From positions 164,742-228,741 of the forward strand of contig CAZAFA010000001.1 in NCBI GenBank assembly GCA_964484655.1: a DNA stretch of 64,000 nucleotides. Reading direction: 5' to 3'. Made by a program: the position numbers and the translations under genes. The notes under the pieces are model-generated. The model did not search any database. It had not been told where the DNA came from and was given only the letters and a program-made list of their open reading frames with translations. Origin of the DNA: an uncultured Candidatus Saccharibacteria bacterium (GTDB lineage Bacteria > Patescibacteriota > Minisyncoccia > UBA6257 > 2-01-FULL-56-20). Position 1 is the stretch's first letter. Each line of letters opens with the position of its first letter. Shown here piece after piece: positions 1 to 64,000 of this stretch.

Positions 1-77
1 TGAGCACGACCAGCCCGATCCCGATGAGGATCAGGATGATCGTGAGCAGCGTCGAGAGCATCTGCGTGAGCTCCATG

Positions 78-281
78 CTACTTGCTCGCGGCGATCATGC
101 GCTCGACCTCCTCGCGCGAGACGAGGCCCTTCTCCCGGATGGCCTTCTCCACCTCCTCGCGAATGACCTGCTCCATCATCGACTTGCTCTCCTTCGCCTG
201 CTCCATGAGCTGGCGGATCTGCTCGGGGCTCATGCCCTTGAGCATGTCCCCCGCTCCCTTCAGCTGTCCGAAGATGCTCAT
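78..281 (-). CDS. small coiled-coil protein (possibly UbiK/BMFP-like), hypothetical
   Basis: 67 aa; non-junk composition; 4-nt overlap (ATGA) with the upstream small gene; motif LVSREEVERM recalled from coiled-coil accessory proteins. Confidence 0.35.
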   Translation of the reverse strand: MSIFGQLKGAGDMLKGMSPEQIRQLMEQAKESKSMMEQVIREEVEKAIREKGLVSREEVERMIAASK

Positions 282-526
282 GAGGCGCTCTCTTCCGCCG
301 CTGCCTCTCCGGCGCCCTCGCCCTCCTGCTCCCCGCGGCCGGCGATCAGGCGCTGGAGCTCCGCGACCTGGTCCGCCTTCTGGCGGGCGAGGTCGTCCCA
401 GAACGAGACAAGCTCCTCGTCCCCCGCGTCCTCGGCGTCCTGCCGGTAGTCGTTGACGATGCGCCAGAGGCTCTTGTGCTCCTGCACGGACTGCATCATC
501 AGGTTGTACACGTTGTTCTCATGCAT
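278..526 (-). CDS. small acidic hypothetical protein
   Basis: internal ATG of the 278..859 ORF (MHENNVYNLMMQSVQEHKSLWRIVNDYRQD...); 83 aa; unbiased composition, unlike the Arg-rich remainder of that ORF; antisense to mscL above position 549. Confidence 0.4.
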   Translation of the reverse strand: MHENNVYNLMMQSVQEHKSLWRIVNDYRQDAEDAGDEELVSFWDDLARQKADQVAELQRLIAGRGEQEGEGAGEAAAEESAS

Positions 527-548
527 GGCCCCAGTGTAGCATAGGCCC

Positions 549-881
549 ATGTTCCGAAGCTTCGCCAAGGAGTTCGAGGAGTTCGCGCTCCGCGGCAATG
601 TCCTCGAGCTCGCGATCGGCGTCATCATCGGCGCCTCGTTCCAGAAGATCGTCACGAGCCTCGTCAATGACGTCATCACCCCCTCGATCGGGGTCCTCCT
701 CGGCGGCCTGGACCTGACCAAGCTGTCGTGGGAGGTCGGCAGCGCGCACATCATGTACGGCGCGTTCATCCAGAGCCTCGTGGACTTCGTCCTCGTCGCG
801 CTCGCCATCTTCCTCTCGATCAAGGCGATCAACCGCCTCACGCGCGGCAAGGCGGTCAAGCTGGATAACCTGAAGAAGTAA
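549..881 (+). CDS. mscL: large-conductance mechanosensitive channel MscL
   Basis: 110 aa; N-terminal ...EFALRGNVLELAIGVIIGASF and the two-TM layout match the MscL family. Confidence 0.9.
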   Translation: MFRSFAKEFEEFALRGNVLELAIGVIIGASFQKIVTSLVNDVITPSIGVLLGGLDLTKLSWEVGSAHIMYGAFIQSLVDFVLVALAIFLSIKAINRLTRGKAVKLDNLKK

Positions 882-921
882 CGTTGCCCTGAGGCGCGTT
901 TTTCCGTACGGTAGACCGGCT

Positions 922-2397
922 ATGCCGAAGGAAAAGAGCGCGTCCCAGCTCGGCGAGACCGTCCTCCGCTTCGACGAGGTCTGGTTCGAGTACGGCAACC
1001 AGAAGCCGATCCTCGACGAGGCGTCCTTCAGCGTCCGGAAGAGCAGCAAGGTCACGCTCATGGGCCAGAACGGCGCGGGCAAGAGCACCATCTTCCAGCT
1101 GATCACCGGCGACCTCAAGCCGGGCGAGGGATCGGTCATCGTCGACAAGGACGCCTCGGTCGCCATCGCGCGCCAGGTGATCCCCCGCGGCGAGCTCGCG
1201 CTCTCCGTCCGCGACTTCTTCGGCTCCGTCTTCAAGGAGGTCCCGCGCGACCTCGACCGCCGCATCGCGAAGGTCCTCGACGCGGTCAACCTCGAGGCGG
1301 ACATCGCGAAGCCAGTCTCGTCCTTCTCGGGCGGCCAGCAGGCGCGCCTGCTGCTCGCGCAGGCGCTGATCCAGGAGCCGGACATCCTGCTCCTCGACGA
1401 GCCGACCAACAACCTCGACAAGGCCGGGATCGACCACCTGGTCGCCTTCCTGAAGGAGGCGGACGCCACGGTCCTGGTCATCAGCCACGACGCCGACTTC
1501 CTCAACGCCTTCTCGACCGGCGTCCTCTACCTGGACGTCTTCACGCGGAAGGTGGAGCAGTACACCGGGAACTACTTCTCCGTCATCAAGGAGATCCAGG
1601 CGCGGCTCGAGCGCGAGCGTCAGGCCAACGTACGCATCGAGAAGGACATCGCCCGGAGGAAGGAGCAAGCCAACTTCTTCGGCCAGAAGGGCGGCCACCT
1701 CCGCGACGTCGCCAAGAAGATGCGCGAGCGCATCGAGGAGCTCGAGGAGGAGAAGGTCGACGTGCGGCGCGAGGACAAGACCATCCGCGACTTCTCCATC
1801 CCCTGCCAGGACGAGCTCGGGCGCGTGCTCGTCGAGTTCAGGTCGCTCGAAGTCATGCGCAAGGACAAGGTCGCTGAGCGCCCGGTGAAGCTCGAGATGC
1901 GCAAGAACGAGCACCTGCACCTGATCGGCCCGAACGGGACCGGGAAGACGACGCTCCTGAGGAAGATCGTCGCGCGAGAGGCGCCGGGCGTCATCCTCCA
2001 GGAAGGCGTCTCGATCGGGTACTACGCGCAGGACTTCAGCAATCTCGACCCGGACAAGACCGTCTACGAGATCCTCCGCGACGCCATCCGCGGAGGCACG
2101 GACCAGGAGCTCCGCAGCCATGCCGCGGGATTCCTCCTGGATGCGCGCATCCTCGCCACGAAGCTCGGCGCACTCTCCGAGGGACAGAAGGGCCTCGTCT
2201 CGTTCGCACGCCTCGCGCTCATCAAGCCGGGCATCCTCGTCCTCGACGAGCCGACGAACCACATCAATTTCCGCCACCTGCCCGTGATCGCAAAGGCGCT
2301 CAGCAAGTTCGAGGGCGCGATGATCCTGGTCAGCCACGTGCCCGAGTTCGTGAAGCAGATCCGGATCGATCACGAGATCGACCTCGGGAAGATATAG
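922..2397 (+). CDS. ABC-F family ATPase (two tandem ABC domains, no transmembrane domain)
   Basis: two Walker A motifs (GQNGAGKST, GPNGTGKTT) and two ABC signature motifs (LSGGQQARLLLAQAL, LSEGQKGLVSFARLAL) separated by a charged linker. Confidence 0.85.
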   Translation: MPKEKSASQLGETVLRFDEVWFEYGNQKPILDEASFSVRKSSKVTLMGQNGAGKSTIFQLITGDLKPGEGSVIVDKDASVAIARQVIPRGELALSVRDFFGSVFKEVPRDLDRRIAKVLDAVNLEADIAKPVSSFSGGQQARLLLAQALIQEPDILLLDEPTNNLDKAGIDHLVAFLKEADATVLVISHDADFLNAFSTGVLYLDVFTRKVEQYTGNYFSVIKEIQARLERERQANVRIEKDIARRKEQANFFGQKGGHLRDVAKKMRERIEELEEEKVDVRREDKTIRDFSIPCQDELGRVLVEFRSLEVMRKDKVAERPVKLEMRKNEHLHLIGPNGTGKTTLLRKIVAREAPGVILQEGVSIGYYAQDFSNLDPDKTVYEILRDAIRGGTDQELRSHAAGFLLDARILATKLGALSEGQKGLVSFARLALIKPGILVLDEPTNHINFRHLPVIAKALSKFEGAMILVSHVPEFVKQIRIDHEIDLGKI

Positions 2398-2421
2398 GAA
2401 GAGCCGCCGGAGCGGCTCTTC
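2398..2421. terminator. about 10-bp GC hairpin (gagagccgc cgga gcggctctt); T-rich on the minus-strand side; bidirectional terminator candidate
   Basis: inverted repeat read from the sequence between the ABC-F stop and the small minus-strand ORF. Confidence 0.4.
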
Positions 2422-2425
2422 TCGT

Positions 2426-2608
2426 TCAGACGATCCCGCCCAGCGGCGGACGCGGGCGCGGCTTCGCGAGCACGCAATAGATGATGCACGCGCCAGCGAG
2501 CAGGATGAGCCCGATGGAGCGCCATGCCGCGAGCGCCTGCGTCCACGCGGTGACGATGCCTGCCAGCAGCGAAAGCAGGCCGATGAATCCGATCAAGCTG
2601 CGTCTCAT
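2426..2608 (-). CDS. small two-TM membrane protein, hypothetical
   Basis: 60 aa hydrophobic ORF downstream of the DEAD-box gene; followed by a hairpin with a T-run on its own strand. Confidence 0.35.
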   Translation of the reverse strand: MRRSLIGFIGLLSLLAGIVTAWTQALAAWRSIGLILLAGACIIYCVLAKPRPRPPLGGIV

Positions 2609-2673
2609 ATGTTCCGTTTTCTCCTTGCCGTTCCGGCTGCCGGGATTATGAGCGCCACGCGCCGCCTGGCAAC

Positions 2674-3942
2674 CTAGGCCCTTCCCCGGTATCCCCCGCT
2701 CCGCTTCCGCGGCGCGCTCCTGGGGCGCTGGTACTGCCGGCTGCGGCGCGCCTTGTGCATGCGGTTCACGTCGCGCTGGATGCCGAATGCTCCCGGGACC
2801 GGAATGTCGGCGGCCTCGACTCCCGGCAGGTCCTTCGGGAGCTTCGAGGTCGGGATGGACATCCGGATGACCCGCTCGATCTCGCGGACGTCAGCCTTCT
2901 GGTCGGGGGCCGCGAACGAGACCGCGTGTCCCACGCCGTCCGCGCGCCCGGTGCGGCCGATGCGGTGCACGTAGTCCTCGGCGACGCTCGGGAGGTCGAA
3001 GTTCACCACGAGCTCGATGCCCCGCACGTCGATGCCGCGCGCGGCGATGTCGGTCGCGACCAGGACGCGGTACGTGCCGCTCCGGAACCCCTCGAGCGCG
3101 TCCTTGCGCTGCGCGAGGCTCCGGTTGCCGTGCAGCTCGGCGGAGGTGAGCCCGAGGCGGCGCAGCTGCATCGCGAGCCGCTTCGCGCCATGCTTGGTCC
3201 GCGTGAATACCAGGATGGCGCCGCGGTACTCGTCCGCGAGCTTCTTGAGGAGCGGCAGGCGCTGGGCGCGCTGCACGAAGAACAGCTCCTGGGTCACCCG
3301 CTCAGAGGTCGTCCCCTGCTGCGCGATCTCGACGCGCGTGGGCGTCTGCATGTAGCCGGCGGCGATCTTCACGATCGCGTCCGGCAGCGTAGCGGAGAAG
3401 AGCATCGTCTGCCGCCTGTCTGGGACCTGCGCGAGGATGCGGTTGATCTGCGGCAGGAAGCCCATGTCGAGCATGCGGTCCGCTTCGTCGAGCACGAGGC
3501 CGCTGACCGTGCGGAGCGAGAGCGTCCGCTGCTCGAGATGGTCGTTGATGCGGCCGGGCGTGCCGATGACGATCTTCGGGCCGCGACGGAGCGCCGCCAC
3601 CTGGCGGTTCATGCTCTCGCCACCGATGAGCGTAGCGAAGCGGATCTTGAGCGGCCTGCCGATGCGCTCCAGCTCCTGGTTGACCTGCAAGGCGAGCTCG
3701 CGCGTCGGGAGGACGACGAGGCCTTCCTTGCCTTGGAGCGCGCGCTGCAGGAGCGGGATGCCGAAGGCGAGGGTCTTGCCCGTGCCGGTCTGGGCGATGC
3801 CGATCAGGTCCTCGCCCGCGAGGGTCGCCGGGAGCGACTGGAGCTGGATGGGCGTGGGCGAGACGAACTTGAGCGCGTCGAGCTCCGCGAGGATGGCGGG
3901 CGCGATGCCCAGCCCGTGGAAGCTGCTAGGTGAATCCTTCAT
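2674..3942 (-). CDS. DEAD-box ATP-dependent RNA helicase with Arg/Gly-rich C-terminal tail
   Basis: Q-motif region, AQTGTGKT (motif I), DEAD, SAT, HRIGRTGR motifs; start taken at MKDSP.. (ORF-table arithmetic). Confidence 0.85.
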   Translation of the reverse strand: MKDSPSSFHGLGIAPAILAELDALKFVSPTPIQLQSLPATLAGEDLIGIAQTGTGKTLAFGIPLLQRALQGKEGLVVLPTRELALQVNQELERIGRPLKIRFATLIGGESMNRQVAALRRGPKIVIGTPGRINDHLEQRTLSLRTVSGLVLDEADRMLDMGFLPQINRILAQVPDRRQTMLFSATLPDAIVKIAAGYMQTPTRVEIAQQGTTSERVTQELFFVQRAQRLPLLKKLADEYRGAILVFTRTKHGAKRLAMQLRRLGLTSAELHGNRSLAQRKDALEGFRSGTYRVLVATDIAARGIDVRGIELVVNFDLPSVAEDYVHRIGRTGRADGVGHAVSFAAPDQKADVREIERVIRMSIPTSKLPKDLPGVEAADIPVPGAFGIQRDVNRMHKARRSRQYQRPRSAPRKRSGGYRGRA

Positions 3943-3985
3943 ATCCGAGAGCCTACCAGCTGCAGCGGCGTGATACCATGCGCCC

Positions 3986-4447
3986 ATGCTCGCTCCCGGA
4001 GACTCCGCCCCCGACTTCTCGCTCCCCGACCAGGACGGGAAGACGCACGCGCTCGCCGACTACCGCGGCCGCCGCGTCCTGCTCTACTTCTATCCCAAGG
4101 ACGACACGCCGGGATGCACGACCGAGGCATGCGCGATCCGGGACGCGTTCGCCTCCTTCGAGGACGGCGGCATCGCCGTGCTCGGCATCAGCGCGGACAG
4201 CGCCGCACGACACCGGAAGTTCGCCGACAAGTACGCGCTCCCCTTCCCGCTCCTGTCCGATCCGAAGCACGCGACGATCGAGCGGTATGGCGCTTGGCAG
4301 GAGAAGCGCATGATGGGCCGTACGTACATGGGCATCGCCAGGATCTCGTACCTGATCGGACCCGACGGACTGATCGAGCGCGCGTACGGCTCCGTGAAGC
4401 CCGCCGAGCACGCCGGCGAGGTGCTTGCCGACGCCGCGGCTTCGTGA
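3986..4447 (+). CDS. bcp: peroxiredoxin Bcp (thiol peroxidase)
   Basis: 153 aa; [19 protein letters not shown] active-site motif typical of Bcp/PrxQ. Confidence 0.9.
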
Positions 4448-4464
4448 CCTGCTATACTTCCGGC

Positions 4465-4629
4465 ATGAACTTCGTCATGAAGGAATTCGTCTCTCGCGAG
4501 CACCACGGCCACCGGGGCGTGCGAAGCTCGATGATCGCGAGCGCGCTCGCCGGCTTCGTCGCCGGCGCCGCGGTCGCCAGCATCGTCTTCCTCACCGGGA
4601 TCGCGTTCTCGGTGAATTTCTTCCAATAG
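4465..4629 (+). CDS. small hydrophobic hypothetical protein
   Basis: 54 aa from MNFVMKEF.. inside a longer Arg-rich ORF; C-terminal transmembrane segment; weak. Confidence 0.25.
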   Translation: MNFVMKEFVSREHHGHRGVRSSMIASALAGFVAGAAVASIVFLTGIAFSVNFFQ

Positions 4630-4630
4630 G

Positions 4631-5278
4631 CTAATAGCCGAGCAGGGTACGGATATCAGCTGCGTACGCGATGGCTATAAGCGTCGCGATCATGAACGGG
4701 GCGCCGAGCGTCGTGAGGCTCTTCTTCAGGACGAGCATCCGGAACAGCGAGAGCACGACGAGCGCCACGGCCGCGAGCGGCGCCATGACGAGCGCGTCCG
4801 GCCAGCCGGCCGCGAACACGAGCAGCGCCGTGAGCTCCTGCTCGCCCTCGTCGAGGTAGCGCTCGGACTTCCTCCGGAGCGCGCCCGCGAACGCGTACCA
4901 CAGCCCGGCGAGGACCGTGCCGAGGAAGGGGGCGAGCCAGTAGCGGTCGAGCACGTACGAGACGAAATAGCCGAAGCTCCGATGCGGCGGCAGGAGGAGC
5001 TTGCCGAACGACGAGGCTGCCCAGGCCTGGTATTGCGCCAGCGTCAGGAAGCCGGCGACCAGGACGCTCGCGGCGATCGCCGCGATGCCGATGACGATCA
5101 GAACGCGACGCAGGCGCTCGCTCGGCCTGAGGAGGAGATACGCCGCGATGACGGCCACGGCGACGCCGAGCGAGACCGCCGCGCGCCCGTTGAGGAATAT
5201 CCAGGCCGCCGCGTAGCTCGCGTAGAGGTGATCCATGGCGGCCATTATACCCGAGCCGCATGAAAAGCGAGCCCGCAT
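4631..5278 (-). CDS. polytopic membrane protein, hypothetical
   Basis: multiple hydrophobic helices; no diagnostic motif recognised. Confidence 0.4.
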   Translation of the reverse strand: MRARFSCGSGIMAAMDHLYASYAAAWIFLNGRAAVSLGVAVAVIAAYLLLRPSERLRRVLIVIGIAAIAASVLVAGFLTLAQYQAWAASSFGKLLLPPHRSFGYFVSYVLDRYWLAPFLGTVLAGLWYAFAGALRRKSERYLDEGEQELTALLVFAAGWPDALVMAPLAAVALVVLSLFRMLVLKKSLTTLGAPFMIATLIAIAYAADIRTLLGY

Positions 5279-5305
5279 GATGCGGGCTCTAGGATTGTTG
5301 GTGTT

Positions 5306-5866
5306 TCATTTGTTTGCGGCGACCAGGCTTGCCAGCCGCTCTTCCTGCACCTGCTTGAGCGCCTGGACGGGCGTCTCGCAGGATTCCGACGGTTCCCAGG
5401 AATTGATCGCGTAGCTCGCGAAGAATTCCTCCTGCAGCGGCGTCTCGTCCTCGACGTAGACGTAGACCTCCGCCCAGCGCGTTCCGAACTGGAGCGCGGA
5501 CCTATGCGACGGGAAGCGGATGTCGAATTGCAGGAGACCCTTCCGGGCCATCTTGCGCATCCCTCCGCCCGTGTCATCCACGATCCGGTACTGATTGGCG
5601 ACGCCCGCGACCGGCACGTACACGTACGATCCGAGAGGGACGAGCCAGTTCGCCGAGGCGACCCCGACCGGCTTCCGGGCATCGGTGCCCATCGCCGTCC
5701 TCTTCGCGGCAGCGTACTTCTCGCAGCACTTGCTGCAGGTGCAGTACGCCGTCAGCTTCGCGCGCACCAGGTGGACCCTGGCATCCTTCCTGACCTGGGC
5801 AGCGGCTGCCCCGGCCAATGCGACCACAATGATTATTCCGAATAAAATATAGTTCCTCGTTCTCAA
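5306..5866 (-). CDS. 3D-domain protein (MltA/YuiC-like cell-wall hydrolase domain) with N-terminal membrane anchor
   Basis: LTAYCTCSKCC...VAGVANQYRIVDDTGGG pattern of the 3D (Asp-Asp-Asp) domain; TTG start preceded by GGGAGG. Confidence 0.6.
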   Translation of the reverse strand: MRTRNYILFGIIIVVALAGAAAAQVRKDARVHLVRAKLTAYCTCSKCCEKYAAAKRTAMGTDARKPVGVASANWLVPLGSYVYVPVAGVANQYRIVDDTGGGMRKMARKGLLQFDIRFPSHRSALQFGTRWAEVYVYVEDETPLQEEFFASYAINSWEPSESCETPVQALKQVQEERLASLVAANK

Positions 5867-5914
5867 AATTCCTTACCTCCCTTTCGTTCTGTCCGCTAAT
5901 TGCTTAGCGGATAT

Positions 5915-5943
5915 ATAATACCATAGATATATTGTTCTGGCAA
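5915..5943 (-). promoter_or_regulatory. sigma70-like promoter TTGCCA-N17-TATTAT for the 3D-domain gene
   Basis: hexamers read on the minus strand in the AT-rich gap between uvrC and the 3D-domain gene. Confidence 0.35.
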
Positions 5944-5949
5944 GATGCT

Positions 5950-7143
5950 TCAGAAGAACATCTCCCTTCCGCGGACCTTCCGATGGTAGGCCACGGCGAA
6001 GCGGTGCGCCTCGTCCCGCACCCTGATCAGGGTCTCCGCCTCTATGGCGTGCGGGATGGCGCCTATGAGGTCGTTACGCTTCCGCTCCGCGCCCTTGGCG
6101 ATGCCGACGACGGGCACCTTCACCTGTCGCTCGGCGAGCAGCCTCCGCACCGCGTGCACCTGCCCCGCTCCCCCGTCGATGAGGAACAGGTCCGGGAGCG
6201 GCCACTCCGGATGGTTCAGGCGCCGGTCCAGGACCTCGACGAGCGACGCGTAGTCGTCCGCCCCCTCGACGCGCCTGATCCGGAACTTCCGGTACTGGCT
6301 CTTGTCCGGCTTCCCGTCCGTGAAGACCACCATGGACCCGACGGACTGGTTGCCCATCGTGTTCGAGATGTCGTACCCCTCGATCCGGACGCTCCGCTCC
6401 CGGTCCCGGCGCACCTCCTCGCGCGTGAGGATCGCGGCGTCGTTGACGTGCTCGAGCTGGAAGAGCATCCGCTTGATGCTCTCGGCCTTCTCGAAGTCGA
6501 GCTTCAGCGCTGCCTGGCGCATCTCGCGCCGCAACTGCGCGATGAGCTGCTTCTGCTTTCCGGCGAGGAAGAGCTCGAGCTTGCGGATGCTCGCGCGGTA
6601 CGTGCGCTTGTCGATCAATCCCGCGCAGGTGCCCGGGCAGAGGCCGATATGGACGTCGAAGCAGGGCCGGTCGCCCGGCTTCCCTGCCGGATGCGTCGCG
6701 TACGGGATGATGCGGCGGATGATGCGCATCCCCTCCTTGATCGAGCGCTCGGCAAGGAACGGGCCGTACCGGCGGCCGCGGATCGGGCTCCTCCCGCGCA
6801 CGAACTGGATGCGCGGGAAGTCCTCGTCCGTCACCTCGACGTAGCAGAAGGACGAGTCGTCCTTCTCCATGATGTTGTAGAAGGGCTGGAACTCCTTGAT
6901 GCGCGCGGCCTCAACGATGAGAGCCTCGAGGGCGCTCCCCGTCCGCTCGATCTCGATGCGGTCCACCTCCTGGACGAGCTGGCTGATGCGCCGATCCTGC
7001 GGGCGCGTGAAGTAGCTGCTGACGCGGCGCTTCAGGTTCACGGCCTTGCCGACGTAGATGACCCTCCCCTTCGCGTCGTACATCTTGTAGACGCCCGGCG
7101 TCGCGGGAAGGTCCTCGAAGAGATGCCTCTTGTCGTCGTTCAC
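5950..7143 (-). CDS. uvrC: excinuclease ABC subunit C, short form (GIY-YIG, UvrB-interaction and endonuclease regions; no C-terminal HhH pair apparent)
   Basis: N-terminal GVYKMYDAKGRVIYVGKAVNLKRRV (GIY-YIG); 397 aa against about 600 typical. Confidence 0.8.
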   Translation of the reverse strand: MNDDKRHLFEDLPATPGVYKMYDAKGRVIYVGKAVNLKRRVSSYFTRPQDRRISQLVQEVDRIEIERTGSALEALIVEAARIKEFQPFYNIMEKDDSSFCYVEVTDEDFPRIQFVRGRSPIRGRRYGPFLAERSIKEGMRIIRRIIPYATHPAGKPGDRPCFDVHIGLCPGTCAGLIDKRTYRASIRKLELFLAGKQKQLIAQLRREMRQAALKLDFEKAESIKRMLFQLEHVNDAAILTREEVRRDRERSVRIEGYDISNTMGNQSVGSMVVFTDGKPDKSQYRKFRIRRVEGADDYASLVEVLDRRLNHPEWPLPDLFLIDGGAGQVHAVRRLLAERQVKVPVVGIAKGAERKRNDLIGAIPHAIEAETLIRVRDEAHRFAVAYHRKVRGREMFF

Positions 7144-7176
7144 GAGGCCAGTGTAGCCGTCCGGGCGGCAGGTCGC

Positions 7177-9738
<2,562 letters not shown>

Positions 9739-9779
9739 CGGGATAGTTCCCGAACTATAGCCTGCAGGCCGTCCGCGGG

Positions 9780-10226
9780 CTAGCGGATGACCCGAACCGT
9801 CTCCCCGATCTCGGCCGAGGGAGCGGAAAGGGTCACCTGGCCGGTACTCGTGCTCCGCGAGACCAGGTAGCCGGTGTCGTAGTCGCTCGGGCTCGCGTAG
9901 CGTCCCGCAGGGTCCTTGGGGTCATAGGGCAGCGCGCTTACGTAGGCCGGCACCAGGCAGGGGCCGATGTCGTAGCCGCCGCTCGCCGCCATGCGGGTCG
10001 GGCTTGCCGGGATCGGCCCAGCAGCGCAGATGAAGCTGCCCGTACCGCTCTCGGCGATGTTCTGGCGAATCGCATTCATGAGTGCCTGGAGATGGAGTTC
10101 TCGCTGCGCGTTGCGCGCGCTCGCGACCTGCCTAAATGGATCCATCGCGACCACGACGATGCCGCCTATCATGGCCAGGATCGCGAGGCTGATGACTATC
10201 TCGATGAGGGTGAGGCCGCGTCGCAT
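9780..10226 (-). CDS. type IV pilin / pseudopilin (prepilin-type N-terminal cleavage/methylation motif)
   Basis: MRRG|[18 protein letters not shown]: cleavage-site Gly, Glu at +5, hydrophobic helix. Confidence 0.7.
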
Positions 10227-10235
10227 GCGCTGAGT

Positions 10236-11654
10236 CTACTCCACTTCTCGCCAGCTGAGCAGCGCGTATTGCTCCGAGGCGAGCGGGAACCCTGGCGGAG
10301 GCGCGTACAGGAGCGAGGCGTCGTAGACGAGGCTGCGTGCCAGATACCCGGTGTTGTCGGTATAGGCGAACCCGTACCGTCCGTTGGTGATGATCGACCC
10401 GTAGCTCGTGAGCTGCGCGCGTACGGCGTTGGTGCCGCAGTAGCTGCTCCCGGAACGGTAGTAGTATCGGCCGGCGCGTCCGTTCTGCGCAACGAGCGCG
10501 GCGTCGATCCTGAGGTCGTCCTCGCTGTAGAGGCCGACGTTGAGATTGTTCTGGGCGATGAGCGCGAGCGCCGCGGATCCGTCGTATGCGGCGTAGGTGA
10601 TATCGCCGTTGACGGTTATGCTCGCGTACGTGGCGCTGCTCGCGGGGAACCTCCCCGCAGCGACCGTGAGATGGCGCCCGGAGACCTGCCCGCTCACCCA
10701 GAGATGGTCCTCCACGAAGATGACGCCGCTTGCCGGCAACGGAGCTCCCGTCGACACCGCGGTCCGGTTCTGCACGCTCCAGGTCCCCCATCCTGCCTGC
10801 GACTGCGAGTTCGTGCAGCCGCTCGGCGGATTCCGGAGCGAGGTCACGCGGTACAGGTCGTAAGTCGAGGCGTGCAGGACCAGCTCGTATCCCTGGCTGC
10901 CGGACGGCCCGACGTACAGCCCGCCCGACTGCGCCGCCGCCTTGAGGTCCGACAGGTCCTGCGTGATACCGGCGAAATCGATAGCCGGGAGCGGGAACTG
11001 GCGACCGCCACGGAAGACGTCCTGGCGGGCGGGCAACGCCGCGTTCGGCAGCGGATCGACCGTTCCGAGGTGGGTATGCACGCCGTACTCGTCGGCGCCC
11101 GCATGATCGGGATCGTCGTAGGTCATCGCCGCGCTCTTGACCGCGTTATGCGCTAGCCCGTCGAAGCGTATGCCGCCGTTGCTGAATATCTCGCCGTAGA
11201 CCTCCGTGCCCTCTCCGAACCGCAGCGCCGCGTTCGCCGCGACCGCGTACCGCGCGAGCGACGGCTTCCCGAGCAGTACCTCGATCACCTTGCGGTTCCC
11301 GCTGTCTCCCGCGACAGAGCCGCTGCTCCTGATGCGAACCATGGACGTGCTGGTCACGGGCGTTATTTCAAGCGAGAACGTGCCGAGGACGCGGCCGTCA
11401 CGGGAACGGTACTCGTGCACGTACGGGCCAGGCTGGCCCGTGCCGTCCTGGTAGTCCGTCGGAGCATGCGCCAGGTGCCAGCGGTAGTACTCGATCCCCG
11501 CCTCGGCGATCGAGAAGGCAAGTGTGCGGTTGAGCTTCCGTGTGCTCAGCTCGAGGAACGAGACCGCGAGGAACGTGAAGCCGGTGATCATGACCACCAC
11601 GACGGCGGCGAGTACGAGGACCTGGAGGCTGACCTGACCGTCCTCCCTATTCAT
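10236..11654 (-). CDS. PilX_N-like minor pilin / pilus-associated protein
   Basis: start taken at MNREDGQ..; N-terminal TM followed by LAFSIAEAGIEYY resembling the PilX N-terminal domain; long Ser/Gly/Thr-rich C-terminal part. Confidence 0.5.
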   Translation of the reverse strand: MNREDGQVSLQVLVLAAVVVVMITGFTFLAVSFLELSTRKLNRTLAFSIAEAGIEYYRWHLAHAPTDYQDGTGQPGPYVHEYRSRDGRVLGTFSLEITPVTSTSMVRIRSSGSVAGDSGNRKVIEVLLGKPSLARYAVAANAALRFGEGTEVYGEIFSNGGIRFDGLAHNAVKSAAMTYDDPDHAGADEYGVHTHLGTVDPLPNAALPARQDVFRGGRQFPLPAIDFAGITQDLSDLKAAAQSGGLYVGPSGSQGYELVLHASTYDLYRVTSLRNPPSGCTNSQSQAGWGTWSVQNRTAVSTGAPLPASGVIFVEDHLWVSGQVSGRHLTVAAGRFPASSATYASITVNGDITYAAYDGSAALALIAQNNLNVGLYSEDDLRIDAALVAQNGRAGRYYYRSGSSYCGTNAVRAQLTSYGSIITNGRYGFAYTDNTGYLARSLVYDASLLYAPPPGFPLASEQYALLSWREVE

Positions 11655-12252
11655 CGCGTAGATTGCGGATGACGACCAGCTGGCTCGCGAACGCCGGTTT
11701 CGGGGCCTCGCGGGGTCGCACATCCACGTAGAACGTGACGCGTACCGCGCGCACGGCGCTTGGCTGCGAAGAGGTCGCCGGCAGCGGATCGCCGACGCCG
11801 GCCTGACCGGCGCCGTAATACGCGAACACCGGCGTGCTCGTCGTGCGCACCAGGTCGGTCATGACCGTCGCGACCTGCTCGCTCGAGGTCGCGTATCCGA
11901 GCGGGCTTCCGCTCGGCTTGATAACGCCGCGGACGAGAGTGCTCGTCCCGACGGCGTAGCGGATGCGCTCGACGAGCCCGTCAGCATCGATGTCGCTATA
12001 GAAGACCAGCGTGCTCGTGCTCGCCGACTCTACCGGAAACGCGCCCTGGCTGCTCGGCGCGGCCGATCGGATCTCGGTGACCATCTGATCGAGCATGATA
12101 TCCAGATCCTGGCGCGACTGCAGCTTCTGCCGCACGAGATTCCCGAGCGTATTGACGTTACCCCGTAGGCTCGCGACGACGAACACGAGCACGGCGAAGA
12201 TCGCTGCGGCTACCAGCAGCTCGATCACGGTGAATCCTGCGCGCTTGTTCAT
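11647..12252 (-). CDS. prepilin-type pseudopilin (minor pilin)
   Basis: MNKRAG|FTVIELLVAAAIFAVL class III signal peptide. Confidence 0.65.
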   Translation of the reverse strand: MNKRAGFTVIELLVAAAIFAVLVFVVASLRGNVNTLGNLVRQKLQSRQDLDIMLDQMVTEIRSAAPSSQGAFPVESASTSTLVFYSDIDADGLVERIRYAVGTSTLVRGVIKPSGSPLGYATSSEQVATVMTDLVRTTSTPVFAYYGAGQAGVGDPLPATSSQPSAVRAVRVTFYVDVRPREAPKPAFASQLVVIRNLRDE

Positions 12253-13964
12253 GACGGCTCGAGGCTAACGGAGACGGTCTTCCATCCGGCGCCGACGGTA
12301 ACCGGCACGCTCGCGGGCTGCCTGCCGGGCGCAGTCACGCTGACCGTGTAGCTCCCGGAAGCCAGGCCTGTGAAGAGCCGCTGTCCTCGCGGTACGCAGG
12401 GGCCAGCGAACTCGAAGGAAACCGCGCTGACGGTCGGGCTCGACGCCGGGCTGTCGGTGCTCAGATAGATGCGGTAGCGCACGTAGCGCTTGCCTTGGAC
12501 TGCCGCCGGCAGCGGGCCCGGGCCCGTGAAGTAGCTGCTCCCGCTTCCGTCAGGCCCGACGTAACTCCATCCCGAGCCGGTATCCGATCCGGCGACCTGG
12601 AACCGGATCGCGTCCGGACCCGATCCGTTCGACTGCCCGCTCCAGGAGAGGTGGGTCGCCGAAGCCGGCGTGCCGCCGAGGTCGATCGCCGCAGACTCGA
12701 GCGTCCCGTCGGTCGAGGTCGCATAAGGGCCTCCCTCAGGCGAGAGCGCAACCTGCGCTCCCGCGATCACCCCGGAAAGGCTCGCGCCGTCCCAGTCGGT
12801 CTCGCGGTAGGTCGCATACGAGGTGCTTGCAGCCGCCGACCCCGCGCCGCTGAGCACTACCATGGCCTCGAGCGGGTCCCCTGTGCCGGCGTCCCGGACC
12901 GTCACCTGGAGGGCCGAGGATGCCGCGGGCGCGAGGATGAAGCGGAAGGATTGCTCGCCGCCAGGCACGATTCCGGCGGGCAGGAGCGGGATCGTGCCTA
13001 CGAGGTCGAGGGATCCCTCGTACGCGAGCGCGTACGAGTCCCATTCCAGCGGGAGGGTCGTGGCGCCGCCGGTCCCGGTGTCTCCTGAGAACGCGTACTT
13101 AGGCACGTCCGGGCTTGTCCCGACGAGCTTGCCGCCAGTGGCGTCGAACGGCTGGCTCGCGATGGCCGTGCAGCGGATGTCGGCGCTGCTCACTGTGACG
13201 TTCGCGAGCAGGTCGATCGCGAAGCTCAGCTCGGTGACCGCCTGAGAACTGACCGTCGCGTGCGGCTTAACCGGGTTCGGATTCCCCGTCCCGCCGGGAG
13301 CATACGTGCGCTCGGACGAATAGCCGTCCTTGGTCACCGCGACCTGATACGCCTGCGTGCTCGTCGGGACGTCGACCAGCTGCAGCCTGCCGCTCGCGTC
13401 CGTGACATCGGTGAAGTCGATCGCAGGCGAAGTCGACGCGTTGACGATGTGCACCGACGCGCCGGGTACGGCATGCCCGTTCGCGTCGAAGACTGAGACG
13501 AAGAGCGACCCGTTGCCGGAAGCGCTCTCGAGCCCGCGCGGCGCGACCGTGGTGGTGATCGCGATCGGCGAGAAGCGTGCGCAGGTTGGGCACGTAGCGG
13601 TCAGCTCCACGAGCTTGTAGTCGGCAGGCGCGGTATCCGCGGGCGTCGAGGTGACCGTCCCGTCGAAAGGATCGTCGACATTCCGGACCGCCGCTTGGAC
13701 GACGAACGTGCTCCCGTTCCAGTCGACCTGCTCGGCCTGGAGCAGGACGCCGGCGGGAATGCCACCCTGCACGCCGACCTGCTCGTACGCGAGCGTGCGC
13801 ACGACCTCCACCCGCTCGGCGAGGATCCCTGCCGCCGCCCTCCGGAGCTCGAAGTTGCTCGCGGTATCGAGGATGGCGAAATAGACGAGGAAGATGCCGC
13901 CGAAGAGCGTGGCGATGATCCCTATGGCGAGGATGAGGTCGACGAGGCTGAATCCGTTCCGCAT
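12249..13964 (-). CDS. large prepilin-type protein with carboxypeptidase-regulatory-like / Thr-rich adhesin-like domains (candidate tip pilin or adhesin)
   Basis: MRNG|FSLVDLILAIGII N-terminus; 571 aa; segment ASVHIVNASTSPAIDFTDVTDASGRLQLVDVP resembles a CarboxypepD_reg fold. Confidence 0.55.
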   Translation of the reverse strand: MRNGFSLVDLILAIGIIATLFGGIFLVYFAILDTASNFELRRAAAGILAERVEVVRTLAYEQVGVQGGIPAGVLLQAEQVDWNGSTFVVQAAVRNVDDPFDGTVTSTPADTAPADYKLVELTATCPTCARFSPIAITTTVAPRGLESASGNGSLFVSVFDANGHAVPGASVHIVNASTSPAIDFTDVTDASGRLQLVDVPTSTQAYQVAVTKDGYSSERTYAPGGTGNPNPVKPHATVSSQAVTELSFAIDLLANVTVSSADIRCTAIASQPFDATGGKLVGTSPDVPKYAFSGDTGTGGATTLPLEWDSYALAYEGSLDLVGTIPLLPAGIVPGGEQSFRFILAPAASSALQVTVRDAGTGDPLEAMVVLSGAGSAAASTSYATYRETDWDGASLSGVIAGAQVALSPEGGPYATSTDGTLESAAIDLGGTPASATHLSWSGQSNGSGPDAIRFQVAGSDTGSGWSYVGPDGSGSSYFTGPGPLPAAVQGKRYVRYRIYLSTDSPASSPTVSAVSFEFAGPCVPRGQRLFTGLASGSYTVSVTAPGRQPASVPVTVGAGWKTVSVSLEPS

Positions 13965-13966
13965 CG

Positions 13967-15031
13967 CTACCTGATGCCCTGCGACAGCGAGTAGATGGGG
14001 AGGATGATCGAGAGCGCGACGAAGCCGACCAGGAGGCCCATCCCGACGAGGAGAATCGGCTCGAGGAGCGCGGTCATCGTCTTCAGGGCCTCGTCCGTCT
14101 CCTCGGTGTAGTGCTCCGAGAGATAGATGAGGTTCCCCTCCAGGTTGCCGGTCTGCTCGCCGATGGTGACGATGCCCGTCATCAGCGGCGGGAATGCGCG
14201 CGGGTAGCGCTCGAGCTCGGCGCCGAGCGATTCCCCCCTACGGATGCCGTCAGCCGCTCTCATGAGCACGTCCTTGTAGACGAGGTTGCTGAAGGTCGCG
14301 CTCGTGACCTGGATGCCCTCGACGATGTGGACGCCGCTCTTGAGGAGGATGCCCAGCACGCGGCTGAAGTTCGCCACGTTGACGTTCATCATGAGCTGCC
14401 CGGTCACGGGAATCCCGAGCAGGAAGCCGTGGAACGCCTTCCGGAACGGCCGCACCCGCGTGAAGAGGAACCGCAGGCCGACGATCGCCGCGATCGCGGC
14501 GAGGCCGCCGACGATGCCGTACTTGGAGAGGACGTCGAGTACGCCGATGAGGATGCGCGTCGTCAGCGGGAGCTGGACGTTGAAACCCGAGAGCACGGGC
14601 AGGATCTTCGGGAAAACGAAGAAGGTGAGGAAGCTGACGACCGCGATCGTGGCAACCAGGAGCACCACCGGATAGATCAGGGCGGAGCGGACCTTCCCCT
14701 GCAGCTCGCGCCCCTTCCTGATCTCGTCGGCGAGGTACGCCAGGTTGTCCCCGAGCGTGCCGCTCGCCTCCCCGACGCGGACGATGTTGGTGAAGAAGTC
14801 CCCGAACAGCTGCGGGAACCGCCCGAGGCTGTCCGCGAGCGGACGGCCCGCGTTGACGTCGGCGACGAGCTGGTCGATGACCGCGCCCAAGGTCTTGCTG
14901 AAGCGCTGGCGGCGGAGCATCTGCAGCCCCTCGAGAAGCGGCAGGCCTGCCCGCACGACCATCGAAAGGTGCCGCGCGAAGGTGATCTTCTCCTGCGTCT
15001 TGAGGCGCGCGAAGCGCGATATCCCGGCCAT
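13967..15031 (-). CDS. pilC: type IV pilus / T2SS platform protein PilC/GspF family
   Basis: two GspF-like repeats with polytopic TM; start placed at MAGISRF.. immediately after the pilB stop. Confidence 0.85.
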   Translation of the reverse strand: MAGISRFARLKTQEKITFARHLSMVVRAGLPLLEGLQMLRRQRFSKTLGAVIDQLVADVNAGRPLADSLGRFPQLFGDFFTNIVRVGEASGTLGDNLAYLADEIRKGRELQGKVRSALIYPVVLLVATIAVVSFLTFFVFPKILPVLSGFNVQLPLTTRILIGVLDVLSKYGIVGGLAAIAAIVGLRFLFTRVRPFRKAFHGFLLGIPVTGQLMMNVNVANFSRVLGILLKSGVHIVEGIQVTSATFSNLVYKDVLMRAADGIRRGESLGAELERYPRAFPPLMTGIVTIGEQTGNLEGNLIYLSEHYTEETDEALKTMTALLEPILLVGMGLLVGFVALSIILPIYSLSQGIR

Positions 15032-15033
15032 GG

Positions 15034-16269
15034 TCAGTCGAAGATGATGCGGATGACCTCCTCGATCGAGGTCAGGCCTGCGGCCGCCTTCTCGGCGCCG
15101 TCGCGCATCATGGTCTTCATCCCCTCCTCCACGGCCTTCTTCTTGATGTCTGCGGCTGACGCGCGCTCGAGCACCAGGTGCTGGATCGCCGGCGTCATGG
15201 GAAGCACCTCGCGGATGCCGATGCGTCCGCGGTAACCGGTTCCGTGGCACTTCTCGCAGCCGCGCGGCGCCCAGAGCTGCTCGAGATCCTCGTGGCGCAC
15301 GTCGCCCCCGAAAAGCTCAAGGAGGCTGGCCCGCTCCTTCTCCGTCACCGGCCTGATCACCTTGCACGCGTCGCAGAGTGTGCGGACCAGCCGCTGCCCC
15401 ATCGCGATGTTGACCGTCGACGCGACCAGGAAGGGCGGCACGCCCATGTCGATCAGGCGCGGGAAGGTCGTCGCCGCGTCGTTAGTGTGCAGGGTGGAGA
15501 GCACGAGGTGGCCAGTGAGCGCCGCATTCACGGCGATGCCTGCCGTCTCCTCGTCGCGGATCTCGCCCACCATGAGGATGTTCGGGTCCTGACGGAGGAT
15601 ACTGCGGAGCCCCGACGCGAAGGTGAAGCCCACCTGCTGGTTCGTCTGCATCTGCGTCACTCCCTCGAGCGCGTACTCGATCGGGTCCTCGATGGTTATG
15701 ATCGAGCGGTCCGGCTGGTTGAGCTCCTTGAGGATCGTGTAGAGGGTGGTCGTCTTGCCGGATCCGGTAGGCCCGTTGGCGAGGATCATGCCGTAGGGCC
15801 GCATGATCGCGCGCCGTACGCGCGCGAGAGCGTCAGACTGGAAGCCGAGCGACTCGAGCGTGAAGGCCTCGCTCTCGGCAAGGATGCGCAGCACCGCGTT
15901 CTCGCCGTGGTACGTCGGCGCGATGGAGACGCGGACGGCGAGGTCGATGCCCTCGAAGGCCACCTTGAGGCGCCCGTCCTGCGGCACGAGGTGCTCGTCC
16001 GTGCGCAGGCCGCACATGACTTTGATGCGGCTGACGACCTCCTCGTGAAGCTCCTTCGGGAGCCCCTCACCGAGCGCGTCCTGGAGCATGCCGTCGATGC
16101 GGAAGCGGAGGCGCACCTTGTCCTTCTCCGGCTCGATATGAACGTCCGACGCCTGTGTGGCATAGGCGAACTCGACGATGAGGTCGACGAGCGCGACGAT
16201 GGAGACCTCGCCGTGGGCGCGGTTCAGCGCATCAACGAAGGCGGACTTGATCTCCTCGGGATCGCGCAT
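15034..16269 (-). CDS. pilB: type IV pilus assembly ATPase PilB/GspE family, short form
   Basis: Walker A GPTGSGKTTT, Asp box, His box and tetracysteine CDACK...CEKCHGTGYRGR typical of PilB/GspE; 411 aa. Confidence 0.88.
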   Translation of the reverse strand: MRDPEEIKSAFVDALNRAHGEVSIVALVDLIVEFAYATQASDVHIEPEKDKVRLRFRIDGMLQDALGEGLPKELHEEVVSRIKVMCGLRTDEHLVPQDGRLKVAFEGIDLAVRVSIAPTYHGENAVLRILAESEAFTLESLGFQSDALARVRRAIMRPYGMILANGPTGSGKTTTLYTILKELNQPDRSIITIEDPIEYALEGVTQMQTNQQVGFTFASGLRSILRQDPNILMVGEIRDEETAGIAVNAALTGHLVLSTLHTNDAATTFPRLIDMGVPPFLVASTVNIAMGQRLVRTLCDACKVIRPVTEKERASLLELFGGDVRHEDLEQLWAPRGCEKCHGTGYRGRIGIREVLPMTPAIQHLVLERASAADIKKKAVEEGMKTMMRDGAEKAAAGLTSIEEVIRIIFD

Positions 16270-16483
16270 GGATGCGCCCAGTATAGCACTGCGCCGCGAC
16301 GCCGCGCCGCTCAGATACCGAGGAGCGCCCTGCTCGCCGTGGCGAACCGGTTGGCGCCTCGGCTGAGGCTTGCGCTGATGAGGAATATGCGGATCGGCAT
16401 AGCTCGAGGATGAGCTGCTCCGATGAAACCCTCGTGAAGGAGCCCTTCACCCCACCGCCATCGCCTTTCGTTACTCTGGCCGC

Positions 16484-16669
16484 ATGAGAAAGGTCGGCAC
16501 CAGACAACACACCATGAACGCGCCGCGTTACAACACCTGGGAGGAGCTCCATCGCCTCACCCGCACCGTCGAGTGGGATCTGATGGGCGAGCAGTTCCCG
16601 AGGATCAAGAACTGGCCATCGCGATCCCGCACGAAGCCGCTGAAGTTCCGCCGCGATCTCTACGAGTGA
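16484..16669 (+). CDS. possible small protein, hypothetical
   Basis: 61 aa with unbiased composition in the pilB-regulator intergenic region; followed by a hairpin; no clear RBS. Confidence 0.2.
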   Translation: MRKVGTRQHTMNAPRYNTWEELHRLTRTVEWDLMGEQFPRIKNWPSRSRTKPLKFRRDLYE

Positions 16670-16767
16670 TCGCGCACCGCTTACCAAGCAGAGCAACCAC
16701 CCCCAGTCGCCCTCACCGGCTGGGGGTTCATCTCGCGTTCATGAAAACGGGTGTATGGTATGTCCAT

Positions 16768-17439
16768 ATGCGCCTCCTCATCATCGAAGATGATGCTGCA
16801 ATCGCGTTCTCGGTGAAGAACGCGCTGGAAAGCCAGGGATACGCCGTCGACCACCTCCCGGACGGCGAGCGCGGAGCGCAGCGGCTCGGGCTCTATCACG
16901 AGTCCTACGACGCGGTCGTTCTCGATGTGTCCCTTCCCGGCAAGAGCGGGATAGTGGTATGCCGCGAGGCGCGTCAGCGAGGCATCACCACCCCTGTTCT
17001 CATGCTGACCGGCCTCGACGGAGTCGAGGACCGCGTGCACGGGCTCGACGCGGGCGCCGACGACTACCTCGTGAAGCCTTTCGCCCTCGACGAGCTGCTC
17101 GCGCGCCTGCGCGCGCTCACCCGCCGCCAACCTCTCGTGCACGGTACCGAGCTCGCGGCTGGGCCGCTCAGGCTCAACACGGCCACCCGCCGCGTCACAG
17201 CCTGCGGCGAAGATCTCAATCTCACTCTGAAGGAGTTCGCCGTCCTCGAATACCTGCTCCGTCATGCCGGGAAGGTAGTCAGCCGCGAGGAGCTGATCGA
17301 CCACGCCTGGGACTTCAACGGCGGCACCTTCAGCAACACCGTCGACGTTCATGTCAGCCGCATCCGCCGGAAGCTCGGAGATGCCGCTGCCTGCCTCGAA
17401 TCCATCAAGGGCGTCGGTTACCGCCTTTCCGAGGTATGA
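16768..17439 (+). CDS. OmpR-family two-component response regulator
   Basis: receiver domain MRLLIIEDD...D..LPG..G...L.TA... plus winged-helix region (LTLKEFAVLEYLLRHAGKVVSREEL...GYRL). Confidence 0.88.
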   Translation: MRLLIIEDDAAIAFSVKNALESQGYAVDHLPDGERGAQRLGLYHESYDAVVLDVSLPGKSGIVVCREARQRGITTPVLMLTGLDGVEDRVHGLDAGADDYLVKPFALDELLARLRALTRRQPLVHGTELAAGPLRLNTATRRVTACGEDLNLTLKEFAVLEYLLRHAGKVVSREELIDHAWDFNGGTFSNTVDVHVSRIRRKLGDAAACLESIKGVGYRLSEV

Positions 17440-19268
17440 AGCGGCTCTATCGAATCCAGCAGAATGACCTGCCGATCGATAGCCTCACCTTCATCAGCGA
17501 GGCCACCGACGGTCTCGTCGTTCTCGATGGAAGTTGGCGCTACATCTACGTAAACGAGCCTGCCGCTCAGCTTTCCGGCCATGTCGCCTCCGAGCTTCTC
17601 GACCGCAGCGCTATCGAGGTACATCCGGACTTCGAGAACACGATATTCTTCCAGCATTACGCGGCGGCGCGCGCTGAGAACAGGGTGCAGCGCTTCGAGT
17701 TCTACTATCCACATCTGGAGCGGTGGTACACCATCACCGTCTATCCTAGCCCTGACCAGCGCCTCTTCATCTATTTCTCTGATATCACGCCCTGGAAGAG
17801 GAAGGAGGAGCAGCTCAGGCTCCTCGTCGACAACATCGAGGCCCACGCGATCTGCATGCTGAGTCCCGAGGGCACCATAATCCGCTGGAACCCCGGCGCG
17901 CAGCAGCTGTTCGGCTATACAAGCGAGGAGGCGGAGGGCAAGCACCTTTCCATGCTCTACCTGCCCGAGCATCGTCGGGAGGGCCAGCCGCTCCTCGCGC
18001 TCGCCGACGCGGCCGAGAACGGACGCCACGTGGCGCAGGGCTGGCAGAGCAGGCGACGCGGGCGCTTCTGGTCCCATTATTCGCTCAGCGCGATCAGGGA
18101 CAGCGACGGCGTGCTCGTCGGATTCACCCTGGTAGCCCAGGACCGTACCGTACCCTACACGACCAGGCTCGCCCTCGAGGAGCGGACGGCGCAGCTCGAG
18201 CGCGAGAAGGCGAAGGCCGATGCGCTCCTGAGCAGCATCGGCGAAGGCGTCATCGCCACCGACGGCGAAGGCAAGATCGTACTCTTCAATCCGCAAGCGG
18301 AGCGCATGACGCATGTCTCAGAGAAGGAAGCCCTGGGAAGACACTACGGACGCGTCATGAAGATCGAGGCCGAGGACGGCACGCGCATCCCTGAGGAGGA
18401 AACCGCCTTAGGCAAGACGCTCGCTACCGGGAAGAAGCACGAGAGCCCGCCTGGTCGCTACTTCGTTCCCCGCTACGGGAACCGCTTCCCGGTCGTGGTG
18501 TCGGCCAACCCTCTGGTCCTCGACGGCGAGCTGACAGGCGTGATCGCCGTGCTCCGGAACGTGACCAAGGAGCACGATGCCGATCGCGCCAAGAGCGAGT
18601 TCGTGTCGCTGGTCTCGCATCAGCTCCGCACGCCGCTCACGGCGATGAAGCTCCTCGGCGACCTGCTCGCGAAGGAGACCGTGGGTTCCCTTTCCGAGCA
18701 GCAGCTCCAGATCGTCGGCCGCATGAACGAATCCACGGAAAAGATGATCGCGCTGGTCAACGCTTTGCTCAACGTCTCGCGGATCGAGAACTCCACCCTC
18801 ACCGCGAACCTCGTCACTGCCGACTTCAGCGATGTCGTGGACGAGGTGATCTCCGAGCTCCGTCCGCTCATCCGGATGCGCCAGCTCGTGCTGCGCTATA
18901 CCCCGCTGAAGGGAGAGGCCCCGGTCACAACCGATCCCGGCCTGCTCCGCCAGGTGGTCGCGAACGTCGTCAGCAACGCTATCCAATATTCCCCGCGCCG
19001 CAAGCATCTCGAGATCGAGGTCCGCAAGAAGGGGTCGTCCTACGTCCTTTCCGTCCGCGACTGGGGCATCGGCATCCCGGAGGACATGCGCGACCGCGTC
19101 TTCGCCCGTTTCTTCCGATCACCTGGCGCCGTGAAGCACAAGCCGGACGGCACCGGCCTGGGCCTCTATCTCTCGCACAAGATCATGGAGCTCCTCGGCG
19201 GCCGTATCTGGTTCAAGCCCGGCGAGGGCGGCGGCACCGTCTTCAATGTCAGCCTACCCGCTCAGTGA
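17436..19268 (+). CDS. cytoplasmic PAS-domain sensor histidine kinase
   Basis: ATGA overlap with the regulator; PAS-like repeats; H-box EFVSLVSHQLRTPLTAM; HATPase N, G1 and G2 boxes (DWGIGIP, GTGLGL); no TM segment. Confidence 0.85.
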   Translation: MKRLYRIQQNDLPIDSLTFISEATDGLVVLDGSWRYIYVNEPAAQLSGHVASELLDRSAIEVHPDFENTIFFQHYAAARAENRVQRFEFYYPHLERWYTITVYPSPDQRLFIYFSDITPWKRKEEQLRLLVDNIEAHAICMLSPEGTIIRWNPGAQQLFGYTSEEAEGKHLSMLYLPEHRREGQPLLALADAAENGRHVAQGWQSRRRGRFWSHYSLSAIRDSDGVLVGFTLVAQDRTVPYTTRLALEERTAQLEREKAKADALLSSIGEGVIATDGEGKIVLFNPQAERMTHVSEKEALGRHYGRVMKIEAEDGTRIPEEETALGKTLATGKKHESPPGRYFVPRYGNRFPVVVSANPLVLDGELTGVIAVLRNVTKEHDADRAKSEFVSLVSHQLRTPLTAMKLLGDLLAKETVGSLSEQQLQIVGRMNESTEKMIALVNALLNVSRIENSTLTANLVTADFSDVVDEVISELRPLIRMRQLVLRYTPLKGEAPVTTDPGLLRQVVANVVSNAIQYSPRRKHLEIEVRKKGSSYVLSVRDWGIGIPEDMRDRVFARFFRSPGAVKHKPDGTGLGLYLSHKIMELLGGRIWFKPGEGGGTVFNVSLPAQ

Positions 19269-19635
19269 CCGCACCGTGCTCGTCGCAGAGGACGAGCAGG
19301 ACATTGCCGAGGCCTACCGGCTCTTCCTCGAGTCGAACGGCTTCCCGGTGAAGGTAGTCGCGGACGGCCGAATGGCCATCAGGGAGGCGCGCACCGGGAA
19401 TTATGACGTAATGCTCCTCGACCTCCTCATGCCCCACAAGAACGGGTTCGAGGTTCTCGAGGCGCTGAATAGGCTCGGCATGACGGAGCGGATATCGATC
19501 ATCGTCGTCTCGAACCTGAGCCAGCCGGCTGACGCGCTTCGTTGCAAGGAGCTCGGCGCGGCGGAGTACGAGGTCAAGTCGAACATATCGCTCGACGATC
19601 TCTTGAAGAAGATACGCAAGCACGCCCGACGTTGA
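19246..19635 (+). CDS. stand-alone CheY-like receiver domain protein
   Basis: 129 aa; VLVAEDEQD...MLLDLLMP...receiver pattern; overlaps the kinase 3' end. Confidence 0.75.
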   Translation: MSAYPLSDRTVLVAEDEQDIAEAYRLFLESNGFPVKVVADGRMAIREARTGNYDVMLLDLLMPHKNGFEVLEALNRLGMTERISIIVVSNLSQPADALRCKELGAAEYEVKSNISLDDLLKKIRKHARR

Positions 19636-19656
19636 TTCCCTTAACAGTGGCTTCAT

Positions 19657-19685
19657 GCAGTCCTCGTATGCTGGACGAGGACTGC
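19657..19685 (+). terminator. perfect 11-bp stem, 7-nt loop hairpin after the receiver gene (no U-tract)
   Basis: gcagtcctcgt atgctgg acgaggactgc read directly from the sequence. Confidence 0.3.
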
Positions 19686-19772
19686 TAGCCGCGCACCTGC
19701 GGCCTGGCAATGGGATCGGAGAAACATCCGCGAGTTGCATCGTAGCTGCAGCGCGCGACCACACTGCCAAAC

Positions 19773-20423
19773 ATGACCCTACGTAAACTCCTTACCTCGG
19801 TACTTGGACTGGTCCTCATCGTCGGTCCTGAGCTCGCACATGCAGAAGTCACGCAGCCAGGTTCGCCGCGCCTGGTGATCAGGCGTGCCGTACCTACCTC
19901 GACGGCTGATTACTATCATCGCATCGCCCACCAGGAGGTGACCGTGCTCAATCTCGGCGACGGCATCGCGAAGGGCGTGGTCCTTCACGATGTGATCTCC
20001 AAGCCGAACGGCGAGATCGTGCACGATGAGCCGTGGGAGATCGGCACGATGGCTCCGGGAGAAGGCGCGACGCTTACCTATGACGTCGCGTTCTCCATGC
20101 TCGCGCCCTCCGGCTCGTACAGCGTCGTAGCCCAAGTACAGGCTGAGAGCGGCGTTGCCGCCATGGTGGTCGGCATCATCGAGGTCCTGCCCTCCTCACT
20201 GTCACGAGCAGGCCGTGAGCATGCTGAAATCGAGCTTGCGAGTAGAGAGCCTGACGAGGGCGTGGCGTATGCGGCAACCGGCAGCGGTAATGACGGTCAT
20301 CCCCGTCCCCCGCTCCCCTCTTCGACAATGACACCTCTCCTGTTCTTCCTCGGGGCAGTCCTCTGCGCTCTGGGCGTCAGGATCCTGCGCAACGAAGGAT
20401 CCGTGGGCGGTCAGGCATCCTGA
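19773..20423 (+). CDS. secreted DUF11-like (conserved-repeat) domain protein with C-terminal TM anchor
   Basis: signal peptide; EVTVLNLGDGIAKGVVLHDVI...GEGATLTYDV pattern; C-terminal hydrophobic helix. Confidence 0.5.
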   Translation: MTLRKLLTSVLGLVLIVGPELAHAEVTQPGSPRLVIRRAVPTSTADYYHRIAHQEVTVLNLGDGIAKGVVLHDVISKPNGEIVHDEPWEIGTMAPGEGATLTYDVAFSMLAPSGSYSVVAQVQAESGVAAMVVGIIEVLPSSLSRAGREHAEIELASREPDEGVAYAATGSGNDGHPRPPLPSSTMTPLLFFLGAVLCALGVRILRNEGSVGGQAS

Positions 20424-21118
20424 CCTGAGGAGCGGCGCTTGCGCCAGTCCCAGATAATCAGTCCCAGCATCCAGGCTCCGAGTATGGGCAGGACGATCCA
20501 CATGTCGGTCCCGTTCGGCGTAGCTATCTCGATCGCCTTGCTGCCGAGCAGGTACATCACCGTCCCCGCGATCGTGTCCCAGAGGAAGGTCGCCGCGACG
20601 GCGTACACGAGGAAGCGGCGGAACGGGATCGCCATGATGCCTGCTGCCGTGTCCGTGAGAGCGGCGATGCTCGGCATCCAGTAGGTCGCAAACAGGGCCC
20701 AGAGGCCGCGCTTCTCGAGGCGGTGTCGCGCCTGCGCGATCGGGCCCTTGAGACCGAACCTCGAGAGGAGGCGGTACCAGCCGTGCCTGCCGAGCTGGTA
20801 GTTCACGATATGCGCGGCGATGAGGCCGAGACTGCCCACGATGACCGCGACCACCGCCTCCTGCCAGCTGCGCGCGACGATGACGGCAACCGTAATGATG
20901 AAGACGCCCGGGAAGTAGCCGCCCACCAGCAGCGTCCCTTCTGCCATGGCGGCGAGAAAGAGGACTGGCAGCCCGTACCGGGAGAGCCAGCCCGCGATCG
21001 TGTCTGCCAGCACCTGGGCCGGCGGGAGGTCGAACACGTTCCAAAAGACCCGCAGCGAGAGCGACACGGCCAACAGGAAGAGCGGCACCGAGAGCAGGGC
21101 AAGATAGCGCTTGATCAT
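20411..21118 (-). CDS. DedA / SNARE-associated family membrane protein
   Basis: start at MIKRY..; segment GYFPGVFIITVAVIVA...LGRHGWYRLLSRFG typical of DedA. Confidence 0.8.
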   Translation of the reverse strand: MIKRYLALLSVPLFLLAVSLSLRVFWNVFDLPPAQVLADTIAGWLSRYGLPVLFLAAMAEGTLLVGGYFPGVFIITVAVIVARSWQEAVVAVIVGSLGLIAAHIVNYQLGRHGWYRLLSRFGLKGPIAQARHRLEKRGLWALFATYWMPSIAALTDTAAGIMAIPFRRFLVYAVAATFLWDTIAGTVMYLLGSKAIEIATPNGTDMWIVLPILGAWMLGLIIWDWRKRRSSGQDA

Positions 21119-22428
21119 GACTGCTGCTCGATGGCACGCGCGACCATCGAAAGGAAGCGCGCGAACGGGCTGCGCCGGCGCCATTCGTCGAGGCGGATCT
21201 CCTCCGACCTTTCCAGGTCCTTCAGGAACGTCTCCTGGAGCTGCATCGCGAGCGCCTCATCCTGAATCCCGACGAGGTTCTCCTCGTCGAGCTTCCGCGA
21301 ACGGGAATTCTGGTTCGCCGAGCCTATGACCGACCACTCCCCGTCCACGACGAGCGTCTTCGCGTGCATGAAGGTGGGCTCGTACTCGTACACCTTGACC
21401 CCGGCCTCCATGAGGTCCTCGTAGTAGTTCTGGGCGACCCAGCGGGAGGTCTTGTTATCTATCTCCTTGCCGGGCACGAGGACCCTGACGTCTGCTCCCG
21501 CCTGCGCTCGTCCCTTCAGCGCGTCGAGGAGCGCGTCGCTCGGGGCGAAGTAGGGCGTGGTCAGCCAGACGCGCTCGCGCGCCGCGAGCACCGAGTACGC
21601 CATGAAGACGTCGACGGGGTGCGCGTCCGGCGCGGGACTTGCCGCGAGCATCGCGGAGCGCAGCCCCGACTCCCGCTCACTGCTATCTTGCGGGTAGAGC
21701 TCGTCACCATCGAGGACCTTCCCGGTCACTGCCACCCAGTGGTCGGCGAAATGTCCCTGAAGCTGGCGCGCAAGCGGACCCGTCAGCCTGAACATCGAGT
21801 CTCGCCAATGCCCGGCATCCTGAGCGTCGCCAAGCCAGGAGTCAGCCACGGCGATGCCTCCGATGTAGCCGACGCGGCCGTCGATGACGATTGCGCGGCG
21901 GTGGTTGCGCCGATGGATACGCGTGAGCTTGCCGAACCGCGCGCTACGGAAGGTCGCGACCTCCGCGCCCGCGCGCTCGAGCTCGGCGAAGCGGTCCTCG
22001 GGAGCGCTCTTGCTCCCTAGCGCATCCAGCAAGATTCGGACCTGCACCCCTTCGCGTTGCTTGCGCAGCAGAACGTCGAGGACCTGGTCGCTGGCGGTCC
22101 CGTCCATCCATATGAACACGGACAGGCTGATGCTCTCCTGCGCGCCCTCGAGCGAAGCGAGGAGATCGGGAAAGAATCCGTCTCCGTTTTCGAGTTCCTG
22201 GACCGTACCGCCTTCGACGAGGGCAGCACCGGTAGCGCCGGCGATCGCATGCAGGAAGGCTTCCGTTCCGGCCTCGGGCGTATCATCCGCCATCACGTGC
22301 GGCGGTCCGTCCCCGACTCCCAGGAAGAGCGCGCCGAGCACGCTCGCGAGCGCGACGGCTCCGACGACCATGAGGGCGGTCTGCCACCAGGCAAGACTGC
22401 TCGTGCGCGTGCGTCCGGATCCTGCCAT
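21115..22428 (-). CDS. cls: phospholipase D family protein / cardiolipin synthase
   Basis: two HKD-type motifs (HRRAIVIDGRVGYIGG and HAKTLVVDGEWSVIGSANQNSRS); N-terminal TM. Confidence 0.82.
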   Translation of the reverse strand: MAGSGRTRTSSLAWWQTALMVVGAVALASVLGALFLGVGDGPPHVMADDTPEAGTEAFLHAIAGATGAALVEGGTVQELENGDGFFPDLLASLEGAQESISLSVFIWMDGTASDQVLDVLLRKQREGVQVRILLDALGSKSAPEDRFAELERAGAEVATFRSARFGKLTRIHRRNHRRAIVIDGRVGYIGGIAVADSWLGDAQDAGHWRDSMFRLTGPLARQLQGHFADHWVAVTGKVLDGDELYPQDSSERESGLRSAMLAASPAPDAHPVDVFMAYSVLAARERVWLTTPYFAPSDALLDALKGRAQAGADVRVLVPGKEIDNKTSRWVAQNYYEDLMEAGVKVYEYEPTFMHAKTLVVDGEWSVIGSANQNSRSRKLDEENLVGIQDEALAMQLQETFLKDLERSEEIRLDEWRRRSPFARFLSMVARAIEQQS

Positions 22429-24494
22429 CAGAGCGGGCGCCGTCTTCCGCGCTTAATCTGCGGCTTCTCCTTGAGGTGCACGACCGTACCCTCCTCTGTT
22501 GACTTATCCCCGTCGTCGTCCGCAGCGTCGCGCTCCTTCTCCCGTAGCGCGCGGATCTCGTCACGCAGGATCGCCGCGAGCTCGAACTCGAGGTTCTTGC
22601 TCGCATCCTTCATCTCGCGCTCCTTCTGCTTGATGAGCCGCTCGAGGTCGCGCTTGCTCTTGCCGACCGCGGTCAGCTCGATCGCGAGCGCCTTCTCCGC
22701 CTCCTGCGGGAGGATGTCCGAGACCGCGCGCACGACCGTGCGCGGCGTGATGCCGTGCTTCTCGTTGTACGCCAGCTGGATCTCCCGGCGTCGGTTCGTC
22801 TCATCAACGGCGCGCGTCAGGGAGTTCGTCATGACGTCGGCGTACAGGACTACCTCGCCGGCGACGTTGCGCGCCGCGCGACCAATCGTCTGCACGAGCG
22901 CCGTCTCGCTGCGCAGGAAACCCTCCTTGTCGGCATCGAGGATCGCGACGAGCGAGACCTCGGGAAGGTCGAGGCCCTCGCGCAGCAGGTTTACGCCGAC
23001 GAGGACGTCGAAGGCGCCCTTGCGCAGGTCGCTGAGGATCCTGATGCGCTCGAGCGTCTTCACATCCGAGTGGAGGTACGCCACCTTCACGCCGCGCTCC
23101 GAGAGGTACTGAGCGAGATCCTCGGCCATCCGCTTGGTGAGCGTCGTGACTAGCACGCGCTCCCCCTTCTTCACGATCGCCTCGGCGCTCGCGATGAGGT
23201 CGTCGATCTGGCCTGCTATCGGGCGGATCGTGATCACCGGATCTACGAGACCCGTCGGGCGAATCACCTGCTCGACGACCTTCGTGCTGACCTGCCGCTC
23301 GTAGGGGCCCGGGGTGGCAGACGTGAAGATCGCCTGCCCGATGCGCGCGCTGAACTCGTCGAACGTCAGGGGCCGGTTGTCGATCGCGCTCGGCAGGCGG
23401 AACCCGTACTCGACGAGGGTCTCCTTGCGCGAGCGGTCCCCGGCCTGCATGCCCTGGACCTGCGGCACCGTGACGTGGCTCTCGTCGATCACCGTCAGGA
23501 AATCCTTCGGGAAGTAGTCCAGGAGCGTGCTCGGCGGCTCGCCCGGCATGCGTCCGGAGAGCGGCTGCGAGTAGTTCTCGATGCCGTGCGCGTAGCCGAC
23601 CTCGCGCATCATGGCGAGGTCGAAGCGGGTGCGGCGCTCCAGACGCTCCGCCTCGAGGAGCTTCCCTTCCGCCTCGAACTTCTTGAGCTGCTCGGCGAGC
23701 TCGTGCTCGATGGCCTTGATGCCGCGCGCGAGCTTGTCCGGCTCGGTGATGAAGTGGCGCGCCGGCGCTATGAACACCTCCGGAATCGGCTGCGTGATGC
23801 CCGGCCGGAACCCCTCGACCGGGTCGTACTCGTATATGTCGCCGACGACCCCGCCCTCGAGGCTGAAGTTGTATATCATCTCGCGGTCGGTCGGCATGAT
23901 CTCCCAGTTGTCGCCGCGCAGGCGGAACGTGCCGCGCTTGAGGTCGGCATTGGTCCGGTTGAACTGCAGCGCCACGAGCTTCCGCATCAGGTCGCCGCGA
24001 TCGACCGCCATGCCGCTCCGGAAATGGATGATGTTCTTTGCGTACTCCTCCGGCGCGCCGAGGCCGTATATGCACGAGACGGACGCCACCACGATGACGT
24101 CCTTCCGGGTGAGGAGGGCCGCGGTCGCCGCATGGCGCAGCTTGTCGATCTCCTCGTTGATCATAGCCTCCTTCCCGATGTACGTGTCCGAAGTCGGCAC
24201 GTACGCCTCCGGCTGGTAGTAGTCGTAATAGGAGACGAAGTACTCGACCGCGTTCCGCGGGAAGAGCTCGCGAAGCTCCGAAGCGAGCTGGGCCGCGAGC
24301 GTCTTGTTGTGGGCCATCACGAGCGTCGGCCGCTGCGTGCGCGCGATGACGTTAGCGATCGTGAAGGTCTTGCCTGAGCCGGTGACGCCGAGGAGCGTCT
24401 GGTAGCGCTCGCCTGCCTCGAGGCCGTCGACGAGCTCGTCGATAGCCTTGGGCTGATCCCCCGCAGGCGCCTTCTCGGTGATGAGCTCGAACAT
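22428..24494 (-). CDS. uvrB: excinuclease ABC subunit B
   Basis: N-terminal MFELITEKAPAGDQPKAIDELV..GVTGSGKT; helicase motifs; C-terminal UVR coiled coil. Confidence 0.93.
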   Translation of the reverse strand: MFELITEKAPAGDQPKAIDELVDGLEAGERYQTLLGVTGSGKTFTIANVIARTQRPTLVMAHNKTLAAQLASELRELFPRNAVEYFVSYYDYYQPEAYVPTSDTYIGKEAMINEEIDKLRHAATAALLTRKDVIVVASVSCIYGLGAPEEYAKNIIHFRSGMAVDRGDLMRKLVALQFNRTNADLKRGTFRLRGDNWEIMPTDREMIYNFSLEGGVVGDIYEYDPVEGFRPGITQPIPEVFIAPARHFITEPDKLARGIKAIEHELAEQLKKFEAEGKLLEAERLERRTRFDLAMMREVGYAHGIENYSQPLSGRMPGEPPSTLLDYFPKDFLTVIDESHVTVPQVQGMQAGDRSRKETLVEYGFRLPSAIDNRPLTFDEFSARIGQAIFTSATPGPYERQVSTKVVEQVIRPTGLVDPVITIRPIAGQIDDLIASAEAIVKKGERVLVTTLTKRMAEDLAQYLSERGVKVAYLHSDVKTLERIRILSDLRKGAFDVLVGVNLLREGLDLPEVSLVAILDADKEGFLRSETALVQTIGRAARNVAGEVVLYADVMTNSLTRAVDETNRRREIQLAYNEKHGITPRTVVRAVSDILPQEAEKALAIELTAVGKSKRDLERLIKQKEREMKDASKNLEFELAAILRDEIRALREKERDAADDDGDKSTEEGTVVHLKEKPQIKRGRRRPL

Positions 24495-24533
24495 CCCGTC
24501 AGTCTACCACCCCGGCGCGCCTTGCTGGAGGCC

Positions 24534-25526
24534 TCAGGAAGCCGCGATCCTCGTCCGCGTCAGCGGGCCGTAGTAGCCGGCTGCCGGGCTGATGCCGACC
24601 GCTGCCTGCCATTCCGCGAGCGCCGCCCGCGTCAGCTGTCCGAAGTATCCGGTCGCTCCGGCGGCCTTGAGCGCAGCGGAAGCCGGGCCCGCGTTCCAGG
24701 AGATGAGGAATTGCTGGAGGGCGGCGACATCCGTCCCCTGCGAGCCCAAGGTGAGGTCGCGCGGCTCGGCGTTCGCGCCTGATCCGCGCGGCGCGAGCGC
24801 TATCGCGATCTCCTTCGGCAGCGTCTCGCCAGCGGCCACCGCCTGCCTGAAGAAGGCGGGGTACATGCCGGCGGCCACGCGCGCCTCGGCTGCCGGATCG
24901 TCAGCATCCTCGATGATGCGCGCGATCGCGTCGACGCGCACCTCGAGCGGGAGCGTCGCAGTCAGACGCGGATACGGGTTCTGCGCGCCGCCGGCGTATA
25001 TGCCGAAGTGGAGGTGCGCCGGTCCGCCGCTCGCGTTGCCTGTGTTGCCGACGTAGCCGATGAGGTCGCCCTCGTCGAGGATGTCGCCGGCCTCGAGGCC
25101 GTCCGCGTACCGGTCCAGATGCGCGAAGTAGAAGCGCTCGCCGCCCGGATTGATCGTGTAGACGTAGTTGCCGCCGTTCTCGCCGTAGCCGATCTGCGCG
25201 ACGACGGAGCGCGTCGGCGCGATGACGTACGTGCCCTTTGTCGCGAGGATGTCGACGCCCTCGTGCGAGCGGCCGTTGGAGCGCGCGTCTCCCCAGCTGT
25301 CGCCGAATCCACCCGGATTCACGCCGAAGACCGGGATAGGGATGACCGCGAGCGCCTCCTCGCGCTGCAGCTTGCTGACCTCGCGTCGCGCCGCGGAGGG
25401 AAGCCGGGAGCCGTACCAGGCCTGCCGCGCTTCAGGGAAGCGGAGCGTCGCCGCGGATGCGGCAGGGATGAGGGTCAAGGAAAGGACGGCGGCGGCGAGA
25501 GCGGCACCCGTTAAAGATCTATTCAT
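24534..25526 (-). CDS. secreted M23 family metallopeptidase with C-terminal peptidoglycan-binding domain
   Basis: signal peptide; HEGVDI...GNTGNASGGPAHLHFGIY M23 motifs; PG_binding_1-like C-terminus. Confidence 0.8.
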   Translation of the reverse strand: MNRSLTGAALAAAVLSLTLIPAASAATLRFPEARQAWYGSRLPSAARREVSKLQREEALAVIPIPVFGVNPGGFGDSWGDARSNGRSHEGVDILATKGTYVIAPTRSVVAQIGYGENGGNYVYTINPGGERFYFAHLDRYADGLEAGDILDEGDLIGYVGNTGNASGGPAHLHFGIYAGGAQNPYPRLTATLPLEVRVDAIARIIEDADDPAAEARVAAGMYPAFFRQAVAAGETLPKEIAIALAPRGSGANAEPRDLTLGSQGTDVAALQQFLISWNAGPASAALKAAGATGYFGQLTRAALAEWQAAVGISPAAGYYGPLTRTRIAAS

Positions 25527-25565
25527 GCGCCTATGTAACGTCTACCGCGACTCTCGCTTACAGGA

Positions 25566-26585
25566 TCAGAACAGGCGGAACACGTCGCGCGCAGTCAAGA
25601 GCAGCATCAGGCCGATCAGGAGAATGAACGTGATCGCGTTCAGGCGGACCTCGATCCACTTCGGCAGCTTCCTGCCGGTGGCCATCTCAACGAGCGACAG
25701 GTACAGTCGGCCGCCGTCGAGAGCCGGAATCGGCAGCAGGTTCAGGACCGCGAGGTTTATCGAGATGATCGCGAGCATCTGCACGAGGTAGATGGGGCCG
25801 ATCTGGCCGACCTGGCCGGCGGTCGTCACGATGCCGACCGGACCCACCACGTCGCTCGGAACCGATCCCCCGACCAGTCGCTTGATGAGGTCGGCGAAGC
25901 TCATGACCGTGGCCCGCGTCAACTCCCAGGTCGCCTTCGCTCCCTCGAGCGGCGCCCTCCAGAGCGGCACGCGGTCGATGCCGCCCTCCACCAGGCTCAC
26001 GCCCAGGGAGCCTGGATGCTCAGGCGACGGCTCGCGCGGAGTCGCCTGGACGGTCAGGCGCTCGTCGTCGCGCTGGACCTCGAAGGAGAAGGGCTGACCA
26101 ACGCTCCCGCGCGCGGCCTCGGCGAACGCGCTGGCGCTCGGATAGCCGATGATGACCTCCTCGCCCCGCAGGCCAGCTGCTGCGGCAGGAGACTCCTTGT
26201 CGACGGCCGTTACGATCAGGACGCGCGGCGTGCCGACCGCGAGCACCGCTGAGAGCAGGATCCAGGCGAGCACGGCATTGACCGCGACGCCCGCCGCAAC
26301 GACGACCGCGCGCTTCCAGGGCGCCTGCGCGGACAGGAGCCGGTGCCGCGGCACCGCGCCGTCGCCGTCGTCGTCCTCGCCGGCGATGCGCACGAAGCCC
26401 CCGATCGGGAGCCAGTTGACCGAGTACTCGGTCTCGCCGCGCTTCACGCCCCAGAGCTTCGGCGGGAACCCGATACCGAACTCGGGCACGAAGAGCTTGA
26501 ACGCCTTCGCCGCGAGGAAATGGCCCAGCTCGTGAGCAATGATGAGGACGACCAGCCCGACGGCGATTAGGAGGCCCGACATCAC
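25566..26585 (-). CDS. rseP: RseP-like site-2 protease (M50 family) with PDZ domain
   Basis: HELGHF zinc motif in TM1; PDZ segment; LDGG motif near the C-terminus. Confidence 0.8.
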   Translation of the reverse strand: MMSGLLIAVGLVVLIIAHELGHFLAAKAFKLFVPEFGIGFPPKLWGVKRGETEYSVNWLPIGGFVRIAGEDDDGDGAVPRHRLLSAQAPWKRAVVVAAGVAVNAVLAWILLSAVLAVGTPRVLIVTAVDKESPAAAAGLRGEEVIIGYPSASAFAEAARGSVGQPFSFEVQRDDERLTVQATPREPSPEHPGSLGVSLVEGGIDRVPLWRAPLEGAKATWELTRATVMSFADLIKRLVGGSVPSDVVGPVGIVTTAGQVGQIGPIYLVQMLAIISINLAVLNLLPIPALDGGRLYLSLVEMATGRKLPKWIEVRLNAITFILLIGLMLLLTARDVFRLF

Positions 26586-27139
26586 TCGGCGATGCTCGTC
26601 AGCTTTCGCTCAGTGAGCTCGTCGACGCGCTTGTTCGCCGCGTCCACCTTCTTCTGGAGCGCGTCCCTGATCGAGAACTCGTCGTCCTCGGTGATCTCCT
26701 TCGCCTCCTTCGCGCCCTTCACCTTCTTCATGACCTCGTCCCGGTGGTTCCGGATGGAGATGCGCGCCGCCTCGGCGGTCTTCTTGACTGTCTTGGCAAG
26801 CTCCTCGCGGCGCTCGCTCGTGAGCTCGGCCATGGTCGCGCGGACCGTGTTGCCGTCGTTAGTCACTGACAGCCCCACCTGGGCTTCCTGGATGGCCTTC
26901 ACGACCGGCCCGACCGCGTTCTGGTCCCAGAGCGACACGAGGACCGTGCGCGGCGGCTCGATGGAGAGCGAGCCGAGCTGGCGGATCGTCATCGGCTGGT
27001 CGTAGAGCATGACCGGCATCCGCTCGACGAGCTCGACGGACGGGCGGTTGCTGCGGAGGCTCGCGAGCTCCTCCTCGAGGTGCGCGACGGTGCCGTCCAG
27101 CATCTTCTGGAGCTCGTCGTCGAAATGGGTGGTCATCAT
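26582..27139 (-). CDS. frr: ribosome recycling factor
   Basis: 185 aa; full-length Frr-like sequence (…LRSNRPSVELVERMPV...). Confidence 0.92.
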   Translation of the reverse strand: MMTTHFDDELQKMLDGTVAHLEEELASLRSNRPSVELVERMPVMLYDQPMTIRQLGSLSIEPPRTVLVSLWDQNAVGPVVKAIQEAQVGLSVTNDGNTVRATMAELTSERREELAKTVKKTAEAARISIRNHRDEVMKKVKGAKEAKEITEDDEFSIRDALQKKVDAANKRVDELTERKLTSIAE

Positions 27140-27936
27140 GCGGGTAGGTCTGCGAACAGTGCCGCTATCTGCAGGCGGAGGCTCAGCGGCGATGCCTGCG
27201 CCGCGGCGGTGAGTCGCTGCACCCGGTGCCAGAGCTCGTGGGTACGCGGCGTGCGCTCAGTATACGCGAGCTCCAGCGAGAGCGCACGCAGGACGGGGAC
27301 GAGCCCCAGCTCGGCAGCGGAAGCGTCCTTAGCGATCGCGGCGACGCGCGCGGGGGGAGCCTCCAGGAGCGCGCGGGCAACCTCGCGTTCCGGGGTCGAC
27401 TCCGCAAGCTGCGCGGCGATACCGAGCGAACCGCGGCTGCGGCCCGCTGCGGACCCGTCTGCGCCCTGCTCGGCGAGCCAGGCGGCAACCTCGTCCTCGG
27501 AGAGCGGCGGGAGCGCGTGACGCTGGAGACGGGATCTGAGTGTCGGAAGCAGGCGGCTCTCGTCCCCTGCCGCGAGGATCAGGACCGCCTGCGTGGGCGG
27601 CTCCTCGGCGACCTTCAGGAGCGCGTTCTGCGCCTCAGGGGTCAGAAGCTCGGCGCGCAGCACCAGCGCGGTGCGGTACGGGGCAGCGGCGGGATGCGTG
27701 GCGAGATGCTCGCGGACGGCGCGCGCCTGCGCGATGCCGATGCTCGCCCCCTCCGGCTCGACGATCAGGGCATCAGCGAGCCGCTCGGTGCCTTCCAGCG
27801 CCGCGAGGAGCGCACGCGCGGTAGCCCCGAGCGAGAGATGGTCGGACGAGGTCAGGAGGTACGCGTGCGCGAGCGCGCCCGCGTCCCGCTGGTCCGTGAT
27901 GCGCGAGACGATGGCGGCGCGGACGGCGTGGCTCAT
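27136..27936 (-). CDS. holB: DNA polymerase III delta-prime subunit-like clamp-loader protein
   Basis: start at MSHAVRA..; LLKVAEEPP (counterpart of LLKTLEEPP) and ALLK..E motifs; 266 aa. Confidence 0.65.
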   Translation of the reverse strand: MSHAVRAAIVSRITDQRDAGALAHAYLLTSSDHLSLGATARALLAALEGTERLADALIVEPEGASIGIAQARAVREHLATHPAAAPYRTALVLRAELLTPEAQNALLKVAEEPPTQAVLILAAGDESRLLPTLRSRLQRHALPPLSEDEVAAWLAEQGADGSAAGRSRGSLGIAAQLAESTPEREVARALLEAPPARVAAIAKDASAAELGLVPVLRALSLELAYTERTPRTHELWHRVQRLTAAAQASPLSLRLQIAALFADLPA

Positions 27937-27941
27937 GGGTC

Positions 27942-28958
27942 TCAGCCGCGCTTGTTCAGCAGCGTGCGCTTGTAGACGTCGATGTGGCTGAGTATGAGAC
28001 CCGTGCCCTTCGCCACGCAGTAGAGCGGATCCTCGGCCAGGTAGACCGGGACGCCGAGATAGCGCTCGAAGAACTGCGGCAGGTAGTTCAGCTGGCTCGT
28101 GCCGCCGGAGATGATGATACCCTTCTCCATGATGTCGGCCACGAGCTCGGGCGGGGTCGCGTTGAAGACCTCCTGCACGGCCTGGTAGACCTCCATGAGC
28201 AGCGGGTTGAGCGCGTCCGCTACCTCGTTGCTGGTCACGATGATGTCCTTCGGGAGGCCGCTGGCCATGTCGCGTCCGCGCACCTGATACTCGCGCTTCT
28301 CCTTGGTGATGAGCGCCGAGCCGATCTTCATCTTGATCATCTCCGCGGTCTGATCGCCGATGGCGAGCCCGTACTTCTTCTTGATGTAATCGGCGATTGC
28401 CGCGTCGAACTTGTTGCCCGCGACGCGCAGAGACGCCCACGACACGATGTTGCCGAGTGCGATGACCGCCACCTCGGAGGTGCCGCCGCCCATGTTGATG
28501 ATCATGTGGCCCGACCGCGCGTTGATCGGGATGCCGGCGCCGAGCGCGGCGAGGATCGGCTCGCGGACGATGAAGGCCTGGCGCGCGCCCGCCTCCTTCG
28601 CGGCGTTGATGACCGCGCGGCGCTCGGTCTGCGTGATGCCCGCCGGGACGGAGATGACGACCTCAGGGCCGACGATGTCCCACCAGTTCGTCGCCTTGGC
28701 GATGAAGTACGTGAGCATCGCCTTGGTGATGTAGTAGTCGGCGACGACGCCGTCCTTGAGCGGGCGGTACGCGACGATGTCGTCCGGGGTGCGGCCGACC
28801 ATCTCCTTGGCCTCCTGACCGACCGCGAGGACGGTGTTGTCCGGACGCGAGAGAGCCACGATCGTGGGTTCGTTGATGATGAAGCCCCGTCCCGGAACGA
28901 AAACGACCGTGTTGGCCGTTCCGAGGTCGATGCCGATCTTGCGAGTGAATACGCCCAT
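27942..28958 (-). CDS. mreB: rod shape-determining protein MreB
   Basis: IGIDLGTANTVVFV... actin-fold ATPase; 338 aa. Confidence 0.92.
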   Translation of the reverse strand: MGVFTRKIGIDLGTANTVVFVPGRGFIINEPTIVALSRPDNTVLAVGQEAKEMVGRTPDDIVAYRPLKDGVVADYYITKAMLTYFIAKATNWWDIVGPEVVISVPAGITQTERRAVINAAKEAGARQAFIVREPILAALGAGIPINARSGHMIINMGGGTSEVAVIALGNIVSWASLRVAGNKFDAAIADYIKKKYGLAIGDQTAEMIKMKIGSALITKEKREYQVRGRDMASGLPKDIIVTSNEVADALNPLLMEVYQAVQEVFNATPPELVADIMEKGIIISGGTSQLNYLPQFFERYLGVPVYLAEDPLYCVAKGTGLILSHIDVYKRTLLNKRG

Positions 28959-28994
28959 GTGTCGTGCGGATTCTAGGGGTATGCCTCCCTACGA

Positions 28995-29026
28995 GCAACC
29001 GCCCTGTCATTTGACAGGGCGGTTGC
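28995..29026. promoter_or_regulatory. perfect 14-15 bp inverted repeat (terminator for the upstream minus-strand gene and/or operator upstream of mreB)
   Basis: gcaaccgccctgtca tt tgacagggcggttgc followed by a T-rich tract. Confidence 0.35.
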
Positions 29027-29040
29027 TTCGTTGTTTCGCG

Positions 29041-30930
29041 TCAGAGCTGGCAACGTCCGTTCGCGTTGCCGCCGACGAGCCCGATCGCCTTCTTGCAGAG
29101 GTCCGCGATGTTCGCCGGCTTCGTGAAGACGTGATCCTCTCCTGCGTAGATCGTGGCCTGCACGTTCTTCTTCGCGACCTTGAGCACCTGCTCCCAGGTC
29201 GTGGTCTGCGACATGCTCACGGAGGTGTCGCGGTCGCCGTGCGCGAGGAGGATCTTCTGGCTCCCGATCTTGTCCGCCTTGAGGAGCACCTCGGCCTTGG
29301 CGAAGAGCGGATCCTGAAGGCCAGCGACGGCGTTCTTGAACTGCGCGCTGAAGATCGTGTTCGGGTTCGCCGCGACGAGCTCCTCCCAGCCGGAGACGCC
29401 CGAGATCGCGTAGATGCCCGCGACCGAGGACGGCATCTCGACGAGCGCCTTGTTCGCGAGGTAGCCGCCGTAACTGTTGCCGACCAGGTAGATCGGCGCG
29501 GACGAGCCGTACTTGCTGCGCAGCGCCGAGATCAGGCCGCGCACCGCGGCGACATCCTTCGCGCCCACGTTGCCGGTGAGCGACTCGGCGTAGGCGCGGC
29601 CGTAGCCGTAGCTGCCCGGGTAATCGAGCTTCGCGACGATCGCGCCGGAGAGGCGGACCTGCTCGAGCATCCAGTCGAAGGAGCCGTAGCTGCTGAACGG
29701 ATGGTAGCCAGCCGTGCTGATCTGCCGGTACGGGCCGCCGTGGAGCCAGATGACGATTGGCGTCGTCTTCTTCACCGAGGAAGGCGTCCAGAGCGCGTAC
29801 CGGCTGCCGTCGGCTAGCGTCGCCTGCGTTGCAGGCGCCGTGACCGCGGTTCCCGCCGGCACGGTGGTCTGCGCCAGCTGGTCCGCGCCGGTTACCGACC
29901 CGGAATTCACGTTATAGAGCGTCGCCGTGACGCCGTTCGGGCCGGTACGGGCGAAGCTGACGTAATTGGCGAAGCGCTTCAGCGGGACGCCGTAGCTCGC
30001 GCTGTCGGCGATGAGCGACATCGTCTGCTTGGCAGGGTCGAAGCTCCAGAGACCCCAGCTGGTCGCGTTCGCGCGGTTGGCGACGACCGCGACGCGGTTC
30101 GCGTCGATGTACGCCATGTCGGCGACCTGGTACGGGCGCAGGATGAGACGCTCGGGCGTCAGGGTCGCCGGAAGGCCCTTCCCGAGAGCGATCCGGTACA
30201 GGGACTGGTAGCCGTCCCGGTCGGAGCGGAACAGGAGCGCGCTGTCGTCCGGCGCGAACGAGAAGACGCGGTTGTCCTCGCTGACGAGGTCCCAGTAAGC
30301 AACCGTGTCGCAGGTCTGCGCGGTCGTGCCGGTTGTGGTATCCGCGACGAAGTAGCAGCGCTGGCCGGTGCCGTTGAGGGTCGCCGGCTTGTACCAGGCC
30401 AGGTACCTTCCCGTGCTCGAGAGCGTCAGCGCCGACCCGGTCGGACCGATCGTGCTGCGCCCTACCGGCGTGCTGCTCGCGGTGTCGTAGAGGATCACGC
30501 TGCCGTCCGCCGAGAACGTGAGGAAGCGCGTGCCATTGTTCGCGACCATGACCCTGCTGACGAGCGCCGGGACGGCCCACTCGCGGACCTTCTGCCAGCT
30601 TCCCCTCAGGAACGCGTGCGAGACGAGCGTCGCGCCGCCGCGCGCGTCAGGCGTCGCGACGACCTGGAGGTTGCCCGCCTCGTTACGGATGCCGCCGATG
30701 GCGCCGCCGTTATCGCCCGCAGTGGCGGACGGGTTCCCGCAGGATACCGGCGCCGGGAGCGTGCACGTGACGTACTCGGTCTTCTCCAGGTTGCGGAACG
30801 AGACCGTGAATGACGAGGCGCTCGCGTCCGGGATGCTGCTGTAGCGCGGCAGTCCCGCCGCCGATGCCGCGTTCAGCGGCACGAGCGGAGCGGCGACGGC
30901 GATGAGTGCGAGAAGGGCTAGTTTGCGCAT
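29041..30930 (-). CDS. secreted S9 family peptidase (prolyl oligopeptidase/dipeptidyl peptidase fold) with N-terminal beta-propeller-like region
   Basis: signal peptide; C-terminal alpha/beta hydrolase with the nucleophile elbow GNSYGGY. Confidence 0.7.
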   Translation of the reverse strand: MRKLALLALIAVAAPLVPLNAASAAGLPRYSSIPDASASSFTVSFRNLEKTEYVTCTLPAPVSCGNPSATAGDNGGAIGGIRNEAGNLQVVATPDARGGATLVSHAFLRGSWQKVREWAVPALVSRVMVANNGTRFLTFSADGSVILYDTASSTPVGRSTIGPTGSALTLSSTGRYLAWYKPATLNGTGQRCYFVADTTTGTTAQTCDTVAYWDLVSEDNRVFSFAPDDSALLFRSDRDGYQSLYRIALGKGLPATLTPERLILRPYQVADMAYIDANRVAVVANRANATSWGLWSFDPAKQTMSLIADSASYGVPLKRFANYVSFARTGPNGVTATLYNVNSGSVTGADQLAQTTVPAGTAVTAPATQATLADGSRYALWTPSSVKKTTPIVIWLHGGPYRQISTAGYHPFSSYGSFDWMLEQVRLSGAIVAKLDYPGSYGYGRAYAESLTGNVGAKDVAAVRGLISALRSKYGSSAPIYLVGNSYGGYLANKALVEMPSSVAGIYAISGVSGWEELVAANPNTIFSAQFKNAVAGLQDPLFAKAEVLLKADKIGSQKILLAHGDRDTSVSMSQTTTWEQVLKVAKKNVQATIYAGEDHVFTKPANIADLCKKAIGLVGGNANGRCQL

Positions 30931-31014
30931 GCTTGGGATACGGGTGTGTTTGCGGTGCGGCGAAGCCGCGTCTATGACGACTCTAACACATATGACGCTG
31001 AGGTGAACCGGCGC

Positions 31015-32343
31015 TTACGCGCAGAGGTCGCGGATGCGCGCGGCGAGGCTGTCGGCAGGCACGCGCTCCTGCTGCGCGGTGTCGCGGTCGCGCACCGTGA
31101 CGGTGCCGTCCTCGAGGGTCTGGAAGTCCACCGTGACGCAGGCGGGCGTCCCGATCTCGTCCTGCGCGAAATAGCGCTTCCCGACGTTGCCGCGGTCGTC
31201 CCAGGCGACCGGGAACTCCTTGAGCAGGCTCTCGTGGAGGGAACGCGCGTACGTGACGAGCTCAGGCTTGTTCGCGAGCAGCGGGAAGACGGCCGCCTTG
31301 TACGGCGCGATGCGGGCCGGCAGCTGGAGCCAGACGCGGCCCTCCTCCTCCCGGTACGCGTCGCAGAGCACCGCGAGCATGGTGCGATCCACGCCCCAGG
31401 TCGGCTCGATCACGTGCGGCCAGGCGTGCTCCCCGCTCTCGAGGTCCAGGTACGGGCCCTTGTCCGGGTAGTGGTTCCGGAGGTCGAAGTCGGTGCGGTA
31501 CGCGAGGCCGTACAGCTCCTTCCGGCCGAACGGGTACTCGTACTCGAGGTCGATGGTGCGCTTGCTGTAGTGCGCGAGGTCCTCCTTCGGCACCTCGAGC
31601 TCGTGGACGTTCGCCGCGTCGATGCCCAGGAGCTCCACCCACTCGTGCATCGCCGCTCGCCAGTGCTCGAAGGCGAGCTCCCAGTCGCTGTCGCTCTTCG
31701 GCGGCGCGATGAAGTACTCGATCTCCATCTGCTCGAACTCGCGCGTGCGGAAGATGAAGTTGCCCGGCGTGATCTCGTTGCGGAACGCCTTCCCGACCTG
31801 CGCGATGCCGAACGGAAGCTTCACGCGCGTGGAGTCGAGGACGTTCTTGAAGTCGACGAACATTCCCTGCGCGGTCTCGGGGCGAAGGTACGTCTCGCTC
31901 GCCGCATCCTCGGTCACGCCGAGGTACGTCTTGAGCATGAGGTTGAAGCTGCGCGCCTCGGTCCAGTCCTGCTTCCCGCACTGCGGGCAATGGGGCAGCT
32001 TCCAGCCCTCTCCTTCCGGCTCGCCGATCTGGTCCGCGCGGAAACGCGCGTTGCAGCTGCGGCACTCGACGAGCGGATCGCTGAATGTCGCACGATGCCC
32101 GCTCGCCTCCCAGACCTTCGGGTTCATGATGAGCGCGGACTCGAGGCCGACCACGTCGGGACGGCGGCGCACGAAGCGGTCCCACCAGAGGTCCCTGATG
32201 TTCTTCCGCAGCTCGACGCCGAGCGGCCCGTAGTCCCAGGAGTTGGCGAGTCCGCCGTAGATCTCGGATCCGGGGAAGACGAAGCCCCGCCGCTTGCAGA
32301 GCGCGACGAGGGTCTCCATGTCGGGAAGGCGCGAAGCGGCCAT
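31015..32343 (-). CDS. glyQS: glycine--tRNA ligase, dimeric (alpha2) type
   Basis: N-terminal CKRRGFVFPGSEIYGGLANSWDYGPLG and class II motifs; 442 aa. Confidence 0.88.
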   Translation of the reverse strand: MAASRLPDMETLVALCKRRGFVFPGSEIYGGLANSWDYGPLGVELRKNIRDLWWDRFVRRRPDVVGLESALIMNPKVWEASGHRATFSDPLVECRSCNARFRADQIGEPEGEGWKLPHCPQCGKQDWTEARSFNLMLKTYLGVTEDAASETYLRPETAQGMFVDFKNVLDSTRVKLPFGIAQVGKAFRNEITPGNFIFRTREFEQMEIEYFIAPPKSDSDWELAFEHWRAAMHEWVELLGIDAANVHELEVPKEDLAHYSKRTIDLEYEYPFGRKELYGLAYRTDFDLRNHYPDKGPYLDLESGEHAWPHVIEPTWGVDRTMLAVLCDAYREEEGRVWLQLPARIAPYKAAVFPLLANKPELVTYARSLHESLLKEFPVAWDDRGNVGKRYFAQDEIGTPACVTVDFQTLEDGTVTVRDRDTAQQERVPADSLAARIRDLCA

Positions 32344-32367
32344 GGTCCGAGTCTAGCGCAGGCGCGG

Positions 32368-34122
32368 CTACTGGACTACGCCGCTTCCCGAGCCGGCCGT
32401 GCCGGCCTGGAGGGCGGTGGTCTGGGTCGGCGCCGTCTGCTTCACCGCGCGGCTCGAGAAGGTATCGACCGCGTTCAGCGTCGTCCCGGTGACCAGGTTC
32501 ACGATCCTCCCCTTCTGGTTCGCCGCCGGCGTGAGCTCGACCTGGAAGGCGGCGCTCACGGTGCCGTTCGCGGCGACGCTGCCCGGACGCCAGGTCACCA
32601 TGCCGGTCCCCGCGTCATAGGTGAGCGCGGACGAGGTCACGCCGCCGAGCTTGCCCGTGAAACGGATGCCGGGCGCGAGCGACGCCGTGACCACCGCGTC
32701 CTGGAGCGGAGCGTTGGCGGGACTGATCGTCCAACGAACGACGTACTGCGTCGCGACGCCGACCTGCGGCGGCTGCGGGCCCGCGTTCGCGACCTGGCCG
32801 AGCGGATCGCGCCAATGCACGGCGGCGGCGAACGAGGTAGCGGCGGCGAGGCGGCCGGTTGCTGAGTCGGTCGCGGTCACGCCGGTCGCGGACGTGCCCG
32901 GCGGGACGGTCGGCGAAGCGGCCGTGACCGTCAGCGGCGCGGTGACGGCTGCGCCGGCGGACGTCCGCGCGAGGCGCACGCCGACCTGCAGCTGGACCGC
33001 CTTGCCCGGCTCGAGCGAACGCAGTCCCGGCACGCCGACGCCGGTCCAGGTCACCACCGGCTCGCGCGCGGAGAGCGCGCCGCCCTGCGCCTGCACCGAA
33101 GAAAGGACGAAGAGCGATCCGCCGAGCGTCGCACGCACCTGGATGTCGGCGAGCGGGATCGTGGCGAGGTTCCTGACCTCGATCTGGTACGTGATCGACT
33201 CGTTGAGGTCGACCGGCGCCTCCTTCTGGCCCTTGAGGAGCACCGTCACGGCGAGCGCATCCGAGGAGACCTCGACCGTCGCGGACCGCTCCGCGAGCTG
33301 CCGCTGCCCCTGGGTGACCGTCGCGCGGATAGGCATCTCGTGGGGCGCGCCAGGCCCGGGCACGAGCGAGAGAGCCACGGTGCCCTGCTGCCGAGCGGGA
33401 ATCGACGGCAAAAGCAGGACGTTCGACGTCAGCGCGGGCGTGCTGCTCGCGACGGTCAGGCCGCGCGGCAGGGAGAGCTCGAGGCGGATGCCTGTCAGCG
33501 GCTGGTCGGTGTTGTTGCGGTAGCGCAGCGACGCGGAGAACGGCGCGATCCGCACCACCGCAGCGGGAGCCTCTATCGCCAGCGAGAGCGCGGGCTGCTG
33601 CACGATGAGCTCGCCCTGGGCGCCGGCGGAGAAGCGCCGGGAGACGTCGCGCGCGGTCGCGTAGGTCGCCTCGGCCGAGACCGGCACGGCGCTCGACGGA
33701 TCCAGCTCCGTGCTCAGCACGAGCGTGACCTCCTTCTCCTCGCCCGGGGCGAGGTCGCCGATCGCGACCACCGGCACCTCGATGCTCGACGAGGCAGTCT
33801 CGGCGTCGAGACCCGCAGCGGTCGTCTTCTCGGGCAGGCGCACCGCGAGCTCGACCGCGAGGGCCGTATCTTTCGGCGAGGCGTTGCGGACCGTGACCTT
33901 CAGGTCGCGCATCGAGCCGGGCACCAGGGGCTGCGCGTCGAGGACGACCGATACCGGAAGGGACACGGCGCGGGTCGTCCACCAGTACGCCGCGGCGCCT
34001 CCCCCGAGCACGAGCACGGCGACGAAGCCGCCTATGATCCAATGCAGGTACGAGCGCCGCTCGCCGACCACCACCGCTTGCTGGTACGGGGTCGTTCCCC
34101 AGGGGGATTCAGGAGCGTCCAT
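32368..34122 (-). CDS. membrane-anchored surface protein with tandem DUF11-like/Ig-like repeats
   Basis: start at MDAPESP..; N-terminal TM; repeated ...VTVRNASPKD.../...EVRNLATIPL... beta-sandwich-type repeats. Confidence 0.5.
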   Translation of the reverse strand: MDAPESPWGTTPYQQAVVVGERRSYLHWIIGGFVAVLVLGGGAAAYWWTTRAVSLPVSVVLDAQPLVPGSMRDLKVTVRNASPKDTALAVELAVRLPEKTTAAGLDAETASSSIEVPVVAIGDLAPGEEKEVTLVLSTELDPSSAVPVSAEATYATARDVSRRFSAGAQGELIVQQPALSLAIEAPAAVVRIAPFSASLRYRNNTDQPLTGIRLELSLPRGLTVASSTPALTSNVLLLPSIPARQQGTVALSLVPGPGAPHEMPIRATVTQGQRQLAERSATVEVSSDALAVTVLLKGQKEAPVDLNESITYQIEVRNLATIPLADIQVRATLGGSLFVLSSVQAQGGALSAREPVVTWTGVGVPGLRSLEPGKAVQLQVGVRLARTSAGAAVTAPLTVTAASPTVPPGTSATGVTATDSATGRLAAATSFAAAVHWRDPLGQVANAGPQPPQVGVATQYVVRWTISPANAPLQDAVVTASLAPGIRFTGKLGGVTSSALTYDAGTGMVTWRPGSVAANGTVSAAFQVELTPAANQKGRIVNLVTGTTLNAVDTFSSRAVKQTAPTQTTALQAGTAGSGSGVVQ

Positions 34123-34615
34123 GGCGCAATGGTACCACCTCGCCCGGCGGCGGCGCATGCGGCGCGTGCTCCGCGCAGAGGAATTCCTGGTTCCTGACGA
34201 TGAAGGCGGCTGCGGCACGCCCGCATGCCGTGCAGGAGGCGTGCCGCGGGTCCCAGCCGAGCGCGACGAGCGCCGCGCTCCAGTCCATGCGGCTCGCGGT
34301 AGCGATCCTCCAGACCTCGGGCTCGGAGACATGCTCGGGAAGCAGCCGGTCCAGGAGCAGGCACTCCCCGAGATCGCGGACGGACTCCTTGATGGTGAGC
34401 GCGTCGCCGACGCGGATGTCGCGCTGCTCGATCAGGCGCACGGATACCACGCTTCCTTCAAGGAGATGCGGGCCGAGGCGCGAGGTGATCTTCCGTCCCG
34501 ACACGACGGTGGCGTGGAGCCTCCCGAGCTCCTCGGCGAAGAGCGAGACGCGCAGGTCGGCCTCCCCCTGCGGGTAGCGCGCGAGCACGAGCGCGCGGGT
34601 CACCGGTTCGTGCAT
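34109..34615 (-). CDS. recO: DNA repair protein RecO (short)
   Basis: N-terminal OB-fold pattern RALVLARYPQGEADLRVSLFAEELGRL...GRKITSRL; C-terminal C-x2-C...C zinc motif. Confidence 0.6.
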   Translation of the reverse strand: MHEPVTRALVLARYPQGEADLRVSLFAEELGRLHATVVSGRKITSRLGPHLLEGSVVSVRLIEQRDIRVGDALTIKESVRDLGECLLLDRLLPEHVSEPEVWRIATASRMDWSAALVALGWDPRHASCTACGRAAAAFIVRNQEFLCAEHAPHAPPPGEVVPLRHGRS

Positions 34616-34662
34616 GGATCCAGTGTACGGCATCGCAAAAGGGACACCGCTAGGTGCCCCTT

Positions 34663-35322
34663 TCATTCCTGTCTCGCCTCCTGTCTTTTCTCGAGGATGC
34701 CGAGCATCTGTTCCGTGATCGCGTCACGCTCCTGGGTGCCGTCTATGACGTGATACTGCCAGCCCAGGATCGATGGCGCCTGGAGATACCGGCTGCGCCG
34801 CTGGACGTACTCGTCGAGTCCCGCGCGATCGAAGTGATTCGTCGTCCGCGCGATGTCGTCCGATACGCCATGGACACGCCGGAGCGCGACCTCGGGCGGC
34901 ACGTCTATGACGAACAGCTCGCGCGGGATCCATCGCAGCATCTCAATCACGACCCGGCTCACCTCGAGGATCCGCTCGGCGGTCAGCCCGTACTGCGTCT
35001 GATAGACCAGCGTCGAGACGATCGAGCGATCGGCTATGACGCTTCTCCCTGCGTTCACGGCCGGCTCGACGACGGTCCTCATCAGGTACTCGCGCTGGAG
35101 CGTGAACATCAGCAGCATCTCCTCGCTGTTGAGCCGCACGTCGTCAGCGAGCAGGATCTGCCGAAGATGCATGCCCATCGGCGTGCCTCCGGGTTCGGCG
35201 ACCTTGACGTAGCCTGATTCTTCACCGCCGAGCCTCTCGAAGAGGCGCTCGACCTGGGTCGTCTTTCCGACCCCGTCCATTCCCTCGACGATGATCAGGC
35301 GACCTAGCTTATGTATGGCCAT
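34663..35322 (-). CDS. tmk: thymidylate kinase
   Basis: IIVEGMDGVGKTT P-loop; DR lid region; start at MAIHKLG.. (219 aa). Confidence 0.85.
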   Translation of the reverse strand: MAIHKLGRLIIVEGMDGVGKTTQVERLFERLGGEESGYVKVAEPGGTPMGMHLRQILLADDVRLNSEEMLLMFTLQREYLMRTVVEPAVNAGRSVIADRSIVSTLVYQTQYGLTAERILEVSRVVIEMLRWIPRELFVIDVPPEVALRRVHGVSDDIARTTNHFDRAGLDEYVQRRSRYLQAPSILGWQYHVIDGTQERDAITEQMLGILEKRQEARQE

Positions 35323-35408
35323 TGAGCCACCTCCTATTCGATTTTGCTTTGCCGAGGCCACCATAGAGCAATGCCCCGGACTCGTGAAGAGCCGGGGCAT
35401 CGTTTCGT

Positions 35409-37094
35409 TTACGCAGCCTGCGCGAGGGCCACGCCGACCGCCTCGCGGGCGAACCGGTACGCTGGGGTACGGTCCGTCCGTGAGATTTTCTTCCACCACG
35501 GGAGCCGGCGGAGGATGTCGTCGTCGAACGACAGGACGACCTGGCGCGCCTCGTGGTTGACGTTGAACCCCGAACGCTGCCAGCAGAGGAACTCCATCTG
35601 CCGCAGGTTCGACAGGTGCGTCGTGCCCACGTTGAAGCCGAGCGGCACCACGTACTGCAGCGTCTCTGGTTCCACTTTTTGACCGAGGTAGCGGTCGTAC
35701 ACGCGGAGCGTGTCATGCGCAATCAGCCCGAAGTCCTGCGCCAGGCTCTCCGGCATCGGCTTGTCGTACTGGTAGAACCCCAGGTACGGCGTGAGCAGGG
35801 TGCGCTCGTTGCTCGAGCAGACGTGCCGCTGGATCTCACGCCAGGTCCTGAAGGACATCAGGCGCGCGAACCGCACGACGGCGTTCTCGAACAGCGGCGG
35901 GAGCCGATCGTGGTCCCCGCGCGGCTCGAAGAGTCCCGCCTTCTCGAGCATCAGCTCGACGTCGCCTCCGCCGAAGCCGAGGAATCCCAGCCCGTCCGCG
36001 ATGGCGCGCTCGGCGTCCTCGTGCGTCCACGGCGTGAGCAGGCTTCCCGGCTTACCCACCAGCCCCTTGAACGCGCCCCAGTCGAGGTAGCGCGCTTGAG
36101 CCTGTTCCCACGGAGTCGGCTCGAGGTGCTGCGCGAACTGCCCGAGACCGGACTGAGCGAGCTCGTCGAGCAGCAGCTCGGCGAGCGCCGTCGTCTCGGA
36201 AAGCCCTTCCAGCAGCAGGCACTTGATCAGCGACCTGAGCGCCTCGCCGGATACCGCGCAGCCGACCGACGTATAGGTCGCGGCCGGCAGGGCGTTCGCC
36301 AGGACGTCGCACACTTCCCCGAAGATGGGTCCGCGTGGAACGTCCGGGTAGAGCCCCTGGAGGTAGTCCGTGAAGGATTCCGCCTGTCCGGTATAGACAT
36401 CGGCGCATCCGCGCAGCAGCGCCTCGAGGTCGCCCTCGACGGCGAAGCCGGCCGCGGTCAGCTCGTCGCCGACCGGGTACCAGGCTGCCGTACGCATGTC
36501 CACGTAGCGCGTGGAAAGCTCGATGTAGCCGGCACCGACGCGCGCGTGCTCGAGCGCCTTGGCGGCGAGGGTCGAGACCTGCTCGAAGCAGGCGATGACC
36601 GTCCCCATCCGGGCAATCGAGTTGTGCCCGTACTTGTCGAGATAGGTCTCGAGCAGGCGGCGGGTCCTCGCGCCGTTGGCGAACCGCTTCAGGTACTCGG
36701 GATCGCTGCACAGGTTCTGGCGGAAGTTCAGCCAGATGCCCCAGGAATCCGGGTCGAAACCGATGAAGTCATCGAGCGACGCGAATCCCTTCGCCTTGAT
36801 GAACGCCTCCGTGTCGCCGGCGAACTCCTGCCCGACGGCAGGGTGCTCGCTCGCGAGGAAGCTCAGGGCGATGACGTCCGCGAAGACGCCGCGCAATCCT
36901 CGTGCGTTCTTGATGCGGGAGTACATCGCGAGCATCGATGCCGCGACGTTGCTCGGCAGGTTCTCCACGAGGAAGACGTGCCGGTCCAGGTTGCTGAAGA
37001 AGGGGCGCAGGGCCGTCTTCTCGTTCTCGGTAAAGCCGTACGGGACCGTACGGCGGACGTGCTCGCGCGCGAACGCGAGCTGCGCTTCTGTCAT
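35409..37094 (-). CDS. ThyX-family (flavin-dependent thymidylate synthase)-like protein, unusually long/tandem
   Basis: 561 aa; EHARVGAGYIELSTRYV resembles the RHR..S..S.RY ThyX signature; second copy-like region (EIQRHVCSSNERT; LSNLRQMEFLCWQR...HEARQV); AGGAG RBS; adjacent to tmk. Confidence 0.45.
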   Translation of the reverse strand: MTEAQLAFAREHVRRTVPYGFTENEKTALRPFFSNLDRHVFLVENLPSNVAASMLAMYSRIKNARGLRGVFADVIALSFLASEHPAVGQEFAGDTEAFIKAKGFASLDDFIGFDPDSWGIWLNFRQNLCSDPEYLKRFANGARTRRLLETYLDKYGHNSIARMGTVIACFEQVSTLAAKALEHARVGAGYIELSTRYVDMRTAAWYPVGDELTAAGFAVEGDLEALLRGCADVYTGQAESFTDYLQGLYPDVPRGPIFGEVCDVLANALPAATYTSVGCAVSGEALRSLIKCLLLEGLSETTALAELLLDELAQSGLGQFAQHLEPTPWEQAQARYLDWGAFKGLVGKPGSLLTPWTHEDAERAIADGLGFLGFGGGDVELMLEKAGLFEPRGDHDRLPPLFENAVVRFARLMSFRTWREIQRHVCSSNERTLLTPYLGFYQYDKPMPESLAQDFGLIAHDTLRVYDRYLGQKVEPETLQYVVPLGFNVGTTHLSNLRQMEFLCWQRSGFNVNHEARQVVLSFDDDILRRLPWWKKISRTDRTPAYRFAREAVGVALAQAA

Positions 37095-37150
37095 AACGTT
37101 GTATCTCCTTTCTGACGTATTCGATTTTCTAGGATCGTGACCTCCTTATA

Positions 37151-37612
37151 TCAGGAATCGCCGGGGTGTCCATGTCCCGGGACGCGCCTGAAGACGAGCT
37201 TGTGATAGCCCAGGAAATTCAGCATGAGCGACACGCCGGTGGCGACGAGCTTCGCCAGGTTGGCCCAGAGCGTGGCGTTGAGGGCGAACGGCGACCACCA
37301 GACGAGGATGCTGCTGATCCCGACGTTCACCAGGAAGCTCACGACCGTGACGAGGTAGAACTGCGGGAGCTCGCGGCGCGGGTCGCGGCGCTTCTCGCGG
37401 AAGGTCCAGTTCCGGTTCCAGAGGAAGCTGTTGAGCGTCGCTGCGGCGAACGAGACCGTCGCGAGCACGGGGAAGATGCGCGCGTGCGAGTCCCCTTGCG
37501 CGAACAGGTACAGAAGCAGGTTGAGGACGGCGAGGTCGACGAGCGTGTTGAGGACGCCCACGACGCCGAAGCGGATCAGCCGCGGCGCGTGCTTCTTCAG
37601 GAGGCGCACCAT
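37151..37612 (-). CDS. GtrA-family membrane protein
   Basis: 153 aa; RLIRFGVVGVLNTLVDLAVLNLLLYLF GtrA-like N-terminus; four TM helices. Confidence 0.7.
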   Translation of the reverse strand: MVRLLKKHAPRLIRFGVVGVLNTLVDLAVLNLLLYLFAQGDSHARIFPVLATVSFAAATLNSFLWNRNWTFREKRRDPRRELPQFYLVTVVSFLVNVGISSILVWWSPFALNATLWANLAKLVATGVSLMLNFLGYHKLVFRRVPGHGHPGDS

Positions 37613-37613
37613 C

Positions 37614-39494
37614 CTACGCGAGGACGCCGCGGATGCGCCGGATGCCGGCCGCCACCGCCTCCTGCTTGCTGATGCGGATGCCGCCGATCTCGCCGGTGCG
37701 CTTCACGTGCGGGCCGCCGCAGAACTCCTTGCTGAAGGCGCCGTCCCAGTCGTAGCCGATGCGCCAGACGCGCACGACGTCGCCGTACTTGGCGTTCATC
37801 ACCGTCAGGGCGCCGGTCTTGTCCGCCTCCTCGCGCGGCATCTCGAACATCTCCATCGGCAGGTCCTCCCTGATCTTCTCGTTGACCAGGTCCTCGACGC
37901 GCTTGAGCTCCTCGTCGGTGAGCTTGCGGTCGAAGGTGAAGTCGAAGCGCGTCCGCTCCGCGGTGATGTCGCTTCCCGCCTGGCGAACCTCGGGGCCGAG
38001 GACTTCGCGGAGCGCGGACTGGATCATGTGCGTCGCCGTGTGCAGCCGGCTCACCTTCTCGTACTCCTCGGGCGAGCTCGTGCGGATGTCCCCGTTCTCG
38101 TCGTACATGCCGTGGCCGCCGAACTTCTTCTCGGCGCCCGCGCGGGATTTCTCGCGATGCTCGTCCATCTGCTTCTGGAACTCCGCGATACGCGCCTCGC
38201 GCTCCTCGCCGGCCACGTTGAGGATCTCCAGCGAGAGCTCCACCGGGTAGCCGTACGTCGTGTACATAGTGAAGAGATCCACGCCTTCTCCGAGCTTCTG
38301 CGCGCCCTCGCTGAGGGTCTTCCGGAACTTGCGCTCCTCGGCGACGAAGACCTCGCTGATCTCGCTCGCCTTCTCGGTCAGCACGGGATAGGTATCCGCG
38401 TAGATCTCCGGCAGGACCTGGAAGATGCTCAGGAGCGAATCCCCCTGGAGGCCGAGCTTGTCCGCGCGCACGATGGCGCGGCGCAGCAGCCGCCGCAGGA
38501 CGTAGCCCCGCGCAGAGTTGCTCGGCACGACGCCGTCCGCTATGAGGAACGCCGAGGCCTTCAGGTGATCGGCGAGGACGCGGTAGCTGTACTCGTTGCC
38601 TTCGTACGCCGACCCGGAGCGCTCCGCGATGCGATCGAGGAGCGGCTTGAAGAGCGCGGTCTGGAAGACGTCCGGGTCACCGACCGCAGCAGCGGCGATG
38701 CGCTCGAGCCCGCCACCGAAGTCCACGTTCTGCTTGGCGAGCTTGTCGAAGCCGTTCTCCGTCTTCTTATATTCCATGAAGACGGAATTCCCGATCTCGA
38801 GGAAGCGGCCGCAGTCGCAGTTCGGGTGGCAGTGCGCGCCGAAGGCAGGGTCATGAGGGATCCCGGAGAACTCGAAGAAGACCTCGGAATCAGGGCCGCC
38901 AGGTTCGCCGACCGGCATCTTCGCGGGACTGCCCTGCCGGCACCACCAGTTCTTGTCCCGGTAGTAGAAGATGCGCTCTCCTTCCTTCATGCCGCGCGTT
39001 GCGGCCTCCTCCTCGGTGACCATCTCGCCGATGCCGTTGCTGACGCCCTTCTTCGCGAAAAGCCCCTGCCAGATGCCGGCTGCCTCCTCGTCGCGCGGGA
39101 GGTCGTTGTCCGGATCGCCGGCGTACACCGTCACGTAGAGGCGCTCCGGGTCGAGCTTGACGACCTCGGTGAGGAACTCGAAGAACCACGGGAGCTGCTC
39201 CTTCTTGAAGTAGTCTCCCAGGGACCAGTTCCCGAGCATCTCGAAGAACGTGGTGTGCCGGTTGTCCCCGACCTCCTCGATGTCCTGGACGCGCAGGCAT
39301 TTCTGCGAATCCGCGAGGCGCGCGCCGTCCGGATGCTCCTGGCCGAGCAGGTACGGCACGAGCGGTTGCATGCCGGAGCCGGTGAAGAGCGTCGTCGGGT
39401 CGTTCTCCGGAGTGAGCGAAGAGCTCGGGATGACCGTGTGCCCGCGCTCCTCGAAGAACTTCAGGTAGGCGGAGCGGATGTCGTTCGCGTTCAT
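37614..39494 (-). CDS. alaS: alanine--tRNA ligase, short form lacking C-terminal C-Ala domain
   Basis: MNANDIRSAYLKFFEERGHTVIPSSSL...FTGSGMQP catalytic core; editing-domain HTATHM motif; 626 aa. Confidence 0.88.
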   Translation of the reverse strand: MNANDIRSAYLKFFEERGHTVIPSSSLTPENDPTTLFTGSGMQPLVPYLLGQEHPDGARLADSQKCLRVQDIEEVGDNRHTTFFEMLGNWSLGDYFKKEQLPWFFEFLTEVVKLDPERLYVTVYAGDPDNDLPRDEEAAGIWQGLFAKKGVSNGIGEMVTEEEAATRGMKEGERIFYYRDKNWWCRQGSPAKMPVGEPGGPDSEVFFEFSGIPHDPAFGAHCHPNCDCGRFLEIGNSVFMEYKKTENGFDKLAKQNVDFGGGLERIAAAAVGDPDVFQTALFKPLLDRIAERSGSAYEGNEYSYRVLADHLKASAFLIADGVVPSNSARGYVLRRLLRRAIVRADKLGLQGDSLLSIFQVLPEIYADTYPVLTEKASEISEVFVAEERKFRKTLSEGAQKLGEGVDLFTMYTTYGYPVELSLEILNVAGEEREARIAEFQKQMDEHREKSRAGAEKKFGGHGMYDENGDIRTSSPEEYEKVSRLHTATHMIQSALREVLGPEVRQAGSDITAERTRFDFTFDRKLTDEELKRVEDLVNEKIREDLPMEMFEMPREEADKTGALTVMNAKYGDVVRVWRIGYDWDGAFSKEFCGGPHVKRTGEIGGIRISKQEAVAAGIRRIRGVLA

Positions 39495-39542
39495 GGGAAT
39501 CGGTACGCCTACTCTAGCGGATGCGCCCTCTGGCGCGAAGCC

Positions 39543-39860
39543 CTATCGGGTCAGTAGCAGCCCGACGAACGCAGCCAGCGTGATGCCGAAGAAGATGAGG
39601 AGCGTCCACTGGAACAGCGAGACCGCGTCCTTCTTGCGCCCGTCCAGGTACCAGAGCACCGGCTTGCCGAGCATCAGGTAGGCGGTCAGCGCCGCGGAGA
39701 ACACGAACAGCGAGATCATCGCGATCGGCGTCAGCCACGTGTCCGGCGTATTCTCGCCGAATACCTTGCCAGCGTTCTGCAGGAACGTGCCGACGCCGGC
39801 GATGTAGAGCGCCGTCCCTGACGCGTTGAGCGCCGCCTGCCTGACGATGCCGCCCTTCAT
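39543..39860 (-). CDS. small membrane protein (three TM helices), hypothetical
   Basis: 105 aa starting MKGGIVRQ.. directly after the rpoD stop (1-nt overlap). Confidence 0.45.
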   Translation of the reverse strand: MKGGIVRQAALNASGTALYIAGVGTFLQNAGKVFGENTPDTWLTPIAMISLFVFSAALTAYLMLGKPVLWYLDGRKKDAVSLFQWTLLIFFGITLAAFVGLLLTR

Positions 39861-41335
39861 CAGATGACGTTCTCGAAGCCCTCGAGGCCGGCGGCCTTGT
39901 CGTGCTCGCGGATCTTCTCGAGCGCCTTCGCCTCGATCTGACGGATACGCTCGCGCGTGACGCCGAACACCTTCCCCACCTCCTCGAGCGTGTGATAGAC
40001 GCCGTCCTCGAGGCCGAAGCGCATGTTGATGATCTTCTGCTCGCGCTCGGTCAGGGTGCCGAGGATGTCGCGGATGAGGTCGCGGAGGTACGCCCGCGCG
40101 GCGAGCTGGTTCGGGGCCGGGTTGCGCTCGTCCGGGATGAAGTCCGCGAGGACCGAGTCCTCCTCGTCGCCGACCGGCGTCTCGATGGAGAGCACGTCCT
40201 GGCTGATCTTCTGGATGTGGCGCACCTTGTCCACGTCGACGCCCATCTCCGCGGCGATCTCCTCCGCGAGCGGCTCGCGTCCGAGATCCTGCATGAGCGA
40301 GCGGCGGACCTGCGTGTACTTCGAGATGACCTCGACCATGTGCACCGGGATGCGGACGGTGCGGGACTGGTCCGCTAGCGCGCGGTTGATCGCCTGACGG
40401 ATCCACCAGGTCGCGTACGTGGAGAACTTGAAGCCCTTCCGGTAGTCGAACTTGTCGACGGCGCGGCTCAGGCCGATGTTCCCTTCCTGGATGAGGTCGA
40501 GGATGGACAGGTGCGGCGTGCGGTTCACGTAGCGCTTGGCGATCGAGACCACGAGGCGGAGGTTCGCCTTGATCAGGAGCTGGCGCGCCTCCTCGTCGCC
40601 GGCCTCGGCGCGCTTGGCGTAGTCCTGCTCCTGCTGCTTGGTAAGCAGCGCCGTGCGGCCGATCTCCTTGAGGTACGCCTGCACCGCGTCCGGAACCTCG
40701 GTGCCGAGATCGAGCGCGTTGGCGAGCTCCGCCTCGGAGACGAGCTCCTTGTCGTCGATGAGGTTGCCCGACTCCACGACCTTCAGGCCCGCGTTCGCGA
40801 GCGCGTCATAGACCGTATCCAGGATGTCGATGTCCTCCTCGATGGACGGGAAGTACGAGAGTATCTCCGAGTCCGTGACGAAGCCGCGCGGCTTGCCGCG
40901 CTCGATGAGCTCACGGAGCGCTCCGGCCTGCTCCTCGCTGAGGTGCTCGAGGCTGACCTCGGCGCCCTCCTGGCGCGCGCCCTTCCCCTTCTCCGCACCC
41001 TCGGGCAGCTTCGGCGCGTTGAGCGGACGGCCGCCGACGCGTACCGGCGGCAGCTTCTTCGCCGGCGCCTTCTTGACGGTCTTCTTTGGCGCGGCCTTCT
41101 TGGCGGCCTTCTTGACGGTCTTCTTCGGCGCAGCCTTCTTCTTGGCGGGAGCCTTCTTTGCCGTCTTCTTCGAAGCTTTCTTCACGCTCTTTTTGACGGC
41201 CTTCTTCGGCGCCGCTTTCTTGGCGGCCTTCTTGATTACTTTCTTGATCGATTTCTTCGCCGCTGCCTTCTTCGGGGCAGCCTTGCGAGAAGAAGATTTA
41301 ACCGTCTTCTTAACGGCCTTCTTGGCGGCAGGCAT
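39860..41335 (-). CDS. rpoD: RNA polymerase sigma factor RpoD with Lys/Ala-rich repetitive N-terminal extension
   Basis: regions 1.2-4.2 ([12 protein letters not shown], rpoD box [35 protein letters not shown], region 4 HTH); about 170 aa of AKKAxKK repeats at the N-terminus. Confidence 0.92.
40985..41335 (-). repeat. imperfect tandem coding repeats (AKKAVKK-type) within rpoD
   Basis: recurring cttcttggcggccttcttgacggtcttcttcggcgc-like units visible on the plus strand. Confidence 0.5.
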
Positions 41336-41374
41336 GCGGAAATCCTACACCGCAGGCCCTACAACGGCAATATC

Positions 41375-43051
41375 CTACCGCTTTGGCAAGGCTACGAGGG
41401 CAGCAAGGGCCTCGTCGAGCGCTTCCTGGTCCCCCGCGCGCTCCGCGTCCGCGATGACGGCGGACAGCCGCGCCCGCTCCTCGGCGAGATATACCGCCTC
41501 GAGGTCCTGGAGCAGGCGGCGCAGCGTCGCGCCGCCGAGCACCGACGAGACGCCGGTCACGATCCGCTGCAGCGCCGCGTCGAGCTCCTCGTCCTCGCTC
41601 TGCGCCTGGTCCGCGCGGAGCAGCTCGAGCACCTTCTGTGCGGAGGACGGCAGGTGATGGCTCTGCACCTGCCCGAGCGAACGCTCGTGGTAGGCGGCGG
41701 CGAGCACCTGCTCGGCGAGCACGTCCCACTTCGTGGTCTCGCGCGCAGCGGCAGCCGGGCGCGGCGCCTCGGGACGCGTCTGAGGCTCGTCGCGGCGGGC
41801 GATCCTCTCCTCCTGGAGGATGCCTTCGGCGATCCCCGTCTTGCGGCTGAGGAACTGGAGCCACTTCGCGCGCTGAACCGGGCTCGGGATCTCCGCGACC
41901 AGGGCCAGGATGCGGCGCAGGACGCCGATCGCCTCCGCGGAACGGAAATCCATGCCTGCGTCGATGAGGCGGTCCACCCATGCCTCGACGACCGGCACCG
42001 CCTCCTCGACCGCTGCCGGCACCGCCTCAGGCTCCTCGAGCGCCAGATCGGCGGCATCCTTGCCGCGCGGCCAGCGGACGACGCGCACGTCGAGCCCGGC
42101 GCGCAGCGCGAGCTGCGCCGCCTTCTCTGCCGCGATCCAGCCGGCGTCGTCGGCATCGAAGGCCAGGTCGAGGGCGGGAGCGCTCCGCGCGAGCAGCGAC
42201 ACGTGGTCCTGCGTGAACGCGGTGCCGCTGAGCGCCACGACGTTCTTCACGCCGGACTGCCAGCATGCGACCGCATCCACCTGCCCCTCGACGAGGACGG
42301 CGCGGCCGGCGGAGCGGATCGCGTCTTTCGTCTTCCCGTAGGCGTACAGGACCTTGCCCTTGGTGAAGATCGGCGTCTCGGGGCTGTTGACGTACTTGCC
42401 GAGGTTGCCCGTGTCGAACTGCGGGTGGATGCGCCCGGTGAAAGCCACCGGCTTCCCGAGCGCGGACCAGATCGGGAACATGAGGCGGGCGCGGAAGCGG
42501 TCCCGCAGGCCGTACTCGGTCTTCACGGACAGGCCCGCGCGGACGAGGTCCTCGCCGTCGAAGCCCTCGAGCATAAGGTGCTTGGTGAGCAGGTCAGGAT
42601 CCGGCGGCGCCCAGCCGACGTCGAAGAAGTCCGCGGCCTCGGGAAGGATGCCGCGCTCGATGAGATACTTCATCGGGATCTCGTCGGTGACGTGCTTGCG
42701 GAAGAACTCCGCGGCAGCTGCGTTCGCGCGGTACAGCACGCCGGTGAAGCGCTCCTCGGCGGGACTGACCCTGCGGAGCTCGACGCCCGCCTTCTCGGCG
42801 AGTAGCCGGAGCGCGTCGCGGAACTCCACGTGCTCGTACTCCTGCACGAAGGCGAAGATGTCCCCGCCCTTGCCGCAGCCGAAGCACTTCCAGGAGCCGC
42901 GGTCCGGCGTGACCACGAAGCTCGGCGTCTTCTCGCCGTGGAACGGGCACCGGGCCTTGAAGTTGCGGCCTGCCGGCGCGAGCTCGATATAGCCCCGGAT
43001 GACGGTCGCGACGTCCAGCTTCTCCTTGATGAGCTCCACGGGGGTCGCCAT
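41375..43051 (-). CDS. dnaG: DNA primase
   Basis: zinc ribbon CPFHGEKTPSF...CFGCGKGGD; TOPRIM region; ATG start at MATPVEL (the ORF track begins at an upstream GTG). Confidence 0.88.
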   Translation of the reverse strand: MATPVELIKEKLDVATVIRGYIELAPAGRNFKARCPFHGEKTPSFVVTPDRGSWKCFGCGKGGDIFAFVQEYEHVEFRDALRLLAEKAGVELRRVSPAEERFTGVLYRANAAAAEFFRKHVTDEIPMKYLIERGILPEAADFFDVGWAPPDPDLLTKHLMLEGFDGEDLVRAGLSVKTEYGLRDRFRARLMFPIWSALGKPVAFTGRIHPQFDTGNLGKYVNSPETPIFTKGKVLYAYGKTKDAIRSAGRAVLVEGQVDAVACWQSGVKNVVALSGTAFTQDHVSLLARSAPALDLAFDADDAGWIAAEKAAQLALRAGLDVRVVRWPRGKDAADLALEEPEAVPAAVEEAVPVVEAWVDRLIDAGMDFRSAEAIGVLRRILALVAEIPSPVQRAKWLQFLSRKTGIAEGILQEERIARRDEPQTRPEAPRPAAAARETTKWDVLAEQVLAAAYHERSLGQVQSHHLPSSAQKVLELLRADQAQSEDEELDAALQRIVTGVSSVLGGATLRRLLQDLEAVYLAEERARLSAVIADAERAGDQEALDEALAALVALPKR

Positions 43052-43135
43052 GGCGCGAGTATAGGACACCGGGCCCCAGGCCGCATTGAAGGCCGCATGA
43101 GGCCTGTGTATACTCGCATCCGCCCTTGAAAACCT

Positions 43136-43222
43136 GCTGGGATGACAGAGTGGTCAATTGTACTTGACTGTAAATCAAGCGCCCTTGCGGCTACACAGGT
43201 TCGAATCCTGTTCCCAGCACCA
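43136..43222 (+). tRNA. tRNA-Tyr (anticodon GTA), long variable arm, CCA encoded
   Basis: acceptor gctggga/tcccagc; anticodon stem cttga/tcaag with loop ctGTAaa; T-arm acagg-ttcgaatc-ctgt; 3' ACCA. Confidence 0.85.
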
Positions 43223-43257
43223 CCGATAGCAAGACGCGCCCTCTGGGGCGCGTCTTG

Positions 43258-44196
43258 CTATGCCTTCCTTTCACGGATCAGCCTCGTGAGGAGCGGACGC
43301 CTCTTGCGATGCTCGTCTGCGACCACCATCTGCCTGATGCTCTCCGGATCGCACCGCCTGATGTCCGCGATCATCTCGATGAGCTGGTCCGCGGTGCTCC
43401 GCGGCATCCTGCCCTGGCGGACGATCTCGCTTTCCAGCGCGTCCTTGAGGTACTGCGCGCTGAGGATGTAGTGACGGCGGATCTGGCTCTCTATCCCTGA
43501 CGGAATCTGCTTGCCGAAGTACGAGCATTGGATGAGCGCCTGCACCATGGAGCGCATCCCGAGCGGCGACTTCTGGATAGCCTCCTTGTCGGAGGCGCGA
43601 TTCTTCCATGCGTCCATGAGACTATCAAGCTCCTCCTGACCGTACCGCACCACGACCTGCGGCACCTTCTGCGCGCCGTACGTGCTCGATGCCCGGTCTA
43701 CGCAGAACTGGTACTTCATCTGCGCGTCTGGATGATGATCCACCCTGTAGGCGATGTCCTTGAACTTCTCTTCGTACTGGTCGAGTCCGGTCGTCAGGTC
43801 GAGCCCGAGCTTCGCCTTCATCATCGGCGCGCCGTCGACGTCCGCTCCGCGCACGGCGGCGACCACGTCGTAGCCGTTCCTCTTGTCGTCGTAGTTGCTC
43901 CACTTGAGCGCGTGGAAGTCCTGCCCGAACCACCGGGCCTGGTCGATGCCGTAGTGTGTCAGCGCCTCCTGGAAGACCGAGTACTTCTTGCCGGCGTCGT
44001 CGGCGTTCTCGTACCGGGGTGCCGACCGATACTCCTTCACGCCCTCGTCGCCGTTGTAGTGAAGCTTGATATCGAAGTCGTTGAGCTCCTCGGCGGCGAG
44101 GTAGGACTTGCTGCTCTCGTAGACCTCGTTGAGCTTGGCCTCCGGACTCTCGGTGCTTATGAGGGCCTTCGCCGCGAAATTCCCGTCGCCTGGCAT
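43258..44196 (-). CDS. hypothetical protein (312 aa), no recognisable domain
   Basis: long ORF with unbiased, Lys/Asp/Tyr-containing composition, GC somewhat lower than neighbours; ends about 35 nt from the tRNA-Tyr 3' end. Confidence 0.55.
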   Translation of the reverse strand: MPGDGNFAAKALISTESPEAKLNEVYESSKSYLAAEELNDFDIKLHYNGDEGVKEYRSAPRYENADDAGKKYSVFQEALTHYGIDQARWFGQDFHALKWSNYDDKRNGYDVVAAVRGADVDGAPMMKAKLGLDLTTGLDQYEEKFKDIAYRVDHHPDAQMKYQFCVDRASSTYGAQKVPQVVVRYGQEELDSLMDAWKNRASDKEAIQKSPLGMRSMVQALIQCSYFGKQIPSGIESQIRRHYILSAQYLKDALESEIVRQGRMPRSTADQLIEMIADIRRCDPESIRQMVVADEHRKRRPLLTRLIRERKA

Positions 44197-44255
44197 GCAA
44201 AAAGTATAGGCGCTCCCTCAGGAAGCGCCTATATCCATTCATACCCTCGGGATTC

Positions 44256-44597
44256 CTAGATCATCTCGGAAAGCGCGGTCACGATGACCTCGATCTCCGC
44301 GAGCACCTTCTGCGCCCGCGCGTCGGTCTGTCCCTTGGTCGCGTTCGCGAGCGCATCGGGCAGCATGGTGACGATGCTGTTGAGCGGAATCAGCTCCGTC
44401 GGGTTGTCCTCGGGATGGTTCACGGTCTGGTTGAGGCTGTTCAGCAGTCCCACCAGATACCGGTCCGCATCCGTCTTCTTAATACCGAGCTCCCTGTATC
44501 TCTCCGCGGTAGCCGCCGCTTGGGCGGCCAGCGTGGTGAGACGCAGGCGCTCGTCTTCGTCTTCTTCCGTTCTATGTGATTGAGCCGCTTGGCTCAT
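44256..44597 (-). CDS. hypothetical protein (113 aa)
   Basis: GGAGG RBS 8 nt upstream of the ATG; downstream of a strong promoter. Confidence 0.5.
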   Translation of the reverse strand: MSQAAQSHRTEEDEDERLRLTTLAAQAAATAERYRELGIKKTDADRYLVGLLNSLNQTVNHPEDNPTELIPLNSIVTMLPDALANATKGQTDARAQKVLAEIEVIVTALSEMI

Positions 44598-44638
44598 ACG
44601 TTCTACCTCCAGATGGATTAGCTAAATAGCCACTATTA

Positions 44639-44714
44639 TTTATACCTTATTTTATTGATTTCGTCAAAGATTTACCGTGTCATGATTGACTAGATAGCAT
44701 TTCGTGGTCATATT
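44639..44714. promoter_or_regulatory. AT-rich divergent promoter region: minus-strand TTGACG-N17-TATAAA; plus-strand TTGACT-N17-CATATT
   Basis: hexamers read directly; sharp local AT-richness in an otherwise GC-rich window. Confidence 0.45.
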
Positions 44715-44745
44715 CCCATCAGATCTTCTAGAGGAGAGAACGAAT

Positions 44746-45336
44746 ATGAATGTCCTTGCATTGCCGGCGGAAGCGCCGGATCCCAGCGGCCCGCTTCCTG
44801 AGTTCCTAAGGAACCACATGCCGATCAGCCCGCTGCAGTTCTTCCAAGGACTGTGCGCTGCCTGCTTCGGCGATCGGGACTGCCCTACCCCGCGCGAATG
44901 GGCGAAGTTCGTCGTCTCGGGCGCCATCATCAGCTCGTGCGGCGGCGCGCTGCCCAAGCCGTGCAGCCTCGCTCACCCGAACGACGTCGCCCGCGAGCTC
45001 TGGAAGGCGACGTGGAACGCGCTCGCGTCCGCCGCCGTCTTCACCGAGGACACGCGGCGGATGCTCCTGCATCTCATGCTTCCCAAGCCGGAGTACGCCC
45101 ACGGCGAGCATCCTGAGCTGGTGACACTGTTCGAGTCACTGTGGCTGGTCACGCACCTGCCGCGGACCACGCTGCACTCCGTGAGCCAGCTCAGGGAGCA
45201 CGTCGTCGAGCATGCGGCCGCTGCATTCCGCAACAGTATGCGCGCGCACGCGCCCGACCTGGCGCTCATCGGCGAGCACGCGGAGGCGCCGCGCGTCGCG
45301 ACGCTCGCGTACATGCGCACGCGGTACCAGTGGTGA
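44746..45336 (+). CDS. hypothetical protein (196 aa), Cys-containing
   Basis: ATG at MNVLALP.. preceded by GAGGAGAG; terminator follows. Confidence 0.5.
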   Translation: MNVLALPAEAPDPSGPLPEFLRNHMPISPLQFFQGLCAACFGDRDCPTPREWAKFVVSGAIISSCGGALPKPCSLAHPNDVARELWKATWNALASAAVFTEDTRRMLLHLMLPKPEYAHGEHPELVTLFESLWLVTHLPRTTLHSVSQLREHVVEHAAAAFRNSMRAHAPDLALIGEHAEAPRVATLAYMRTRYQW

Positions 45337-45345
45337 CTGAATAGA

Positions 45346-45376
45346 GAAAAGGCGGCCTGCGGGCCGCCTTTCGCTT
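45346..45376 (+). terminator. rho-independent terminator (GGCGGCC-tgcg-GGCCGCC then TTTCGCTT)
   Basis: hairpin plus T-tract immediately after the stop of the 44746..45336 gene. Confidence 0.55.
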
Positions 45377-45444
45377 GACGCTTCGCCGAAGTTGACGCAC
45401 CGTGACCGCAGATACTTCATTCTAGATACAAGGAGGCGAGCGAA

Positions 45445-46134
45445 ATGGCTCAACCGAAGCAATCCAACATCAACTGGGAGGCATGCTCCGCGTTCATGCT
45501 CGAGCAGGCGCTCCTGCTCGAGCAGAGGCTCCCCGAGCTTCTCAAGCAGCACCCTGCACTCGACGCCGATCTTTGGACGGACTCGTATCCGCCCTCGATC
45601 TACGTGACGGTGTGGGTGCCGATGCGTCGCCCGACGAACCGGAAGCGGACCAGCCTCTCGCGCGGTGAGAACAAGCTGATACCCGACGTCATGGCAGTGA
45701 TGACCGACGAGGAGATCGCGGACGCGTCCGCGCTCGTCGCGGAGCTCGCCGGCGACCTCAGGGCTAAGCGCGCCTATCCGCAGGAGGAGACGCATTGCCA
45801 GGTGTACCTGATCAAGCCCGACTACGGCAGGTTCACGTACGCAGCCCTGGAGCGTGCGGCGCGACAGAAGGAAAATCTCGCCGACGGCGTGGCGCTCTTC
45901 ATGCTCCGCGAGCATACCTACGCTATCGAGCACAATCCCAACTGCCCGAAGCCGTACCTGGTCCGCCTCGTCGGCGCGCCGGGCATGCTCGACGGCAAGC
46001 CCGTCCGCGAAACCGAGGATCATCTCGGTTACGGGACGACCCTGAAGGAGGCGGCTGTCGAGGCGCTCCGGAACAAGGCTGAGTGGAAGAACGCGCGCGT
46101 GCCCATACAGAAGGTCGCGGAAGCGGCGAAATAG
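45445..46134 (+). CDS. hypothetical protein (229 aa)
   Basis: GGAGG RBS; unbiased composition; terminator follows. Confidence 0.55.
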   Translation: MAQPKQSNINWEACSAFMLEQALLLEQRLPELLKQHPALDADLWTDSYPPSIYVTVWVPMRRPTNRKRTSLSRGENKLIPDVMAVMTDEEIADASALVAELAGDLRAKRAYPQEETHCQVYLIKPDYGRFTYAALERAARQKENLADGVALFMLREHTYAIEHNPNCPKPYLVRLVGAPGMLDGKPVRETEDHLGYGTTLKEAAVEALRNKAEWKNARVPIQKVAEAAK

Positions 46135-46136
46135 AG

Positions 46137-46163
46137 AAAAGGCGGCTCAGTGCCGCCTTTTCC
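46137..46163. terminator. bidirectional rho-independent terminator (GGCGGC-tcagt-GCCGCC then TTTT)
   Basis: lies between the convergent 45445..46134 (+) gene and tsf (-); shares the preceding ATAGAGAAAAGGCGGC motif with the terminator at 45346. Confidence 0.55.
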
Positions 46164-46177
46164 TTCGCCTTGAAGCC

Positions 46178-46630
46178 TCAGGCCTCGTACCGCGCGAACT
46201 TCGCGATGCGGCAGTTCTCGCCGGTCTTGGCGATGAGCTCGTTGAGGAGGTCGCCGACGGTCTTGCTGTCGTTCTTCACGAACGGCTGCGCGAGGAGCTC
46301 GTCCACGTCGGCCGGGTTCATGGCGGCGATGTGCATCACCACGTCCTTGGCGAGGTCCTGGAACGGCTCGGAGCGGACGACGAAGTCCGTCTCGGCGCGC
46401 ATGTCGAGCATCACGCCGACGCGGCCGTTGTGCACGTACGTCTCGATGAGAGCCGCGCCGGTCTCGCGCTCGGAGCGCTTCCCTGCCTTCACGCCCGCCT
46501 TCTCAGCGAGGACCGCGAGCGCCTTGTCGTAGTCGCCGTCTGCCTCCTTGAGCGCGGTCTTGGCGTCCATGACGCCGGCGCCGGTCTGCTCGCGGAGCTG
46601 CTGGATAAGTTCCATCGTGATCTCTGCCAT
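46178..46630 (-). CDS. tsf: elongation factor Ts, minimal form
   Basis: MAEITMELIQQLREQTGAGVMDAKTAL N-terminal domain; 150 aa. Confidence 0.85.
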   Translation of the reverse strand: MAEITMELIQQLREQTGAGVMDAKTALKEADGDYDKALAVLAEKAGVKAGKRSERETGAALIETYVHNGRVGVMLDMRAETDFVVRSEPFQDLAKDVVMHIAAMNPADVDELLAQPFVKNDSKTVGDLLNELIAKTGENCRIAKFARYEA

Positions 46631-46657
46631 GGGTAAAAAAATAAGACGGGTTGCTGA

Positions 46658-47389
46658 CTACTCCGCGGGAGCCGGGGCCGGTGCGCGCTCGATCGCCTCC
46701 TGCACCTTCTCGAGGAACCAGGAGATACTCTTGCGACCCTGCACGTTGCCCGGGACCAGGTACGTCACGCCATCCGGAGCCGCGTCGACGTTGCCGAAGG
46801 CGACGACCGGGATGCCGAGCTTCTTAGCCTCGAGGACCGCAGTGCGATGCTCGCTCGGGTCGATGACCAGGAGCGCGTCAGGGGCGCGGAGGAGGTTCTC
46901 GAACGAGCCGAGGTTGCTCTCGAGCTTCTGGAGGAGCTGCTGCGCGGCGGTGCGCTCCTTCTTCACGTACTTGTCCATGGCGCCGGAGGTCAGGTCGGCG
47001 CGGAGCTTCTTGAGGTGCGCGATGCGCGCGGAGATCATCGGGAAGTTCGTCATCAGGCCGCCGATCCAGCGGTTGGTGACGCTGGGCATGCCGGTCTCCT
47101 GGAGGAAATCCTGGAAAAGGTCAGCGAAGGCCGGCTGGGTGCCGACGAACAGCACGTTCTTGCCCTGCTGCTTCATGCTCGCGAGGAACGCGAGGGCCTT
47201 CTCGAGCACATCGAGGGTCACGTTGAGGTTGACTACCTCCATGCCGTTGCGGGTATAGAGCACCGCGGACTTCATGCGCGGGTTGCTGTTCCGCTTGCTC
47301 CGCCCGTAGAAGACGCCCGCCTCGATCGCCTCCTTCAGGGAAGCCTCGAGCTTGGGGTCGACGGCGGTCGCGTTCTTCGTTTCAGACAC
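46658..47389 (-). CDS. rpsB: 30S ribosomal protein S2
   Basis: FLQETGMPSVTNRWIGGLMTNF and flanking S2 motifs; 243 aa. Confidence 0.93.
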   Translation of the reverse strand: MSETKNATAVDPKLEASLKEAIEAGVFYGRSKRNSNPRMKSAVLYTRNGMEVVNLNVTLDVLEKALAFLASMKQQGKNVLFVGTQPAFADLFQDFLQETGMPSVTNRWIGGLMTNFPMISARIAHLKKLRADLTSGAMDKYVKKERTAAQQLLQKLESNLGSFENLLRAPDALLVIDPSEHRTAVLEAKKLGIPVVAFGNVDAAPDGVTYLVPGNVQGRKSISWFLEKVQEAIERAPAPAPAE

Positions 47390-47422
47390 GAGTGGCAGTC
47401 TACGCGTAAATCACGCCCAGTG

Positions 47423-48472
47423 TCAAAGGGTTTCGGCGATGGTTCCCGCCGCGAGGACGGCTCCCTCGGCGCCGTAGCAGGCGGCGAGCTGCCCGGGCGC
47501 TGCAGTCGGATGCGGCGCAACGAACCGGAGCTCGCCCGTAGCCGGATGGAAGGTCGCCGGCGCGAGCGCCTGGCGGTACCGCGTGCGGGCGAGCACCTCG
47601 ACCGGCTCGTGTCCGAGTCCGTGCGTCACCAGGTCGGTCAGGCGCGCGCCGGAGATCGTCAGCGACCCGTCGGTTACCTCAGCGACGGTGAGCGTGTTGG
47701 CTGCAATGTCGCGGGAGGCGACGTAGTACGGCGGGGTCGGCGCGGAGCCGTGCCGGCGCGTGACGCGGAAGCCGGACCGCTGCCCGACGGTGTAGAACCA
47801 GGCGCCGTCGTGCTCCCCGATCCGCTCTCCGTCCGGACCGACGACTATCCCCGCTTTGACCGGCAGCCGCGTACGGAGGTAGTCCGAGAGCGAGACCTTG
47901 CCGAGGAAGCAGATGCCCTGCGAGTCCTTCTTCGTCGCGGTATGCAGGCCTGCTTCCGCTGCGATCTTCCGCACCTCGGGCTTCGTGAGCTCCCCGAGCG
48001 GGAAGACCGCGTGCGCGAGCTGCTCTTCCGTGAGAAGCGCGAGGAAATACGACTGGTCCTTCTCCGCGTCGAGACCGGCCGCGAGGAAGTGGCGGCCATC
48101 CCGTTCCACGACACGCGCATAGTGGCCGGTCGCGACAGCATCCGCGCCTGCCGCGCGCGCCGCCTCGAGGAAGGCGCCGAACTTGATGACGCGGTTGCAG
48201 GCGACGTCGGGGTTCGGAGTGAGGCCGTGCGCGTACCCGGCGACGAGCGGCTCGACGACGGACTTCCGGTACTGCTCCTCGAAGTCCCAGGAGTAGAACG
48301 GGATGCCCAGGTGCGCGGCCACCTTCCGCGCATCCTCGGCGTCGGCGTCGGCGCAGCCATCCAGGTTCATGCAACGAAGGAAGACGCCTGCGACGTCGTG
48401 CCCTTGCTCCTTGAGCAGGTACGCCGCGGCGGACGAGTCGACGCCGCCGGAGAGGCCTACGAAAACGCGCAT
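47423..48472 (-). CDS. mnmA: tRNA 2-thiouridine(34) synthase MnmA
   Basis: MRVFVGLSGGVDSSAAAYLL PP-loop; catalytic Cys residues; 349 aa. Confidence 0.9.
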   Translation of the reverse strand: MRVFVGLSGGVDSSAAAYLLKEQGHDVAGVFLRCMNLDGCADADAEDARKVAAHLGIPFYSWDFEEQYRKSVVEPLVAGYAHGLTPNPDVACNRVIKFGAFLEAARAAGADAVATGHYARVVERDGRHFLAAGLDAEKDQSYFLALLTEEQLAHAVFPLGELTKPEVRKIAAEAGLHTATKKDSQGICFLGKVSLSDYLRTRLPVKAGIVVGPDGERIGEHDGAWFYTVGQRSGFRVTRRHGSAPTPPYYVASRDIAANTLTVAEVTDGSLTISGARLTDLVTHGLGHEPVEVLARTRYRQALAPATFHPATGELRFVAPHPTAAPGQLAACYGAEGAVLAAGTIAETL

Positions 48473-48513
48473 GCGGCCATTGTGGCCGTATTACGCCCGC
48501 CTTGCATAGGGCC

Positions 48514-49077
48514 CTACTTGACCCGCTCCGTGTACTCGCCGGTCTCAGTGTTCACGCGGATGGTCTCCCCTGCCTCGATGAACTGCGGCACCGCAATCTG
48601 CGCGCCGGTCTCGAGCGTGACGAGCTTGTTGCCGCCGGCGGCCGTGGCTCCCTTGATCACGGGCGGCGCCTCCTTCACGAGCAGGTCCATCTTTATCGGG
48701 AACTTCACCGAGATGATCTTGTCGTTGAAGGTGCGCGCCTCGACAGTCGTGTTCTCCTTGGCGAAGCGACCCTGGTCACCGACGACGTCCGCCGCGAGCG
48801 AGAAGCGGTCCTTAGGATTCTTCGGGTCCGCGAACCAGAACTCGCCCTTGTTCTGGTACAGGAAGCTGTATTCCTTCCGATCCACGTCCGCCTCCTCGAA
48901 GTTGTCGCTCGCCGTGAAGTTGCGGTCGATGACCTTGCCGTTGATGAGGTTGCGCATCTTGGTCTGCATGACCGCCTTGCGCTGCTGCATACGGAGGAAG
49001 CCGGATTCGACGACCTCGTACGGCTGGCCCTCGTAGACGAAGACGACGCCCTTCCTGAGTTCCGAGTATGAGAGCAT
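48514..49077 (-). CDS. efp: elongation factor P
   Basis: start at MLSYSEL..; KOW and OB domains (..VVFVYEGQPYEVVE..). Confidence 0.92.
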   Translation of the reverse strand: MLSYSELRKGVVFVYEGQPYEVVESGFLRMQQRKAVMQTKMRNLINGKVIDRNFTASDNFEEADVDRKEYSFLYQNKGEFWFADPKNPKDRFSLAADVVGDQGRFAKENTTVEARTFNDKIISVKFPIKMDLLVKEAPPVIKGATAAGGNKLVTLETGAQIAVPQFIEAGETIRVNTETGEYTERVK

Positions 49078-49198
49078 GGGAAATCTGTACGTGCTGCTGT
49101 TCACGGCCAGCCTACCGTACGAGCGGCGCGGCGGGCAACCTGTCTTTGACAGGACCGGGCCGCTTCCGCTTCACTATCCCGTACTGGAGGTGAACCCC

Positions 49199-49432
49199 TT
49201 GAAAACTTTTGCGTGCTTTTTCGCTTCGTTCCTGTTTTTGCACGGCTTCGGCGGCATATTCCGTGACCATCTCGGCTCACGGCTCGCCGGGGTCGGCGCG
49301 ATCCTGGTCCTTCTCCTCGTGATCGTGCTGCTCATGATCGGCTTGGAGATCGATGCTCCGCGGACCCGTGCCGGCAAGGCTGCGGCGTTCGGCGTCATCG
49401 CAGCGATACTGCTGACCTGCTTCGGCAGATGA
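49199..49432 (+). CDS. possible small two-TM membrane protein (TTG start)
   Basis: GGAGG 8 nt upstream of TTG; hydrophobic 77-aa product; own-strand terminator follows; weak. Confidence 0.25.
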   Translation: MKTFACFFASFLFLHGFGGIFRDHLGSRLAGVGAILVLLLVIVLLMIGLEIDAPRTRAGKAAAFGVIAAILLTCFGR

Positions 49433-49437
49433 TTCCT

Positions 49438-49460
49438 TGGCGCCCTTCGGGGCGCTTTGC
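49438..49460. terminator. GC hairpin GCGCCC-ttcg-GGGCGC with flanking T-run (bidirectional)
   Basis: read directly from the sequence between the small ORF and the rsmE stop. Confidence 0.4.
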
Positions 49461-49461
49461 G

Positions 49462-50154
49462 CTATCTTGCTGCGAGATAGCTCGCCACCGTCACCGCGGT
49501 CTCGGCGCGGAGGATGCGTTTCCCCAGCGAGACCTGCGTCCAGCCGTTGTGCTCCGCGTCCGCTATTTCCCGGTCGCTGAATCCCCCTTCGGGACCGACC
49601 AGGATCGCAACCTCTTCCTCGAGGGGAAGTGATGCGAGGTCGGGTCCGGACATGGTAGAGGCGATGAGCCGCTGCCCGGTGATGGACGTGACGACGTCCG
49701 CGAACTCCTCGATCTGCCCGATCTCGGGCACGCTCGCGCGGCCGCACTGCTCCGCGGCTTCCTTCGCGATGGCACGCAGGCGCACGAGGTTCACGTTCGG
49801 CTTCACGGTGCGCTCCGTCACGACGGGCACGATCCTCGCGACGCCGCACTCAGTCGCCTTCTGACACGCCCACTCGAACGTGTCCCGCTTGGTAATAGCC
49901 GCATAGACGGTTGCGCGGCGCGCGGGCTCGGCATCAACCTCCTGCGGCGCGCGGATGGCAAGCATGACGACGTCGCCTCGATACTCCTCGACGACGGCGA
50001 CGGCCTCGGCGCCGGACCCGTCGCTGACGACGATCTCGTCACCGGTCCTGATGCGCAGGACGCTGCGCAGCTGCTTGGCGAGATACGGGTCCCGGATGCC
50101 GACGGTGTCCTCCTTAAGGACGATGCCCGGGATGATGAAGCGGTGGCGGCGCAT
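49462..50154 (-). CDS. rsmE: 16S rRNA (uracil1498-N3)-methyltransferase RsmE
   Basis: PUA-like N-terminus; SPOUT C-terminus with ILVGPEGGFSDRE; 230 aa. Confidence 0.8.
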   Translation of the reverse strand: MRRHRFIIPGIVLKEDTVGIRDPYLAKQLRSVLRIRTGDEIVVSDGSGAEAVAVVEEYRGDVVMLAIRAPQEVDAEPARRATVYAAITKRDTFEWACQKATECGVARIVPVVTERTVKPNVNLVRLRAIAKEAAEQCGRASVPEIGQIEEFADVVTSITGQRLIASTMSGPDLASLPLEEEVAILVGPEGGFSDREIADAEHNGWTQVSLGKRILRAETAVTVASYLAAR

Positions 50155-50172
50155 GCGAAGAGGATAGCGTAT

Positions 50173-50832
50173 TCAGGAGCGTGTCCGAGCCATCCTCACT
50201 GCGGCATACCCGGCCGCGATGCCTACCAGTGCGCCGGCGACCACGTCCGAGAGCCAGTGGAACCCGACCGCGGCGCCCGCGCCGACGACGCATGCCCAGA
50301 TAACCGCCGCTACCCGCCACGAGGTGCGGCGCAGCATCAGGTACAGGACCGTGGCGCCTGCTGCAGCGACAGCCGTGTGATGCGAGGGCCAGCCCCAGAA
50401 GATGCCGTGGCGCCAGAGGCCGAACTGGAAGCCCTGGCTGATGTCGATGCCGACGCCGAGCGCGTCCGGGTGCAGGCGGCCGGTGATTGCCTTGTACGCG
50501 GCGACGATGATCCATACGGATGCCGACGCGTAGAACAGGCTAGTCGCGAGGCGGACACGCTCCGCGATGCGGCGCGACCTGCCGCTCGCATAGAGCCAGG
50601 CAGGCAGCAGCACCGGGACCAGGAAACCACCGAGGCCTGCCACCGCTACTAGGATGCGCAGCGCGGGATGACGCGTCGCCTGATAGAACTGCCAGTCGAG
50701 GCTGGACAAGACGATCGCCGCGGTCGCGATGCATCCAGCGACGTGGAGCATCCAGAGACGCCCGCGATACGATGCGTGAATGTGGTCTATCATCCGCCTG
50801 GCAATGCGGCGCGCTTTCATCTGCCTGGGCAT
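50173..50832 (-). CDS. PAP2 superfamily membrane phosphatase
   Basis: KAITGRLHPD (KxxxxxxRP), PSHH (PSGH) and GFHWLSDV (SRxxxxxHxxxD) motif triad. Confidence 0.7.
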   Translation of the reverse strand: MPRQMKARRIARRMIDHIHASYRGRLWMLHVAGCIATAAIVLSSLDWQFYQATRHPALRILVAVAGLGGFLVPVLLPAWLYASGRSRRIAERVRLATSLFYASASVWIIVAAYKAITGRLHPDALGVGIDISQGFQFGLWRHGIFWGWPSHHTAVAAAGATVLYLMLRRTSWRVAAVIWACVVGAGAAVGFHWLSDVVAGALVGIAAGYAAVRMARTRS

Positions 50833-51317
50833 AACGTGTGCATAATAATAGACCTTTTTCAGTTGACGACGGCATCCCCCGCCCCTAGGATGAGGGCAGT
50901 TGATTTGGAACGGCCTGAACGGCCACTCGGGAAGATCGGCGAAAGCCGCGAAGAGTGAGCCTGGAAGGTTCCGTTATCGATCAAGGATCGACCTCGCAGG
51001 GTTCGCCCTGCATCCCTGGCTCCTCGGAGTCCACGGAGAGGCCGGTAACCTCGATGACGGCAGGCGCTTGATCGCCTGAAATAGGAAAGATTACAGAGGG
51101 CAAGTCCTCGGAACAGGAGCTGCGCAATGCAGCCACCGTGTCCGGTACGGACCCAAGTTGCGGCGGCAACGGGCGCGAGCCTCGTGCTCGCAAAGGAAGG
51201 CCGGCTCGTCCGGCAAACCAAACCCGGTGCGACGCACCAACACCTCACTCACCAGAAACAGATCAACCAAAGTGGCGGCCCAATGCGGGCCGCCTATTTC
51301 GTTGTCGAGCCCGCAGA
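50833..51317. ncRNA. ORF-poor 485-bp region: candidate structured ncRNA (SRP-RNA-like helix motif at 51098..51134) and terminator hairpin at 51270..51292
   Basis: only Arg-rich junk ORFs; motif GGCAAGUCCU-CGGAAC-AGGAGCUGC; palindrome GGCGGCCC-aatg-CGGGCCGCC. Confidence 0.2.
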
Positions 51318-51950
51318 CTAGGACTCAAACTCTCGACAAACTTCCCTCGTGAACTCCCCCACGCGCGTCCTAGTCAGTCCAGCCAAATATGACCCTGCGC
51401 TCAGTACCTCGCCTAGATCACGCGCTAGCGAGCGGATATAGACACCCGGTCCCGTCACATACCGGACCTGCGCTTCTGGCCAGGAGTAGTCGAGGACCTC
51501 GGCCTCGAATACCGTCACCTCGCGCGGCTCCATCGCCACTTCCTTCCCCTGCCGCGCGAGATCGTACGCACGCTTCCCGGCGACATGAACTGCCGAGAAC
51601 GCTGGCGGCACCTGCATCTGTTTCCCTACCTGCCGCGAGACCGCTTCTTCTATTTGCTCGCGCGTCGGAACCGAGACGACCTCGCGCTCGGTTATCGGAC
51701 CCTCGGCATCGTCCGTGGCGCTCGTCGCGCCGAAGCGGATCTTCGCGACGTACTCCTTGTCCGCGCCCACCGCCTCGTGGAGCTTCTTCGTGGCTTCCCT
51801 CCCGACTGCCACCACGAGTATCCCCTCCGCGAGCGGGTCCAGCGTCCCGGCGTGGCCTACCTTCTCGCCCTTGTTCGCGCGACGGATCGCGCCCAGCGTC
51901 CTGAACGAGCTTACGCCTTTCGGCTTCCAGATCGCGAACGTCTCAGCCAT
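51318..51950 (-). CDS. truB: tRNA pseudouridine(55) synthase TruB, short form
   Basis: KPKGVSS...GHAGTLDPLAEGILVV catalytic-Asp motif; 210 aa. Confidence 0.88.
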   Translation of the reverse strand: MAETFAIWKPKGVSSFRTLGAIRRANKGEKVGHAGTLDPLAEGILVVAVGREATKKLHEAVGADKEYVAKIRFGATSATDDAEGPITEREVVSVPTREQIEEAVSRQVGKQMQVPPAFSAVHVAGKRAYDLARQGKEVAMEPREVTVFEAEVLDYSWPEAQVRYVTGPGVYIRSLARDLGEVLSAGSYLAGLTRTRVGEFTREVCREFES

Positions 51951-52710
51951 GTACGCGTGCAGCCTCGATGCACAGGAACAGCGGGAACTCCGCGCGGGCG
52001 CGGTTCTCAGCCTCGGCGCGCGGTCCCGGCTCGCTCCGCCGGTTGCTCGTCCACTCCTCGAGACGGACGATGCCGAGCCCGGTCTTGCTCAGGGCCTTCG
52101 CGTAATACTGAAGCGGACGGTGGAACGAGAGCGTGTACCGGTCCGGGTCCGAACCGGGATGCGTCTGGATCCGCTCGCGCAGCTCGGAGAGGTACCGGTC
52201 CTCGCGGCGGTACTGCACGGAGCCGTCCGGCGACCAGTCCCAGTCGCTGTGCTTCGGGATGCGGAACGCCGGGTGGTTGAGGACGATGACGAGCCTCCCG
52301 TCCTCCTTGAGCACGCGGGATGCCTCGCGAATCGCGGCGGCCGCGTCCTCGATGTTCTGCAGCGCGAGCACGATCGTCGCGCGATCGAAGGAGGCGTCCG
52401 GGACGCCGCGCAGGTCGGCGGCGTCGCCGACGCGGTACTCCGGACCGCCCTTCGCCTCGCGCGCGATCTTGATCAGGTCCGATCCCGCGTCGATGCCGAG
52501 CACCTCAGCGCCTTCCTTGGCGAAGGCGCGCGAGAAGTACCCCTGCCCGCAGGCGATGTCGATGAGATGCATCCCCGGCTGCGGCGCCACGATGCGCAGC
52601 AGGTTCGGGAGGATCACCTCCTCCTGGTACGTGCCGGGCTTGCCGAGCAGGTCGTCGTACCAGGCCGCGTCGCGGCCCCACGAGGTCTCCTTAGGTCCTG
52701 GCTTGGGCAT
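51943..52710 (-). CDS. class I SAM-dependent methyltransferase
   Basis: LIDIACGQGYF (motif I) and downstream acidic motif II. Confidence 0.75.
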   Translation of the reverse strand: MPKPGPKETSWGRDAAWYDDLLGKPGTYQEEVILPNLLRIVAPQPGMHLIDIACGQGYFSRAFAKEGAEVLGIDAGSDLIKIAREAKGGPEYRVGDAADLRGVPDASFDRATIVLALQNIEDAAAAIREASRVLKEDGRLVIVLNHPAFRIPKHSDWDWSPDGSVQYRREDRYLSELRERIQTHPGSDPDRYTLSFHRPLQYYAKALSKTGLGIVRLEEWTSNRRSEPGPRAEAENRARAEFPLFLCIEAARVHG

Positions 52711-53653
52711 GTTCCAAAGCTACCGCACGGAACTCCGCTGCGGAATCGCACGTCATGAGACGCTCGCGGATCTCGCTGGCTCCTTCGAAGCCGTGCACGA
52801 GGCCCTTCACGTGCTTCCTGAGCACCGAGAGCGAGCGGAACTCCCCGTACCGGGCCTCGAAGCGGTCCGCGAGGTCGGCCAGAACCAGGAGCCGCTCCCC
52901 GAGCGGCACGTCCGCGGTCTCGCGGTCCGGATCGAAGAACCAGAAGTTGCCGAATATCGCGCGGCCCACCATCGCGCCGTCGCAGCCGGATTCCCGGACG
53001 CGGCGGACGCCGTCCGCATAGCTCTCGACGTCGCCGTTGCCGATGAAGGTCACGCCCTTCTCCCGCACCGCGGGCGCGAGGTCGCGGATGCGGTCCCACT
53101 TCGCCGGCACCTTTGAGAGCTCCTTCACCGTGCGCGCATGGAGCGTGATGGCGCGCACGCCGCTACCGGCAAGCGCCGGGATCCAGTCGTCGGCGACGTC
53201 GCGGTCGAAGCCGAGCCGCGTCTTCACCGAGACCGGCAGTCCGCCCGCGCCTTCGATCGTCGCGGCGACGAGGTCCAGGATCCGCTGCCAGTCCTTGAGG
53301 AGCGCACCGCCCTTGCCGTTCTTGACCACCGTCCGGTCCGGGCAGCCGGTATTGAGGTCCACGCCAGCGAACCCCAGCTCCTTGGCGAGCGCGGCCGCAT
53401 CGCGGAACTTCTCCGGGTCGTCGCCCCAGATCTGCACCGCGATGCGCTCCTCGCCCACGTAGCGCTGCAAATAGCGGCGGACGATCTTCTCCCGCGACTT
53501 CGGATGCGCGAGCCCGTCCACCGAGGTGAACTCGGTGAACATCAGGTCCGGCTCCCCGCAGGCGGCCACCGTCTCGCGGAAGGCGGCGTCGGTGACCTCG
53601 TGGAGCGGGGCCAGGAGCATGAGCGGGCGGTCCTTCGGCTGCCAGATATCCAT
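52691..53653 (-). CDS. dus: tRNA-dihydrouridine synthase (Dus family)
   Basis: TIM-barrel FMN-binding pattern; DLNTGCP catalytic Cys; K..R motifs; 320 aa. Confidence 0.85.
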   Translation of the reverse strand: MDIWQPKDRPLMLLAPLHEVTDAAFRETVAACGEPDLMFTEFTSVDGLAHPKSREKIVRRYLQRYVGEERIAVQIWGDDPEKFRDAAALAKELGFAGVDLNTGCPDRTVVKNGKGGALLKDWQRILDLVAATIEGAGGLPVSVKTRLGFDRDVADDWIPALAGSGVRAITLHARTVKELSKVPAKWDRIRDLAPAVREKGVTFIGNGDVESYADGVRRVRESGCDGAMVGRAIFGNFWFFDPDRETADVPLGERLLVLADLADRFEARYGEFRSLSVLRKHVKGLVHGFEGASEIRERLMTCDSAAEFRAVALEHAQART

Positions 53654-53743
53654 GCCCCTACCCTAGCGTCAGGTTCGCGCCCTTGCCAGGAGCCGCGCTC
53701 CCGGATTTACTGTCGGCGCGACGATCCTTGAGAAAAGGAGCAT

Positions 53744-54136
53744 ATGCCTATGAAGGGAAGCAGAGCCGGGCTCGCACAGAAGCTCGGGGTGCCCGAGCGC
53801 GCGCTCGAGGTGATATGGGACGGGGCGGAGACCGACGCCGCGGAGATCAAGGAGCTGATAGACCGCTGCGGCTGCAACAAGTCGGTCTGCGGCGCGCTGC
53901 TGGAACGCTGGTTCAAGCTGTGCACGGACACGGACTCGTTCTTCCGGTTCTACGGCGAGATCTCCCGCAACTCGGGGCTCAAGCCGGTCTATTTCGACCG
54001 CTGGTGCGACATGCACCTGGTCATGACGGACATCGAGACGCTCGTACGGCTCGCGCAGCGGGCCCCGTTCGGCTCGAGGAGCCAGGACCGCATCCTGAAA
54101 CGACTGCAAGTGCTGGCCGACGCAGCGGCCACATGA
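53744..54136 (+). CDS. hypothetical Cys-containing protein (130 aa)
   Basis: AAGGAG RBS; alternative ATG at 53750; unbiased composition; followed by a strong terminator; oriented against both flanking genes. Confidence 0.45.
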   Translation: MPMKGSRAGLAQKLGVPERALEVIWDGAETDAAEIKELIDRCGCNKSVCGALLERWFKLCTDTDSFFRFYGEISRNSGLKPVYFDRWCDMHLVMTDIETLVRLAQRAPFGSRSQDRILKRLQVLADAAAT

Positions 54137-54137
54137 C

Positions 54138-54166
54138 GAAAGGGGAGGCTACGGCCTCCCCTTTTC
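54138..54166. terminator. bidirectional rho-independent terminator (GGGGAGGC-tacg-GCCTCCCC then TTTT)
   Basis: 8-bp GC stem; T-runs on both strands. Confidence 0.6.
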
Positions 54167-54171
54167 CGCGC

Positions 54172-55578
54172 CTAGAACCTCTGCACGAGCAGGAGGTTGG
54201 TCGTGCCCGGCTCGTTGAAAGGCAGGCCGGCGCTGATCAGGAACGGGTCCCCCTTCTTCAGCTGGACCGGGCTCTCCTCGCGTATCCACTGCCGCGCAGC
54301 CTCGATAGCGCCTTCGAGGCTGTGTAAGCGCTTCGAATGGCGCGCGTGCACGCCCCAGGAGAGCTGCAGGGCGCGGACGGTATCAAGGCTCGGCGAAAGC
54401 GCGAGGATCGGCTGCTGCGGCTTGTGCCGCGATATGGCGCGCGCCGTGCTGCCGGTCTCCGTGAAGACCACGATGAGCTTCGCGCCGATGTCATCCGCCG
54501 TCTCCACGACTGACGCAGAGACGGATCCGGACACCGAGGAGTCGTCGAAGCCGCGCGGCAGGATATCGCTGCTGGCCTCGTGCGCGATGGCGTGCATCGT
54601 CGCGACGGACTCGACCGGAAAGCGACCCGAAGCGGTCTCGCCCGAGAGCATGACCGCGTCGGTCCCGTCGAGGATGGCGTTGGCGACGTCGCTGACCTCG
54701 GCGCGCGTCGGCACCGGATTCTGCGTCATGGACTCGAGCATCTGCGTCGCCGTGATCACCGGCTTCCGCGCGTCGAGCGCGAGGTCGATGAGCTGCTTCT
54801 GCACGTGCGGCAGGCGCGGGAGCGGTACCGCGAAGCCGAGGTCCCCGCGCGCCACCATGAGCGCGTCCGCCGCCGCGAGGATTTCCTCGGCGTTGTCCAC
54901 GCCGCTCTGCGTCTCGATCTTCGCGACCAGGAGCGGGCGCTTCTCCTGCGGGAGCATCCTGGCGACCTGCCTGACGTCCCGCGCGGACTGCACGAACGAG
55001 AGGGCGAGCGCGTCAATCCCGGCCGGCACGAGCGCCGCCAGATGCTTCTTGTCGCGCGCCGTGAGCGCGAAGCGCATCACGGGCATGTTGTGCGCGACGA
55101 AACCCTTGCGTGAGCGGATGATGCCGCCGATACGCACCACGGCCACGGCGCGCTGCGCGCCGGGCGTGACGACCTCGAGCTGGATGTCGCCGTCCCCTAT
55201 GTACACCAGGGATCCCTTCTGCAGCGCGGGCACGATCTCCGGGCGGTCCACGCAGATCCTCTTCGCGTCGCCGACCAGTGCCTTGGCATGGATCTCGATC
55301 CGGTCTCCCGGATGCACGAGCGCGCCGTCCGCCATCTGCCCGATGCGGATCTTCGGCCCGCCGAGGTCGCCGAGCACCAGCAGCGGGATCCCGGTCCTCT
55401 TCTCCGCAGCGCGGACGAGCGCGAGCCGCTCGAGCGCCTCCTCGGGCGTCGCGTGCGACAGGTTGATGCGGAACACGCGCGCTCCCGCGAGCGCGAGCTT
55501 CCGCACGGCGTCGGCGTTGGCGGACGCCGGCCCGAGCGTCGCGACGATCTTCACCGGGCTGGATGCCTTACGAGGCAT
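54172..55578 (-). CDS. pyk: pyruvate kinase
   Basis: KIVATLGPAS...; barrel and C-terminal domain motifs; 468 aa. Confidence 0.92.
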   Translation of the reverse strand: MPRKASSPVKIVATLGPASANADAVRKLALAGARVFRINLSHATPEEALERLALVRAAEKRTGIPLLVLGDLGGPKIRIGQMADGALVHPGDRIEIHAKALVGDAKRICVDRPEIVPALQKGSLVYIGDGDIQLEVVTPGAQRAVAVVRIGGIIRSRKGFVAHNMPVMRFALTARDKKHLAALVPAGIDALALSFVQSARDVRQVARMLPQEKRPLLVAKIETQSGVDNAEEILAAADALMVARGDLGFAVPLPRLPHVQKQLIDLALDARKPVITATQMLESMTQNPVPTRAEVSDVANAILDGTDAVMLSGETASGRFPVESVATMHAIAHEASSDILPRGFDDSSVSGSVSASVVETADDIGAKLIVVFTETGSTARAISRHKPQQPILALSPSLDTVRALQLSWGVHARHSKRLHSLEGAIEAARQWIREESPVQLKKGDPFLISAGLPFNEPGTTNLLLVQRF

Positions 55579-55798
55579 CCTCCAGCTGCGATGTGACCTC
55601 CTCGAACTCGTTCTCCACCTGACGGAGCCGCGTCCGGAGCTCCTTCACGAGCTCGGCTCCGCGGCGCACGCGTACCAGCCCCTCCTCGAGGTCGGCTGAT
55701 TCCTGCTCCTCGAACCAGCGGACGGTCTCCTCGAGCTCTGCGAGCAGGTCGCCGAGCGCGCGCTCGTCCTGGGGCTTATCGGTCTTCTTCGCGGGCAT
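55568..55798 (-). CDS. xseB: exodeoxyribonuclease VII small subunit
   Basis: start at MPAKKTDK..; LEEGLVRVRRGAELVKELRTRL XseB helix pattern; overlaps the xseA 3' end by 22 nt. Confidence 0.75.
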   Translation of the reverse strand: MPAKKTDKPQDERALGDLLAELEETVRWFEEQESADLEEGLVRVRRGAELVKELRTRLRQVENEFEEVTSQLEDAS

Positions 55799-56999
55799 CG
55801 GTGACGGTTGCCTCGATCGTACCATCGGCGAGGCGTGCGTGCATGCGGCTGCCAATGGGCAGCGCGCGCACGGAACGGACGGCCTTCCCGTCCCCGCCGC
55901 AGATCACCGCGTACCCGAGACGGAGCATGCGTCCCGGGTCGACGAGCTCCAGGTCCCGCTCCCAGGCGGCAATCAGGTCCTGCGCGCGCCTGAGCGCGGC
56001 GCCGAACCTGATGCGCGCTTCCGCGAAGCGTCGCTCCGGCGCCTCGACGATCTCCGCGAGCGCGCCGCGCAGGGCGAGGCTGTCCCGGGCGATCCGCTCG
56101 CGGACGCGGTGCACGAGCACGTGGCTGCGGCCGCGCAGGCGCTCCGCGCCACGCAGGAGCCGCTCGTCGGCGGCGAACCAGGAGCGATTCACCTCGAGCG
56201 CCGCGATGCTCGGCGTGGACGTAGAGAGGTCAGCGGCGAGGTTCGCGATGGGCACGTCGCGGTCATGGCCGATCGCAGCGATGACGGGCACCGGGATCGC
56301 TGCGATGGAGCGCGCCACCTCCTCGTTGTTGAAGGCCTGCAGGTCCTCGAGCGAACCGCCGCCGCGCATGACCACGAGCACGTCGATGCTCTCCGCGTTC
56401 GCGCGGAACCAGCGGAGCGCCTTGAGGATGCTCGGCACCGCGTGCATGCCCTCGACGCGCGCGTCGTGCATGCGGATGCGGTACCCGCGCCGGTCCAGGT
56501 TGCGCCGGAAGTCGTCGATGACGGCGCCCTGCCGGCTCGTGACGATGCCGATACGCTTCGCGCAGAGCGGGATCGGCAGCGCGCGATCGAAGAGACCCTC
56601 GGCCTGGAGGTCGCGCTTGAGCTTCTCGTAGGCAGCGCGGAGCGCGCCCTCGCCCACGGCTTGCACGGCCTCGACCTGGAAGGAGAAGCTCCCCTTCCGC
56701 GGGGCGACGCGCGGCACGCCGCCGACGCGGATCTCGCTGCCCTGGACGACCAGATGCCCGAACATGCGCAGGCGCATCGCCGGGATGAAGCAGCCGAGGA
56801 CGCCCTCGGCGCCCGTGCTGTCCTTGAGCGAGAAGTACGTCCCGAACGGGTACGACCGCACCTCGGTGACCTCGCCCTGCACGATGCCGCCGAGCTCCTC
56901 AAGCGCGCCGTTGAGCGTCCGCAGGTACGCGGAGACCGGCACCGCCACATCGACCGGTCCCGGCCCGTCCTCGTACTCGATGACGTAATCGTCCTCCAT
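55776..56999 (-). CDS. xseA: exodeoxyribonuclease VII large subunit
   Basis: OB-fold N-terminus and catalytic middle domain (RGGGSLEDL); 407 aa. Confidence 0.85.
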   Translation of the reverse strand: MEDDYVIEYEDGPGPVDVAVPVSAYLRTLNGALEELGGIVQGEVTEVRSYPFGTYFSLKDSTGAEGVLGCFIPAMRLRMFGHLVVQGSEIRVGGVPRVAPRKGSFSFQVEAVQAVGEGALRAAYEKLKRDLQAEGLFDRALPIPLCAKRIGIVTSRQGAVIDDFRRNLDRRGYRIRMHDARVEGMHAVPSILKALRWFRANAESIDVLVVMRGGGSLEDLQAFNNEEVARSIAAIPVPVIAAIGHDRDVPIANLAADLSTSTPSIAALEVNRSWFAADERLLRGAERLRGRSHVLVHRVRERIARDSLALRGALAEIVEAPERRFAEARIRFGAALRRAQDLIAAWERDLELVDPGRMLRLGYAVICGGDGKAVRSVRALPIGSRMHARLADGTIEATVTDAREEDR

Positions 57000-57015
57000 G
57001 GCCCCGAGTATACCG

Positions 57016-58179
57016 CTACGCGCGCAGGCGCTTCGGCAGCCGCGCGCGGAACTCCGCGAGCTTCCCGTCGCGGATCGCCTGGCGCATCTCCGCCATGAAG
57101 ACGTTGAAGAACCAGATGTTGTGCAACGTCACCAGGCGCGGCGCCTCCGGATCCTTCGCGAGGAAGCGCTCCTTGACGGCCGCCTTGGTGGCGCCAGACC
57201 CGCAAGCTGGGCAGCGGCACCCTTTCTCGAGCGGCTCGTGCCGGTCGAGCATCGCGCCGCGCGTGACGTCGTAGTAGCCGGCGTGCGTCCAGACACGGCC
57301 GTGCCTGCCCTCGCGCGTAGGGATGACGCAGTCGAAGGTATCGATGCCGCCCAGGACGCCGTCGACGAGGTCGTCGAGCTCGCCCACGCCGAACAGGTGC
57401 CGCGGCCGGTCGTTCGGGAGGTGGTCGGTCGCCCAGCGAATCATGCTCGAGGTCTCCGCCTTCGTGCCGCCGTACGCGTCGCCGTACGTGCCGCCTATGG
57501 CGTACCCGTCGAACGGAAGCACGCCGAGCGTCTTCGCGGAGTAGCGCCGCAACTCCTCGTACGCGCCGCCCTGCACCACGGCGTAGAGCGCCTGGCGCTC
57601 GTTACGGGCCGCGAGCGCGCGCAGGGCCCAGGCGTGTGTGCGCCGCACGGACTCCCTGGTGTAGGCCTCGTCATGGAAGGGCGCCGAGGGCTCGTCGAGC
57701 GCCACCGCGATGTCAGCGCCGAGCTGCTCCTGGATGCGCAGGGAGAGTTCCGGGTCGAGATACTGCTCCGCCCCGCCGTAATCCGGGTCCTGGAAGGTCA
57801 CGCCGCCTTCCTCGACGCGCACGACGCCGGTGACGTCGCTCTCCTGGCCGCCGCGGCGCAGGCCCTGGTCGCGGAGCGTCCCGAGGCTGAAGACCTGGAA
57901 GCCGCCCGAGTCGGTCATGGTCACGCCGTTCCATCCAAGCGCCTCGTTGAGACCCGGGAACTCATTGAGCTCGTCGCCGAGGCTCTGCCAGAGGTGGTAC
58001 GTGTTCGAGATCACCATCTGCGTGTTGGTCGTCGCGAGGTCGCCCGACTCGAGCGCGCGAACGGACGCCTTCGTCGCGACGATGACGTAGCCCGGCGTCT
58101 CGACGATGCCGTGCGGGGTCTCCATCACGCCCGTCCGGGCGCGGCTGTCCGGGTCTGCCCCGGTAATCTCGAACCGCAT
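57016..58179 (-). CDS. tgt: queuine tRNA-ribosyltransferase
   Basis: start at MRFEIT..; GFQVFSLG; zinc site CxCxxC...H (CRCPACGSG). Confidence 0.9.
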   Translation of the reverse strand: MRFEITGADPDSRARTGVMETPHGIVETPGYVIVATKASVRALESGDLATTNTQMVISNTYHLWQSLGDELNEFPGLNEALGWNGVTMTDSGGFQVFSLGTLRDQGLRRGGQESDVTGVVRVEEGGVTFQDPDYGGAEQYLDPELSLRIQEQLGADIAVALDEPSAPFHDEAYTRESVRRTHAWALRALAARNERQALYAVVQGGAYEELRRYSAKTLGVLPFDGYAIGGTYGDAYGGTKAETSSMIRWATDHLPNDRPRHLFGVGELDDLVDGVLGGIDTFDCVIPTREGRHGRVWTHAGYYDVTRGAMLDRHEPLEKGCRCPACGSGATKAAVKERFLAKDPEAPRLVTLHNIWFFNVFMAEMRQAIRDGKLAEFRARLPKRLRA

Positions 58180-58826
58180 CAGACCTCGGCGAGCTCCGGG
58201 CCGAGCACGCAATACGCAATTTCGCGCTCCTTCGCATACGCCTCGAACTGCGCGTCGCCGTTCGCGCGGAAGCCGTCGATCAGGAACCCGTCATGGACCG
58301 GGAACGCGACCTCGGGCTTGAGACGATCGAGAAGCGTCGCCAGGTGCGGACGCGTGCCCCAGGGCGCTGCGGTCGGGAGCGCGAGGACGCGCGTACCCGC
58401 CCAGGCGTCGAGCGCGACGGACGTGCTGTCGCCAGTGACGACGAGCTCGCCGCTGATGCGGAACGCGGCGTTCTGCGGCACCGGGCCGAGCACCGGGTCG
58501 TGACCGGCTATCAGTACCCCGACCTGCGTGCCGAGAATCTCAAAATCCGCGAAGCCGTGGTCGGTTGCGCCGATGCCCTTCCCGCGCAGCAGGTCGACGA
58601 TATCGGAGCTCGCGTACACCGGAATGCCGGGATGCGCCGCGAGAGCCCACTGGAGCAGGTCCGGATCGAGATGGTCCGCGTGGCTGTGCGTGACGAGGAC
58701 GGCGTCGATACGGTCGCCGAGCGCCGCATCAGGTATCGCGCTCATGCTGCCCGGGTCCAGGAGCAGGCGCGTGCCAGCTCCCGTCTCCACGAGCAGGCAG
58801 CTGTGGCCGAACTTCGCGATCCGCAC
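58179..58826 (-). CDS. MBL-fold metallo-hydrolase
   Basis: THSHADHLD motif; 215 aa. Confidence 0.75.
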   Translation of the reverse strand: MRIAKFGHSCLLVETGAGTRLLLDPGSMSAIPDAALGDRIDAVLVTHSHADHLDPDLLQWALAAHPGIPVYASSDIVDLLRGKGIGATDHGFADFEILGTQVGVLIAGHDPVLGPVPQNAAFRISGELVVTGDSTSVALDAWAGTRVLALPTAAPWGTRPHLATLLDRLKPEVAFPVHDGFLIDGFRANGDAQFEAYAKEREIAYCVLGPELAEV

Positions 58827-58828
58827 TC

Positions 58829-59329
58829 CTACTCGACGCCGAGGAGCTCGACCTCGAAGTGCAGCGTGCTGCCCGCCGGGATTGATCCCACGGCGCGGTC
58901 GCCGTACGCCAGGCTGGCGGGGATGACGAGCTTGCGGACGCCGCCGACCTTCATACCTACGACGCCAAGGTCCCAGCCGCGGATGACCTGGCCCGCGCCG
59001 AGCGGGAAGGTGAAGGGCGCGCCGCGGTCACGGGACGAGTCGAACTTGGTGCCGTCGTCGAGCGTGCCCACGTAGTGGACGCTGACGGTCTTGCCGGAGA
59101 CGGCTTCGGCGCCGGTGCCGACCTTCACGTCGGTCTTCTCGAGTCCTGCTGCGTTGGTGTCGTTCATGGTGGAAGGTGTGCTGGTGGGTGTGGAGGTCGC
59201 CGCGTTCTCTGGCAGCGGATCGAGCTCGATGCCGCTGCTGGCGGGCTTCATGTTGATCCGGACGATGACGGCGAGGAGCGCGACCCCGATGAGGATCATG
59301 GCCGCGAGGGCGAAACGTGATGCGTTCAT
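58829..59329 (-). CDS. membrane-anchored FKBP-type peptidyl-prolyl cis-trans isomerase
   Basis: N-terminal TM; C-terminal FKBP domain (VSVHYVGTLDDGTKFDSSRDRGAPFTFPLGAGQVIRGWD). Confidence 0.85.
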   Translation of the reverse strand: MNASRFALAAMILIGVALLAVIVRINMKPASSGIELDPLPENAATSTPTSTPSTMNDTNAAGLEKTDVKVGTGAEAVSGKTVSVHYVGTLDDGTKFDSSRDRGAPFTFPLGAGQVIRGWDLGVVGMKVGGVRKLVIPASLAYGDRAVGSIPAGSTLHFEVELLGVE

Positions 59330-59372
59330 AGGTTCGGTATTTGTGCCGCTAGAGCATAGCAGGGGCGGCCGC

Positions 59373-59792
59373 TCAGTGCAGGCGCTCCCCCGGCGGTACC
59401 GGGCGGGTGGGCGCGAGGAGCGCCAGGCCGCCGTCGCCGTCCGCGGCGAGGATCATGGCGCGGCTCTCGAGGCCCATGATCGGACGCGGCGGCAAGTTCG
59501 CGACGAAGGCGAACTGGCGTCCGGGCAGGCCGAGGGGGTCAACATGCTTGGCGATGCCCGAGACCACCTGGCGCGGCTCGTCTTCGCCGAAGTCGACCGT
59601 GAGCCGCAGGAGCTTCTCCGAACCCTCGACCGGCTCGGCGCTGACGACCGTGCCCACGCGCAGCTCGACGGACGCGAACGTGTCGAACGGGACGGTCGCC
59701 AGGGCCGGCTCCGCGGGCACGGCCTTCTCGGTGACGACGTTCTCCTTCTCGGCCGTGTCACCGAGAAACGGCAGGCGCTGGAATATGCTCAT
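59373..59792 (-). CDS. csaA: tRNA-binding protein (CsaA/Trbp111-like OB-fold)
   Basis: LRVGTVVSAEPVEGSEKLLRLTVDFGEDEPRQVVSGI pattern typical of the CsaA / MetRS C-terminal domain. Confidence 0.8.
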   Translation of the reverse strand: MSIFQRLPFLGDTAEKENVVTEKAVPAEPALATVPFDTFASVELRVGTVVSAEPVEGSEKLLRLTVDFGEDEPRQVVSGIAKHVDPLGLPGRQFAFVANLPPRPIMGLESRAMILAADGDGGLALLAPTRPVPPGERLH

Positions 59793-59860
59793 GGGCGAAT
59801 GAAACTAGCCTTTACCGCGATTGTCCACCCGGGGCGGCGCGTGCGATACTCTGCGCGTCT

Positions 59861-59931
59861 TGCGGGATCGTCTAATGGTAGGACACCGGCCTTTGGAGCC
59901 GAGAATCTAGGTTCGAGCCCTAGTCCCGCAA
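59861..59931 (+). tRNA. tRNA-Gln (anticodon TTG), 71 nt, U1-A72, no encoded CCA
   Basis: acceptor tgcggga/tcccgca; short D-arm; anticodon loop cuUUGga; T-arm ctagg-ttcgagc-cctag; one C-A mismatch in the anticodon stem. Confidence 0.6.
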
Positions 59932-59997
59932 CACTATAGACATTTGGAAGTAAATCCTTATAAGTATTCATAGACTCCGATTGAAAACGAGGTTTCT

Positions 59998-60612
59998 ATG
60001 AACAACTGTCCCGAAGACAGCGCGCTAGCCGCTCGAGGCTATGATGCGCTCTATCATCTTGACCGATTCGCGTTTCCTGACGGCCCTCGCCCGGAAATCC
60101 GTTGGCGATACCGCATCGGCGAGAAGCCGCACCTCATGTTCGCTCTCAGGCTCAACGAGGAAAGCGGCGAGATTAGCCGCGAACGCTACCTGCTCCCCGC
60201 TCGCAACCTTGTGCGACGACTCGATAAGGAGCTCCGCGCCATGCCTTCGCCGTACGACGCTCGCTACCGGACCGTGCTCCTGACCAGCCTTGCTGCGCAC
60301 GAGGTCCGTCATCGTCTCCAATACCATGCGCGCGTCGAGCGCTTTACGCCTGAGAACCTTCCGGACTATAGGGCGACAACCGAAGTCGTCATGGGCCGGC
60401 TCCCCCAGCTCCTCGCCGACATGTCTGCCGTGATTTCCAGCCTCGACGGGAGCATGGACAACGAATTCGACGCGGTAATGTGCCAGGCATTCACGTACGC
60501 CTACCTCAAACCGTTTGTCGGCATGGATTTTGAGACCGTGATCCTCCCGCGCGCCTGCGAAATCCTACTGCAGGACCCGAGCACCATTGCTTCTCTGGTG
60601 CCGCCCCCATAG
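59998..60612 (+). CDS. hypothetical protein (204 aa)
   Basis: follows an AT-rich stretch downstream of tRNA-Gln; no recognisable motif. Confidence 0.45.
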   Translation: MNNCPEDSALAARGYDALYHLDRFAFPDGPRPEIRWRYRIGEKPHLMFALRLNEESGEISRERYLLPARNLVRRLDKELRAMPSPYDARYRTVLLTSLAAHEVRHRLQYHARVERFTPENLPDYRATTEVVMGRLPQLLADMSAVISSLDGSMDNEFDAVMCQAFTYAYLKPFVGMDFETVILPRACEILLQDPSTIASLVPPP

Positions 60613-60653
60613 CTCGAAAGCCCGCTCTGCGGGCTTTCTTTATGTCGTCGCGG

Positions 60654-62033
60654 CTAAACGAACAGCGACACCAGCGTCGCCGCGGCCACGACCGTCATCA
60701 GCGCGGTCACGAGCCAGCCCGCGCGCCTGATGCGCGCCGTGTTTGCATGCTCGCCCATCACCACCTCGCTGCTGCTCATCCGCACGATCAGGAACAGCAC
60801 GACCGGTGCGATCACGGCGTTCGCGATTGCCGAATAGATGAGCGCCTTGATCGGATCGAGGCCCACGAAGTTCAGGAGGATGCCCACGATCATCGCGATG
60901 ATGATGATCCCGTAGAAGGCGTAGGCGCCGCGAAGCTTCCGGTAAAGGCCGTGCTTCCAGCCGAAGCTCTCCGAGATCGCGTACGAGGCCGATCCGGCGA
61001 GCACCGGGATGGCGAGCATGCCGGTCCCAACGATGCCTACCGCGAAGAGGAAGAACGCGGCGTCGCCTGCGAACGGGCGCAGCGCCTCTGCGGCGTCGGC
61101 TGCCGACTCGATGCCTGTGATGCCGGAAGCGTAGAGCGTGCCCGCGCAGGCCGCGATGATGAAGAACATCACGACGTTCGAGAAGAACATGCCGGACCAG
61201 ACGTCGGTCTTCATGGCCTTGAGTTCAGCCTTCGCGGGCTCCTGCCGCCAGCCGACCTCCACGGGCTTCCCGCGCAGCTTGCTGTCCTCGACCTCCTGCG
61301 AGGTCTGCCAGAAGAACAGGTACGGCGAGATGGTCGTGCCGAGCACGGCACCTACGAGGTAGATTTGGTTCCAATCGAAATCTATGCTTGGCATCAGCGT
61401 CCCGCGCGCGACGTTCGCCCAGTCGAGACCGACGATCAGCGCGGAGAGGATGTAGGCGAGCAGCACGATCGCCAGGTACTTCAGGTACCGCGCGTACCGC
61501 GCGTACGTGGTGAATATCTGCAGCATGAGGCTGAGCAAGGCGAAGCCGATGACCAGCAGAGGCGCCGGGATGCCCGGGAGGAGCAGCCGCATGCCTTCCG
61601 CCATGGCGCCAAGGTCGGCGCCGATGTTGAAGGCGTTCGCGCCGAAGAGGAGCCCTGCGGTTAGGTACAGCACCCAGCGCGGATAGCGATGGCGGATGTT
61701 CGCTGCGAGCCCCCGACCCGTCACCAGGCCGATGCGCGCGCACATCTCCTGCACGACCGCCATGAGCGGGAATGTAAACCAGGAGAGCCAGAGGAACTGG
61801 AAGCCGTACTGGGCGCCAGCCTGCGAGTAGGTCGCGATGCCGGCGGGATCGTCGTCCGAGGCGCCCGTCGTGAGGCCAGGTCCGAGCGAGGACCAGTACT
61901 CCTCGGCGCGCCGGAACGGCCGCTTGGTGAACAGACGCCGCCCGACACGCCGCGAGCCGCTGAGGACGTCTGCGAGAATAACGGCAGGCTCGGCGACCAC
62001 GCGCTCGAGGCGGGTCCGGGGCTCTGAAGGCAT
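60654..62033 (-). CDS. mntH: NRAMP-family divalent metal transporter
   Basis: ASDDDPAGIATYSQAGAQYG (DPGN-type motif region); about 11 TM helices; 459 aa. Confidence 0.88.
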   Translation of the reverse strand: MPSEPRTRLERVVAEPAVILADVLSGSRRVGRRLFTKRPFRRAEEYWSSLGPGLTTGASDDDPAGIATYSQAGAQYGFQFLWLSWFTFPLMAVVQEMCARIGLVTGRGLAANIRHRYPRWVLYLTAGLLFGANAFNIGADLGAMAEGMRLLLPGIPAPLLVIGFALLSLMLQIFTTYARYARYLKYLAIVLLAYILSALIVGLDWANVARGTLMPSIDFDWNQIYLVGAVLGTTISPYLFFWQTSQEVEDSKLRGKPVEVGWRQEPAKAELKAMKTDVWSGMFFSNVVMFFIIAACAGTLYASGITGIESAADAAEALRPFAGDAAFFLFAVGIVGTGMLAIPVLAGSASYAISESFGWKHGLYRKLRGAYAFYGIIIIAMIVGILLNFVGLDPIKALIYSAIANAVIAPVVLFLIVRMSSSEVVMGEHANTARIRRAGWLVTALMTVVAAATLVSLFV

Positions 62034-62113
62034 GCGGCAATGATACTGCCCCGGCCGCCCTTGATATAGTGCGCGGACTCGACCGCGAGCCTGGATGGAG
62101 GTATACCTAAGGC

Positions 62114-62320
62114 ATGATCTGCCCGTTCCCCTTCTCGGTACCGCTTCTCGAGCTCGTCCTGATCGCGCTGGCGCTCTGGCTCATACTAGCGGCCTTGCGC
62201 AAGCGGCATCCGCACAAGCCGCGCCACGAGGGCGCCCTCAGACTACTCGAGGAGCGCTACGTGAAAGGCGAGATAGACCGTGATGAATTCCATGCAAAGA
62301 AAGCGGATCTCTTGGACTGA
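62114..62320 (+). CDS. SHOCT-domain small membrane protein
   Basis: TM helix followed by LLEERYVKGEIDRDEFHAKKADLL SHOCT-like motif. Confidence 0.5.
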   Translation: MICPFPFSVPLLELVLIALALWLILAALRKRHPHKPRHEGALRLLEERYVKGEIDRDEFHAKKADLLD

Positions 62321-62543
62321 GCTCAAGCGCGAGATGAACGCCTCCCTGGACTCGTCCGACAAGCAGTGGTGCCTCGAGGAGGCCATCGACGTCGCGAAGG
62401 AGGCGGCACGCGGCGGCGCGACCGACCTGCCGGAGCTGCTCGAGGCGCTTTATGAGAAGCTCAAGGAGCTCGGCGAGGACGCCTGGGGCGAGGAGCCGCG
62501 ACGGAAGAGGTCCGGCGACGAAAAGCAGGAGGAGCTCGATTGA
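62280..62543 (+). CDS. small acidic hypothetical protein
   Basis: 87 aa; overlaps the SHOCT gene 3' end; weak. Confidence 0.3.
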   Translation: MMNSMQRKRISWTELKREMNASLDSSDKQWCLEEAIDVAKEAARGGATDLPELLEALYEKLKELGEDAWGEEPRRKRSGDEKQEELD

Positions 62544-62574
62544 GCTCCTCCTTACGCTTCGTCGATAGCCGCCG

Positions 62575-63006
62575 CTAGGCGCGCTTCCGTCCGGCCTTCT
62601 TCGCAGCCGCCTTCTTCGCCACCTTCCTCTTCGGCGCCGCCTTGCGCGGGGCCTTCGGGGCGAACTGCTTCTTGATCCCGGTCCAGTATCCCTGGAGCTC
62701 CTTCACCATACCTGCGATCTCTGCCGAGCTCACGTCCTTGACGTTCGCGTACCGCTCCGCGGCGGCGTCGATGAGCGCGAAATAGGTCTCCTTGTCGATC
62801 TCCGGCAGCTTCTCGATCTGCTCGAGGATCTCCCCCTTCGCCTTCAGCATCCAGCCGCGGACCGCCTTGCGGCGCTTCGGCGCGTCCTTCCCGTAGAGGA
62901 AGTAGGCGCCGGCCGCCGCGGCGACGAGCGCCGCGCCGATGCCGGCGCCGACCGCGATCTGCGCGTTGCTGATTCCCTTCTGCTTGTTAGATGAGTTCTT
63001 TGCCAT
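62575..63006 (-). CDS. membrane-anchored protein with Lys/Ala-rich C-terminal tail
   Basis: start at MAKNSSN..; single TM; C-terminal PKAPRKAAPKRKVAKKAAAKKAGRKRA. Confidence 0.45.
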   Translation of the reverse strand: MAKNSSNKQKGISNAQIAVGAGIGAALVAAAAGAYFLYGKDAPKRRKAVRGWMLKAKGEILEQIEKLPEIDKETYFALIDAAAERYANVKDVSSAEIAGMVKELQGYWTGIKKQFAPKAPRKAAPKRKVAKKAAAKKAGRKRA

Positions 63007-63061
63007 GTGATGGTAGTGACGTTTGGTGCCCCGCAATCTTACTCCTCCATGCGGCTACGGG

Positions 63062-64000
63062 CTACGTCTGCGTCGGCGTGATGATGACCTCGTCCGGAAG
63101 CTCACGCACGCGCCTCTTGCGTCGCGTTATAGCGAACACTACTGCGGCGAGGCCCGCCACGAGTAGCCACGGGAACAGTTCGAGCAGCGTCTTCCAGAAC
63201 GTCTCCGAGCTCACCCGTATCGGCCCCATGGGATAGCTCAGGGCTCCACGCCGGTCCCGCGCGACCGCAGAGACATCCCACGTACCTAGCGCGAGCGGCG
63301 CGTACGCGAGCTGCCACGAGCCGTCAGGGGCGACCGGCACCACGACCTCGCGAACGGCATCCCCGGCCGGCGCGAAGCGGACGACCACCACGTCGGCGCG
63401 CTCGGCATAGCCGCGAACCAGCGGCACGAAGGCCCGATCCTGCTCCAGCAGCGAGGCCTGGCCGTCCGGGCGGGATATCACCTCGAGCGTCGGCGACGGG
63501 ATCGGCTCGATATGCACGATGACCCGCGCGTTGCGCCCGTTCCCCGCCGCGTCGACAGCAACGAGCGTAAGGTCGTTCGCGCCCGGAGGCAGCGCGGGCA
63601 GCAGGAACCGGCTCGCTGCGACGCCCGGGACGCGGAGCGAGCCGCCGTCCCAGCTGACCCTGAGATGATCAAAGCCGGAGCCGGCATCATTCGCGATGAC
63701 GCGCAGCTCGCGCCGCGGCTCGGTCGGGTCGGTTGGTCCGACCTGACTAATCTCAAGTGTCTCGGGTGGTAGCCGGTCGACGAGGATGCGACGCGTCTGG
63801 ACGCGGCCTGTCTGATCGCCCCGGAGAAAGCGGAGGTGAAAATAGTACTCGCCATCCTCAATAAAACTGCCGAGTGGCACTGTCACACCAGCGATGCGGC
63901 CGGCGGTTCCTGTGGCAGGCTGTCCGTCCTTCGCTCGGTCGAGTCCGTACTGGACGCCCGTCGCGTCGTCCGGCAATGCCCAGGCGAACCGGGCCTCCTC
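63062..64000 (-). CDS. partial gene (5' end beyond the window): surface protein with Ig-like beta-sandwich repeats and C-terminal TM anchor
   Basis: C-terminal hydrophobic helix followed by RRKRRVRE; reading frame runs to the window edge. Confidence 0.5.
   Translation of the reverse strand, partial: EEARFAWALPDDATGVQYGLDRAKDGQPATGTAGRIAGVTVPLGSFIEDGEYYFHLRFLRGDQTGRVQTRRILVDRLPPETLEISQVGPTDPTEPRRELRVIANDAGSGFDHLRVSWDGGSLRVPGVAASRFLLPALPPGANDLTLVAVDAAGNGRNARVIVHIEPIPSPTLEVISRPDGQASLLEQDRAFVPLVRGYAERADVVVVRFAPAGDAVREVVVPVAPDGSWQLAYAPLALGTWDVSAVARDRRGALSYPMGPIRVSSETFWKTLLELFPWLLVAGLAAVVFAITRRKRRVRELPDEVIITPTQT

Follow-up and report, generated by a model that had tools for sequence, protein, structure and literature searches.

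A conserved six-gene cassette of Parcubacteria for a probable minimal type IV pilus with two large minor pilins

The locus and its gene products

On the minus strand at positions 9780-16269 of the 64-kb window, by which we mean the whole stretch of DNA that was analysed, lies the six-gene pilus locus that had been proposed from the sequence alone; all six genes are present, with matches far beyond chance. The cassette and the two genes downstream of it are as follows (a slash in a motif marks the cleavage position).

15034..16269, minus strand: assembly ATPase of the PilB/GspE family, 411 aa (Pfam T2SSE, motifs)
13967..15031, minus strand: PilC/GspF-type membrane platform protein, 354 aa (Pfam T2SSF, twice)
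12249..13964, minus strand: modular minor pilin, 571 aa (G/FSLVD, CarboxypepD_reg)
11647..12252, minus strand: small minor pilin, 201 aa, in a GspJ/PilA2-like position (G/FTVIE, N_methyl)
10236..11654, minus strand: putative cap or tip minor pilin, 472 aa, ComZ/GspK-like ([KR]-G N-terminus, structure model)
9780..10226, minus strand: probable shaft (major) pilin, 148 aa (G/LTLIE, N_methyl)
7177-9738, co-directional with the cassette: uvrA
5950-7143, co-directional with the cassette: short uvrC, 397 aa

All six cassette reading frames are intact and coding-type (GC3 0.83-0.91). The sequence-only reading was right that the genes are co-directional and run into uvrA and uvrC, but the uniform overlaps of 1-4 nt that it described do not hold: the successive junctions measure +2, +2, -4 (overlap), -8 (overlap) and +9 nt, and a gap of +41 nt precedes uvrA. 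The PilC start at 15031 agrees with the gene calls on identical contigs, and the pilin earlier given as 473 aa has its ATG at 11654, which makes it 472 aa, the same length as in the gene calls of identical Logan contigs.

The ATPase matches Pfam T2SSE over residues 20-407 (E 1.4e-121). Its translation shows Walker A (GPTGSGKTT), Walker B (ILMVGEIRD) and the tetracysteine motif (CDAC...CEKC) as well as the Asp and His boxes; the Walker and Zn motifs and the His box are intact. It consists of the N2 domain and the C-terminal domain with the tetracysteine Zn motif; the N1 (T2SSE_N/MshEN) domain is absent, with no N-terminal Pfam match, and the alignments begin at position 94 of the GspE model and position 170 of the PilB model. 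Taken together, model and PDB alignments place its start at about PilB residue 170-183. Among the 120 nearest homologues nearly all have about 410-415 aa and carry PF00437 only, and to judge from these sequences the N1-less form is the norm for the family. Phmmer searches of the PDB gave 369 bits for PilB, 341 for PilF, 332 for GspE, 116 for PilT and 51 for FlaI, whereas the NCBIfam models gave 502.6 for GspE and 469 for PilB, both below the equivalog cutoffs (630.25 for GspE). On these scores the protein belongs to the PilB/GspE assembly clade, as had been supposed. A Tad or archaellum ATPase was rejected, with only 51.3 bits for TadA and 61.5 for FlaI on the NCBIfam models. The platform protein, likewise recognized earlier, contains two T2SSF stretches (E 3.3e-59) and aligns to GspF positions 58-401, with 287.5 bits against an equivalog cutoff of 424.

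A six-frame regex scan of the whole window found exactly three class III prepilin motifs, namely those of the 571-, 201- and 148-aa genes. Three of the four class III signal peptides previously read here are thereby upheld, while the 472-aa protein keeps the [KR]-G but lacks the E5. In its family the N-terminus is a conserved cleavage-type motif, [KR]-G/Q-x-S-L-Q, which lacks E5 as GspK does, and a PilX_N-like alpha1 helix with AEAGIEYYRW is present. The structure model predicts a small pilin sheet into which a large, triangular beta-solenoid of the ice-binding type is inserted, as in ComZ-like tip pilins. In sequence no homology to ComZ is detectable (15% identity), and a search of the PDB with the 472-aa profile gave no match. 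The protein is acidic (pI 5.8). Pfam has no model for its family, which falls into at least 1,448 clusters when grouped at 50% identity.

In the 571-aa protein the class III signal is followed by an alpha1 helix, although the threshold of the N_methyl model is not reached; among 44 relatives G(-1) is retained in 42, and at +5 there is E in 22 of them and D in 21. Of the modules described earlier, the carboxypeptidase-regulatory-like one is clear (CarboxypepD_reg, residues 156-220, E 2.8e-13) and the Thr-rich one is weak, with 9.1% Thr overall and a single local enrichment, where 10 of the 40 residues around 103-142 are Thr. The protein has four invariant Cys and a pI of 4.5. Its model suggests that CnaB/transthyretin-like beta-sandwiches and a jelly-roll extend from a pilin head of the GspI type, and this extension looks like an adhesin stalk by resemblance of fold. 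Structural matches of the two large models include GspK, XcpX and GspI. Structure prediction thus bears out the view of both large proteins as pilins with bulky extra domains; in the proposal that they are candidate tip adhesins, the word adhesin stands for fold resemblance alone. Each of the two is a full-length, single-architecture family.

The two small pilins both pass N_methyl and TIGR02532. For the 201-aa protein (N_methyl 28.6 bits against a cutoff of 21.2, E 9.5e-7) there are weak N-terminal matches to GspI (1.4e-5) and GspJ (2e-4), and PDB profile matches reach the first 30 residues or so; the sole longer one, to TTHA1219, extends to residue 66 and is non-significant (E 0.18). A loop DxDxDGxxE at residues 87-95 is invariant in five orthologues and is a possible Ca2+ site. 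The 148-aa protein (N_methyl 22.9 bits against 21.2, E 6.1e-5; TIGR02532 21.4 bits against 16.3) has one Cys pair, C67 and C90, and an N-terminal helix like that of T4a major pilins. A profile of its orthologues, over positions 5-84, matches Geobacter PilA (3.4e-8) and PAK pilin (4e-4); GspG gives only 19 bits (E 9.8e-4; cutoff 88.9). Probably it is the shaft pilin; it may also act as a PilE-like adaptor joining the tip to the shaft.

Conservation and relation to known filaments

Metagenome-assembled genomes of Ca. Liptonbacteria and other Parcubacteria contain these six genes too, with order and sizes preserved. The encoded proteins have 411-356-587-201-477-165 aa in a Ca. Liptonbacteria locus (L025), 410-356-576-195-481-145 aa in L027 and 412-355-579-203-473-148 aa in L028, and the gene order and sizes are the same in L030. 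Across these four loci identities range from 37 to 79%. For L025, L027 and L030, identity to the window is 64/61/55% for the ATPase, 58/55/53% for the 472-aa protein, 51/50/44% for PilC and 46/42/39% for the 571-aa protein; the putative cap is thus conserved about as strongly as the motor. The cassette is a conserved unit and no oddity of one genome. A further locus, L002, holds a different T4P cluster with a PilM/N-like gene and a giant 1,434-aa pilin unrelated to the large pilins of the cassette. That cluster ends in duplicated pilins, to which the 148-aa protein is homologous.

A Pfam scan of 57 further ORFs of the window, ten of which were re-scanned at E<=10, gave no match to Peptidase_A24, PilT, PilM/N/O or a secretin, in agreement with the absences reported earlier, including that of an outer-membrane secretin near the ATPase. 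Among the ORFs scanned, T2SSE was confined to the 411-aa ATPase, and GspD, GspC, GspL and GspM were not found. Neither the window nor the +/-10 kb flanks of L025, L027, L028 and L030 yielded a prepilin peptidase, comEC, comEA or dprA. Homologues and syntenic loci belong to Patescibacteria/Parcubacteria (Ca. Liptonbacteria, Ryanbacteria, Paceibacterota). Together with the clade of the ATPase and the missing secretin, this supports the earlier notion of a stripped-down pilus of PilB, PilC and pilins from a reduced-genome, monoderm-type lineage. In CPR bacteria, which lack an outer membrane and PilQ and do not make nucleotides, T4P and ComEC are widespread, the latter being reported in 86% of genomes (PMC6744442). 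The cassette is therefore a variant of a system type already known from CPR.

Its ATPase, platform and class III pilins are those of the type IV filament (T4P/T2SS/Com) superfamily. Of the canonical type IVa pilus, PilM/N/O, PilT and PilQ are missing from the scanned ORFs of the window, and the ATPase lacks the N-terminal domain of PilB. The architecture is that of the Firmicutes ComG operon (comGA-GB-GC-GD-GE-GF-GG), likewise a single operon in a monoderm-type envelope with an N1-less ATPase, a platform protein of about 330-350 aa and a few pilins, and with no PilM/N/O, PilT or secretin; the peptidase gene lies elsewhere, as it presumably does for the cassette. The N-terminally trimmed PilC aligns end to end with ComGB (positions 2-330 of 332) and the ATPase spans ComGA positions 3-266 of 267. 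Yet the scores, 139.1 and 240.9 bits, are below the equivalog cutoffs of 240 and 300 and below those obtained with the PilB/GspE and GspF models. Unlike in ComG, the probable major pilin comes last instead of first, and two minor pilins are very large in comparison with ComGD-GG.

Thermus thermophilus offers a second parallel. Its locus order, which we take to be pilA1-pilA2-pilA3-comZ-pilA4, also places a cap gene (ComZ, PDB 6QVI) amid small pilin genes, followed by the fibre pilin. The comZ locus has five ORFs including pilA1-3, PilA4 is the fibre pilin, the tip pilin ComZ binds DNA together with PilA2, and PilT, absent from the cassette, is dispensable for competence (PMC6561018). On the other hand, DNA binding is known for ComZ, whereas the likeness of the 472-aa protein comes from its model; Thermus is a diderm and has PilQ, PilMNO and PilF, a large ATPase of several domains; and nothing in it corresponds to the 571-aa stalk pilin. 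Compared with the T2SS tip GspI-GspJ-GspK (PDB 3CI0), the predicted insertion in the cap is a beta-solenoid instead of the alpha-helical domain of GspK, and the GspI-like protein has about 430 extra residues. Of the T4aP core minor pilins (FimU-PilVWX, PilE), a GspH/FimU equivalent is lacking, as are the secretin, GspL and GspM; like PilE, the last small pilin could link tip and shaft. The T4P-1 and T4P-2 of Saccharibacteria TM7x also come from a CPR lineage and combine elaborate minor pilins with a small major one. The largest of the minor pilins, PilX1 and PilX2, do without a canonical PilD signal; beta-rich accessory domains sit at their C-terminal ends, and a role as tip adhesins has been proposed for them (PMC11623550). 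Those accessory folds are a beta-jelly-roll and a 7-bladed propeller, against the beta-solenoid and CnaB stalk predicted here; TM7x also encodes PilT proteins, and from genome to genome the Parcubacteria cassette varies far less.

Possible functions of the cassette

In our preferred reading the cassette encodes a self-contained, Com-like minimal T4P of an ultra-small Parcubacteria (Patescibacteria/CPR) cell, with an I/J/K-like tip that captures DNA. A prepilin peptidase encoded elsewhere would cleave the four pilins, the 472-, 201- and 571-aa proteins would form a GspK/J/I-like priming complex that ends up at the tip, and ATPase and PilC would polymerise the 148-aa pilin beneath it. As with Com pili, the cassette contributes neither PilM/N/O nor PilT of its own, and the filament would pass through an envelope that has no outer membrane. 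The tip may then capture an extracellular ligand, with some surface attachment possibly contributed by the 571-aa stalk. Since the modelled cap is ComZ-like, ATPase and platform are trimmed like ComGA and ComGB, and the cap is conserved at the level of the motor, a universal ligand would be favoured; DNA is the most likely one, serving competence and the scavenging of nucleotides. The assembly machine itself is very likely. It is the DNA-capture role that brings our confidence in the whole down to a little short of an even chance; the failure to find prepilin peptidase, comEC, comEA or dprA genes in the window or beside the four related loci, the acidity of both large proteins, the unattained ComGA/ComGB cutoffs, the higher scores of other models and the possible adaptor role of the 148-aa protein also count against this reading.

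The same machine might primarily serve attachment to a host cell by an episymbiont; the stalk and/or the solenoid cap would then be lectin-like adhesins, a role also put forward for PilX1 and PilX2. We consider this a plausible option, though not a probable one. The predicted beta-sandwiches and jelly-roll resemble adhesins of Gram-positive pili, and pili are thought central to CPR-host contact (PMC6744442). Moreover, PilX2 of TM7x, a large minor pilin that lacks a canonical PilD signal, is needed for host binding and not for competence (PMC11623550). The only Saccharibacteria pilus with a large PilX-type pilin to have been tested thus serves host binding rather than competence, which also speaks against our preferred reading. 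Host-specific adhesins usually vary fast; the cap, however, is conserved like the motor across divergent Parcubacteria, both large proteins keep a single architecture, in contrast to the unrelated giant pilin of L002, and PilT for retraction or twitching is absent from the window. DNA capture would be as live a function as adhesion.

A T2SS-like pseudopilus, i.e. a short GspE-driven piston that pushes proteins through the wall with no external pilus, would agree with the slightly best NCBIfam scores on GspE and GspF, the NCBI annotation of homologues as GspE/PulE family protein, the I/J/K-like minor pilins with their GspK, XcpX and GspI matches, and the lack of PilT. We regard it as improbable: the GspE and GspF scores fall short of equivalog level, single-sequence PDB scores prefer PilB, the GspL-binding N1 domain is absent along with GspD and GspC/L/M, the lineage has no outer membrane (PMC6744442), bulky ligand-binding-type tip domains would be superfluous for a piston, and the 148-aa profile fits T4a major pilins rather than GspG. 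Still far less probable is a decaying or non-functional locus, left over from a fuller T4P cluster after the loss of PilM/N/O, PilT and the N-terminus of its ATPase. The shortened ATPase and PilC and the several canonical partners missing within 64 kb could be read in this way, but the six ORFs and the Walker, His-box and Zn motifs are intact, and trimmed forms and gene order are kept across many genomes, so that this explanation is close to refuted.

Returning to DNA capture, a bolder version, which we find possible but doubtful, is that the 472-aa family is the pilus-tip DNA receptor of Parcubacteria and that the cassette is a dedicated DNA-scavenging organelle, distinct from the variable, PilM-containing adhesion pili of other CPR loci. 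If this is true, CPR cells that are auxotrophic for nucleotides could use the cassette to feed on DNA from the environment or from a host. The ComZ-like 472-aa protein, conserved as strongly as the motor, offers a testable lead on how these bacteria may capture DNA or hosts.

Gene content of the cassette

On the minus strand at 9780–16269, six ORFs with a GC3 of coding type (0.83–0.91) are tightly packed, followed on the same strand by two uvr genes:

15034–16269, minus strand: ATPase, 411 aa (Pfam T2SSE at residues 20–407, E 1.4e-121)
13967–15031, minus strand: PilC, 354 aa (two T2SSF stretches, E 3.3e-59)
12249–13964, minus strand: stalk pilin, 571 aa (N-terminus MRNG/FSLVD)
11647–12252, minus strand: pilin, 201 aa (motif G/FTVIE)
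10236–11654, minus strand: putative cap protein, 472 aa (ATG at 11654)
9780–10226, minus strand: pilin, 148 aa (motif G/LTLIE)
7177–9738, minus strand: uvrA, 41 nt past the cassette end
5950–7143, minus strand: short uvrC, 33 nt beyond uvrA

The sequence-only reading had proposed a six-gene operon with overlaps of 1–4 nt throughout. All six ORFs are indeed present, but the junctions are, in order, +2, +2, −4, −8 and +9 nt, and the product counted as 473 aa has 472, since its ATG lies at 11654 and not at 11657. A computed scan of 5800–17000 for promoters and terminators gave nothing exceeding the shuffled expectation; by eye only, a −10-like box (TGcTATACT) can be seen about 10 nt 5' of the ATPase ATG.

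A six-frame regex scan of the 64 kb returned only three prepilin motifs, those of the 571-, 201- and 148-aa genes, and the 201- and 148-aa proteins pass the N_methyl and TIGR02532 cutoffs. In Pfam scans, 57 other ORFs of the window proved to be housekeeping and envelope genes only, with no match to Peptidase_A24, PilT, PilM/N/O or secretin, in agreement with the earlier claim that prepilin peptidase and these other components are absent from the window. Downstream of uvrC are encoded a 186-aa TM-anchored protein (5306–5866, minus strand), which shows a weak 3D-domain match (E 0.0032) and may be a cell-wall hydrolase, and a 215-aa five-TM protein without family assignment (4631–5278, minus strand). 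The latter was considered as a divergent prepilin peptidase and rejected, having no GxGD motif and no A24 match at E ≤ 10.

The assembly motor

In the translated ATPase, Walker A (GPTGSGKTT), Walker B (ILMVGEIRD), the His box and the tetracysteine motif (CDAC...CEKC) are all readable, and Pfam detects no N-terminal domain of the T2SSE_N type (N1).

Table. Scores of the 411-aa ATPase in bits (NCBIfam; PDB phmmer)
GspE: 502.6; 332
PilB: 468.7; 369
Thermus PilF: –; 341
ComGA: 240.9; –
PilT: 178.7; 116
FlaI: 61.5; 51
TadA: 51.3; –

Judged by this ranking of HMM and PDB scores, a proxy for a labelled phylogeny in which every NCBIfam score lies under its equivalog cutoff, it falls among the assembly ATPases of the PilB/GspE clade, as either a PilB- or a GspE-type enzyme, and not with the Tad, archaellum or PilT ATPases. 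The alignment to PilB begins at about residue 170–183, and PilC aligns with GspF from position 58 and with ComGB end to end (positions 2–330 of 332). By architecture, if not by score, the two motor proteins are trimmed in the manner of ComGA and ComGB. Absence of N1 is the norm of the family, since nearly all of the nearest 120 homologues are about 410–415 aa long with PF00437 as their only domain.

Divergently upstream of the ATPase, a two-component set (16768–19635, plus strand) comprises an OmpR-type regulator, a PAS histidine kinase and a REC-only protein. The last (19246–19635, plus strand) is 35% identical (E 8e-28) to the product of a REC-only gene (9020–9427) situated directly upstream of pilB in a different, larger type IV pilus (T4P) cluster, locus L002. 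In one related cassette, that of L030, the ATPase has 577 aa with an N-terminal REC domain, and its gene comes after those of a kinase and a REC protein (L030 5166–8906); such a fusion is rare, being found in none of the 120 nearest ATPases. These neighbours and the fusion hint that the pilus motor is under phospho-control.

Pilins, putative cap protein and their conservation

The family of the 571-aa protein comprises at least 276 full-length proteins of about 570–620 aa in Patescibacteria, many of which reach N_methyl. Gly at −1 is kept in 42 of 44 members, position +5 is Glu in 22 and Asp in 21, and four cysteines (C125, C128, C265, C523) are invariant. The protein had been called adhesin-like, with Thr-rich modules. 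At fold level the label is right, because Foldseek returns the Gram-positive pilus and adhesin stalks TIE, PitA, SpaA, BcpA and SdrD; the Thr-rich module is poorly founded.

Along its N-terminal helix, the profile of the 148-aa family matches T4a major pilins (Geobacter PilA, 3.4e-8; PAK pilin, 4e-4), and the protein shares homology with the duplicated pilins that close the L002 cluster. On these sequence matches we interpret it as the pilin of the shaft, although it might instead act as a PilE-like adaptor. The 201-aa protein has no match past the N-terminal helix in sequence-level PDB searches. Its family carries a DxDxDGxxE loop (residues 87–95, window 11986–12012), invariant in all five orthologues, which we take to resemble, at motif level only, the nine-residue Ca2+-binding loop of PilY1 and integrins.

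The 472-aa protein has no Pfam or NCBIfam match, and its family appears in databases only as 'hypothetical protein', without a domain model. The family is nevertheless large: the top 120 matches are full-length at 54–76% identity, and a profile search reaches 1,448 representative clusters at E ≤ 1e-3, of which 364 also pass E ≤ 1e-30. The structure prediction called for earlier is confident (AF2, pLDDT 88.2, pTM 0.81), giving a helix (4–63), a four-stranded sheet (78–129) and then a long beta-rich domain. At sequence level no link to ComZ, the tip DNA receptor of Thermus thermophilus, was found, and PDB searches with the profile returned nothing past N-terminal helices. A (K/R)-G site at the N-terminus is retained by 33 of the 35 close relatives and by 94 of the 108 deeper ones. 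Position +5 holds Gln or Glu among the former and a hydrophobic residue among the latter, so the protein lacks the prepilin E5, as would be expected for a first (top) subunit. A His/Asp cluster (DPDH, VHTH, 181–195) was rejected as a family-wide catalytic or metal site: it is subclade-specific and not conserved in 107 deeper relatives, in which only structural G/W/P residues are kept at ≥90%. The 472-aa protein, with its solenoid-pilin fold, is a candidate ComZ-like cap and member of a tip complex.

The six genes recur in four related loci in identical order and with near-identical sizes (ATPase to 148-aa pilin):

L025, Ca. Liptonbacteria GCA_016204385.1: 411-356-587-201-477-165 aa
L027, JGI 521-kb contig: 410-356-576-195-481-145 aa
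L028, ENA 146-kb contig: 412-355-579-203-473-148 aa
L030, JGI 271-kb contig: 577-358-587-197-474-146 aa

Table. Identity of the window proteins to their counterparts (L025; L027; L030)
ATPase: 64%; 61%; 55%
472-aa protein: 58%; 55%; 53%
PilC: 51%; 50%; 44%
148-aa pilin: 47%; 49%; 38%
571-aa pilin: 46%; 42%; 39%
201-aa pilin: 48%; 38%; 37%

Such conservation, equal to that of the motor, in a putative surface-exposed tip protein speaks for a core function in priming or for a ligand of universal kind, and against a host-specific receptor.

The flanks vary by lineage, with uvrA and uvrC downstream only in the close relative L028. A functional coupling of the cassette to these genes was therefore rejected, other neighbours being found in L025, L027 and L030, and the adjacency is synteny by descent. 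UvrC (397 aa) comprises GIY-YIG, UVR and RNase H-like domains, the C-terminal (HhH)2 region being absent; UvrA has 853 aa, and the L028 counterparts after the cassette (14879–19827) are likewise short (UvrC 396 aa, UvrA 853 aa). Neighbours elsewhere include a 2,710-aa RHS/YD-repeat SpvB-type toxin-like protein (L028 1–3208) and, right after the shaft pilin, Pro/Thr-rich secreted proteins in L030 (549 aa, 14411–17685 region) and L025 (324 aa, 14316–15290). In the same L030 region a VKOR gene lies two to three genes downstream, in keeping with the pairs of cysteines that the pilins conserve.

An identical 7.6-kb contig occurs in Logan run SRR11845619, and the best ATPase match among genome contigs is 52% identical. 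Named homologues belong to Ca. Liptonbacteria, Ryanbacteria, Yanofskybacteria, Paceibacterota and 'Patescibacteria group', and so fall within the Parcubacteria group of Patescibacteria. The window GC (about 62–72%, mean about 66%) is unusually high for a Patescibacteria genome; the tokens 56–60 in some Liptonbacteria bin names presumably fill a %GC slot by naming convention. Housekeeping proteins are of reduced size, as is typical of CPR (EF-Ts 150 aa, 46178–46630; AlaRS 626 aa, 37614–39494; UvrC). Probable surface proteins are two with DUF11 repeats (216 aa, 19773–20423, plus strand; 654 aa, 32368–34332, minus strand) and one of 304 aa (63062–63976, minus strand) with a weak Ig-like (Big_13) match and a C-terminal TM anchor. 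A 561-aa ORF (35409–37094, minus strand) with two Thy1 (ThyX) stretches far exceeds normal ThyX length, possibly through fusion or duplication of a thymidylate synthase; it adjoins genes for thymidylate kinase and a RecO_N protein, in a stretch that includes 34663–35499 (minus strand).

Proposed working and significance

The components, their modelled folds and the constant order of the genes are established, and the following working can be envisaged. The pilins would be cleaved by a peptidase encoded elsewhere, and the cap, 201-aa and 571-aa proteins would assemble as a priming complex resembling GspK/J/I and come to lie at the tip. Beneath it, ATPase and PilC would polymerise the 148-aa pilin through an envelope without an outer membrane, which is consistent with the reported absence of PilQ in CPR (PMC6744442).

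The tip would capture a universal ligand, most likely DNA. We favour this function because the cap is ComZ-like, the machine is trimmed in the manner of Com systems, the window ORFs scanned include no PilT, which is dispensable for Thermus competence (PMC6561018), and CPR are nucleotide auxotrophs with widespread ComEC (PMC6744442). The main rival is host adhesion, for which the adhesin-like 571-aa stalk speaks, as does the precedent of PilX2 in Saccharibacteria, which serves host binding and not competence (PMC11623550); the motor-level conservation of the cap argues against a host-specific receptor. A T2SS-like piston, for which the ATPase could be of GspE type, is unlikely, no secretin match having been found among the window ORFs scanned; a decayed remnant is likewise unlikely for genes that recur in constant order.

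The enrichment of T4P and competence genes among CPR is well documented (PMC6744442), and Saccharibacteria have been the subject of work on large minor pilins of non-canonical type (PMC11623550). A fuller T4P version from the same radiation is the L002 cluster, with full-length PilB (561 aa), PilC (407 aa), a pilin, a 1,434-aa pilin, a pilin, PilX-like and PilM/N-like proteins and two terminal pilins, compared to which the present cassette is smaller and N1-less. What appears to be new is the N1-less six-gene Parcubacteria cassette and the ComZ-like nature of the unannotated cap family, as no description of either was found in the literature and a search for ComZ with Patescibacteria gave nothing relevant.

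Patescibacteria make up a large part of bacterial diversity, lack nucleotide synthesis and live on other cells. To our knowledge, how they seize DNA or hosts is largely unknown except in a few cultured Saccharibacteria. In this cassette the Parcubacteria have a pilus module that is small and strongly conserved, and whose candidate tip complex is defined. Its ComZ-like cap and its stalk pilin lend themselves to expression and are specific proteins on which DNA capture can be tested against adhesion in uncultured Parcubacteria. If the cap binds DNA, a receptor so far known from Thermus alone would extend to a huge uncultured radiation.

Follow-up and report, generated by a model that had tools for sequence, protein, structure and literature searches.

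The thyX-tmk locus

The locus raises the question whether a 561-aa open reading frame (ORF) next to the dTMP kinase gene tmk encodes a thymidylate synthase, and how its two ThyX-like halves are to be understood. It lies in a 64-kb window, the whole stretch of DNA that was analysed. The original prediction had described an ORF of this length with an AGGAG ribosome binding site (RBS) upstream of tmk, and all three were found on the reverse strand, with the following layout.

35409..37094, reverse strand: thyX, long (two-domain) form, 561 aa
37105..37109, reverse strand: AGGAG RBS of thyX, 10 nt before the ATG (direct sequence reading)
35369..35402, reverse strand: GC-rich hairpin in the thyX-tmk spacer, beginning 6 nt past the thyX stop codon, without U tract
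34663..35322, reverse strand: tmk (dTMP kinase), 219 aa, RBS AGGAGGTG at 35328-35335
34109..34666, reverse strand: short recO-like gene, 185 aa, Pfam RecO_N 34.4 bits

The ATG of thyX is preceded by AAAGGAG, and the codon composition of the ORF (GC3 0.89, GC2 0.44) fits a window of 66% GC, which argues that it is a real gene. The product of tmk scored 107.3 bits against the TIGR00041 equivalog (cutoff 83.25) and 103 bits against Pfam PF02223. A tmk start at GTG 35499 was dropped; the actual start codon is the ATG at 35322, preceded by AGGAGGTG, and thyX and tmk therefore do not overlap. The 86-nt spacer between them holds a strong hairpin. Folding of the spacer RNA (89 nt) gave −36.6 kcal/mol with a z-score of −3.6, a value equalled by none of 200 shuffles, and the hairpin at 35369..35402 was not called in a terminator scan. 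Because this structure sits between both genes, their co-transcription is uncertain. At the other end of tmk, the stop codon is overlapped by the ATG of the recO-like gene (ATGA).

The window offers a housekeeping context, with alaS, gtrA, tmk, recO, rpoD, dnaG and uvrABC. A search of its 64 kb revealed neither thyA nor folA, nor a second thyX. A weak tblastn match of E. coli ThyA at 58530-58745 (E 0.16) was judged to be due to chance, since the ORF at that position carries an HxHxDH motif, which is typical of metallo-beta-lactamase-fold proteins.

Sequence profiles and predicted fold

The 561-aa protein matched the Pfam Thy1 profile (PF02511) in two stretches with 54.3 bits, above the cutoff of 24.8. 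Taken alone, the N half scored 34.9 bits (E 1.7e-8) and the C half 22.6 bits (E 1e-4), so the resemblance to ThyX reflects homology and not chance. The AF2 model (pLDDT 91.5, pTM 0.90) has the ThyX three-dimensional fold in both predicted domains, and a Foldseek search with this model returned ThyX chains only. The C half could also be aligned with Thermotoga maritima ThyX by hhalign (probability 97%, E 7e-11). The assignment as ThyX-like, originally made from motifs, was thus borne out by the profile score of each half and by structure prediction. A chance motif on an unrelated fold would agree with the phmmer search of the single protein against the PDB, which found only noise, and with the lack of a sequence match between the halves, but is refuted by the profile and fold results and keeps a negligible probability.

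A search of NCBIfam gave no match for the window protein, and the thyX equivalog TIGR02170 (cutoff 87.9 bits) gave none at E<=1. The same model scored 227 bits with T. maritima ThyX, 60.3 bits with the long ThyX of Chlamydia trachomatis and 18.4 bits with the CPR protein P0037.

Direct sequence similarity between the two halves was absent, with an hhalign probability below 1%, which excludes a recent internal tandem duplication. The fused pseudo-dimer that had been proposed for this protein stands. The fusion is older than the split between the CPR and the Chlamydia-type long ThyX.

Membership of a long ThyX class

Homologues of approximately 570 aa occur throughout the Patescibacteria/CPR, and several of them are named "FAD-dependent thymidylate synthase" by NCBI. 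Outside this group, BLASTP aligned residues 21-535 of the window protein with residues 8-505 of P0121 (E 4e-28). The 90% cluster of P0121 holds C. trachomatis entries named 'FAD-dependent thymidylate synthase' as well as the ThyX of C. muridarum. The Chlamydia proteins were reached with an approximate C. trachomatis ThyX probe, 92% identical to the database protein P0121; all conclusions on the Chlamydia type rest on the database proteins P0121-P0254 and not on the probe sequence. Profiles of the CPR and Chlamydia-type proteins aligned over 473 columns with an hhalign probability of 99.96% (E 5e-39).

The window protein has colinear, full-length homology to proteins of about 500-600 aa with two Thy1 domains and, judged by its sequence, is a divergent member of this known long-ThyX class. 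The two-domain architecture is not new, as it is shared by Chlamydia ThyX and hundreds of database clusters. No description of the architecture turned up in a literature search on ThyX proteins that are tandem, long or from CPR, and no long ThyX was found among the solved structures. The C. trachomatis enzyme has been cloned, purified and assayed, and is an active thymidylate synthase (PMC3498832) in an organism without ThyA and Tdk (Table 1 in PMC4913046).

Distribution of active-site residues over the two domains

Conservation was tabulated for 44 CPR and 26 Chlamydia-type proteins, and residues were matched to those of T. maritima ThyX. The domains and motifs are located as follows.

36090..37007, reverse strand: N-terminal ThyX domain, residues ~30-335, keeps the substrate loop, without dUMP-binding arginines
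36609..36632, reverse strand: N-domain YGHNSIAR, equivalent to T. maritima G52-H53-E54-T55
36504..36551, reverse strand: N-domain motif EHARVGAGYIELSTRY, residues 182-197, placed by hhalign to T. maritima ThyX
35949..36089, reverse strand: inter-domain linker, residues 336-382, poorly conserved, with a lower pLDDT of 74-75
35472..35948, reverse strand: C-terminal ThyX domain, residues 383-541, with R78-, N163-, R165- and R174-type residues
35787..35852, reverse strand: C-domain motif FRTWREIQRHVCSSNERTLLTP, including EIQRHVCSSNERT, residues 415-436, placed by hhalign and the conservation table
35544..35609, reverse strand: C-domain NLRQMEFLCWQRSGFNVNHEAR (NLRQMEFLCWQR..HEAR), residues 496-517

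The N domain contains a helical insertion at residues ~66-139. Its motif EHARVGAGYIELSTRY aligns with T. maritima Q75..R78(H79->V, R80->G)..E86-x-S88-x-R90-Y91 and reads H-A-R-V-G...E-L-S-T-R-Y, with a single arginine left of RHR. The 44 CPR and 26 Chlamydia-type sequences share R185, E192, S194, R196 and Y197 with little or no variation; within the CPR clade, H157, S159 and R162 do not vary. At other arginine positions this domain has acidic residues, namely D263 for R147 and D/E296 for R174, and the R165 position is acidic as well.

In the C domain the RHR position is occupied by R423-H424-V425, the consensus of the CPR clade being R-[QHM]-[GV]. Three residues are deleted at L87-S88-G89, the catalytic serine loop, T432 stands in place of R90 and a glutamine at the R147 position. 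The stretch NLRQMEFLCWQRSGFNVNHEAR corresponds to N163-A-R165...R174...E182, in which both the CPR and the Chlamydia-type clade have N496, R507 and R517 without exception. The domain thus keeps R423, N496 and R507, with R498 present in most sequences. A register with R419 as R78 and R431 as R90 was rejected in favour of R423 as R78, on account of the hhalign alignment, the position of the RHR of the Chlamydia proteins at the aligned site and the predicted strand positions. Over both clades the invariant residues are S159, E182, R185, E192, S194, R196, Y197 and D263 in the N domain and R419, R423, R431, Q480, N496, R507 and R517 in the C domain.

The RHRxxSxxxxSxR motif is therefore present only as the sum of both domains. 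The residue types that contact dUMP in T. maritima (R78, R174, S88, R90 and Y91) have putative counterparts in R423 and R507 of the C domain and S194, R196 and Y197 of the N domain. The flavin phosphate contacts H79/R80 are not kept as a pair in either domain, the positions being V186/G187 in the N domain and H424/V425 in the C domain, where the CPR consensus has Q/G. The catalytic residues are split between N and C in a complementary manner. One intact and one degenerate motif had been expected; the degeneracy was found, but it affects both motifs, which complement each other (xxR...E-x-S-x-R-Y in the N domain, R-H-x without the S-x-R loop in the C domain).

Such losses might also mark a catalytically dead ThyX derivative, a pseudoenzyme or nucleotide-binding regulator with a structural or regulatory role, since the motif is incomplete in either domain, H79 and R80 are gone and acidic residues stand at R147, R165 and R174 of the N domain. 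The losses are complementary, however, and both domains jointly supply every dUMP-contacting residue listed in PMC6514825. These residues are also (nearly) invariant in 70 sequences from two phyla-level groups, and the Chlamydia enzyme with the same split is active (PMC3498832). A dead enzyme is accordingly considered very unlikely.

Gene neighbourhood in CPR relatives and probable function

The linkage to tmk that had been pointed out in the window recurs in the relatives, where tmk adjoins thyX, on either side, in 17 out of 41 CPR loci. Genes similar to dCTP deaminase are found in nine of these 41 loci and dUTPase in three. The recurrent presence of tmk, dCTP deaminase and dUTPase as neighbours supports a role in dTMP synthesis.

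The complete miss of the TIGR02170 equivalog and the reduced RHR motif would also suit a flavoenzyme of the ThyX fold that is not the thymidylate synthase of the cell and methylates another nucleotide (UMP, as PolB does, or dCMP) or performs another one-carbon transfer. Yet the nucleotide-contacting residues are common to Chlamydia ThyX, which is a dTMP synthase, the repeated neighbours tmk, dcd and dut make up the dUMP-to-dTDP pathway, and the window is without antibiotic-biosynthesis context, so that another substrate is thought unlikely.

It is probable that 35409..37094 encodes a long two-domain flavin-dependent thymidylate synthase, which converts dUMP to dTMP, with Tmk as the next enzyme. 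The observations that speak against a thymidylate synthase are the loss of H79 and R80 of RHR in both domains throughout the CPR clade, the missing TIGR02170 match and the glutamine for R147 in the C domain.

Proposed split active site

The roles of the residues by subunit in canonical ThyX have been reviewed (PMC6514825). The RHR arginine and R174 come from one subunit, the S88-x-R90-Y91 loop from a second and the flavin contacts from a third. In the long protein, the C domain would provide the arginine/flavin side with R423, N496, R498 and R507, and the N domain the substrate loop with E192, S194, R196 and Y197. A homodimer would mimic the shape of the canonical tetramer, with two complete composite sites and two dead ones, and the neighbouring Tmk would phosphorylate the dTMP made. 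We infer that the protein forms a dimer, that this has two sites and that it is active as an enzyme in this organism; where the third-subunit residues T55 and R165 belong in a two-domain protein is ambiguous.

A more speculative proposal, which we hold to be possible but doubtful, is that the CPR long ThyX is a half-sited synthase with two composite sites per dimer and a rewired flavin site, in which the lost ligands (H79, R80 and the N-domain R165) are replaced by the clade-invariant R416, R392, H157 and R162. If this were true, the flavin binding mode or stoichiometry, or the reductant, could differ from those of any characterised ThyX.

Significance

ThyX is an antibiotic target. To our knowledge, mechanistic and structural work on ThyX has so far dealt only with single-domain homotetramers. 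The long ThyX is a natural experiment in which the subunit roles for one active site are separated on one polypeptide. The locus suggests that reduced CPR genomes keep a de novo route to dTMP, running from dCTP deaminase and dUTPase through ThyX to Tmk. Curated equivalog models miss the divergent CPR ThyX, and thymidylate synthesis could therefore be wrongly scored as absent. A long ThyX in CPR is real yet fairly ordinary, the type being known from Chlamydia and common in CPR.

Comparison with known systems

Canonical ThyX proteins, such as T. maritima TM0449 and Mycobacterium tuberculosis Rv2754c, are homotetramers of approximately 220-250 aa subunits. According to the model, their fold is found in both domains of the window protein. 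The types of dUMP-contacting residues are common to both, and the chemistry is presumably the same, dependent on flavin, NADPH and methylene-tetrahydrofolate. Where canonical ThyX has four identical subunits, the window protein has two different domains fused into one chain, and neither domain by itself holds the full RHRxxSxxxxSxR motif. The prediction is for no more than two complete sites in a dimer, compared with four in a canonical tetramer.

PolB (PDB 4p5a), the UMP/dUMP C5-methylase of polyoxin biosynthesis, is a single-domain protein from an antibiotic gene cluster. The window thyX differs in its position beside tmk, and in relatives also dcd and dut; no nucleoside-antibiotic gene cluster context was found in the window.

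The closest likeness is to the long ThyX of C. trachomatis (CT632 type, 529 aa), with relatives in the Chlamydiota, Victivallaceae and Verrucomicrobia. The identity to the window protein is only 24%. The C-domain RHR is complete and invariant in the Chlamydia type (R395-H396-R397), whereas the window protein has R423-H424-V425. The Chlamydia enzyme reaches 60 bits with TIGR02170, below the cutoff of 87.9, and the window protein nothing. Charges are swapped between the clades, with H157/R162/E260/E284/R392/R416 in CPR and D96/E101/K208/R232/E364/G388 in Chlamydia, and the helical insertion at ~80-140 is longer in the CPR proteins. Like the window protein, the Chlamydia enzyme has two ThyX domains, and the two are colinear along their full length. 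The N domain of both clades carries R-..-E-x-S-x-R-Y with an aspartate at the R147 position, and the C domain of both has counterparts of R78, R174 and N163 together with a glutamine at the R147 position, and lacks the S88 loop.

Organisation of the thyX locus

The local gene order is alaS-gtrA-thyX-tmk-recO, with the following features.

32368-34332, minus strand: gene for a 654-aa Ala/Thr/Val/Ser-rich protein, after recO
34109-34666, minus strand: recO-like gene, 185 aa, with a RecO_N match and a weak C-terminal match only
34663-35322, minus strand: tmk, dTMP kinase
35369-35402, minus strand: GC-rich hairpin with a 14-bp stem in the thyX-tmk spacer, beginning 6 nt past the thyX stop codon
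35409-37094, minus strand: thyX, 561-aa ORF
37614-39494, minus strand: alanyl-tRNA synthetase gene
39860-41335, minus strand: sigma-70-like protein gene

The thyX ATG is preceded by AAAGGAG, of which the AGGAG portion lies at 37105-37109. The codon-position GC of the ORF (0.67/0.44/0.89) matches the expectation for a window of 66% GC, indicating a real gene, and the three peptide strings quoted in the original prediction were all located at the expected positions. A second, stronger Shine-Dalgarno-like sequence, AAGGAGGT (37140-37147, minus strand), directly follows the gtrA stop codon (37151-37153), about 45 nt 5' of the thyX ATG; no start codon is placed suitably for it.

The downstream gene, proposed to encode thymidylate kinase, does so according to both TIGR00041 (107 bits, cutoff 83.25) and Pfam PF02223. 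Translation truly begins with the ATG at 35322, preceded by AGGAGGTG; this start yields a product of 219 aa and is also used by independent gene calls on identical contigs. The gap between thyX and tmk is therefore 86 nt, without overlap. An ATGA overlap joins tmk to the short recO-like gene and couples the two translationally; a RecO-like neighbour of thyX occurs in three other CPR loci as well. Folding of the spacer (89 nt) gives −36.6 kcal/mol (z −3.6). Its hairpin, which has no U tract and was not called by the terminator scan, may act as a U-less terminator, as an attenuator or to stabilise the mRNA. Because of this hairpin the suggested thyX-tmk operon is plausible but unproven.

By Pfam, 20 other genes of the window have housekeeping functions; neither thyA, folA nor a second thyX was found within the 64 kb by tblastn and Pfam scans of these genes. 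At 626 aa the alanyl-tRNA synthetase is short; no domains other than the catalytic and tRNA_SAD ones were detected, so it appears to lack the usual C-terminal domain. In the sigma-70-like protein, the N-terminal tail (about 95 aa) is nearly all Lys/Ala/Pro with AKKAVKK-type repeats and resembles a histone H1-like DNA-binding tail. The 654-aa protein, with an N-terminal hydrophobic segment and, on identical contigs, a faint CLIPPER-domain match only, is probably a surface protein. The GC content is 62–72% throughout, unusually high compared with Paceibacterota/Parcubacteria-type CPR genomes, where the homologous loci are mostly AT-rich.

Two ThyX domains

Pfam Thy1 matched the whole protein in two stretches with 54.3 bits (cutoff 24.8). 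Searched separately, the N half scored 34.9 bits and the C half 22.6 bits; both are ThyX domains. In the PDB, a profile from 44 family members (alignment A1) matched ThyX chains of T. maritima and nothing else, through the C domain, pairing N496/R498/R507 with N163/R165/R174. With Chlamydia-type sequences added, the C half aligned to T. maritima residues 30–209 (probability 97%, E 7e-11). The predicted tandem duplication stood in that both halves are assigned to ThyX, but they show no direct similarity to each other (hhalign probability <1%) and the fusion is ancient. It may just as well have joined two paralogues that had diverged beforehand.

Distribution and genomic context

The first homologue search returned 228 relatives of 550–617 aa, the named ones all from Parcubacteria/Paceibacterota-type CPR bacteria. 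Several are labelled ‘FAD-dependent thymidylate synthase’ (NCBI) or ‘thymidylate synthase ThyX’ (JGI), so that a thymidylate synthase label already exists in public annotation for this family. A scan of species-representative genomes gave 42 loci, without exception in Patescibacteria, the nearest with a ThyX identity of only 56%. Against a library of 50%-identity representatives, the CPR profile matched 2636 clusters at E≤1e-3, of which 261 reached E≤1e-30, ranking about 60 CPR-type clusters ahead of proteins of 480–740 aa matched in two stretches. The curated thyX equivalog model TIGR02170 (cutoff 87.9) gave 227 bits for T. maritima, 60 for the Chlamydia enzyme, 18 for another CPR member and no match for the window protein, the divergence being large enough for it to be missed. 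The original observation was confirmed, and its interpretation is essentially right. The window protein belongs to the long two-domain ThyX class, as a divergent representative from the CPR, and is not a new kind of enzyme.

Three genes on each side of thyX were clustered for 41 CPR loci. Tmk was the commonest neighbour (17 loci), immediately upstream on the same strand in 12 of these. Pfam-confirmed dCTP deaminase-like genes (6+3 loci) and dUTPase (3 loci) were also found, the former of two types, one of 370 aa (DCD_N+DCD_C) and one of 233 aa. Together with tmk these genes form variable thymidylate-pathway clusters; the dUMP-to-dTDP linkage thus recurs in varied arrangements, which supports a thymidylate role for CPR long ThyX.

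Active-site residues divided between the domains

The Chlamydia long ThyX family was retrieved with a probe sequence. Griffin et al. reportedly devoted a kinetic paper to C. trachomatis ThyX in 2005. The window protein (residues 21–535) aligned to a 529-aa member, P0121, head of a 90% cluster holding C. trachomatis and C. muridarum entries (E 4e-28, 24% identity), and the CPR and Chlamydia-type profiles aligned over 473 columns with a probability of 99.96%. Cloned ThyX from C. trachomatis has served as an active enzyme (PMC3498832), and ThyA and Tdk are absent from this species (PMC4913046).

Each canonical active site is formed between three subunits: A contributes RHR together with the R174-type arginine, B two residues that touch the flavin, a Ser/Thr following the GH motif and the R165-type arginine, and C the S88-x-R90-Y91 loop (PMC6514825). 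These residues were mapped through the alignments and counted over 44 CPR and 26 Chlamydia-type sequences.

Counterparts of T. maritima ThyX active-site residues (T. maritima; N domain; C domain)
H53; H157 (CPR), Asp (Chlamydia type); L398
T55; S159; variable, P400 in the window protein
R78; R185; R423
H79; Val/Pro; H424 in the window protein, Q/H/M over the CPR clade
R80; Gly; V425 in the window protein, G/V over the CPR clade
E86; E192; R431
S88; S194; deleted (3-residue deletion at L87-S88-G89)
R90; R196; T432
Y91; Y197; L433, not conserved
R147; D263; Q480
N163; S282; N496
R165; E284 (CPR); R498
R174; D/E296; R507

What the two domains have lost from the active site is therefore complementary, a pattern common to both clades. 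Of the single degenerate motif originally proposed, the C-domain part was confirmed, but the N domain is degenerate too. In the simplest reading, the C domain would take the role of subunit A and the N domain that of subunit C, and a homodimer imitating the tetramer would hold two working, composite sites. The counterpart of subunit B is ambiguous, as S159 lies in the N domain and R498 in the C domain. Neither a published description nor a solved structure of such a complementary split in long ThyX was found. The residual interest lies in this split and in the fact that the CPR clade has lost two residues of RHR.

Comparison with the Chlamydia-type enzymes

RHR is intact in the Chlamydia C domain, whereas in the CPR clade it is not. 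Where CPR sequences have invariant R416, R392, H157 and R162, the Chlamydia type has G388, E364, D96 and E101, and CPR E260 and E284 are replaced by K208 and R232. In the family alignments A1 and A2, residues 157, 162, 260, 284, 392, 416 and 425 thus read H/D, R/E, E/K, E/R, R/E, R/G and V(G)/R (CPR/Chlamydia), each invariant inside its own clade. These reciprocal charges suggest co-varying contacts near the flavin and phosphate site; speculatively, positive charge may have been relocated around the flavin and nucleotide phosphates in the CPR clade, relative to the Chlamydia type.

Follow-up and report, generated by a model that had tools for sequence, protein, structure and literature searches.

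Lysine repeats have already been described on the housekeeping sigma factors of GC-rich bacteria, namely HrdB of Streptomyces and RpoD of Bordetella pertussis (Strzalka et al. 2017, PMC5714199). Such repeats are over-represented in DNA-binding proteins and are a feature of GC-rich genomes; in Streptomyces TopA, they bind DNA and give processivity (PMC5714199). For actinobacterial TopA and for HupB/HupS (HU with an H1-like tail), experiments have shown that the lysine repeats bind DNA and make the enzyme–DNA complex more stable.

A disordered N-terminal extension is likewise present on the primary sigma factor of Mycobacterium tuberculosis, SigA. Without its disordered residues 1–205, SigA shows a steady-state Vmax that is lower by about 100-fold, and in vivo a version truncated by 179 residues does not complement (PMC11888270). 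The deletion left the EC50 unchanged, and holoenzyme recycling, rather than DNA affinity, has been suggested as the step affected (PMC11888270).

The window analysed here, a 64,000-nucleotide stretch from an uncultured Candidatus Saccharibacteria bacterium, encodes a primary-type sigma factor that opens with a dense, lysine- and alanine-rich repeat tail (Table 1).

Table 1. Features of the rpoD locus and of the second K/A-tailed protein in the window
Feature	Coordinates	Strand	Basis
Primary-type sigma factor CDS rpoD, 491 aa, stop codon included in span	39860..41335	-	ORF and Pfam
Polycationic K/A/P/V tail, residues 1–95	41051..41335	-	Composition, DNA repeats, pLDDT
Linker, residues 96–134, 39 aa, net charge 0	40934..41050	-	Composition, relatives, mostly low pLDDT
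Sigma region 1.1, residues 135–202, net −10, folded helical	40730..40933	-	Pfam PF03979, E=1.6e-10; pLDDT 81–87
Sigma region 1.2, residues 216–249	40589..40690	-	Pfam PF00140
Sigma regions 2, 3, and 4, residues 254–477	39905..40576	-	Pfam PF04542, PF04539, PF04545
dnaG primase, directly upstream of rpoD, 39-nt gap	41375..43069	-	Pfam; order shared by relatives
Promoter-like element	41342..41370	-	−35 TTGCCG 41365..41370; 17-nt spacer; −10 TAGGAT 41342..41347
143-aa small protein, hydrophobic probable transmembrane N-terminal segment	62575..63006	-	ORF from ATG, homologues
Polybasic K/A C-tail of the 143-aa protein, last 29 aa	62578..62664	-	ORF translation

Layout and composition of the sigma factor

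The protein belongs to Group 1 (primary, RpoD/SigA) of the sigma-70 family by its domains and by its dnaG–rpoD context, a conserved housekeeping arrangement in which the spacing is around 40 nt in relatives too. All five Pfam domains (PF03979, PF00140, PF04542, PF04539, and PF04545) score above their gathering thresholds, and a scan of the whole protein returned sigma-70 domains only. SigA/RpoD chains among solved structures match with E-values down to 8e-111, the closest being the Firmicute SigA chains 7l7b, 7ckq, and 8x6f. The top NCBIfam matches both fall below cut-off (NF006666, 441.7 bits against 572; TIGR02393 (RpoD_Cterm), 342.6 against 354), which is expected because the phylum is divergent. 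Residue 140/141 aligns to residues 18–23 of the solved Firmicute SigA chains, and the tail is thus an addition onto a core sigma factor; minus its tail, RpoD is a Firmicute-like SigA with regions 1.1–4 and without the non-conserved insert. Within the linker, an 18-residue motif is kept in the eight closest relatives.

A preliminary description of this DNA had not given the strand of rpoD, which is minus. It had reported a Lys/Ala repeat tail encoded by imperfect tandem DNA repeats, which is real and in frame; the length of about 170 residues was, however, too great, the tail being about 95 residues and the interval marked for it amounting to 117, or tail plus part of the linker. Nor does the tail stand directly before region 1.2, as had been stated, because the 39-residue linker and then a canonical region 1.1 (135–202) intervene.

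Residues 1–95 hold 41 lysines, one arginine, 25 alanines, and no aspartate or glutamate, for a net charge of +42 (K 43%, A 26%, P 7%), against a lysine share of 5.5% over residues 203–491. Given the D+E frequency in the rest of RpoD, a 95-residue run free of both has a probability of around 3e-8. The tail consists of 18 KKxx(x) units, each a KK followed by two or three residues drawn from A/V/T/S/P/I, with AAKKAVKK at residues 3–10 and a 13-residue motif occurring twice at 69–89. In the DNA, Tandem Repeats Finder detects imperfect arrays at 41054..41323 (period 39, 4.3 copies, 69% matches, score 151) as well as periods of 27 and 12 nt; copies of these degenerate 12/27/39-nt units are spaced by multiples of three in all cases, and the longest exact repeat within the tail is 20 nt. 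GC content (56% versus 66% overall) and GC3 (0.79 versus 0.95) are lower in the tail, and its codon bias is relaxed, with AAA serving as 6 of its 41 lysine codons as against 3 of 255 elsewhere.

AlphaFold2 returns pLDDT values below 50 nearly throughout residues 1–126, with no secondary structure, and this segment is predicted to be disordered. The tail takes the net charge of RpoD from −16 to +26, and the acidic stretch that comes after it has a net charge of −10 over residues 135–202 and −13 over 135–215. With its predicted disorder, it falls within the class of intrinsically disordered polycationic tails whose composition, rather than sequence, is conserved. Searches with the tail alone gave no match in Pfam at E<=10 or among PDB sequences at E<=1; these null results are uninformative on homology, since low-complexity correction removes such matches.

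Like HrdB and B. pertussis RpoD, the window protein combines K/A-rich repeats with the housekeeping sigma factor of a GC-rich bacterium. In HrdB, however, the KKAAA/KKTTA units (PDB chain 8k60_F, residues 127–161) lie between regions 1.1 and 1.2, whereas the window tail is at the extreme N-terminus, before region 1.1. Charge density per residue is +0.23 in HrdB and +0.44 in the window tail, and the strict published motif K1-2(A/T/N)3-5 occurs six times in HrdB but once in the window tail, which therefore does not carry it in tandem; the tail is of the same sequence class, only denser. The M. tuberculosis SigA chain in the PDB also begins with a disordered basic extension (first 103 residues K/R/A/T/S/P-rich, net +19) followed by an acidic block (net −46). 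It differs in lacking a recognisable folded region 1.1, in its far longer polyacidic segment, in mixing lysine with arginine at a lower charge density (+0.18 per residue), and in showing neither tandem repeats nor sequence homology to the tail described here. The repeats of TopA and HupB/HupS share the composition class; they sit on other host proteins, at the C-terminus, in Actinobacteria.

Some Deinococcota RpoD loci (L004, L005, L007, L011, and L017, from Truepera and Meiothermus) also possess a K/A/T/S-rich N-terminal stretch, which in the Trueperaceae/Truepera loci precedes a region 1.1-like helix. These tails are far less dense (best 40-residue windows net +8 to +11), with acidic residues interspersed, and no description of them was found in the literature searched. 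Given HrdB, B. pertussis RpoD (PMC5714199), M. tuberculosis SigA, and the Deinococcota, all with basic or lysine-rich segments, the preliminary description overstated its case in calling such a tail unusual on sigma-70.

The likeness drawn there to H1 and AlgP is sound as regards composition: the histone H1 C-terminal domain, Pseudomonas AlgP, and chlamydial Hc2 are similarly Lys/Ala/Pro-rich, disordered, and polycationic. Window RpoD nevertheless has no H1 globular winged-helix domain (Pfam Linker_histone), and in the absence of any tail match at E<=10, membership of the H1/H5 or Hc2 (PF07382) families was rejected; for one relative, P0007, the Pfam HC2 profile does match the tail, but at 34 bits it stays under the cut-off of 40. 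The resemblance appears to be compositional rather than homologous.

Translation of the tail and its retention among relatives

The tail is very likely translated as part of RpoD, judging from the reading frame and its upstream context. The annotated frame is the sole sense frame free of stops across the tail, and the N-terminus MP[AST][AP]KK is conserved among relatives. Besides the ATG, the only in-frame start before residue 140 is a GTG at codon 51, within the repeat; from there to residue 140 the frame holds no further ATG, GTG, or TTG, and region 1.1 is thus unobtainable from a start downstream of the repeat. Two plus-strand ORFs over the tail (40511..42805 and 40824..41657) were rejected as genes, being antisense artefacts of a GC-rich coding region whose Phe/Leu/Ala or Leu/Arg runs mirror the lysine codons.

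The −10 hexamer of the promoter-like element stops 6 nt ahead of the rpoD ATG. The element is kept in the loci of five high-GC relatives (L031, L033, L035, L036, and L037), including L036, in which dnaG ends 356 nt upstream; across the six loci, the arrangement is TTGCCG-17/18-TA(G/C)(G/A)(A/G)T, placed 6–8 nt before the rpoD ATG. In the window as a whole, TAnnnT stands exactly 6 nt ahead of the start codon in 9 of 39 genes, as against 0.08 expected (P ~2e-16). As the element ends so close to the ATG, the rpoD mRNA is probably leaderless, with the tail encoded at its 5′ end. The AGGA located 7 nt upstream of the ATG could be read as a Shine–Dalgarno sequence; the −10 reading has the better support, as the corresponding sequence in relatives is TAGAGT or TACAGT.

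Tails of the same type occur in close relatives from independent NCBI, JGI, ENA, and Logan assemblies, with identical proteins recurring on 6 contigs (P0007) and 5 contigs (P0004). Together with the shortness of the longest exact repeat, this argues against an assembly artefact. The two outcomes that the preliminary description had named as fatal to its claim—an untranslated repeat and a faulty assembly—are thus both strongly disfavoured.

The net charge ahead of region 1.1 is at least +10 in 113 of the 116 nearest RpoD homologues, which are from Patescibacteria and have core identities of 65–93%; the median over the 116 is +24. Their source names are Liptonbacteria, Pacebacteria, Yonathbacteria, Adlerbacteria, Minisyncoccota, and Patescibacteria group, and a scan of a genome collection with RpoD returned one CPR locus only, from Candidatus Adlerbacteria (52% identity). 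Homologue tails range from about 20 to 150 residues, with a median K+R fraction of 0.44 (range 0.30–0.70) and a median D+E fraction of 0. At the 50% identity level, 15 of 63 representatives with an alignable region 1.1 have a polybasic tail, and about 20 have at most 16 residues. Repeat length varies among close relatives, as had been anticipated (73–120 residues, 11–20 KK pairs), and lysines number 36–43 in seven of the eight closest, the short-tailed P0008 having 23. The closest relatives' tails are 30–58% identical, shuffled tails giving 37%, whereas the cores are 91–96% identical.

These comparisons support the view that the tail is a lineage trait, kept polybasic while sequence and length drift, a pattern that points to selection acting on charge and composition, not on sequence. 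Its Ala/Pro/Val flavour probably reflects the 66% GC genome. In lower-alanine relatives, the lysines are kept and the gaps are filled by S/T/N/R, hinting that charge, and not just GC-driven composition, is under selection. Core GARP/FYMINK composition, used as a GC proxy to ask whether alanine tracks GC and lysine does not, gave no useful correlation because the RpoD core is too conserved.

A second protein with a KA-rich end (62575..63006) had been singled out in the same description, and it is real: it lies on the minus strand, its C-terminus reads ...FAPKAPRKAAPKRKVAKKAAAKKAGRKRA, and the net charge over the last 30 residues is at least +8 in 92 of 120 homologues, two of which contain PF12732 (YtxH). 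The accompanying proposal of a lineage-wide KA-repeat trait stands for RpoD itself, but within the window such tails are limited to RpoD and this 143-residue membrane protein among about 50 genes.

Candidate roles of the tail

On balance, and without great assurance, we favour the reading that this disordered polycationic N-extension of a housekeeping sigma factor acts as a non-specific nucleic-acid tether. The tether would be salt sensitive and sequence independent, most likely for duplex DNA, a role proposed from composition and from analogy with the lysine repeats of actinobacterial TopA and HupB/HupS. Through it, sigma, whether free or in holoenzyme, would stay on the nucleoid, and DNA would be more easily caught or kept close to the downstream channel, the site of region 1.1. 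Region 1.1 is acidic, DNA-mimicking, and auto-inhibitory, and the tail would also offset this effect. Open complexes would be expected to form to a greater extent and multi-round output to rise, the effect reported for the disordered N-terminal extension of SigA in M. tuberculosis.

Several observations count against a tether. The tail shows little sequence conservation, wide variation in length, and relaxed codon bias, all of which would also be seen in a low-complexity expansion under weak constraint. Such charge would equally bind RNA, polyphosphate, or acidic protein surfaces, and the M. tuberculosis deletion, with its unaltered EC50, suggested recycling (PMC11888270). UvrA/B/C, DnaG, RecO, and XseA in the window have no K/A tail, and the tail is therefore no general DNA-binding solution in this organism.

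Rather unlikely, though the first of the alternatives, is that the tail pairs electrostatically inside the protein or its complex—with region 1.1, the 1.1–1.2 linker, or acidic surfaces of core RNA polymerase—and thereby adjusts auto-inhibition, the assembly of holoenzyme, and the recycling of sigma, as has been suggested for SigA of M. tuberculosis. Basic and acidic blocks do adjoin in RpoD and stand in the same order in SigA, for which the published data favour recycling over promoter affinity (PMC11888270). Over the 116 homologues, tail and region 1.1 charges are also anticorrelated, albeit weakly and with phylogeny uncorrected (Spearman rho −0.26, p 0.004). However, region 1.1 charge is near constant (−7 to −13) while tail charge runs from +3 to +66, and the tail thus goes far beyond what would be needed to neutralise region 1.1. 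Pairing of this kind is, moreover, compatible with DNA binding and does not exclude it.

Somewhat more doubtful is the proposal of a Patescibacteria housekeeping sigma factor with a built-in H1-like nucleoid-binding module, in which sigma itself would be a nucleoid-associated protein. The minimal transcription apparatus of CPR would in this way have gained a lineage-specific adaptation that replaces missing accessory DNA contacts or factors and changes promoter finding and opening. Were it true, other conserved polybasic-tailed proteins, such as the 143-residue membrane protein, might act alongside.

It is improbable that replication slippage produced the tail as a low-complexity stretch that is for the most part neutral, or that the tail reflects selection at the mRNA level for an A-rich, unstructured 5′ end of a leaderless transcript, the peptide having no specific function. 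The degenerate DNA repeats, fast divergence in sequence and length, relaxed codon bias with lowered GC, and probably leaderless mRNA would all fit. Retention of a polybasic tail in 113 of 116 homologues, with acidic residues at a median of zero and K+R never below 0.30, is nevertheless hard to square with drift, and for an mRNA-level effect, the first few codons would suffice, not 95.

Slightly less probable again is binding of RNA or ribosomes (nascent transcripts or rRNA), whereby the tail would couple transcription to translation or, in a cell short of accessory factors, work as an RNA chaperone; the characterised K/A-type lysine repeats bind DNA (PMC5714199). The window does encode a DEAD-box helicase with a basic, Arg-rich C-tail, and many of its genes look leaderless, which would bring initiating ribosomes right to the promoter. 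Polylysine tails take RNA as readily as DNA; sigma, however, usually departs soon after initiation.

Finally, although mis-annotation often arises from repeats and from N-termini of low complexity, the start-codon, promoter-layout, and assembly evidence given above leaves a repeat lying outside the protein strongly disfavoured and very improbable.

Meaning for Patescibacteria

The window tail is a modest extension of the lysine repeats known from primary sigma factors of GC-rich bacteria, with no new kind of element involved, and its value is incremental, since the idea is not new and the role is inferred. Patescibacteria become the third lineage with lysine repeats on the primary sigma factor, after Actinobacteria and Bordetella; a literature search of limited coverage returned nothing on sigma-factor tails in CPR/Patescibacteria. 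These bacteria make up a large share of bacterial diversity. In nearly every close homologue of this RpoD, a polybasic, disordered N-terminal tail is attached to an acidic, DNA-mimicking region 1.1, which offers a simple, testable handle on the transcription machinery of the group.

Layout and composition of the tail

Directly downstream of dnaG, after a gap of 39 nt, rpoD encodes a protein in which a Pfam scan detects the complete set of sigma-70 regions (see table). Its top NCBIfam models are RpoD equivalogs, with every score somewhat under its cut-off, and the nearest solved structures are the Firmicute SigA chains 7l7b, 7ckq, and 8x6f. Because residues 18–23 of 7ckq and 8x6f align at query residues 140–141, the protein is, judged by alignment, a primary sigma factor of the compact SigA type, extended at its N terminus by ~134 residues.

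Features of the rpoD locus and of other genes in the window
Feature	Position	Strand	Details
rpoD ORF	39860..41335	minus	491 aa, ATG start
Lys/Ala tail	residues 1-95; 41051..41335	minus	Lys 41, Arg 1, Ala 25, Pro 7, Val 7, Ser 6, Thr 4, Asp/Glu 0
Sigma-70 region 1.1	residues 135-202		Pfam
Sigma-70 region 1.2	residues 216-249		Pfam
Sigma-70 region 2	residues 254-326		Pfam
Sigma-70 region 3	residues 335-410		Pfam
Sigma-70 region 4	residues 425-477		Pfam
Promoter-like element, sigma-70-type	41342..41370	minus	upstream of rpoD ATG
-35 hexamer	41365..41370	minus	TTGCCG
-10 hexamer	41342..41347	minus	TAGGAT; ends 6 nt ahead of ATG
Conserved DNA block	41371..41395		CTTGCCAAGAC-GG-TAGG(A/T)TATTGCC
Palindromic hairpin	43226..43261		ATAGCAAGACGCGCCC-TCTG-GGGCGCGTCTTGCTAT
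312-aa ORF	43258..44196	minus	
ThyX-like protein	35409..37094	minus	561 aa
EF-Ts	46178..46630	minus	150 aa
Atypical ORFs	46847..49036, 51715..52758, 56998..58503, 59091..59939	plus	
Second KA-tailed protein	62575..63006	minus	143 aa
DEAD-box helicase	2674..3987	minus	Arg-rich C-tail RDVNRMHKARRSRQYQRPRSAPRKRSGGYRGRA
Other genes with TAnnnT at 6 nt (starts)	3986(+), 7143(-), 10226(-), 24494(-), 32343(-), 44196(-), 50154(-), 62033(-)		

The tail carries a net charge of +42 and is built from 18 KKxx(x) units, with a KK pair at every 4–5 residues. It is followed by a neutral linker (residues 96–134) and then by an acidic region 1.1 (net charge −10). The net charge of the protein is −16 when the tail is left out and +26 when it is counted. 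The Lys/Ala tail is a real feature, correctly noticed in the preliminary description but misdescribed in length and position: about 170 aa before region 1.2 had been claimed, whereas the tail measures about 95 aa and precedes region 1.1. The imperfect tandem DNA repeats said to encode it are present, as degenerate arrays with periods of 39, 27, and 12 (period 39: 4.3 copies, 69% matches, score 151). Copies are spaced by multiples of 3 in all cases, and the 13-aa unit noted earlier is the product of the 39-nt unit.

Codon bias is relaxed within the tail. AAA accounts for 6/41 Lys codons, versus 0/22 in the remainder of rpoD and 3/233 in eight other genes (6/41 versus 3/255 elsewhere, p = 3e-4); GCT/GCA account for 6/25 Ala codons versus 0/38, and GC3 is 0.79 versus 0.95. 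Repeat turnover could explain this, as could selection against perfect DNA repeats or a requirement that the 5′ end be unstructured. In an AlphaFold2 run with a 51-sequence alignment, almost all of residues 1–126 lacked secondary structure and had a pLDDT below 50, and region 1.1 (about 131–190) reached 81–87; this predicts an intrinsically disordered tail.

Translation, assembly, and conservation

Two trivial explanations had been raised. A downstream start codon, leaving the repeat untranslated, is at odds with the reading frame: across the tail, the annotated frame is the sole sense frame free of stop codons, and any protein containing region 1.1 must include the tail, because the sole alternative in-frame start upstream of residue 140 (GTG, codon 51) lies within the repeat. 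Each of the eight closest homologues starts with MP[AST][AP/G]K, and this conserved N terminus stays in frame with the conserved core even though the length ahead of the region 1.1 anchor ranges from 102 to 149 aa. An assembly artefact is unlikely, since the longest exact repeat within the tail DNA is 20 nt and the tails of close relatives are drawn from independent NCBI, JGI, ENA, and Logan assemblies; identical proteins of the homologues P0007 and P0004 occur on 6 and 5 contigs, respectively.

Among the 120 best RpoD homologues, a metagenomic sample, the named members are Patescibacteria (Candidatus Liptonbacteria, Pacebacteria); the nearest genome locus is from Adlerbacteria. Of the 116 homologues with a recognisable region 1.1 anchor, 113 have a segment with a net charge of +10 or more ahead of it (median length 71 aa, median net charge +24; within the tail, median K+R fraction 0.44 and median D+E fraction 0), and at least two of the remaining three resemble truncated gene calls. 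Many of these tails are rich in S/T/N/R instead of Ala, and across these sequences the constant feature is positive charge, not K/A flavour. In the eight closest relatives, cores are 91–96% identical versus 30–58% for the tails, against a baseline of 37% from composition-matched shuffles. Seven of the eight keep 36–43 lysines within a tail of 111–120 aa, while that of P0008 is shorter (73 aa, 23 lysines). Related species thus differ in the length of the repeat, a question the preliminary description had posed.

Among 63 distant representatives with an alignable region 1.1, one per 50%-identity cluster, pure polybasic tails occur in 15 and long mixed K/E/A extensions in roughly a dozen; about 20 have at most 16 residues ahead of region 1.1. 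Deinococcota RpoD loci also encode N-terminal K/A/T-rich stretches, of a milder kind. In Patescibacteria, RpoD seems to carry such a tail as a general trait, in a dense N-terminal form.

The second protein reported to end in a KA-rich tail is likewise real: a conserved Patescibacteria protein, hydrophobic in its N-terminal segment and polybasic in its C-tail. In 92/120 homologues, the last 30 residues carry a net charge of +8 or more. It has no Pfam match itself, two homologues match YtxH (PF12732), and it is probably a membrane-anchored polycation. The proposed lineage-wide KA-repeat trait holds insofar as both tails are conserved in homologues, but not as a general one: a crude scan that covered about 50 genes of the window found K/A-type tails on these two proteins only, and UvrA/B/C, DnaG, RecO, XseA, and AlaRS had none. 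The DEAD-box helicase tail is of Arg flavour, unlike the Lys/Ala of the other two. The trait is thus protein-specific and conserved, not general to the nucleic-acid-binding proteins of this genome.

The rpoD promoter and neighbouring genes

The putative −35 and −10 hexamers of rpoD are separated by 17 nt. Five relatives' loci carry TTGCCG-18-TAGAGT or TACAGT 6–8 nt ahead of the ATG, and this conservation is not due to dnaG coding sequence, because in one of them (L036) dnaG ends 356 nt upstream. A −10-like TAnnnT occurs precisely 6 nt ahead of the start codon in 9/39 window genes (0.08 expected per offset; P about 2e-16) and at 7 nt in 2 more, with hexamers such as TAGACT, TATACT, and TAGGAT. 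The organism thus seems to use many leaderless mRNAs, that of rpoD among them, in which case the transcript 5′ end would be the ATG at 41335; no description of leaderless initiation in Patescibacteria was found in the literature searched.

A second conserved DNA block overlaps the final dnaG codons and is common to the aligned positions of the relatives' loci L031, L033, L035, L036, and L037. As it is kept in L036, it may be an rpoD regulatory site rather than coding conservation. A perfect 16-bp GC-rich palindromic hairpin upstream of dnaG overlaps the 312-aa ORF at its stop-codon end, and is probably a terminator parting that ORF from the dnaG-rpoD pair. Elsewhere, the ThyX-like protein, in which two stretches match Thy1, is unusually long (in the relative L031 it has 569 aa), and EF-Ts is very short; both sizes recur in relatives' loci. 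Four long plus-strand ORFs without a Pfam match have atypical composition (GC1 0.74–0.83, GC3 about 0.73; confirmed window genes, GC3 about 0.9), and may have been called on the wrong strand or in the wrong frame, or else be foreign or novel genes.

Possible function and known precedents

The tail is a translated, lineage-conserved polycation joined to region 1.1, and is predicted to be disordered. We consider it about an even chance that it acts as a DNA tether: it would hold the sigma factor to DNA electrostatically, without sequence specificity, would also counterbalance the acidic region 1.1, and would raise productive initiation. Its role may instead be purely intramolecular or core-directed; tail and region 1.1 charges are weakly anticorrelated (rho −0.26, phylogeny ignored), which decides nothing. 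The tail could also be a weakly constrained low-complexity expansion, which fits the relaxed codon bias, or could bind RNA or the ribosome.

The tail had been called unusual on sigma-70, a view that is overstated in the light of precedents. The definition of 'lysine repeats' comes from work on Streptomyces TopA, with demonstrated DNA binding and processivity, by Strzalka et al. (2017), who also found them over-represented among DNA-binding proteins, including the Streptomyces principal sigma factor HrdB and B. pertussis RpoD, and tied to GC-rich genomes (PMC5714199). The HrdB repeats were verified in PDB chain 8k60_F (residues 127–161). In M. tuberculosis SigA (5uh5_F), the first 103 residues are K/R/A/T/S/P-rich (net +19) and precede an acidic block (net −46); high steady-state transcription requires its disordered 205-aa N-extension, according to a 2025 preprint, which also recalls that a truncation of 179 residues cannot complement (PMC11888270). 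Membership of the H1 or Hc2 families was rejected: a Pfam search with the tail gave no match at E<=10, and the P0007 tail scored 34 bits against HC2 (cut-off 40). No paper on sigma-factor tails in Patescibacteria was found in the literature searched.

The tail thus belongs to a known kind, the lysine-repeat or basic disordered extensions of primary sigma factors. It differs in its charge density, about twice that of the HrdB repeats or the M. tuberculosis SigA N terminus, in lying before region 1.1 where the HrdB repeats lie after it, and in having a canonical folded region 1.1 behind it, which neither of those extensions has. What sets it apart within this kind is that it is an unusually dense, N-terminal version.

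Follow-up and report, generated by a model that had tools for sequence, protein, structure and literature searches.

The 485-bp gap between a PAP2-family phosphatase gene and truB in a high-GC Patescibacteria stretch most plausibly holds an independent plus-strand gene for a structured non-coding RNA of ~370-410 nt, a reading to which we give a probability of roughly 0.55. The candidate RNA belongs to no known family and would be under purifying selection in a narrow lineage. The gap lies in the window, by which we mean the whole 64-kb stretch of DNA analysed here, which comes from the candidate phyla radiation (CPR) and has a GC content of ~66%. Bacteria of this radiation have tiny genomes with almost no spare DNA, so a conserved 400-nt non-coding gene is probably functional, and to our knowledge very few non-coding RNAs are known in the group beyond the universal ones. 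If the RNA is real, it would be a new family of a familiar kind, the stand-alone bacterial non-coding RNA gene. If it also has relatives, it would be a new RNA family in a group whose RNA biology has hardly been explored; should it stay limited to two strains, it would be a minor curiosity.

A protein-free gap between PAP2 and truB

The protein-free gap measures exactly 485 bp (50833-51317), with PAP2 on one side and truB on the other:

50173-50832, minus strand: PAP2-family phosphatase (Pfam PAP2, E = 6e-15; GC3 0.82; gene call in L001)
51318-51950, minus strand: truB, tRNA pseudouridine-55 synthase (Pfam TruB_N, E = 1e-46; homologues found)

Three-base GC periodicity, strong in both flanking genes, is absent across the gap; together with the Pfam-confirmed flanks, this bears out the first-pass annotation, which had described a 485-bp protein-free gap at this place. 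The window's TruB shares 82% identity with the TruB of a 'Candidatus Paceibacterota' MAG, and for PAP2 the named homologue comes from 'Candidatus Adlerbacteria'. Genes near the gap include truB, rsmE, dus, an mnmA-like gene, efp, rpsB and tsf (translation and RNA modification), and those neighbouring it all share the minus strand and either overlap or meet at short junctions. Intergenic gaps in the window are mostly shorter than about 60-100 bp. In a crude gene map most of the larger 'gaps' hold an ORF whose GC3 is gene-like, and inspection confirmed one of them as coding; the 485-bp gap is the one long protein-free stretch verified in the window.

The gap was said to contain only Arg-rich junk ORFs, and the ORFs are indeed present, with neither Pfam matches nor protein homologues. 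Their GC3 ranges from 0.50 to 0.69, compared with 0.70-0.96 for the ORFs accepted as genes, for which a GC3 above 0.70 was required. None of the gap's reading-frame fragments of at least 50 residues (8 of the 11 fragments listed) matched Pfam, a 129-aa minus-strand ORF had no homologues among 1.84 billion representatives (phmmer), and a homology search with a 64-aa plus-strand ORF returned that ORF alone. We conclude that the gap is non-coding.

A small-protein gene in the gap is extremely improbable, as is the relic of a protein gene such as the 153-aa membrane ORF (ORF153) that lies between truB and PAP2 in one relative (L012). The public gene caller does predict the 64-aa ORF (51127-51321, plus strand), and ORF153 is a real-looking membrane protein gene at the position of the gap. 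However, the 64-aa ORF passes through the predicted terminator, its C-terminus lies beyond the conservation break described below and differs in the sister strain, its GC3 is 0.69, and it is free of homologues. Neither ORF153 nor ORF159, a 159-aa ORF of another relative (L013), matches anything in the gap (tblastn). Relatives might have carried a protein gene that was lost here, as the first-pass annotation had considered; they carry various genes at this place, none homologous to the gap. A relic would also not be more conserved than its functional neighbours, and a decaying pseudogene would hardly stay 98% conserved, as the block described below is, where synonymous sites differ by 16-45%.

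Conservation and predicted fold of a plus-strand block

The one homologue found of the element is L021, a 1432-nt JGI metagenome contig from a sister strain, which we reached as a cluster mate of the spurious 64-aa ORF. The predicted RNA block is 98.3% identical in L021 (six mismatches and one gap in 409), compared with 91.3% for the PAP2 coding sequence (35 of 403 positions differ, including 21 of 134 third codon positions), 92.3% for the 65-nt promoter region (5 of 65 differ), which is the least conserved part of the gap, and 77.2% for the truB 3' end (29 of 127 differ, including 19 of 42 third codon positions). Divergence in the block is significantly lower than in the PAP2 coding sequence (Fisher p = 5e-6), the promoter region (Fisher p = 0.015) and the truB 3' end (Fisher p = 1e-13), and at 1.7% it is also below that of the first and second codon positions of PAP2 (5.2%, p = 0.012).

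Alignment to the one sister strain shows that this putative RNA gene is a sharply bounded, strongly conserved block. Its left edge falls between 50882 and 50931, a range covering the -10 box and the predicted transcription start. On the right, homology to L021 stops exactly at 51306, the last base of the predicted terminator's U-tail, after which L021 has a 424-bp insertion of 47% GC with a 110-aa ORF, followed by its own truB end. The proposed transcript and its signals are laid out as follows:

50842-50869, minus strand: putative promoter-like site for PAP2, TCGTCA-16-TATTAT (consensus scan)
50863-50891, plus strand: promoter-like site for the RNA, TTGACG (50863-50868), a 17-nt spacer and TAGGAT (50886-50891) (consensus scan)
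50898-51306, plus strand: predicted ~409-nt non-coding transcript, identical with the conserved block (L021 identity, MFE and z)
51274-51306, plus strand: intrinsic-terminator-like hairpin GGCGGCCC-AAUGC-GGGCCGCC followed by UAUUUCGUUGUC (terminator scan of both strands)

The consensus scan of the gap found two promoter-like sites, with 0.2 expected, and the two stand back-to-back in an AT-rich divergent region adjoining the PAP2 start. The predicted transcription start of the RNA is near A50898 on the plus strand. Within the promoter region (50833-50897), four of the five substitutions in L021 lie within the 17-nt spacer, and both hexamers are unchanged. At the other end, a GC palindrome of 8 bp with loop AATGC occupies 51274-51294, and TATTTCGTTG comes next; a palindrome placed where a terminator would sit had been reported at 51270-51292, and it is there, 2-4 nt away. 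The palindrome scored as terminator-like on both the plus and the minus strand, and the hairpin at 51274-51306 probably also terminates the convergent truB. The promoter-like and terminator-like sites are in the right order and orientation and, judged as consensus matches, the hexamers and the hairpin are kept in L021.

Similar signals occur elsewhere in the window. The organism seems to use classical promoter and terminator signals, since both tRNA genes have sigma-70-like promoters (TTGAAG-17-TATACT, 43084-43112; TTGTCC-18-GATACT, 59821-59850) and downstream of tRNA-Tyr lies a weakly T-tailed GC hairpin (43226-43258) that resembles the predicted terminator of the gap. On the PAP2 side, the -10-like box TATTAT (50847-50842, minus strand) lies only ~10 nt from the first ATG (50832), so the PAP2 mRNA may lack a leader, or may start at the second ATG (50820) after a very short one; 50820 is where the public gene caller places the PAP2 start.

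The 409 nt of the block (50898-51306) fold with an MFE of -174.2 kcal/mol, corresponding to z = -3.5 to -3.6 against shuffled sequences. In 46 other 409-nt windows, taken on both strands as a control, z averaged -0.78 (sd 1.26, minimum -3.27); the element ranks first against these, yet lies only ~2 sd beyond the background. The minus strand of the block also folds well (z = -3.2 to -3.4). Thermodynamics alone is weak evidence for a structured RNA. The predicted fold has the following parts:

50899-50907, plus strand: 5' strand of the 9-bp closing helix P1, GUUGAUUUG, pairing with 51259-51267 (MFE and centroid folds)
50912-50970, plus strand: Domain I, a predicted extended hairpin with internal loops and the cap CGGC-GAAA-GCCG (50937-50948)
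50971-51060, plus strand: Domain II, predicted to be branched and closed by a 10-bp helix (50971-50980 with 51051-51060)
51061-51078, plus strand: predicted hairpin CAGGCG-CUUGAU-CGCCUG
51079-51095, plus strand: purine-rich 17-nt linker predicted to be unpaired, AAAUAGGAAAGAUUACA
51096-51246, plus strand: Domain III, predicted to be multi-branched with a GAGG/CCUC closure and five hairpins, and containing the helix motif picked out by the first-pass annotation
51259-51267, plus strand: 3' strand of P1, CAGAUCAAC (MFE and centroid folds)

Domain II is predicted to contain two hairpins, one capped by UUCG (50996-51011) and one at 51013-51037, and two hairpins of Domain III (51175-51191 and 51200-51214) have the pentaloop CUCGU in common (51181-51185 and 51205-51209). 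The loop CUUGAU of the 51061-51078 hairpin is complementary to AUCAAG at 50980-50985, and the two may form a pseudoknot or an alternative fold. More generally, UUGAU and its complement AUCAA occur twice each in the RNA (50900-50904, 51068-51072, 50980-50984 and 51262-51266), one pair as part of the closing helix and the other as the CUUGAU loop and the AUCAAG in an internal loop. GGA motifs of the CsrA type number 11, against ~9 by a rough by-hand estimate from base composition.

We placed the L021 substitutions on a fold of the window's own sequence, predicted without reference to L021 and with 61% of its positions paired. Of the seven differences, six spare the paired bases (permutation P = 0.016), and the seventh changes U50975, opposite G, to give a C-G pair in the 10-bp Domain II helix. 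The Domain I loop changes from GAAA to GCAA, so that GNRA is kept. On the minus-strand fold, two of the differences would strike paired bases, one of them with a pairing probability of 0.83, and six G.U pairs of the plus-strand fold would turn into A.C; the GNRA and UUCG loops read correctly on the plus strand only. This pattern, drawn from seven changes only, is suggestive of the plus strand and of structural constraint. The substitutions are compatible with the predicted fold, and compensatory double changes number zero among 124 predicted pairs in this comparison of two near-identical sequences.

If the block is a stand-alone RNA gene, its consensus matches suggest that transcription would begin near 50898 at a sigma-70-type promoter, back-to-back with the PAP2 promoter, and would end at the GC hairpin and U-rich tail (51274-51306), facing the convergent truB end. 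The ends of the RNA body are predicted to form the 9-bp helix, enclosing three branched domains in which GNRA and UUCG loops cap hairpins. Judging by size and architecture only, the RNA would most likely work in trans, folded and either binding protein or serving as a scaffold; a cis leader or a short sRNA that acts by base pairing would be less likely.

Comparison with known RNA families

A search of the whole 64 kb with Rfam 15 at the gathering score returned two tRNAs only, and ARAGORN found no tmRNA and only two tRNAs in the window. Searches of 651 nt and 376 nt with Rfam 15 at E <= 10 and permissive filters gave only chance matches of 8-14 bits, most of them with models of eukaryotic lncRNAs and a few with bacterial sRNA or cis-regulatory models. 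The models of SRP RNA, RNase P RNA, tmRNA, 6S RNA, group I/II introns and large bacterial RNAs had no match at E <= 10 in these 376-651 nt. The covariance-model check for SRP, RNase P, tmRNA and 6S RNA that had been proposed for the gap thus came back empty even at this permissive threshold.

The suggestion that the gap may encode ffs stemmed from a helix motif loosely resembling domain IV of SRP RNA. The sequence of the motif is present (51099-51123), but the helix is not: the local hairpin has only 4 bp (UCCU, 51105-51108, with AGGA, 51115-51118) around the hexaloop CGGAAC, and in the MFE fold the bases of the motif pair at longer range and the local hairpin is not kept. The likeness to SRP RNA comes down to a short hairpin, a GGAA-containing loop and AGG and AGC-like flanks at 51099-51123; helix 8 of SRP RNA has symmetric and asymmetric loops that the element lacks, and the gap RNA would be about four times the size of a 4.5S-type SRP RNA. 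With no SRP model matching at E <= 10, a 4-bp stem and no GNRA tetraloop, we rejected SRP RNA, which removes a wrong lead: the gap is not an SRP RNA gene. The broader proposal of a structured RNA with a terminator is supported by the layout, the bounded conservation and the placement of the substitutions; its identification as ffs falls.

Other housekeeping RNAs fared no better. RNase P RNA has a conserved P4 pseudoknot in which GGAAAGUCC is paired with an ACAGAA...GGCUU strand; the element matched no RNase P model at E <= 10, and by inspection GCAAGUCCUC has no complementary downstream strand for a P4 helix. For tmRNA there was no ARAGORN or Rfam match, and inspection found no T-loop/T-arm sequence and no CCA end. 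6S RNA is a rod-like helix of ~180 nt with a large central bubble; the element has no Rfam match to it, and its predicted fold is multi-branched and ~370 nt long. That the gap holds a very divergent SRP RNA, RNase P RNA, tmRNA or 6S RNA missed by current models is hardly credible. Size, paired ends and a neighbourhood of translation and RNA-modification genes would fit such an RNA, as would short resemblances such as AGGAAAG and GCAAGUCC, but these have to be set against the lack of any model match at E <= 10 (376-651 nt) or ARAGORN tmRNA, the missing T-arm, CCA end and P4 partner strand, and a fold that is not 6S-like. A housekeeping RNA should also appear in relatives, and the reading-frame translations of the block have no counterpart in other organisms.

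According to a recent paper, divergent group I introns can lie concealed in the tRNA genes of Patescibacteria and escape both RF00028 and ARAGORN (PMC13011429). We considered an intron-containing tRNA because the element's ends pair with each other in the manner of an acceptor stem, and such a gene would share with the element the phylum, the total length (~400 nt) and the paired ends. Inspection showed no D-arm, no T-arm (UUCRA loop) and no acceptor or discriminator context, and unlike these genes the element has its own promoter-like site directly at the 5' pairing strand. We therefore rejected a tRNA with a group I intron, mainly on inspection, since the RF00028 (E <= 10) and ARAGORN negatives are of a kind known to miss divergent introns.

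The element resembles stand-alone structured non-coding RNA genes of 200-400 nt (RNase P RNA, Ms1 and raiA-type) in its predicted promoter and intrinsic terminator, its place between protein genes, its terminal closing helix, its branched domains capped by GNRA and UNCG loops, and a block much more conserved than the neighbouring coding DNA. It differs from them in matching no Rfam 15 family and in being found in two near-identical strains only.

The variable spot after truB and rival explanations

We traced eight TruB homologues, 69-85% identical, to their contigs. The order dus, methyltransferase, truB is kept among these relatives, and the DNA after truB differs every time:

L011: 1786-aa protein
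L012: 153-aa membrane ORF (ORF153), then PAP2, then a small ORF
L013: 159-aa ORF (ORF159) on the opposite strand
L015 and L016: rsmE directly, overlapping truB
L017: ndk
L018 and L019: contig ends

Searching the gap against the truB loci of these relatives and against the rest of the window with blastn and nhmmer found nothing. Conservation of the gap in relatives, which the first-pass annotation had put forward as a check, is thus confined to L021 as the sole homologue found; the syntenic TruB relatives hold unrelated DNA. The nearest PAP2 homologue besides the window's own is 56% identical, and the PAP2 relatives lie in other contexts, with no long upstream gap or comparable leader. Because the post-truB DNA of the relatives is unrelated and PAP2 contexts differ elsewhere, we infer that the interval from truB to rsmE is a variable spot and that the element occupies it, probably along with PAP2. 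The position right after the truB stop (window 51306-51318) is a synteny break in the relatives and in L021 alike, and looks like a recurrent hot spot for insertion or rearrangement.

Wider searches revealed no further homologue. A covariance model of Domain II (R1), run over 208 kb of related loci, found the window and L021 only. An 18-mer (51088-51105) that runs from the 3' end of the linker into Domain III had 30 metagenome matches, all attributable to chance, in AT-richer, unrelated contexts, in a collection that lacks the L021 contig. Four 19-22-mers of the element had no matches in viral contigs, a blastn search in distant mode found no match to the element in phages and plasmids, and an exact EF-P look-up gave the same four contigs only. 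Literature searches on CPR/Patescibacteria non-coding RNAs turned up nothing relevant to the element. On this evidence the RNA appears to be confined to a narrow lineage of high-GC Paceibacterota-like bacteria. We think it quite unlikely that it is the first sighting of a new class, a large (~400 nt) multi-domain RNA specific to a high-GC Paceibacterota (CPR) lineage. If it were, it would be an RNP scaffold or an RNA of ribozyme size, transcribed from its own promoter to its own terminator in a variable spot, and a covariance-model search of all Patescibacteria genomes would reveal more homologues.

The main rival to a plus-strand RNA gene is that the block is non-functional intergenic DNA in a post-truB rearrangement hot spot, near-identical in L021 through a recent recombination or transfer tract. 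We consider this unlikely, though a serious contender. The site varies greatly among relatives (after truB come a giant protein gene, ORF153 with PAP2, ORF159, NDK or nothing), L021 carries its 424-bp, 47% GC insertion right beside the block, and the segment identities of 77%, 91% and 98% show that the genomes are mosaic, so that a 98% block could reflect exchange and not selection. Hairpins are as expected of a 60% GC sequence, control windows reach z = -3.3, and homologues beyond L021 were not found through proteins, the metagenome 18-mer or the 208-kb covariance model. Inert DNA would nevertheless need chance to explain why the few changes avoid paired positions (P = 0.016), and it sits poorly with block edges that coincide with the predicted promoter/start and the end of the terminator tail, and with a block less diverged than the first and second codon positions of PAP2 (1.7% vs 5.2%, p = 0.012).

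A structured element might instead be read from the minus strand, as a spacer or PAP2 5' leader in a dus-methyltransferase-truB-PAP2-rsmE transcript that would regulate or stabilise the downstream mRNA. The short or overlapping junctions of the minus-strand neighbours fit such a transcript, the minus strand is also well folded (z = -3.2 to -3.4), and the palindrome scores as a terminator there too; even so, we regard this reading as very unlikely. The 65 nt adjoining the PAP2 start are the least conserved (92%) and contain a promoter-like site for PAP2 itself. Two substitutions strike minus-strand pairs, six G.U pairs of the plus strand cannot form there, the loops there read as neither GNRA nor UNCG, and PAP2 homologues elsewhere are without such a leader. 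A long structured leader had also been offered as an explanation of the gap. It is unlikely on either strand, with no plus-strand gene downstream and minus-strand conservation lowest near the PAP2 start. The minus-strand, housekeeping-RNA and small-protein or pseudogene explanations fit the data worse.

Two further ORFs are worth recording. The 159-aa ORF of L013 (4647-5126, minus strand), which has no Pfam hit on record, has a distant homologue at window 45445-46134 on the plus strand (tblastn, 25% identity, E = 7e-9). Neither ORF159 nor this homologue matches a PHROG, and the two may represent a small lineage-specific gene family that moves around. Between efp and rsmE, on the strand opposite to its neighbours, the window also has a hydrophobic ORF of ~113-118 aa (49076-49432, plus strand). 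An unannotated opposite-strand ORF of 79-111 aa is called at the same efp-rsmE position in L012, L013 and L015. The window ORF is probably a real, unannotated membrane protein, with the ORFs of the relatives matched to it by position alone.
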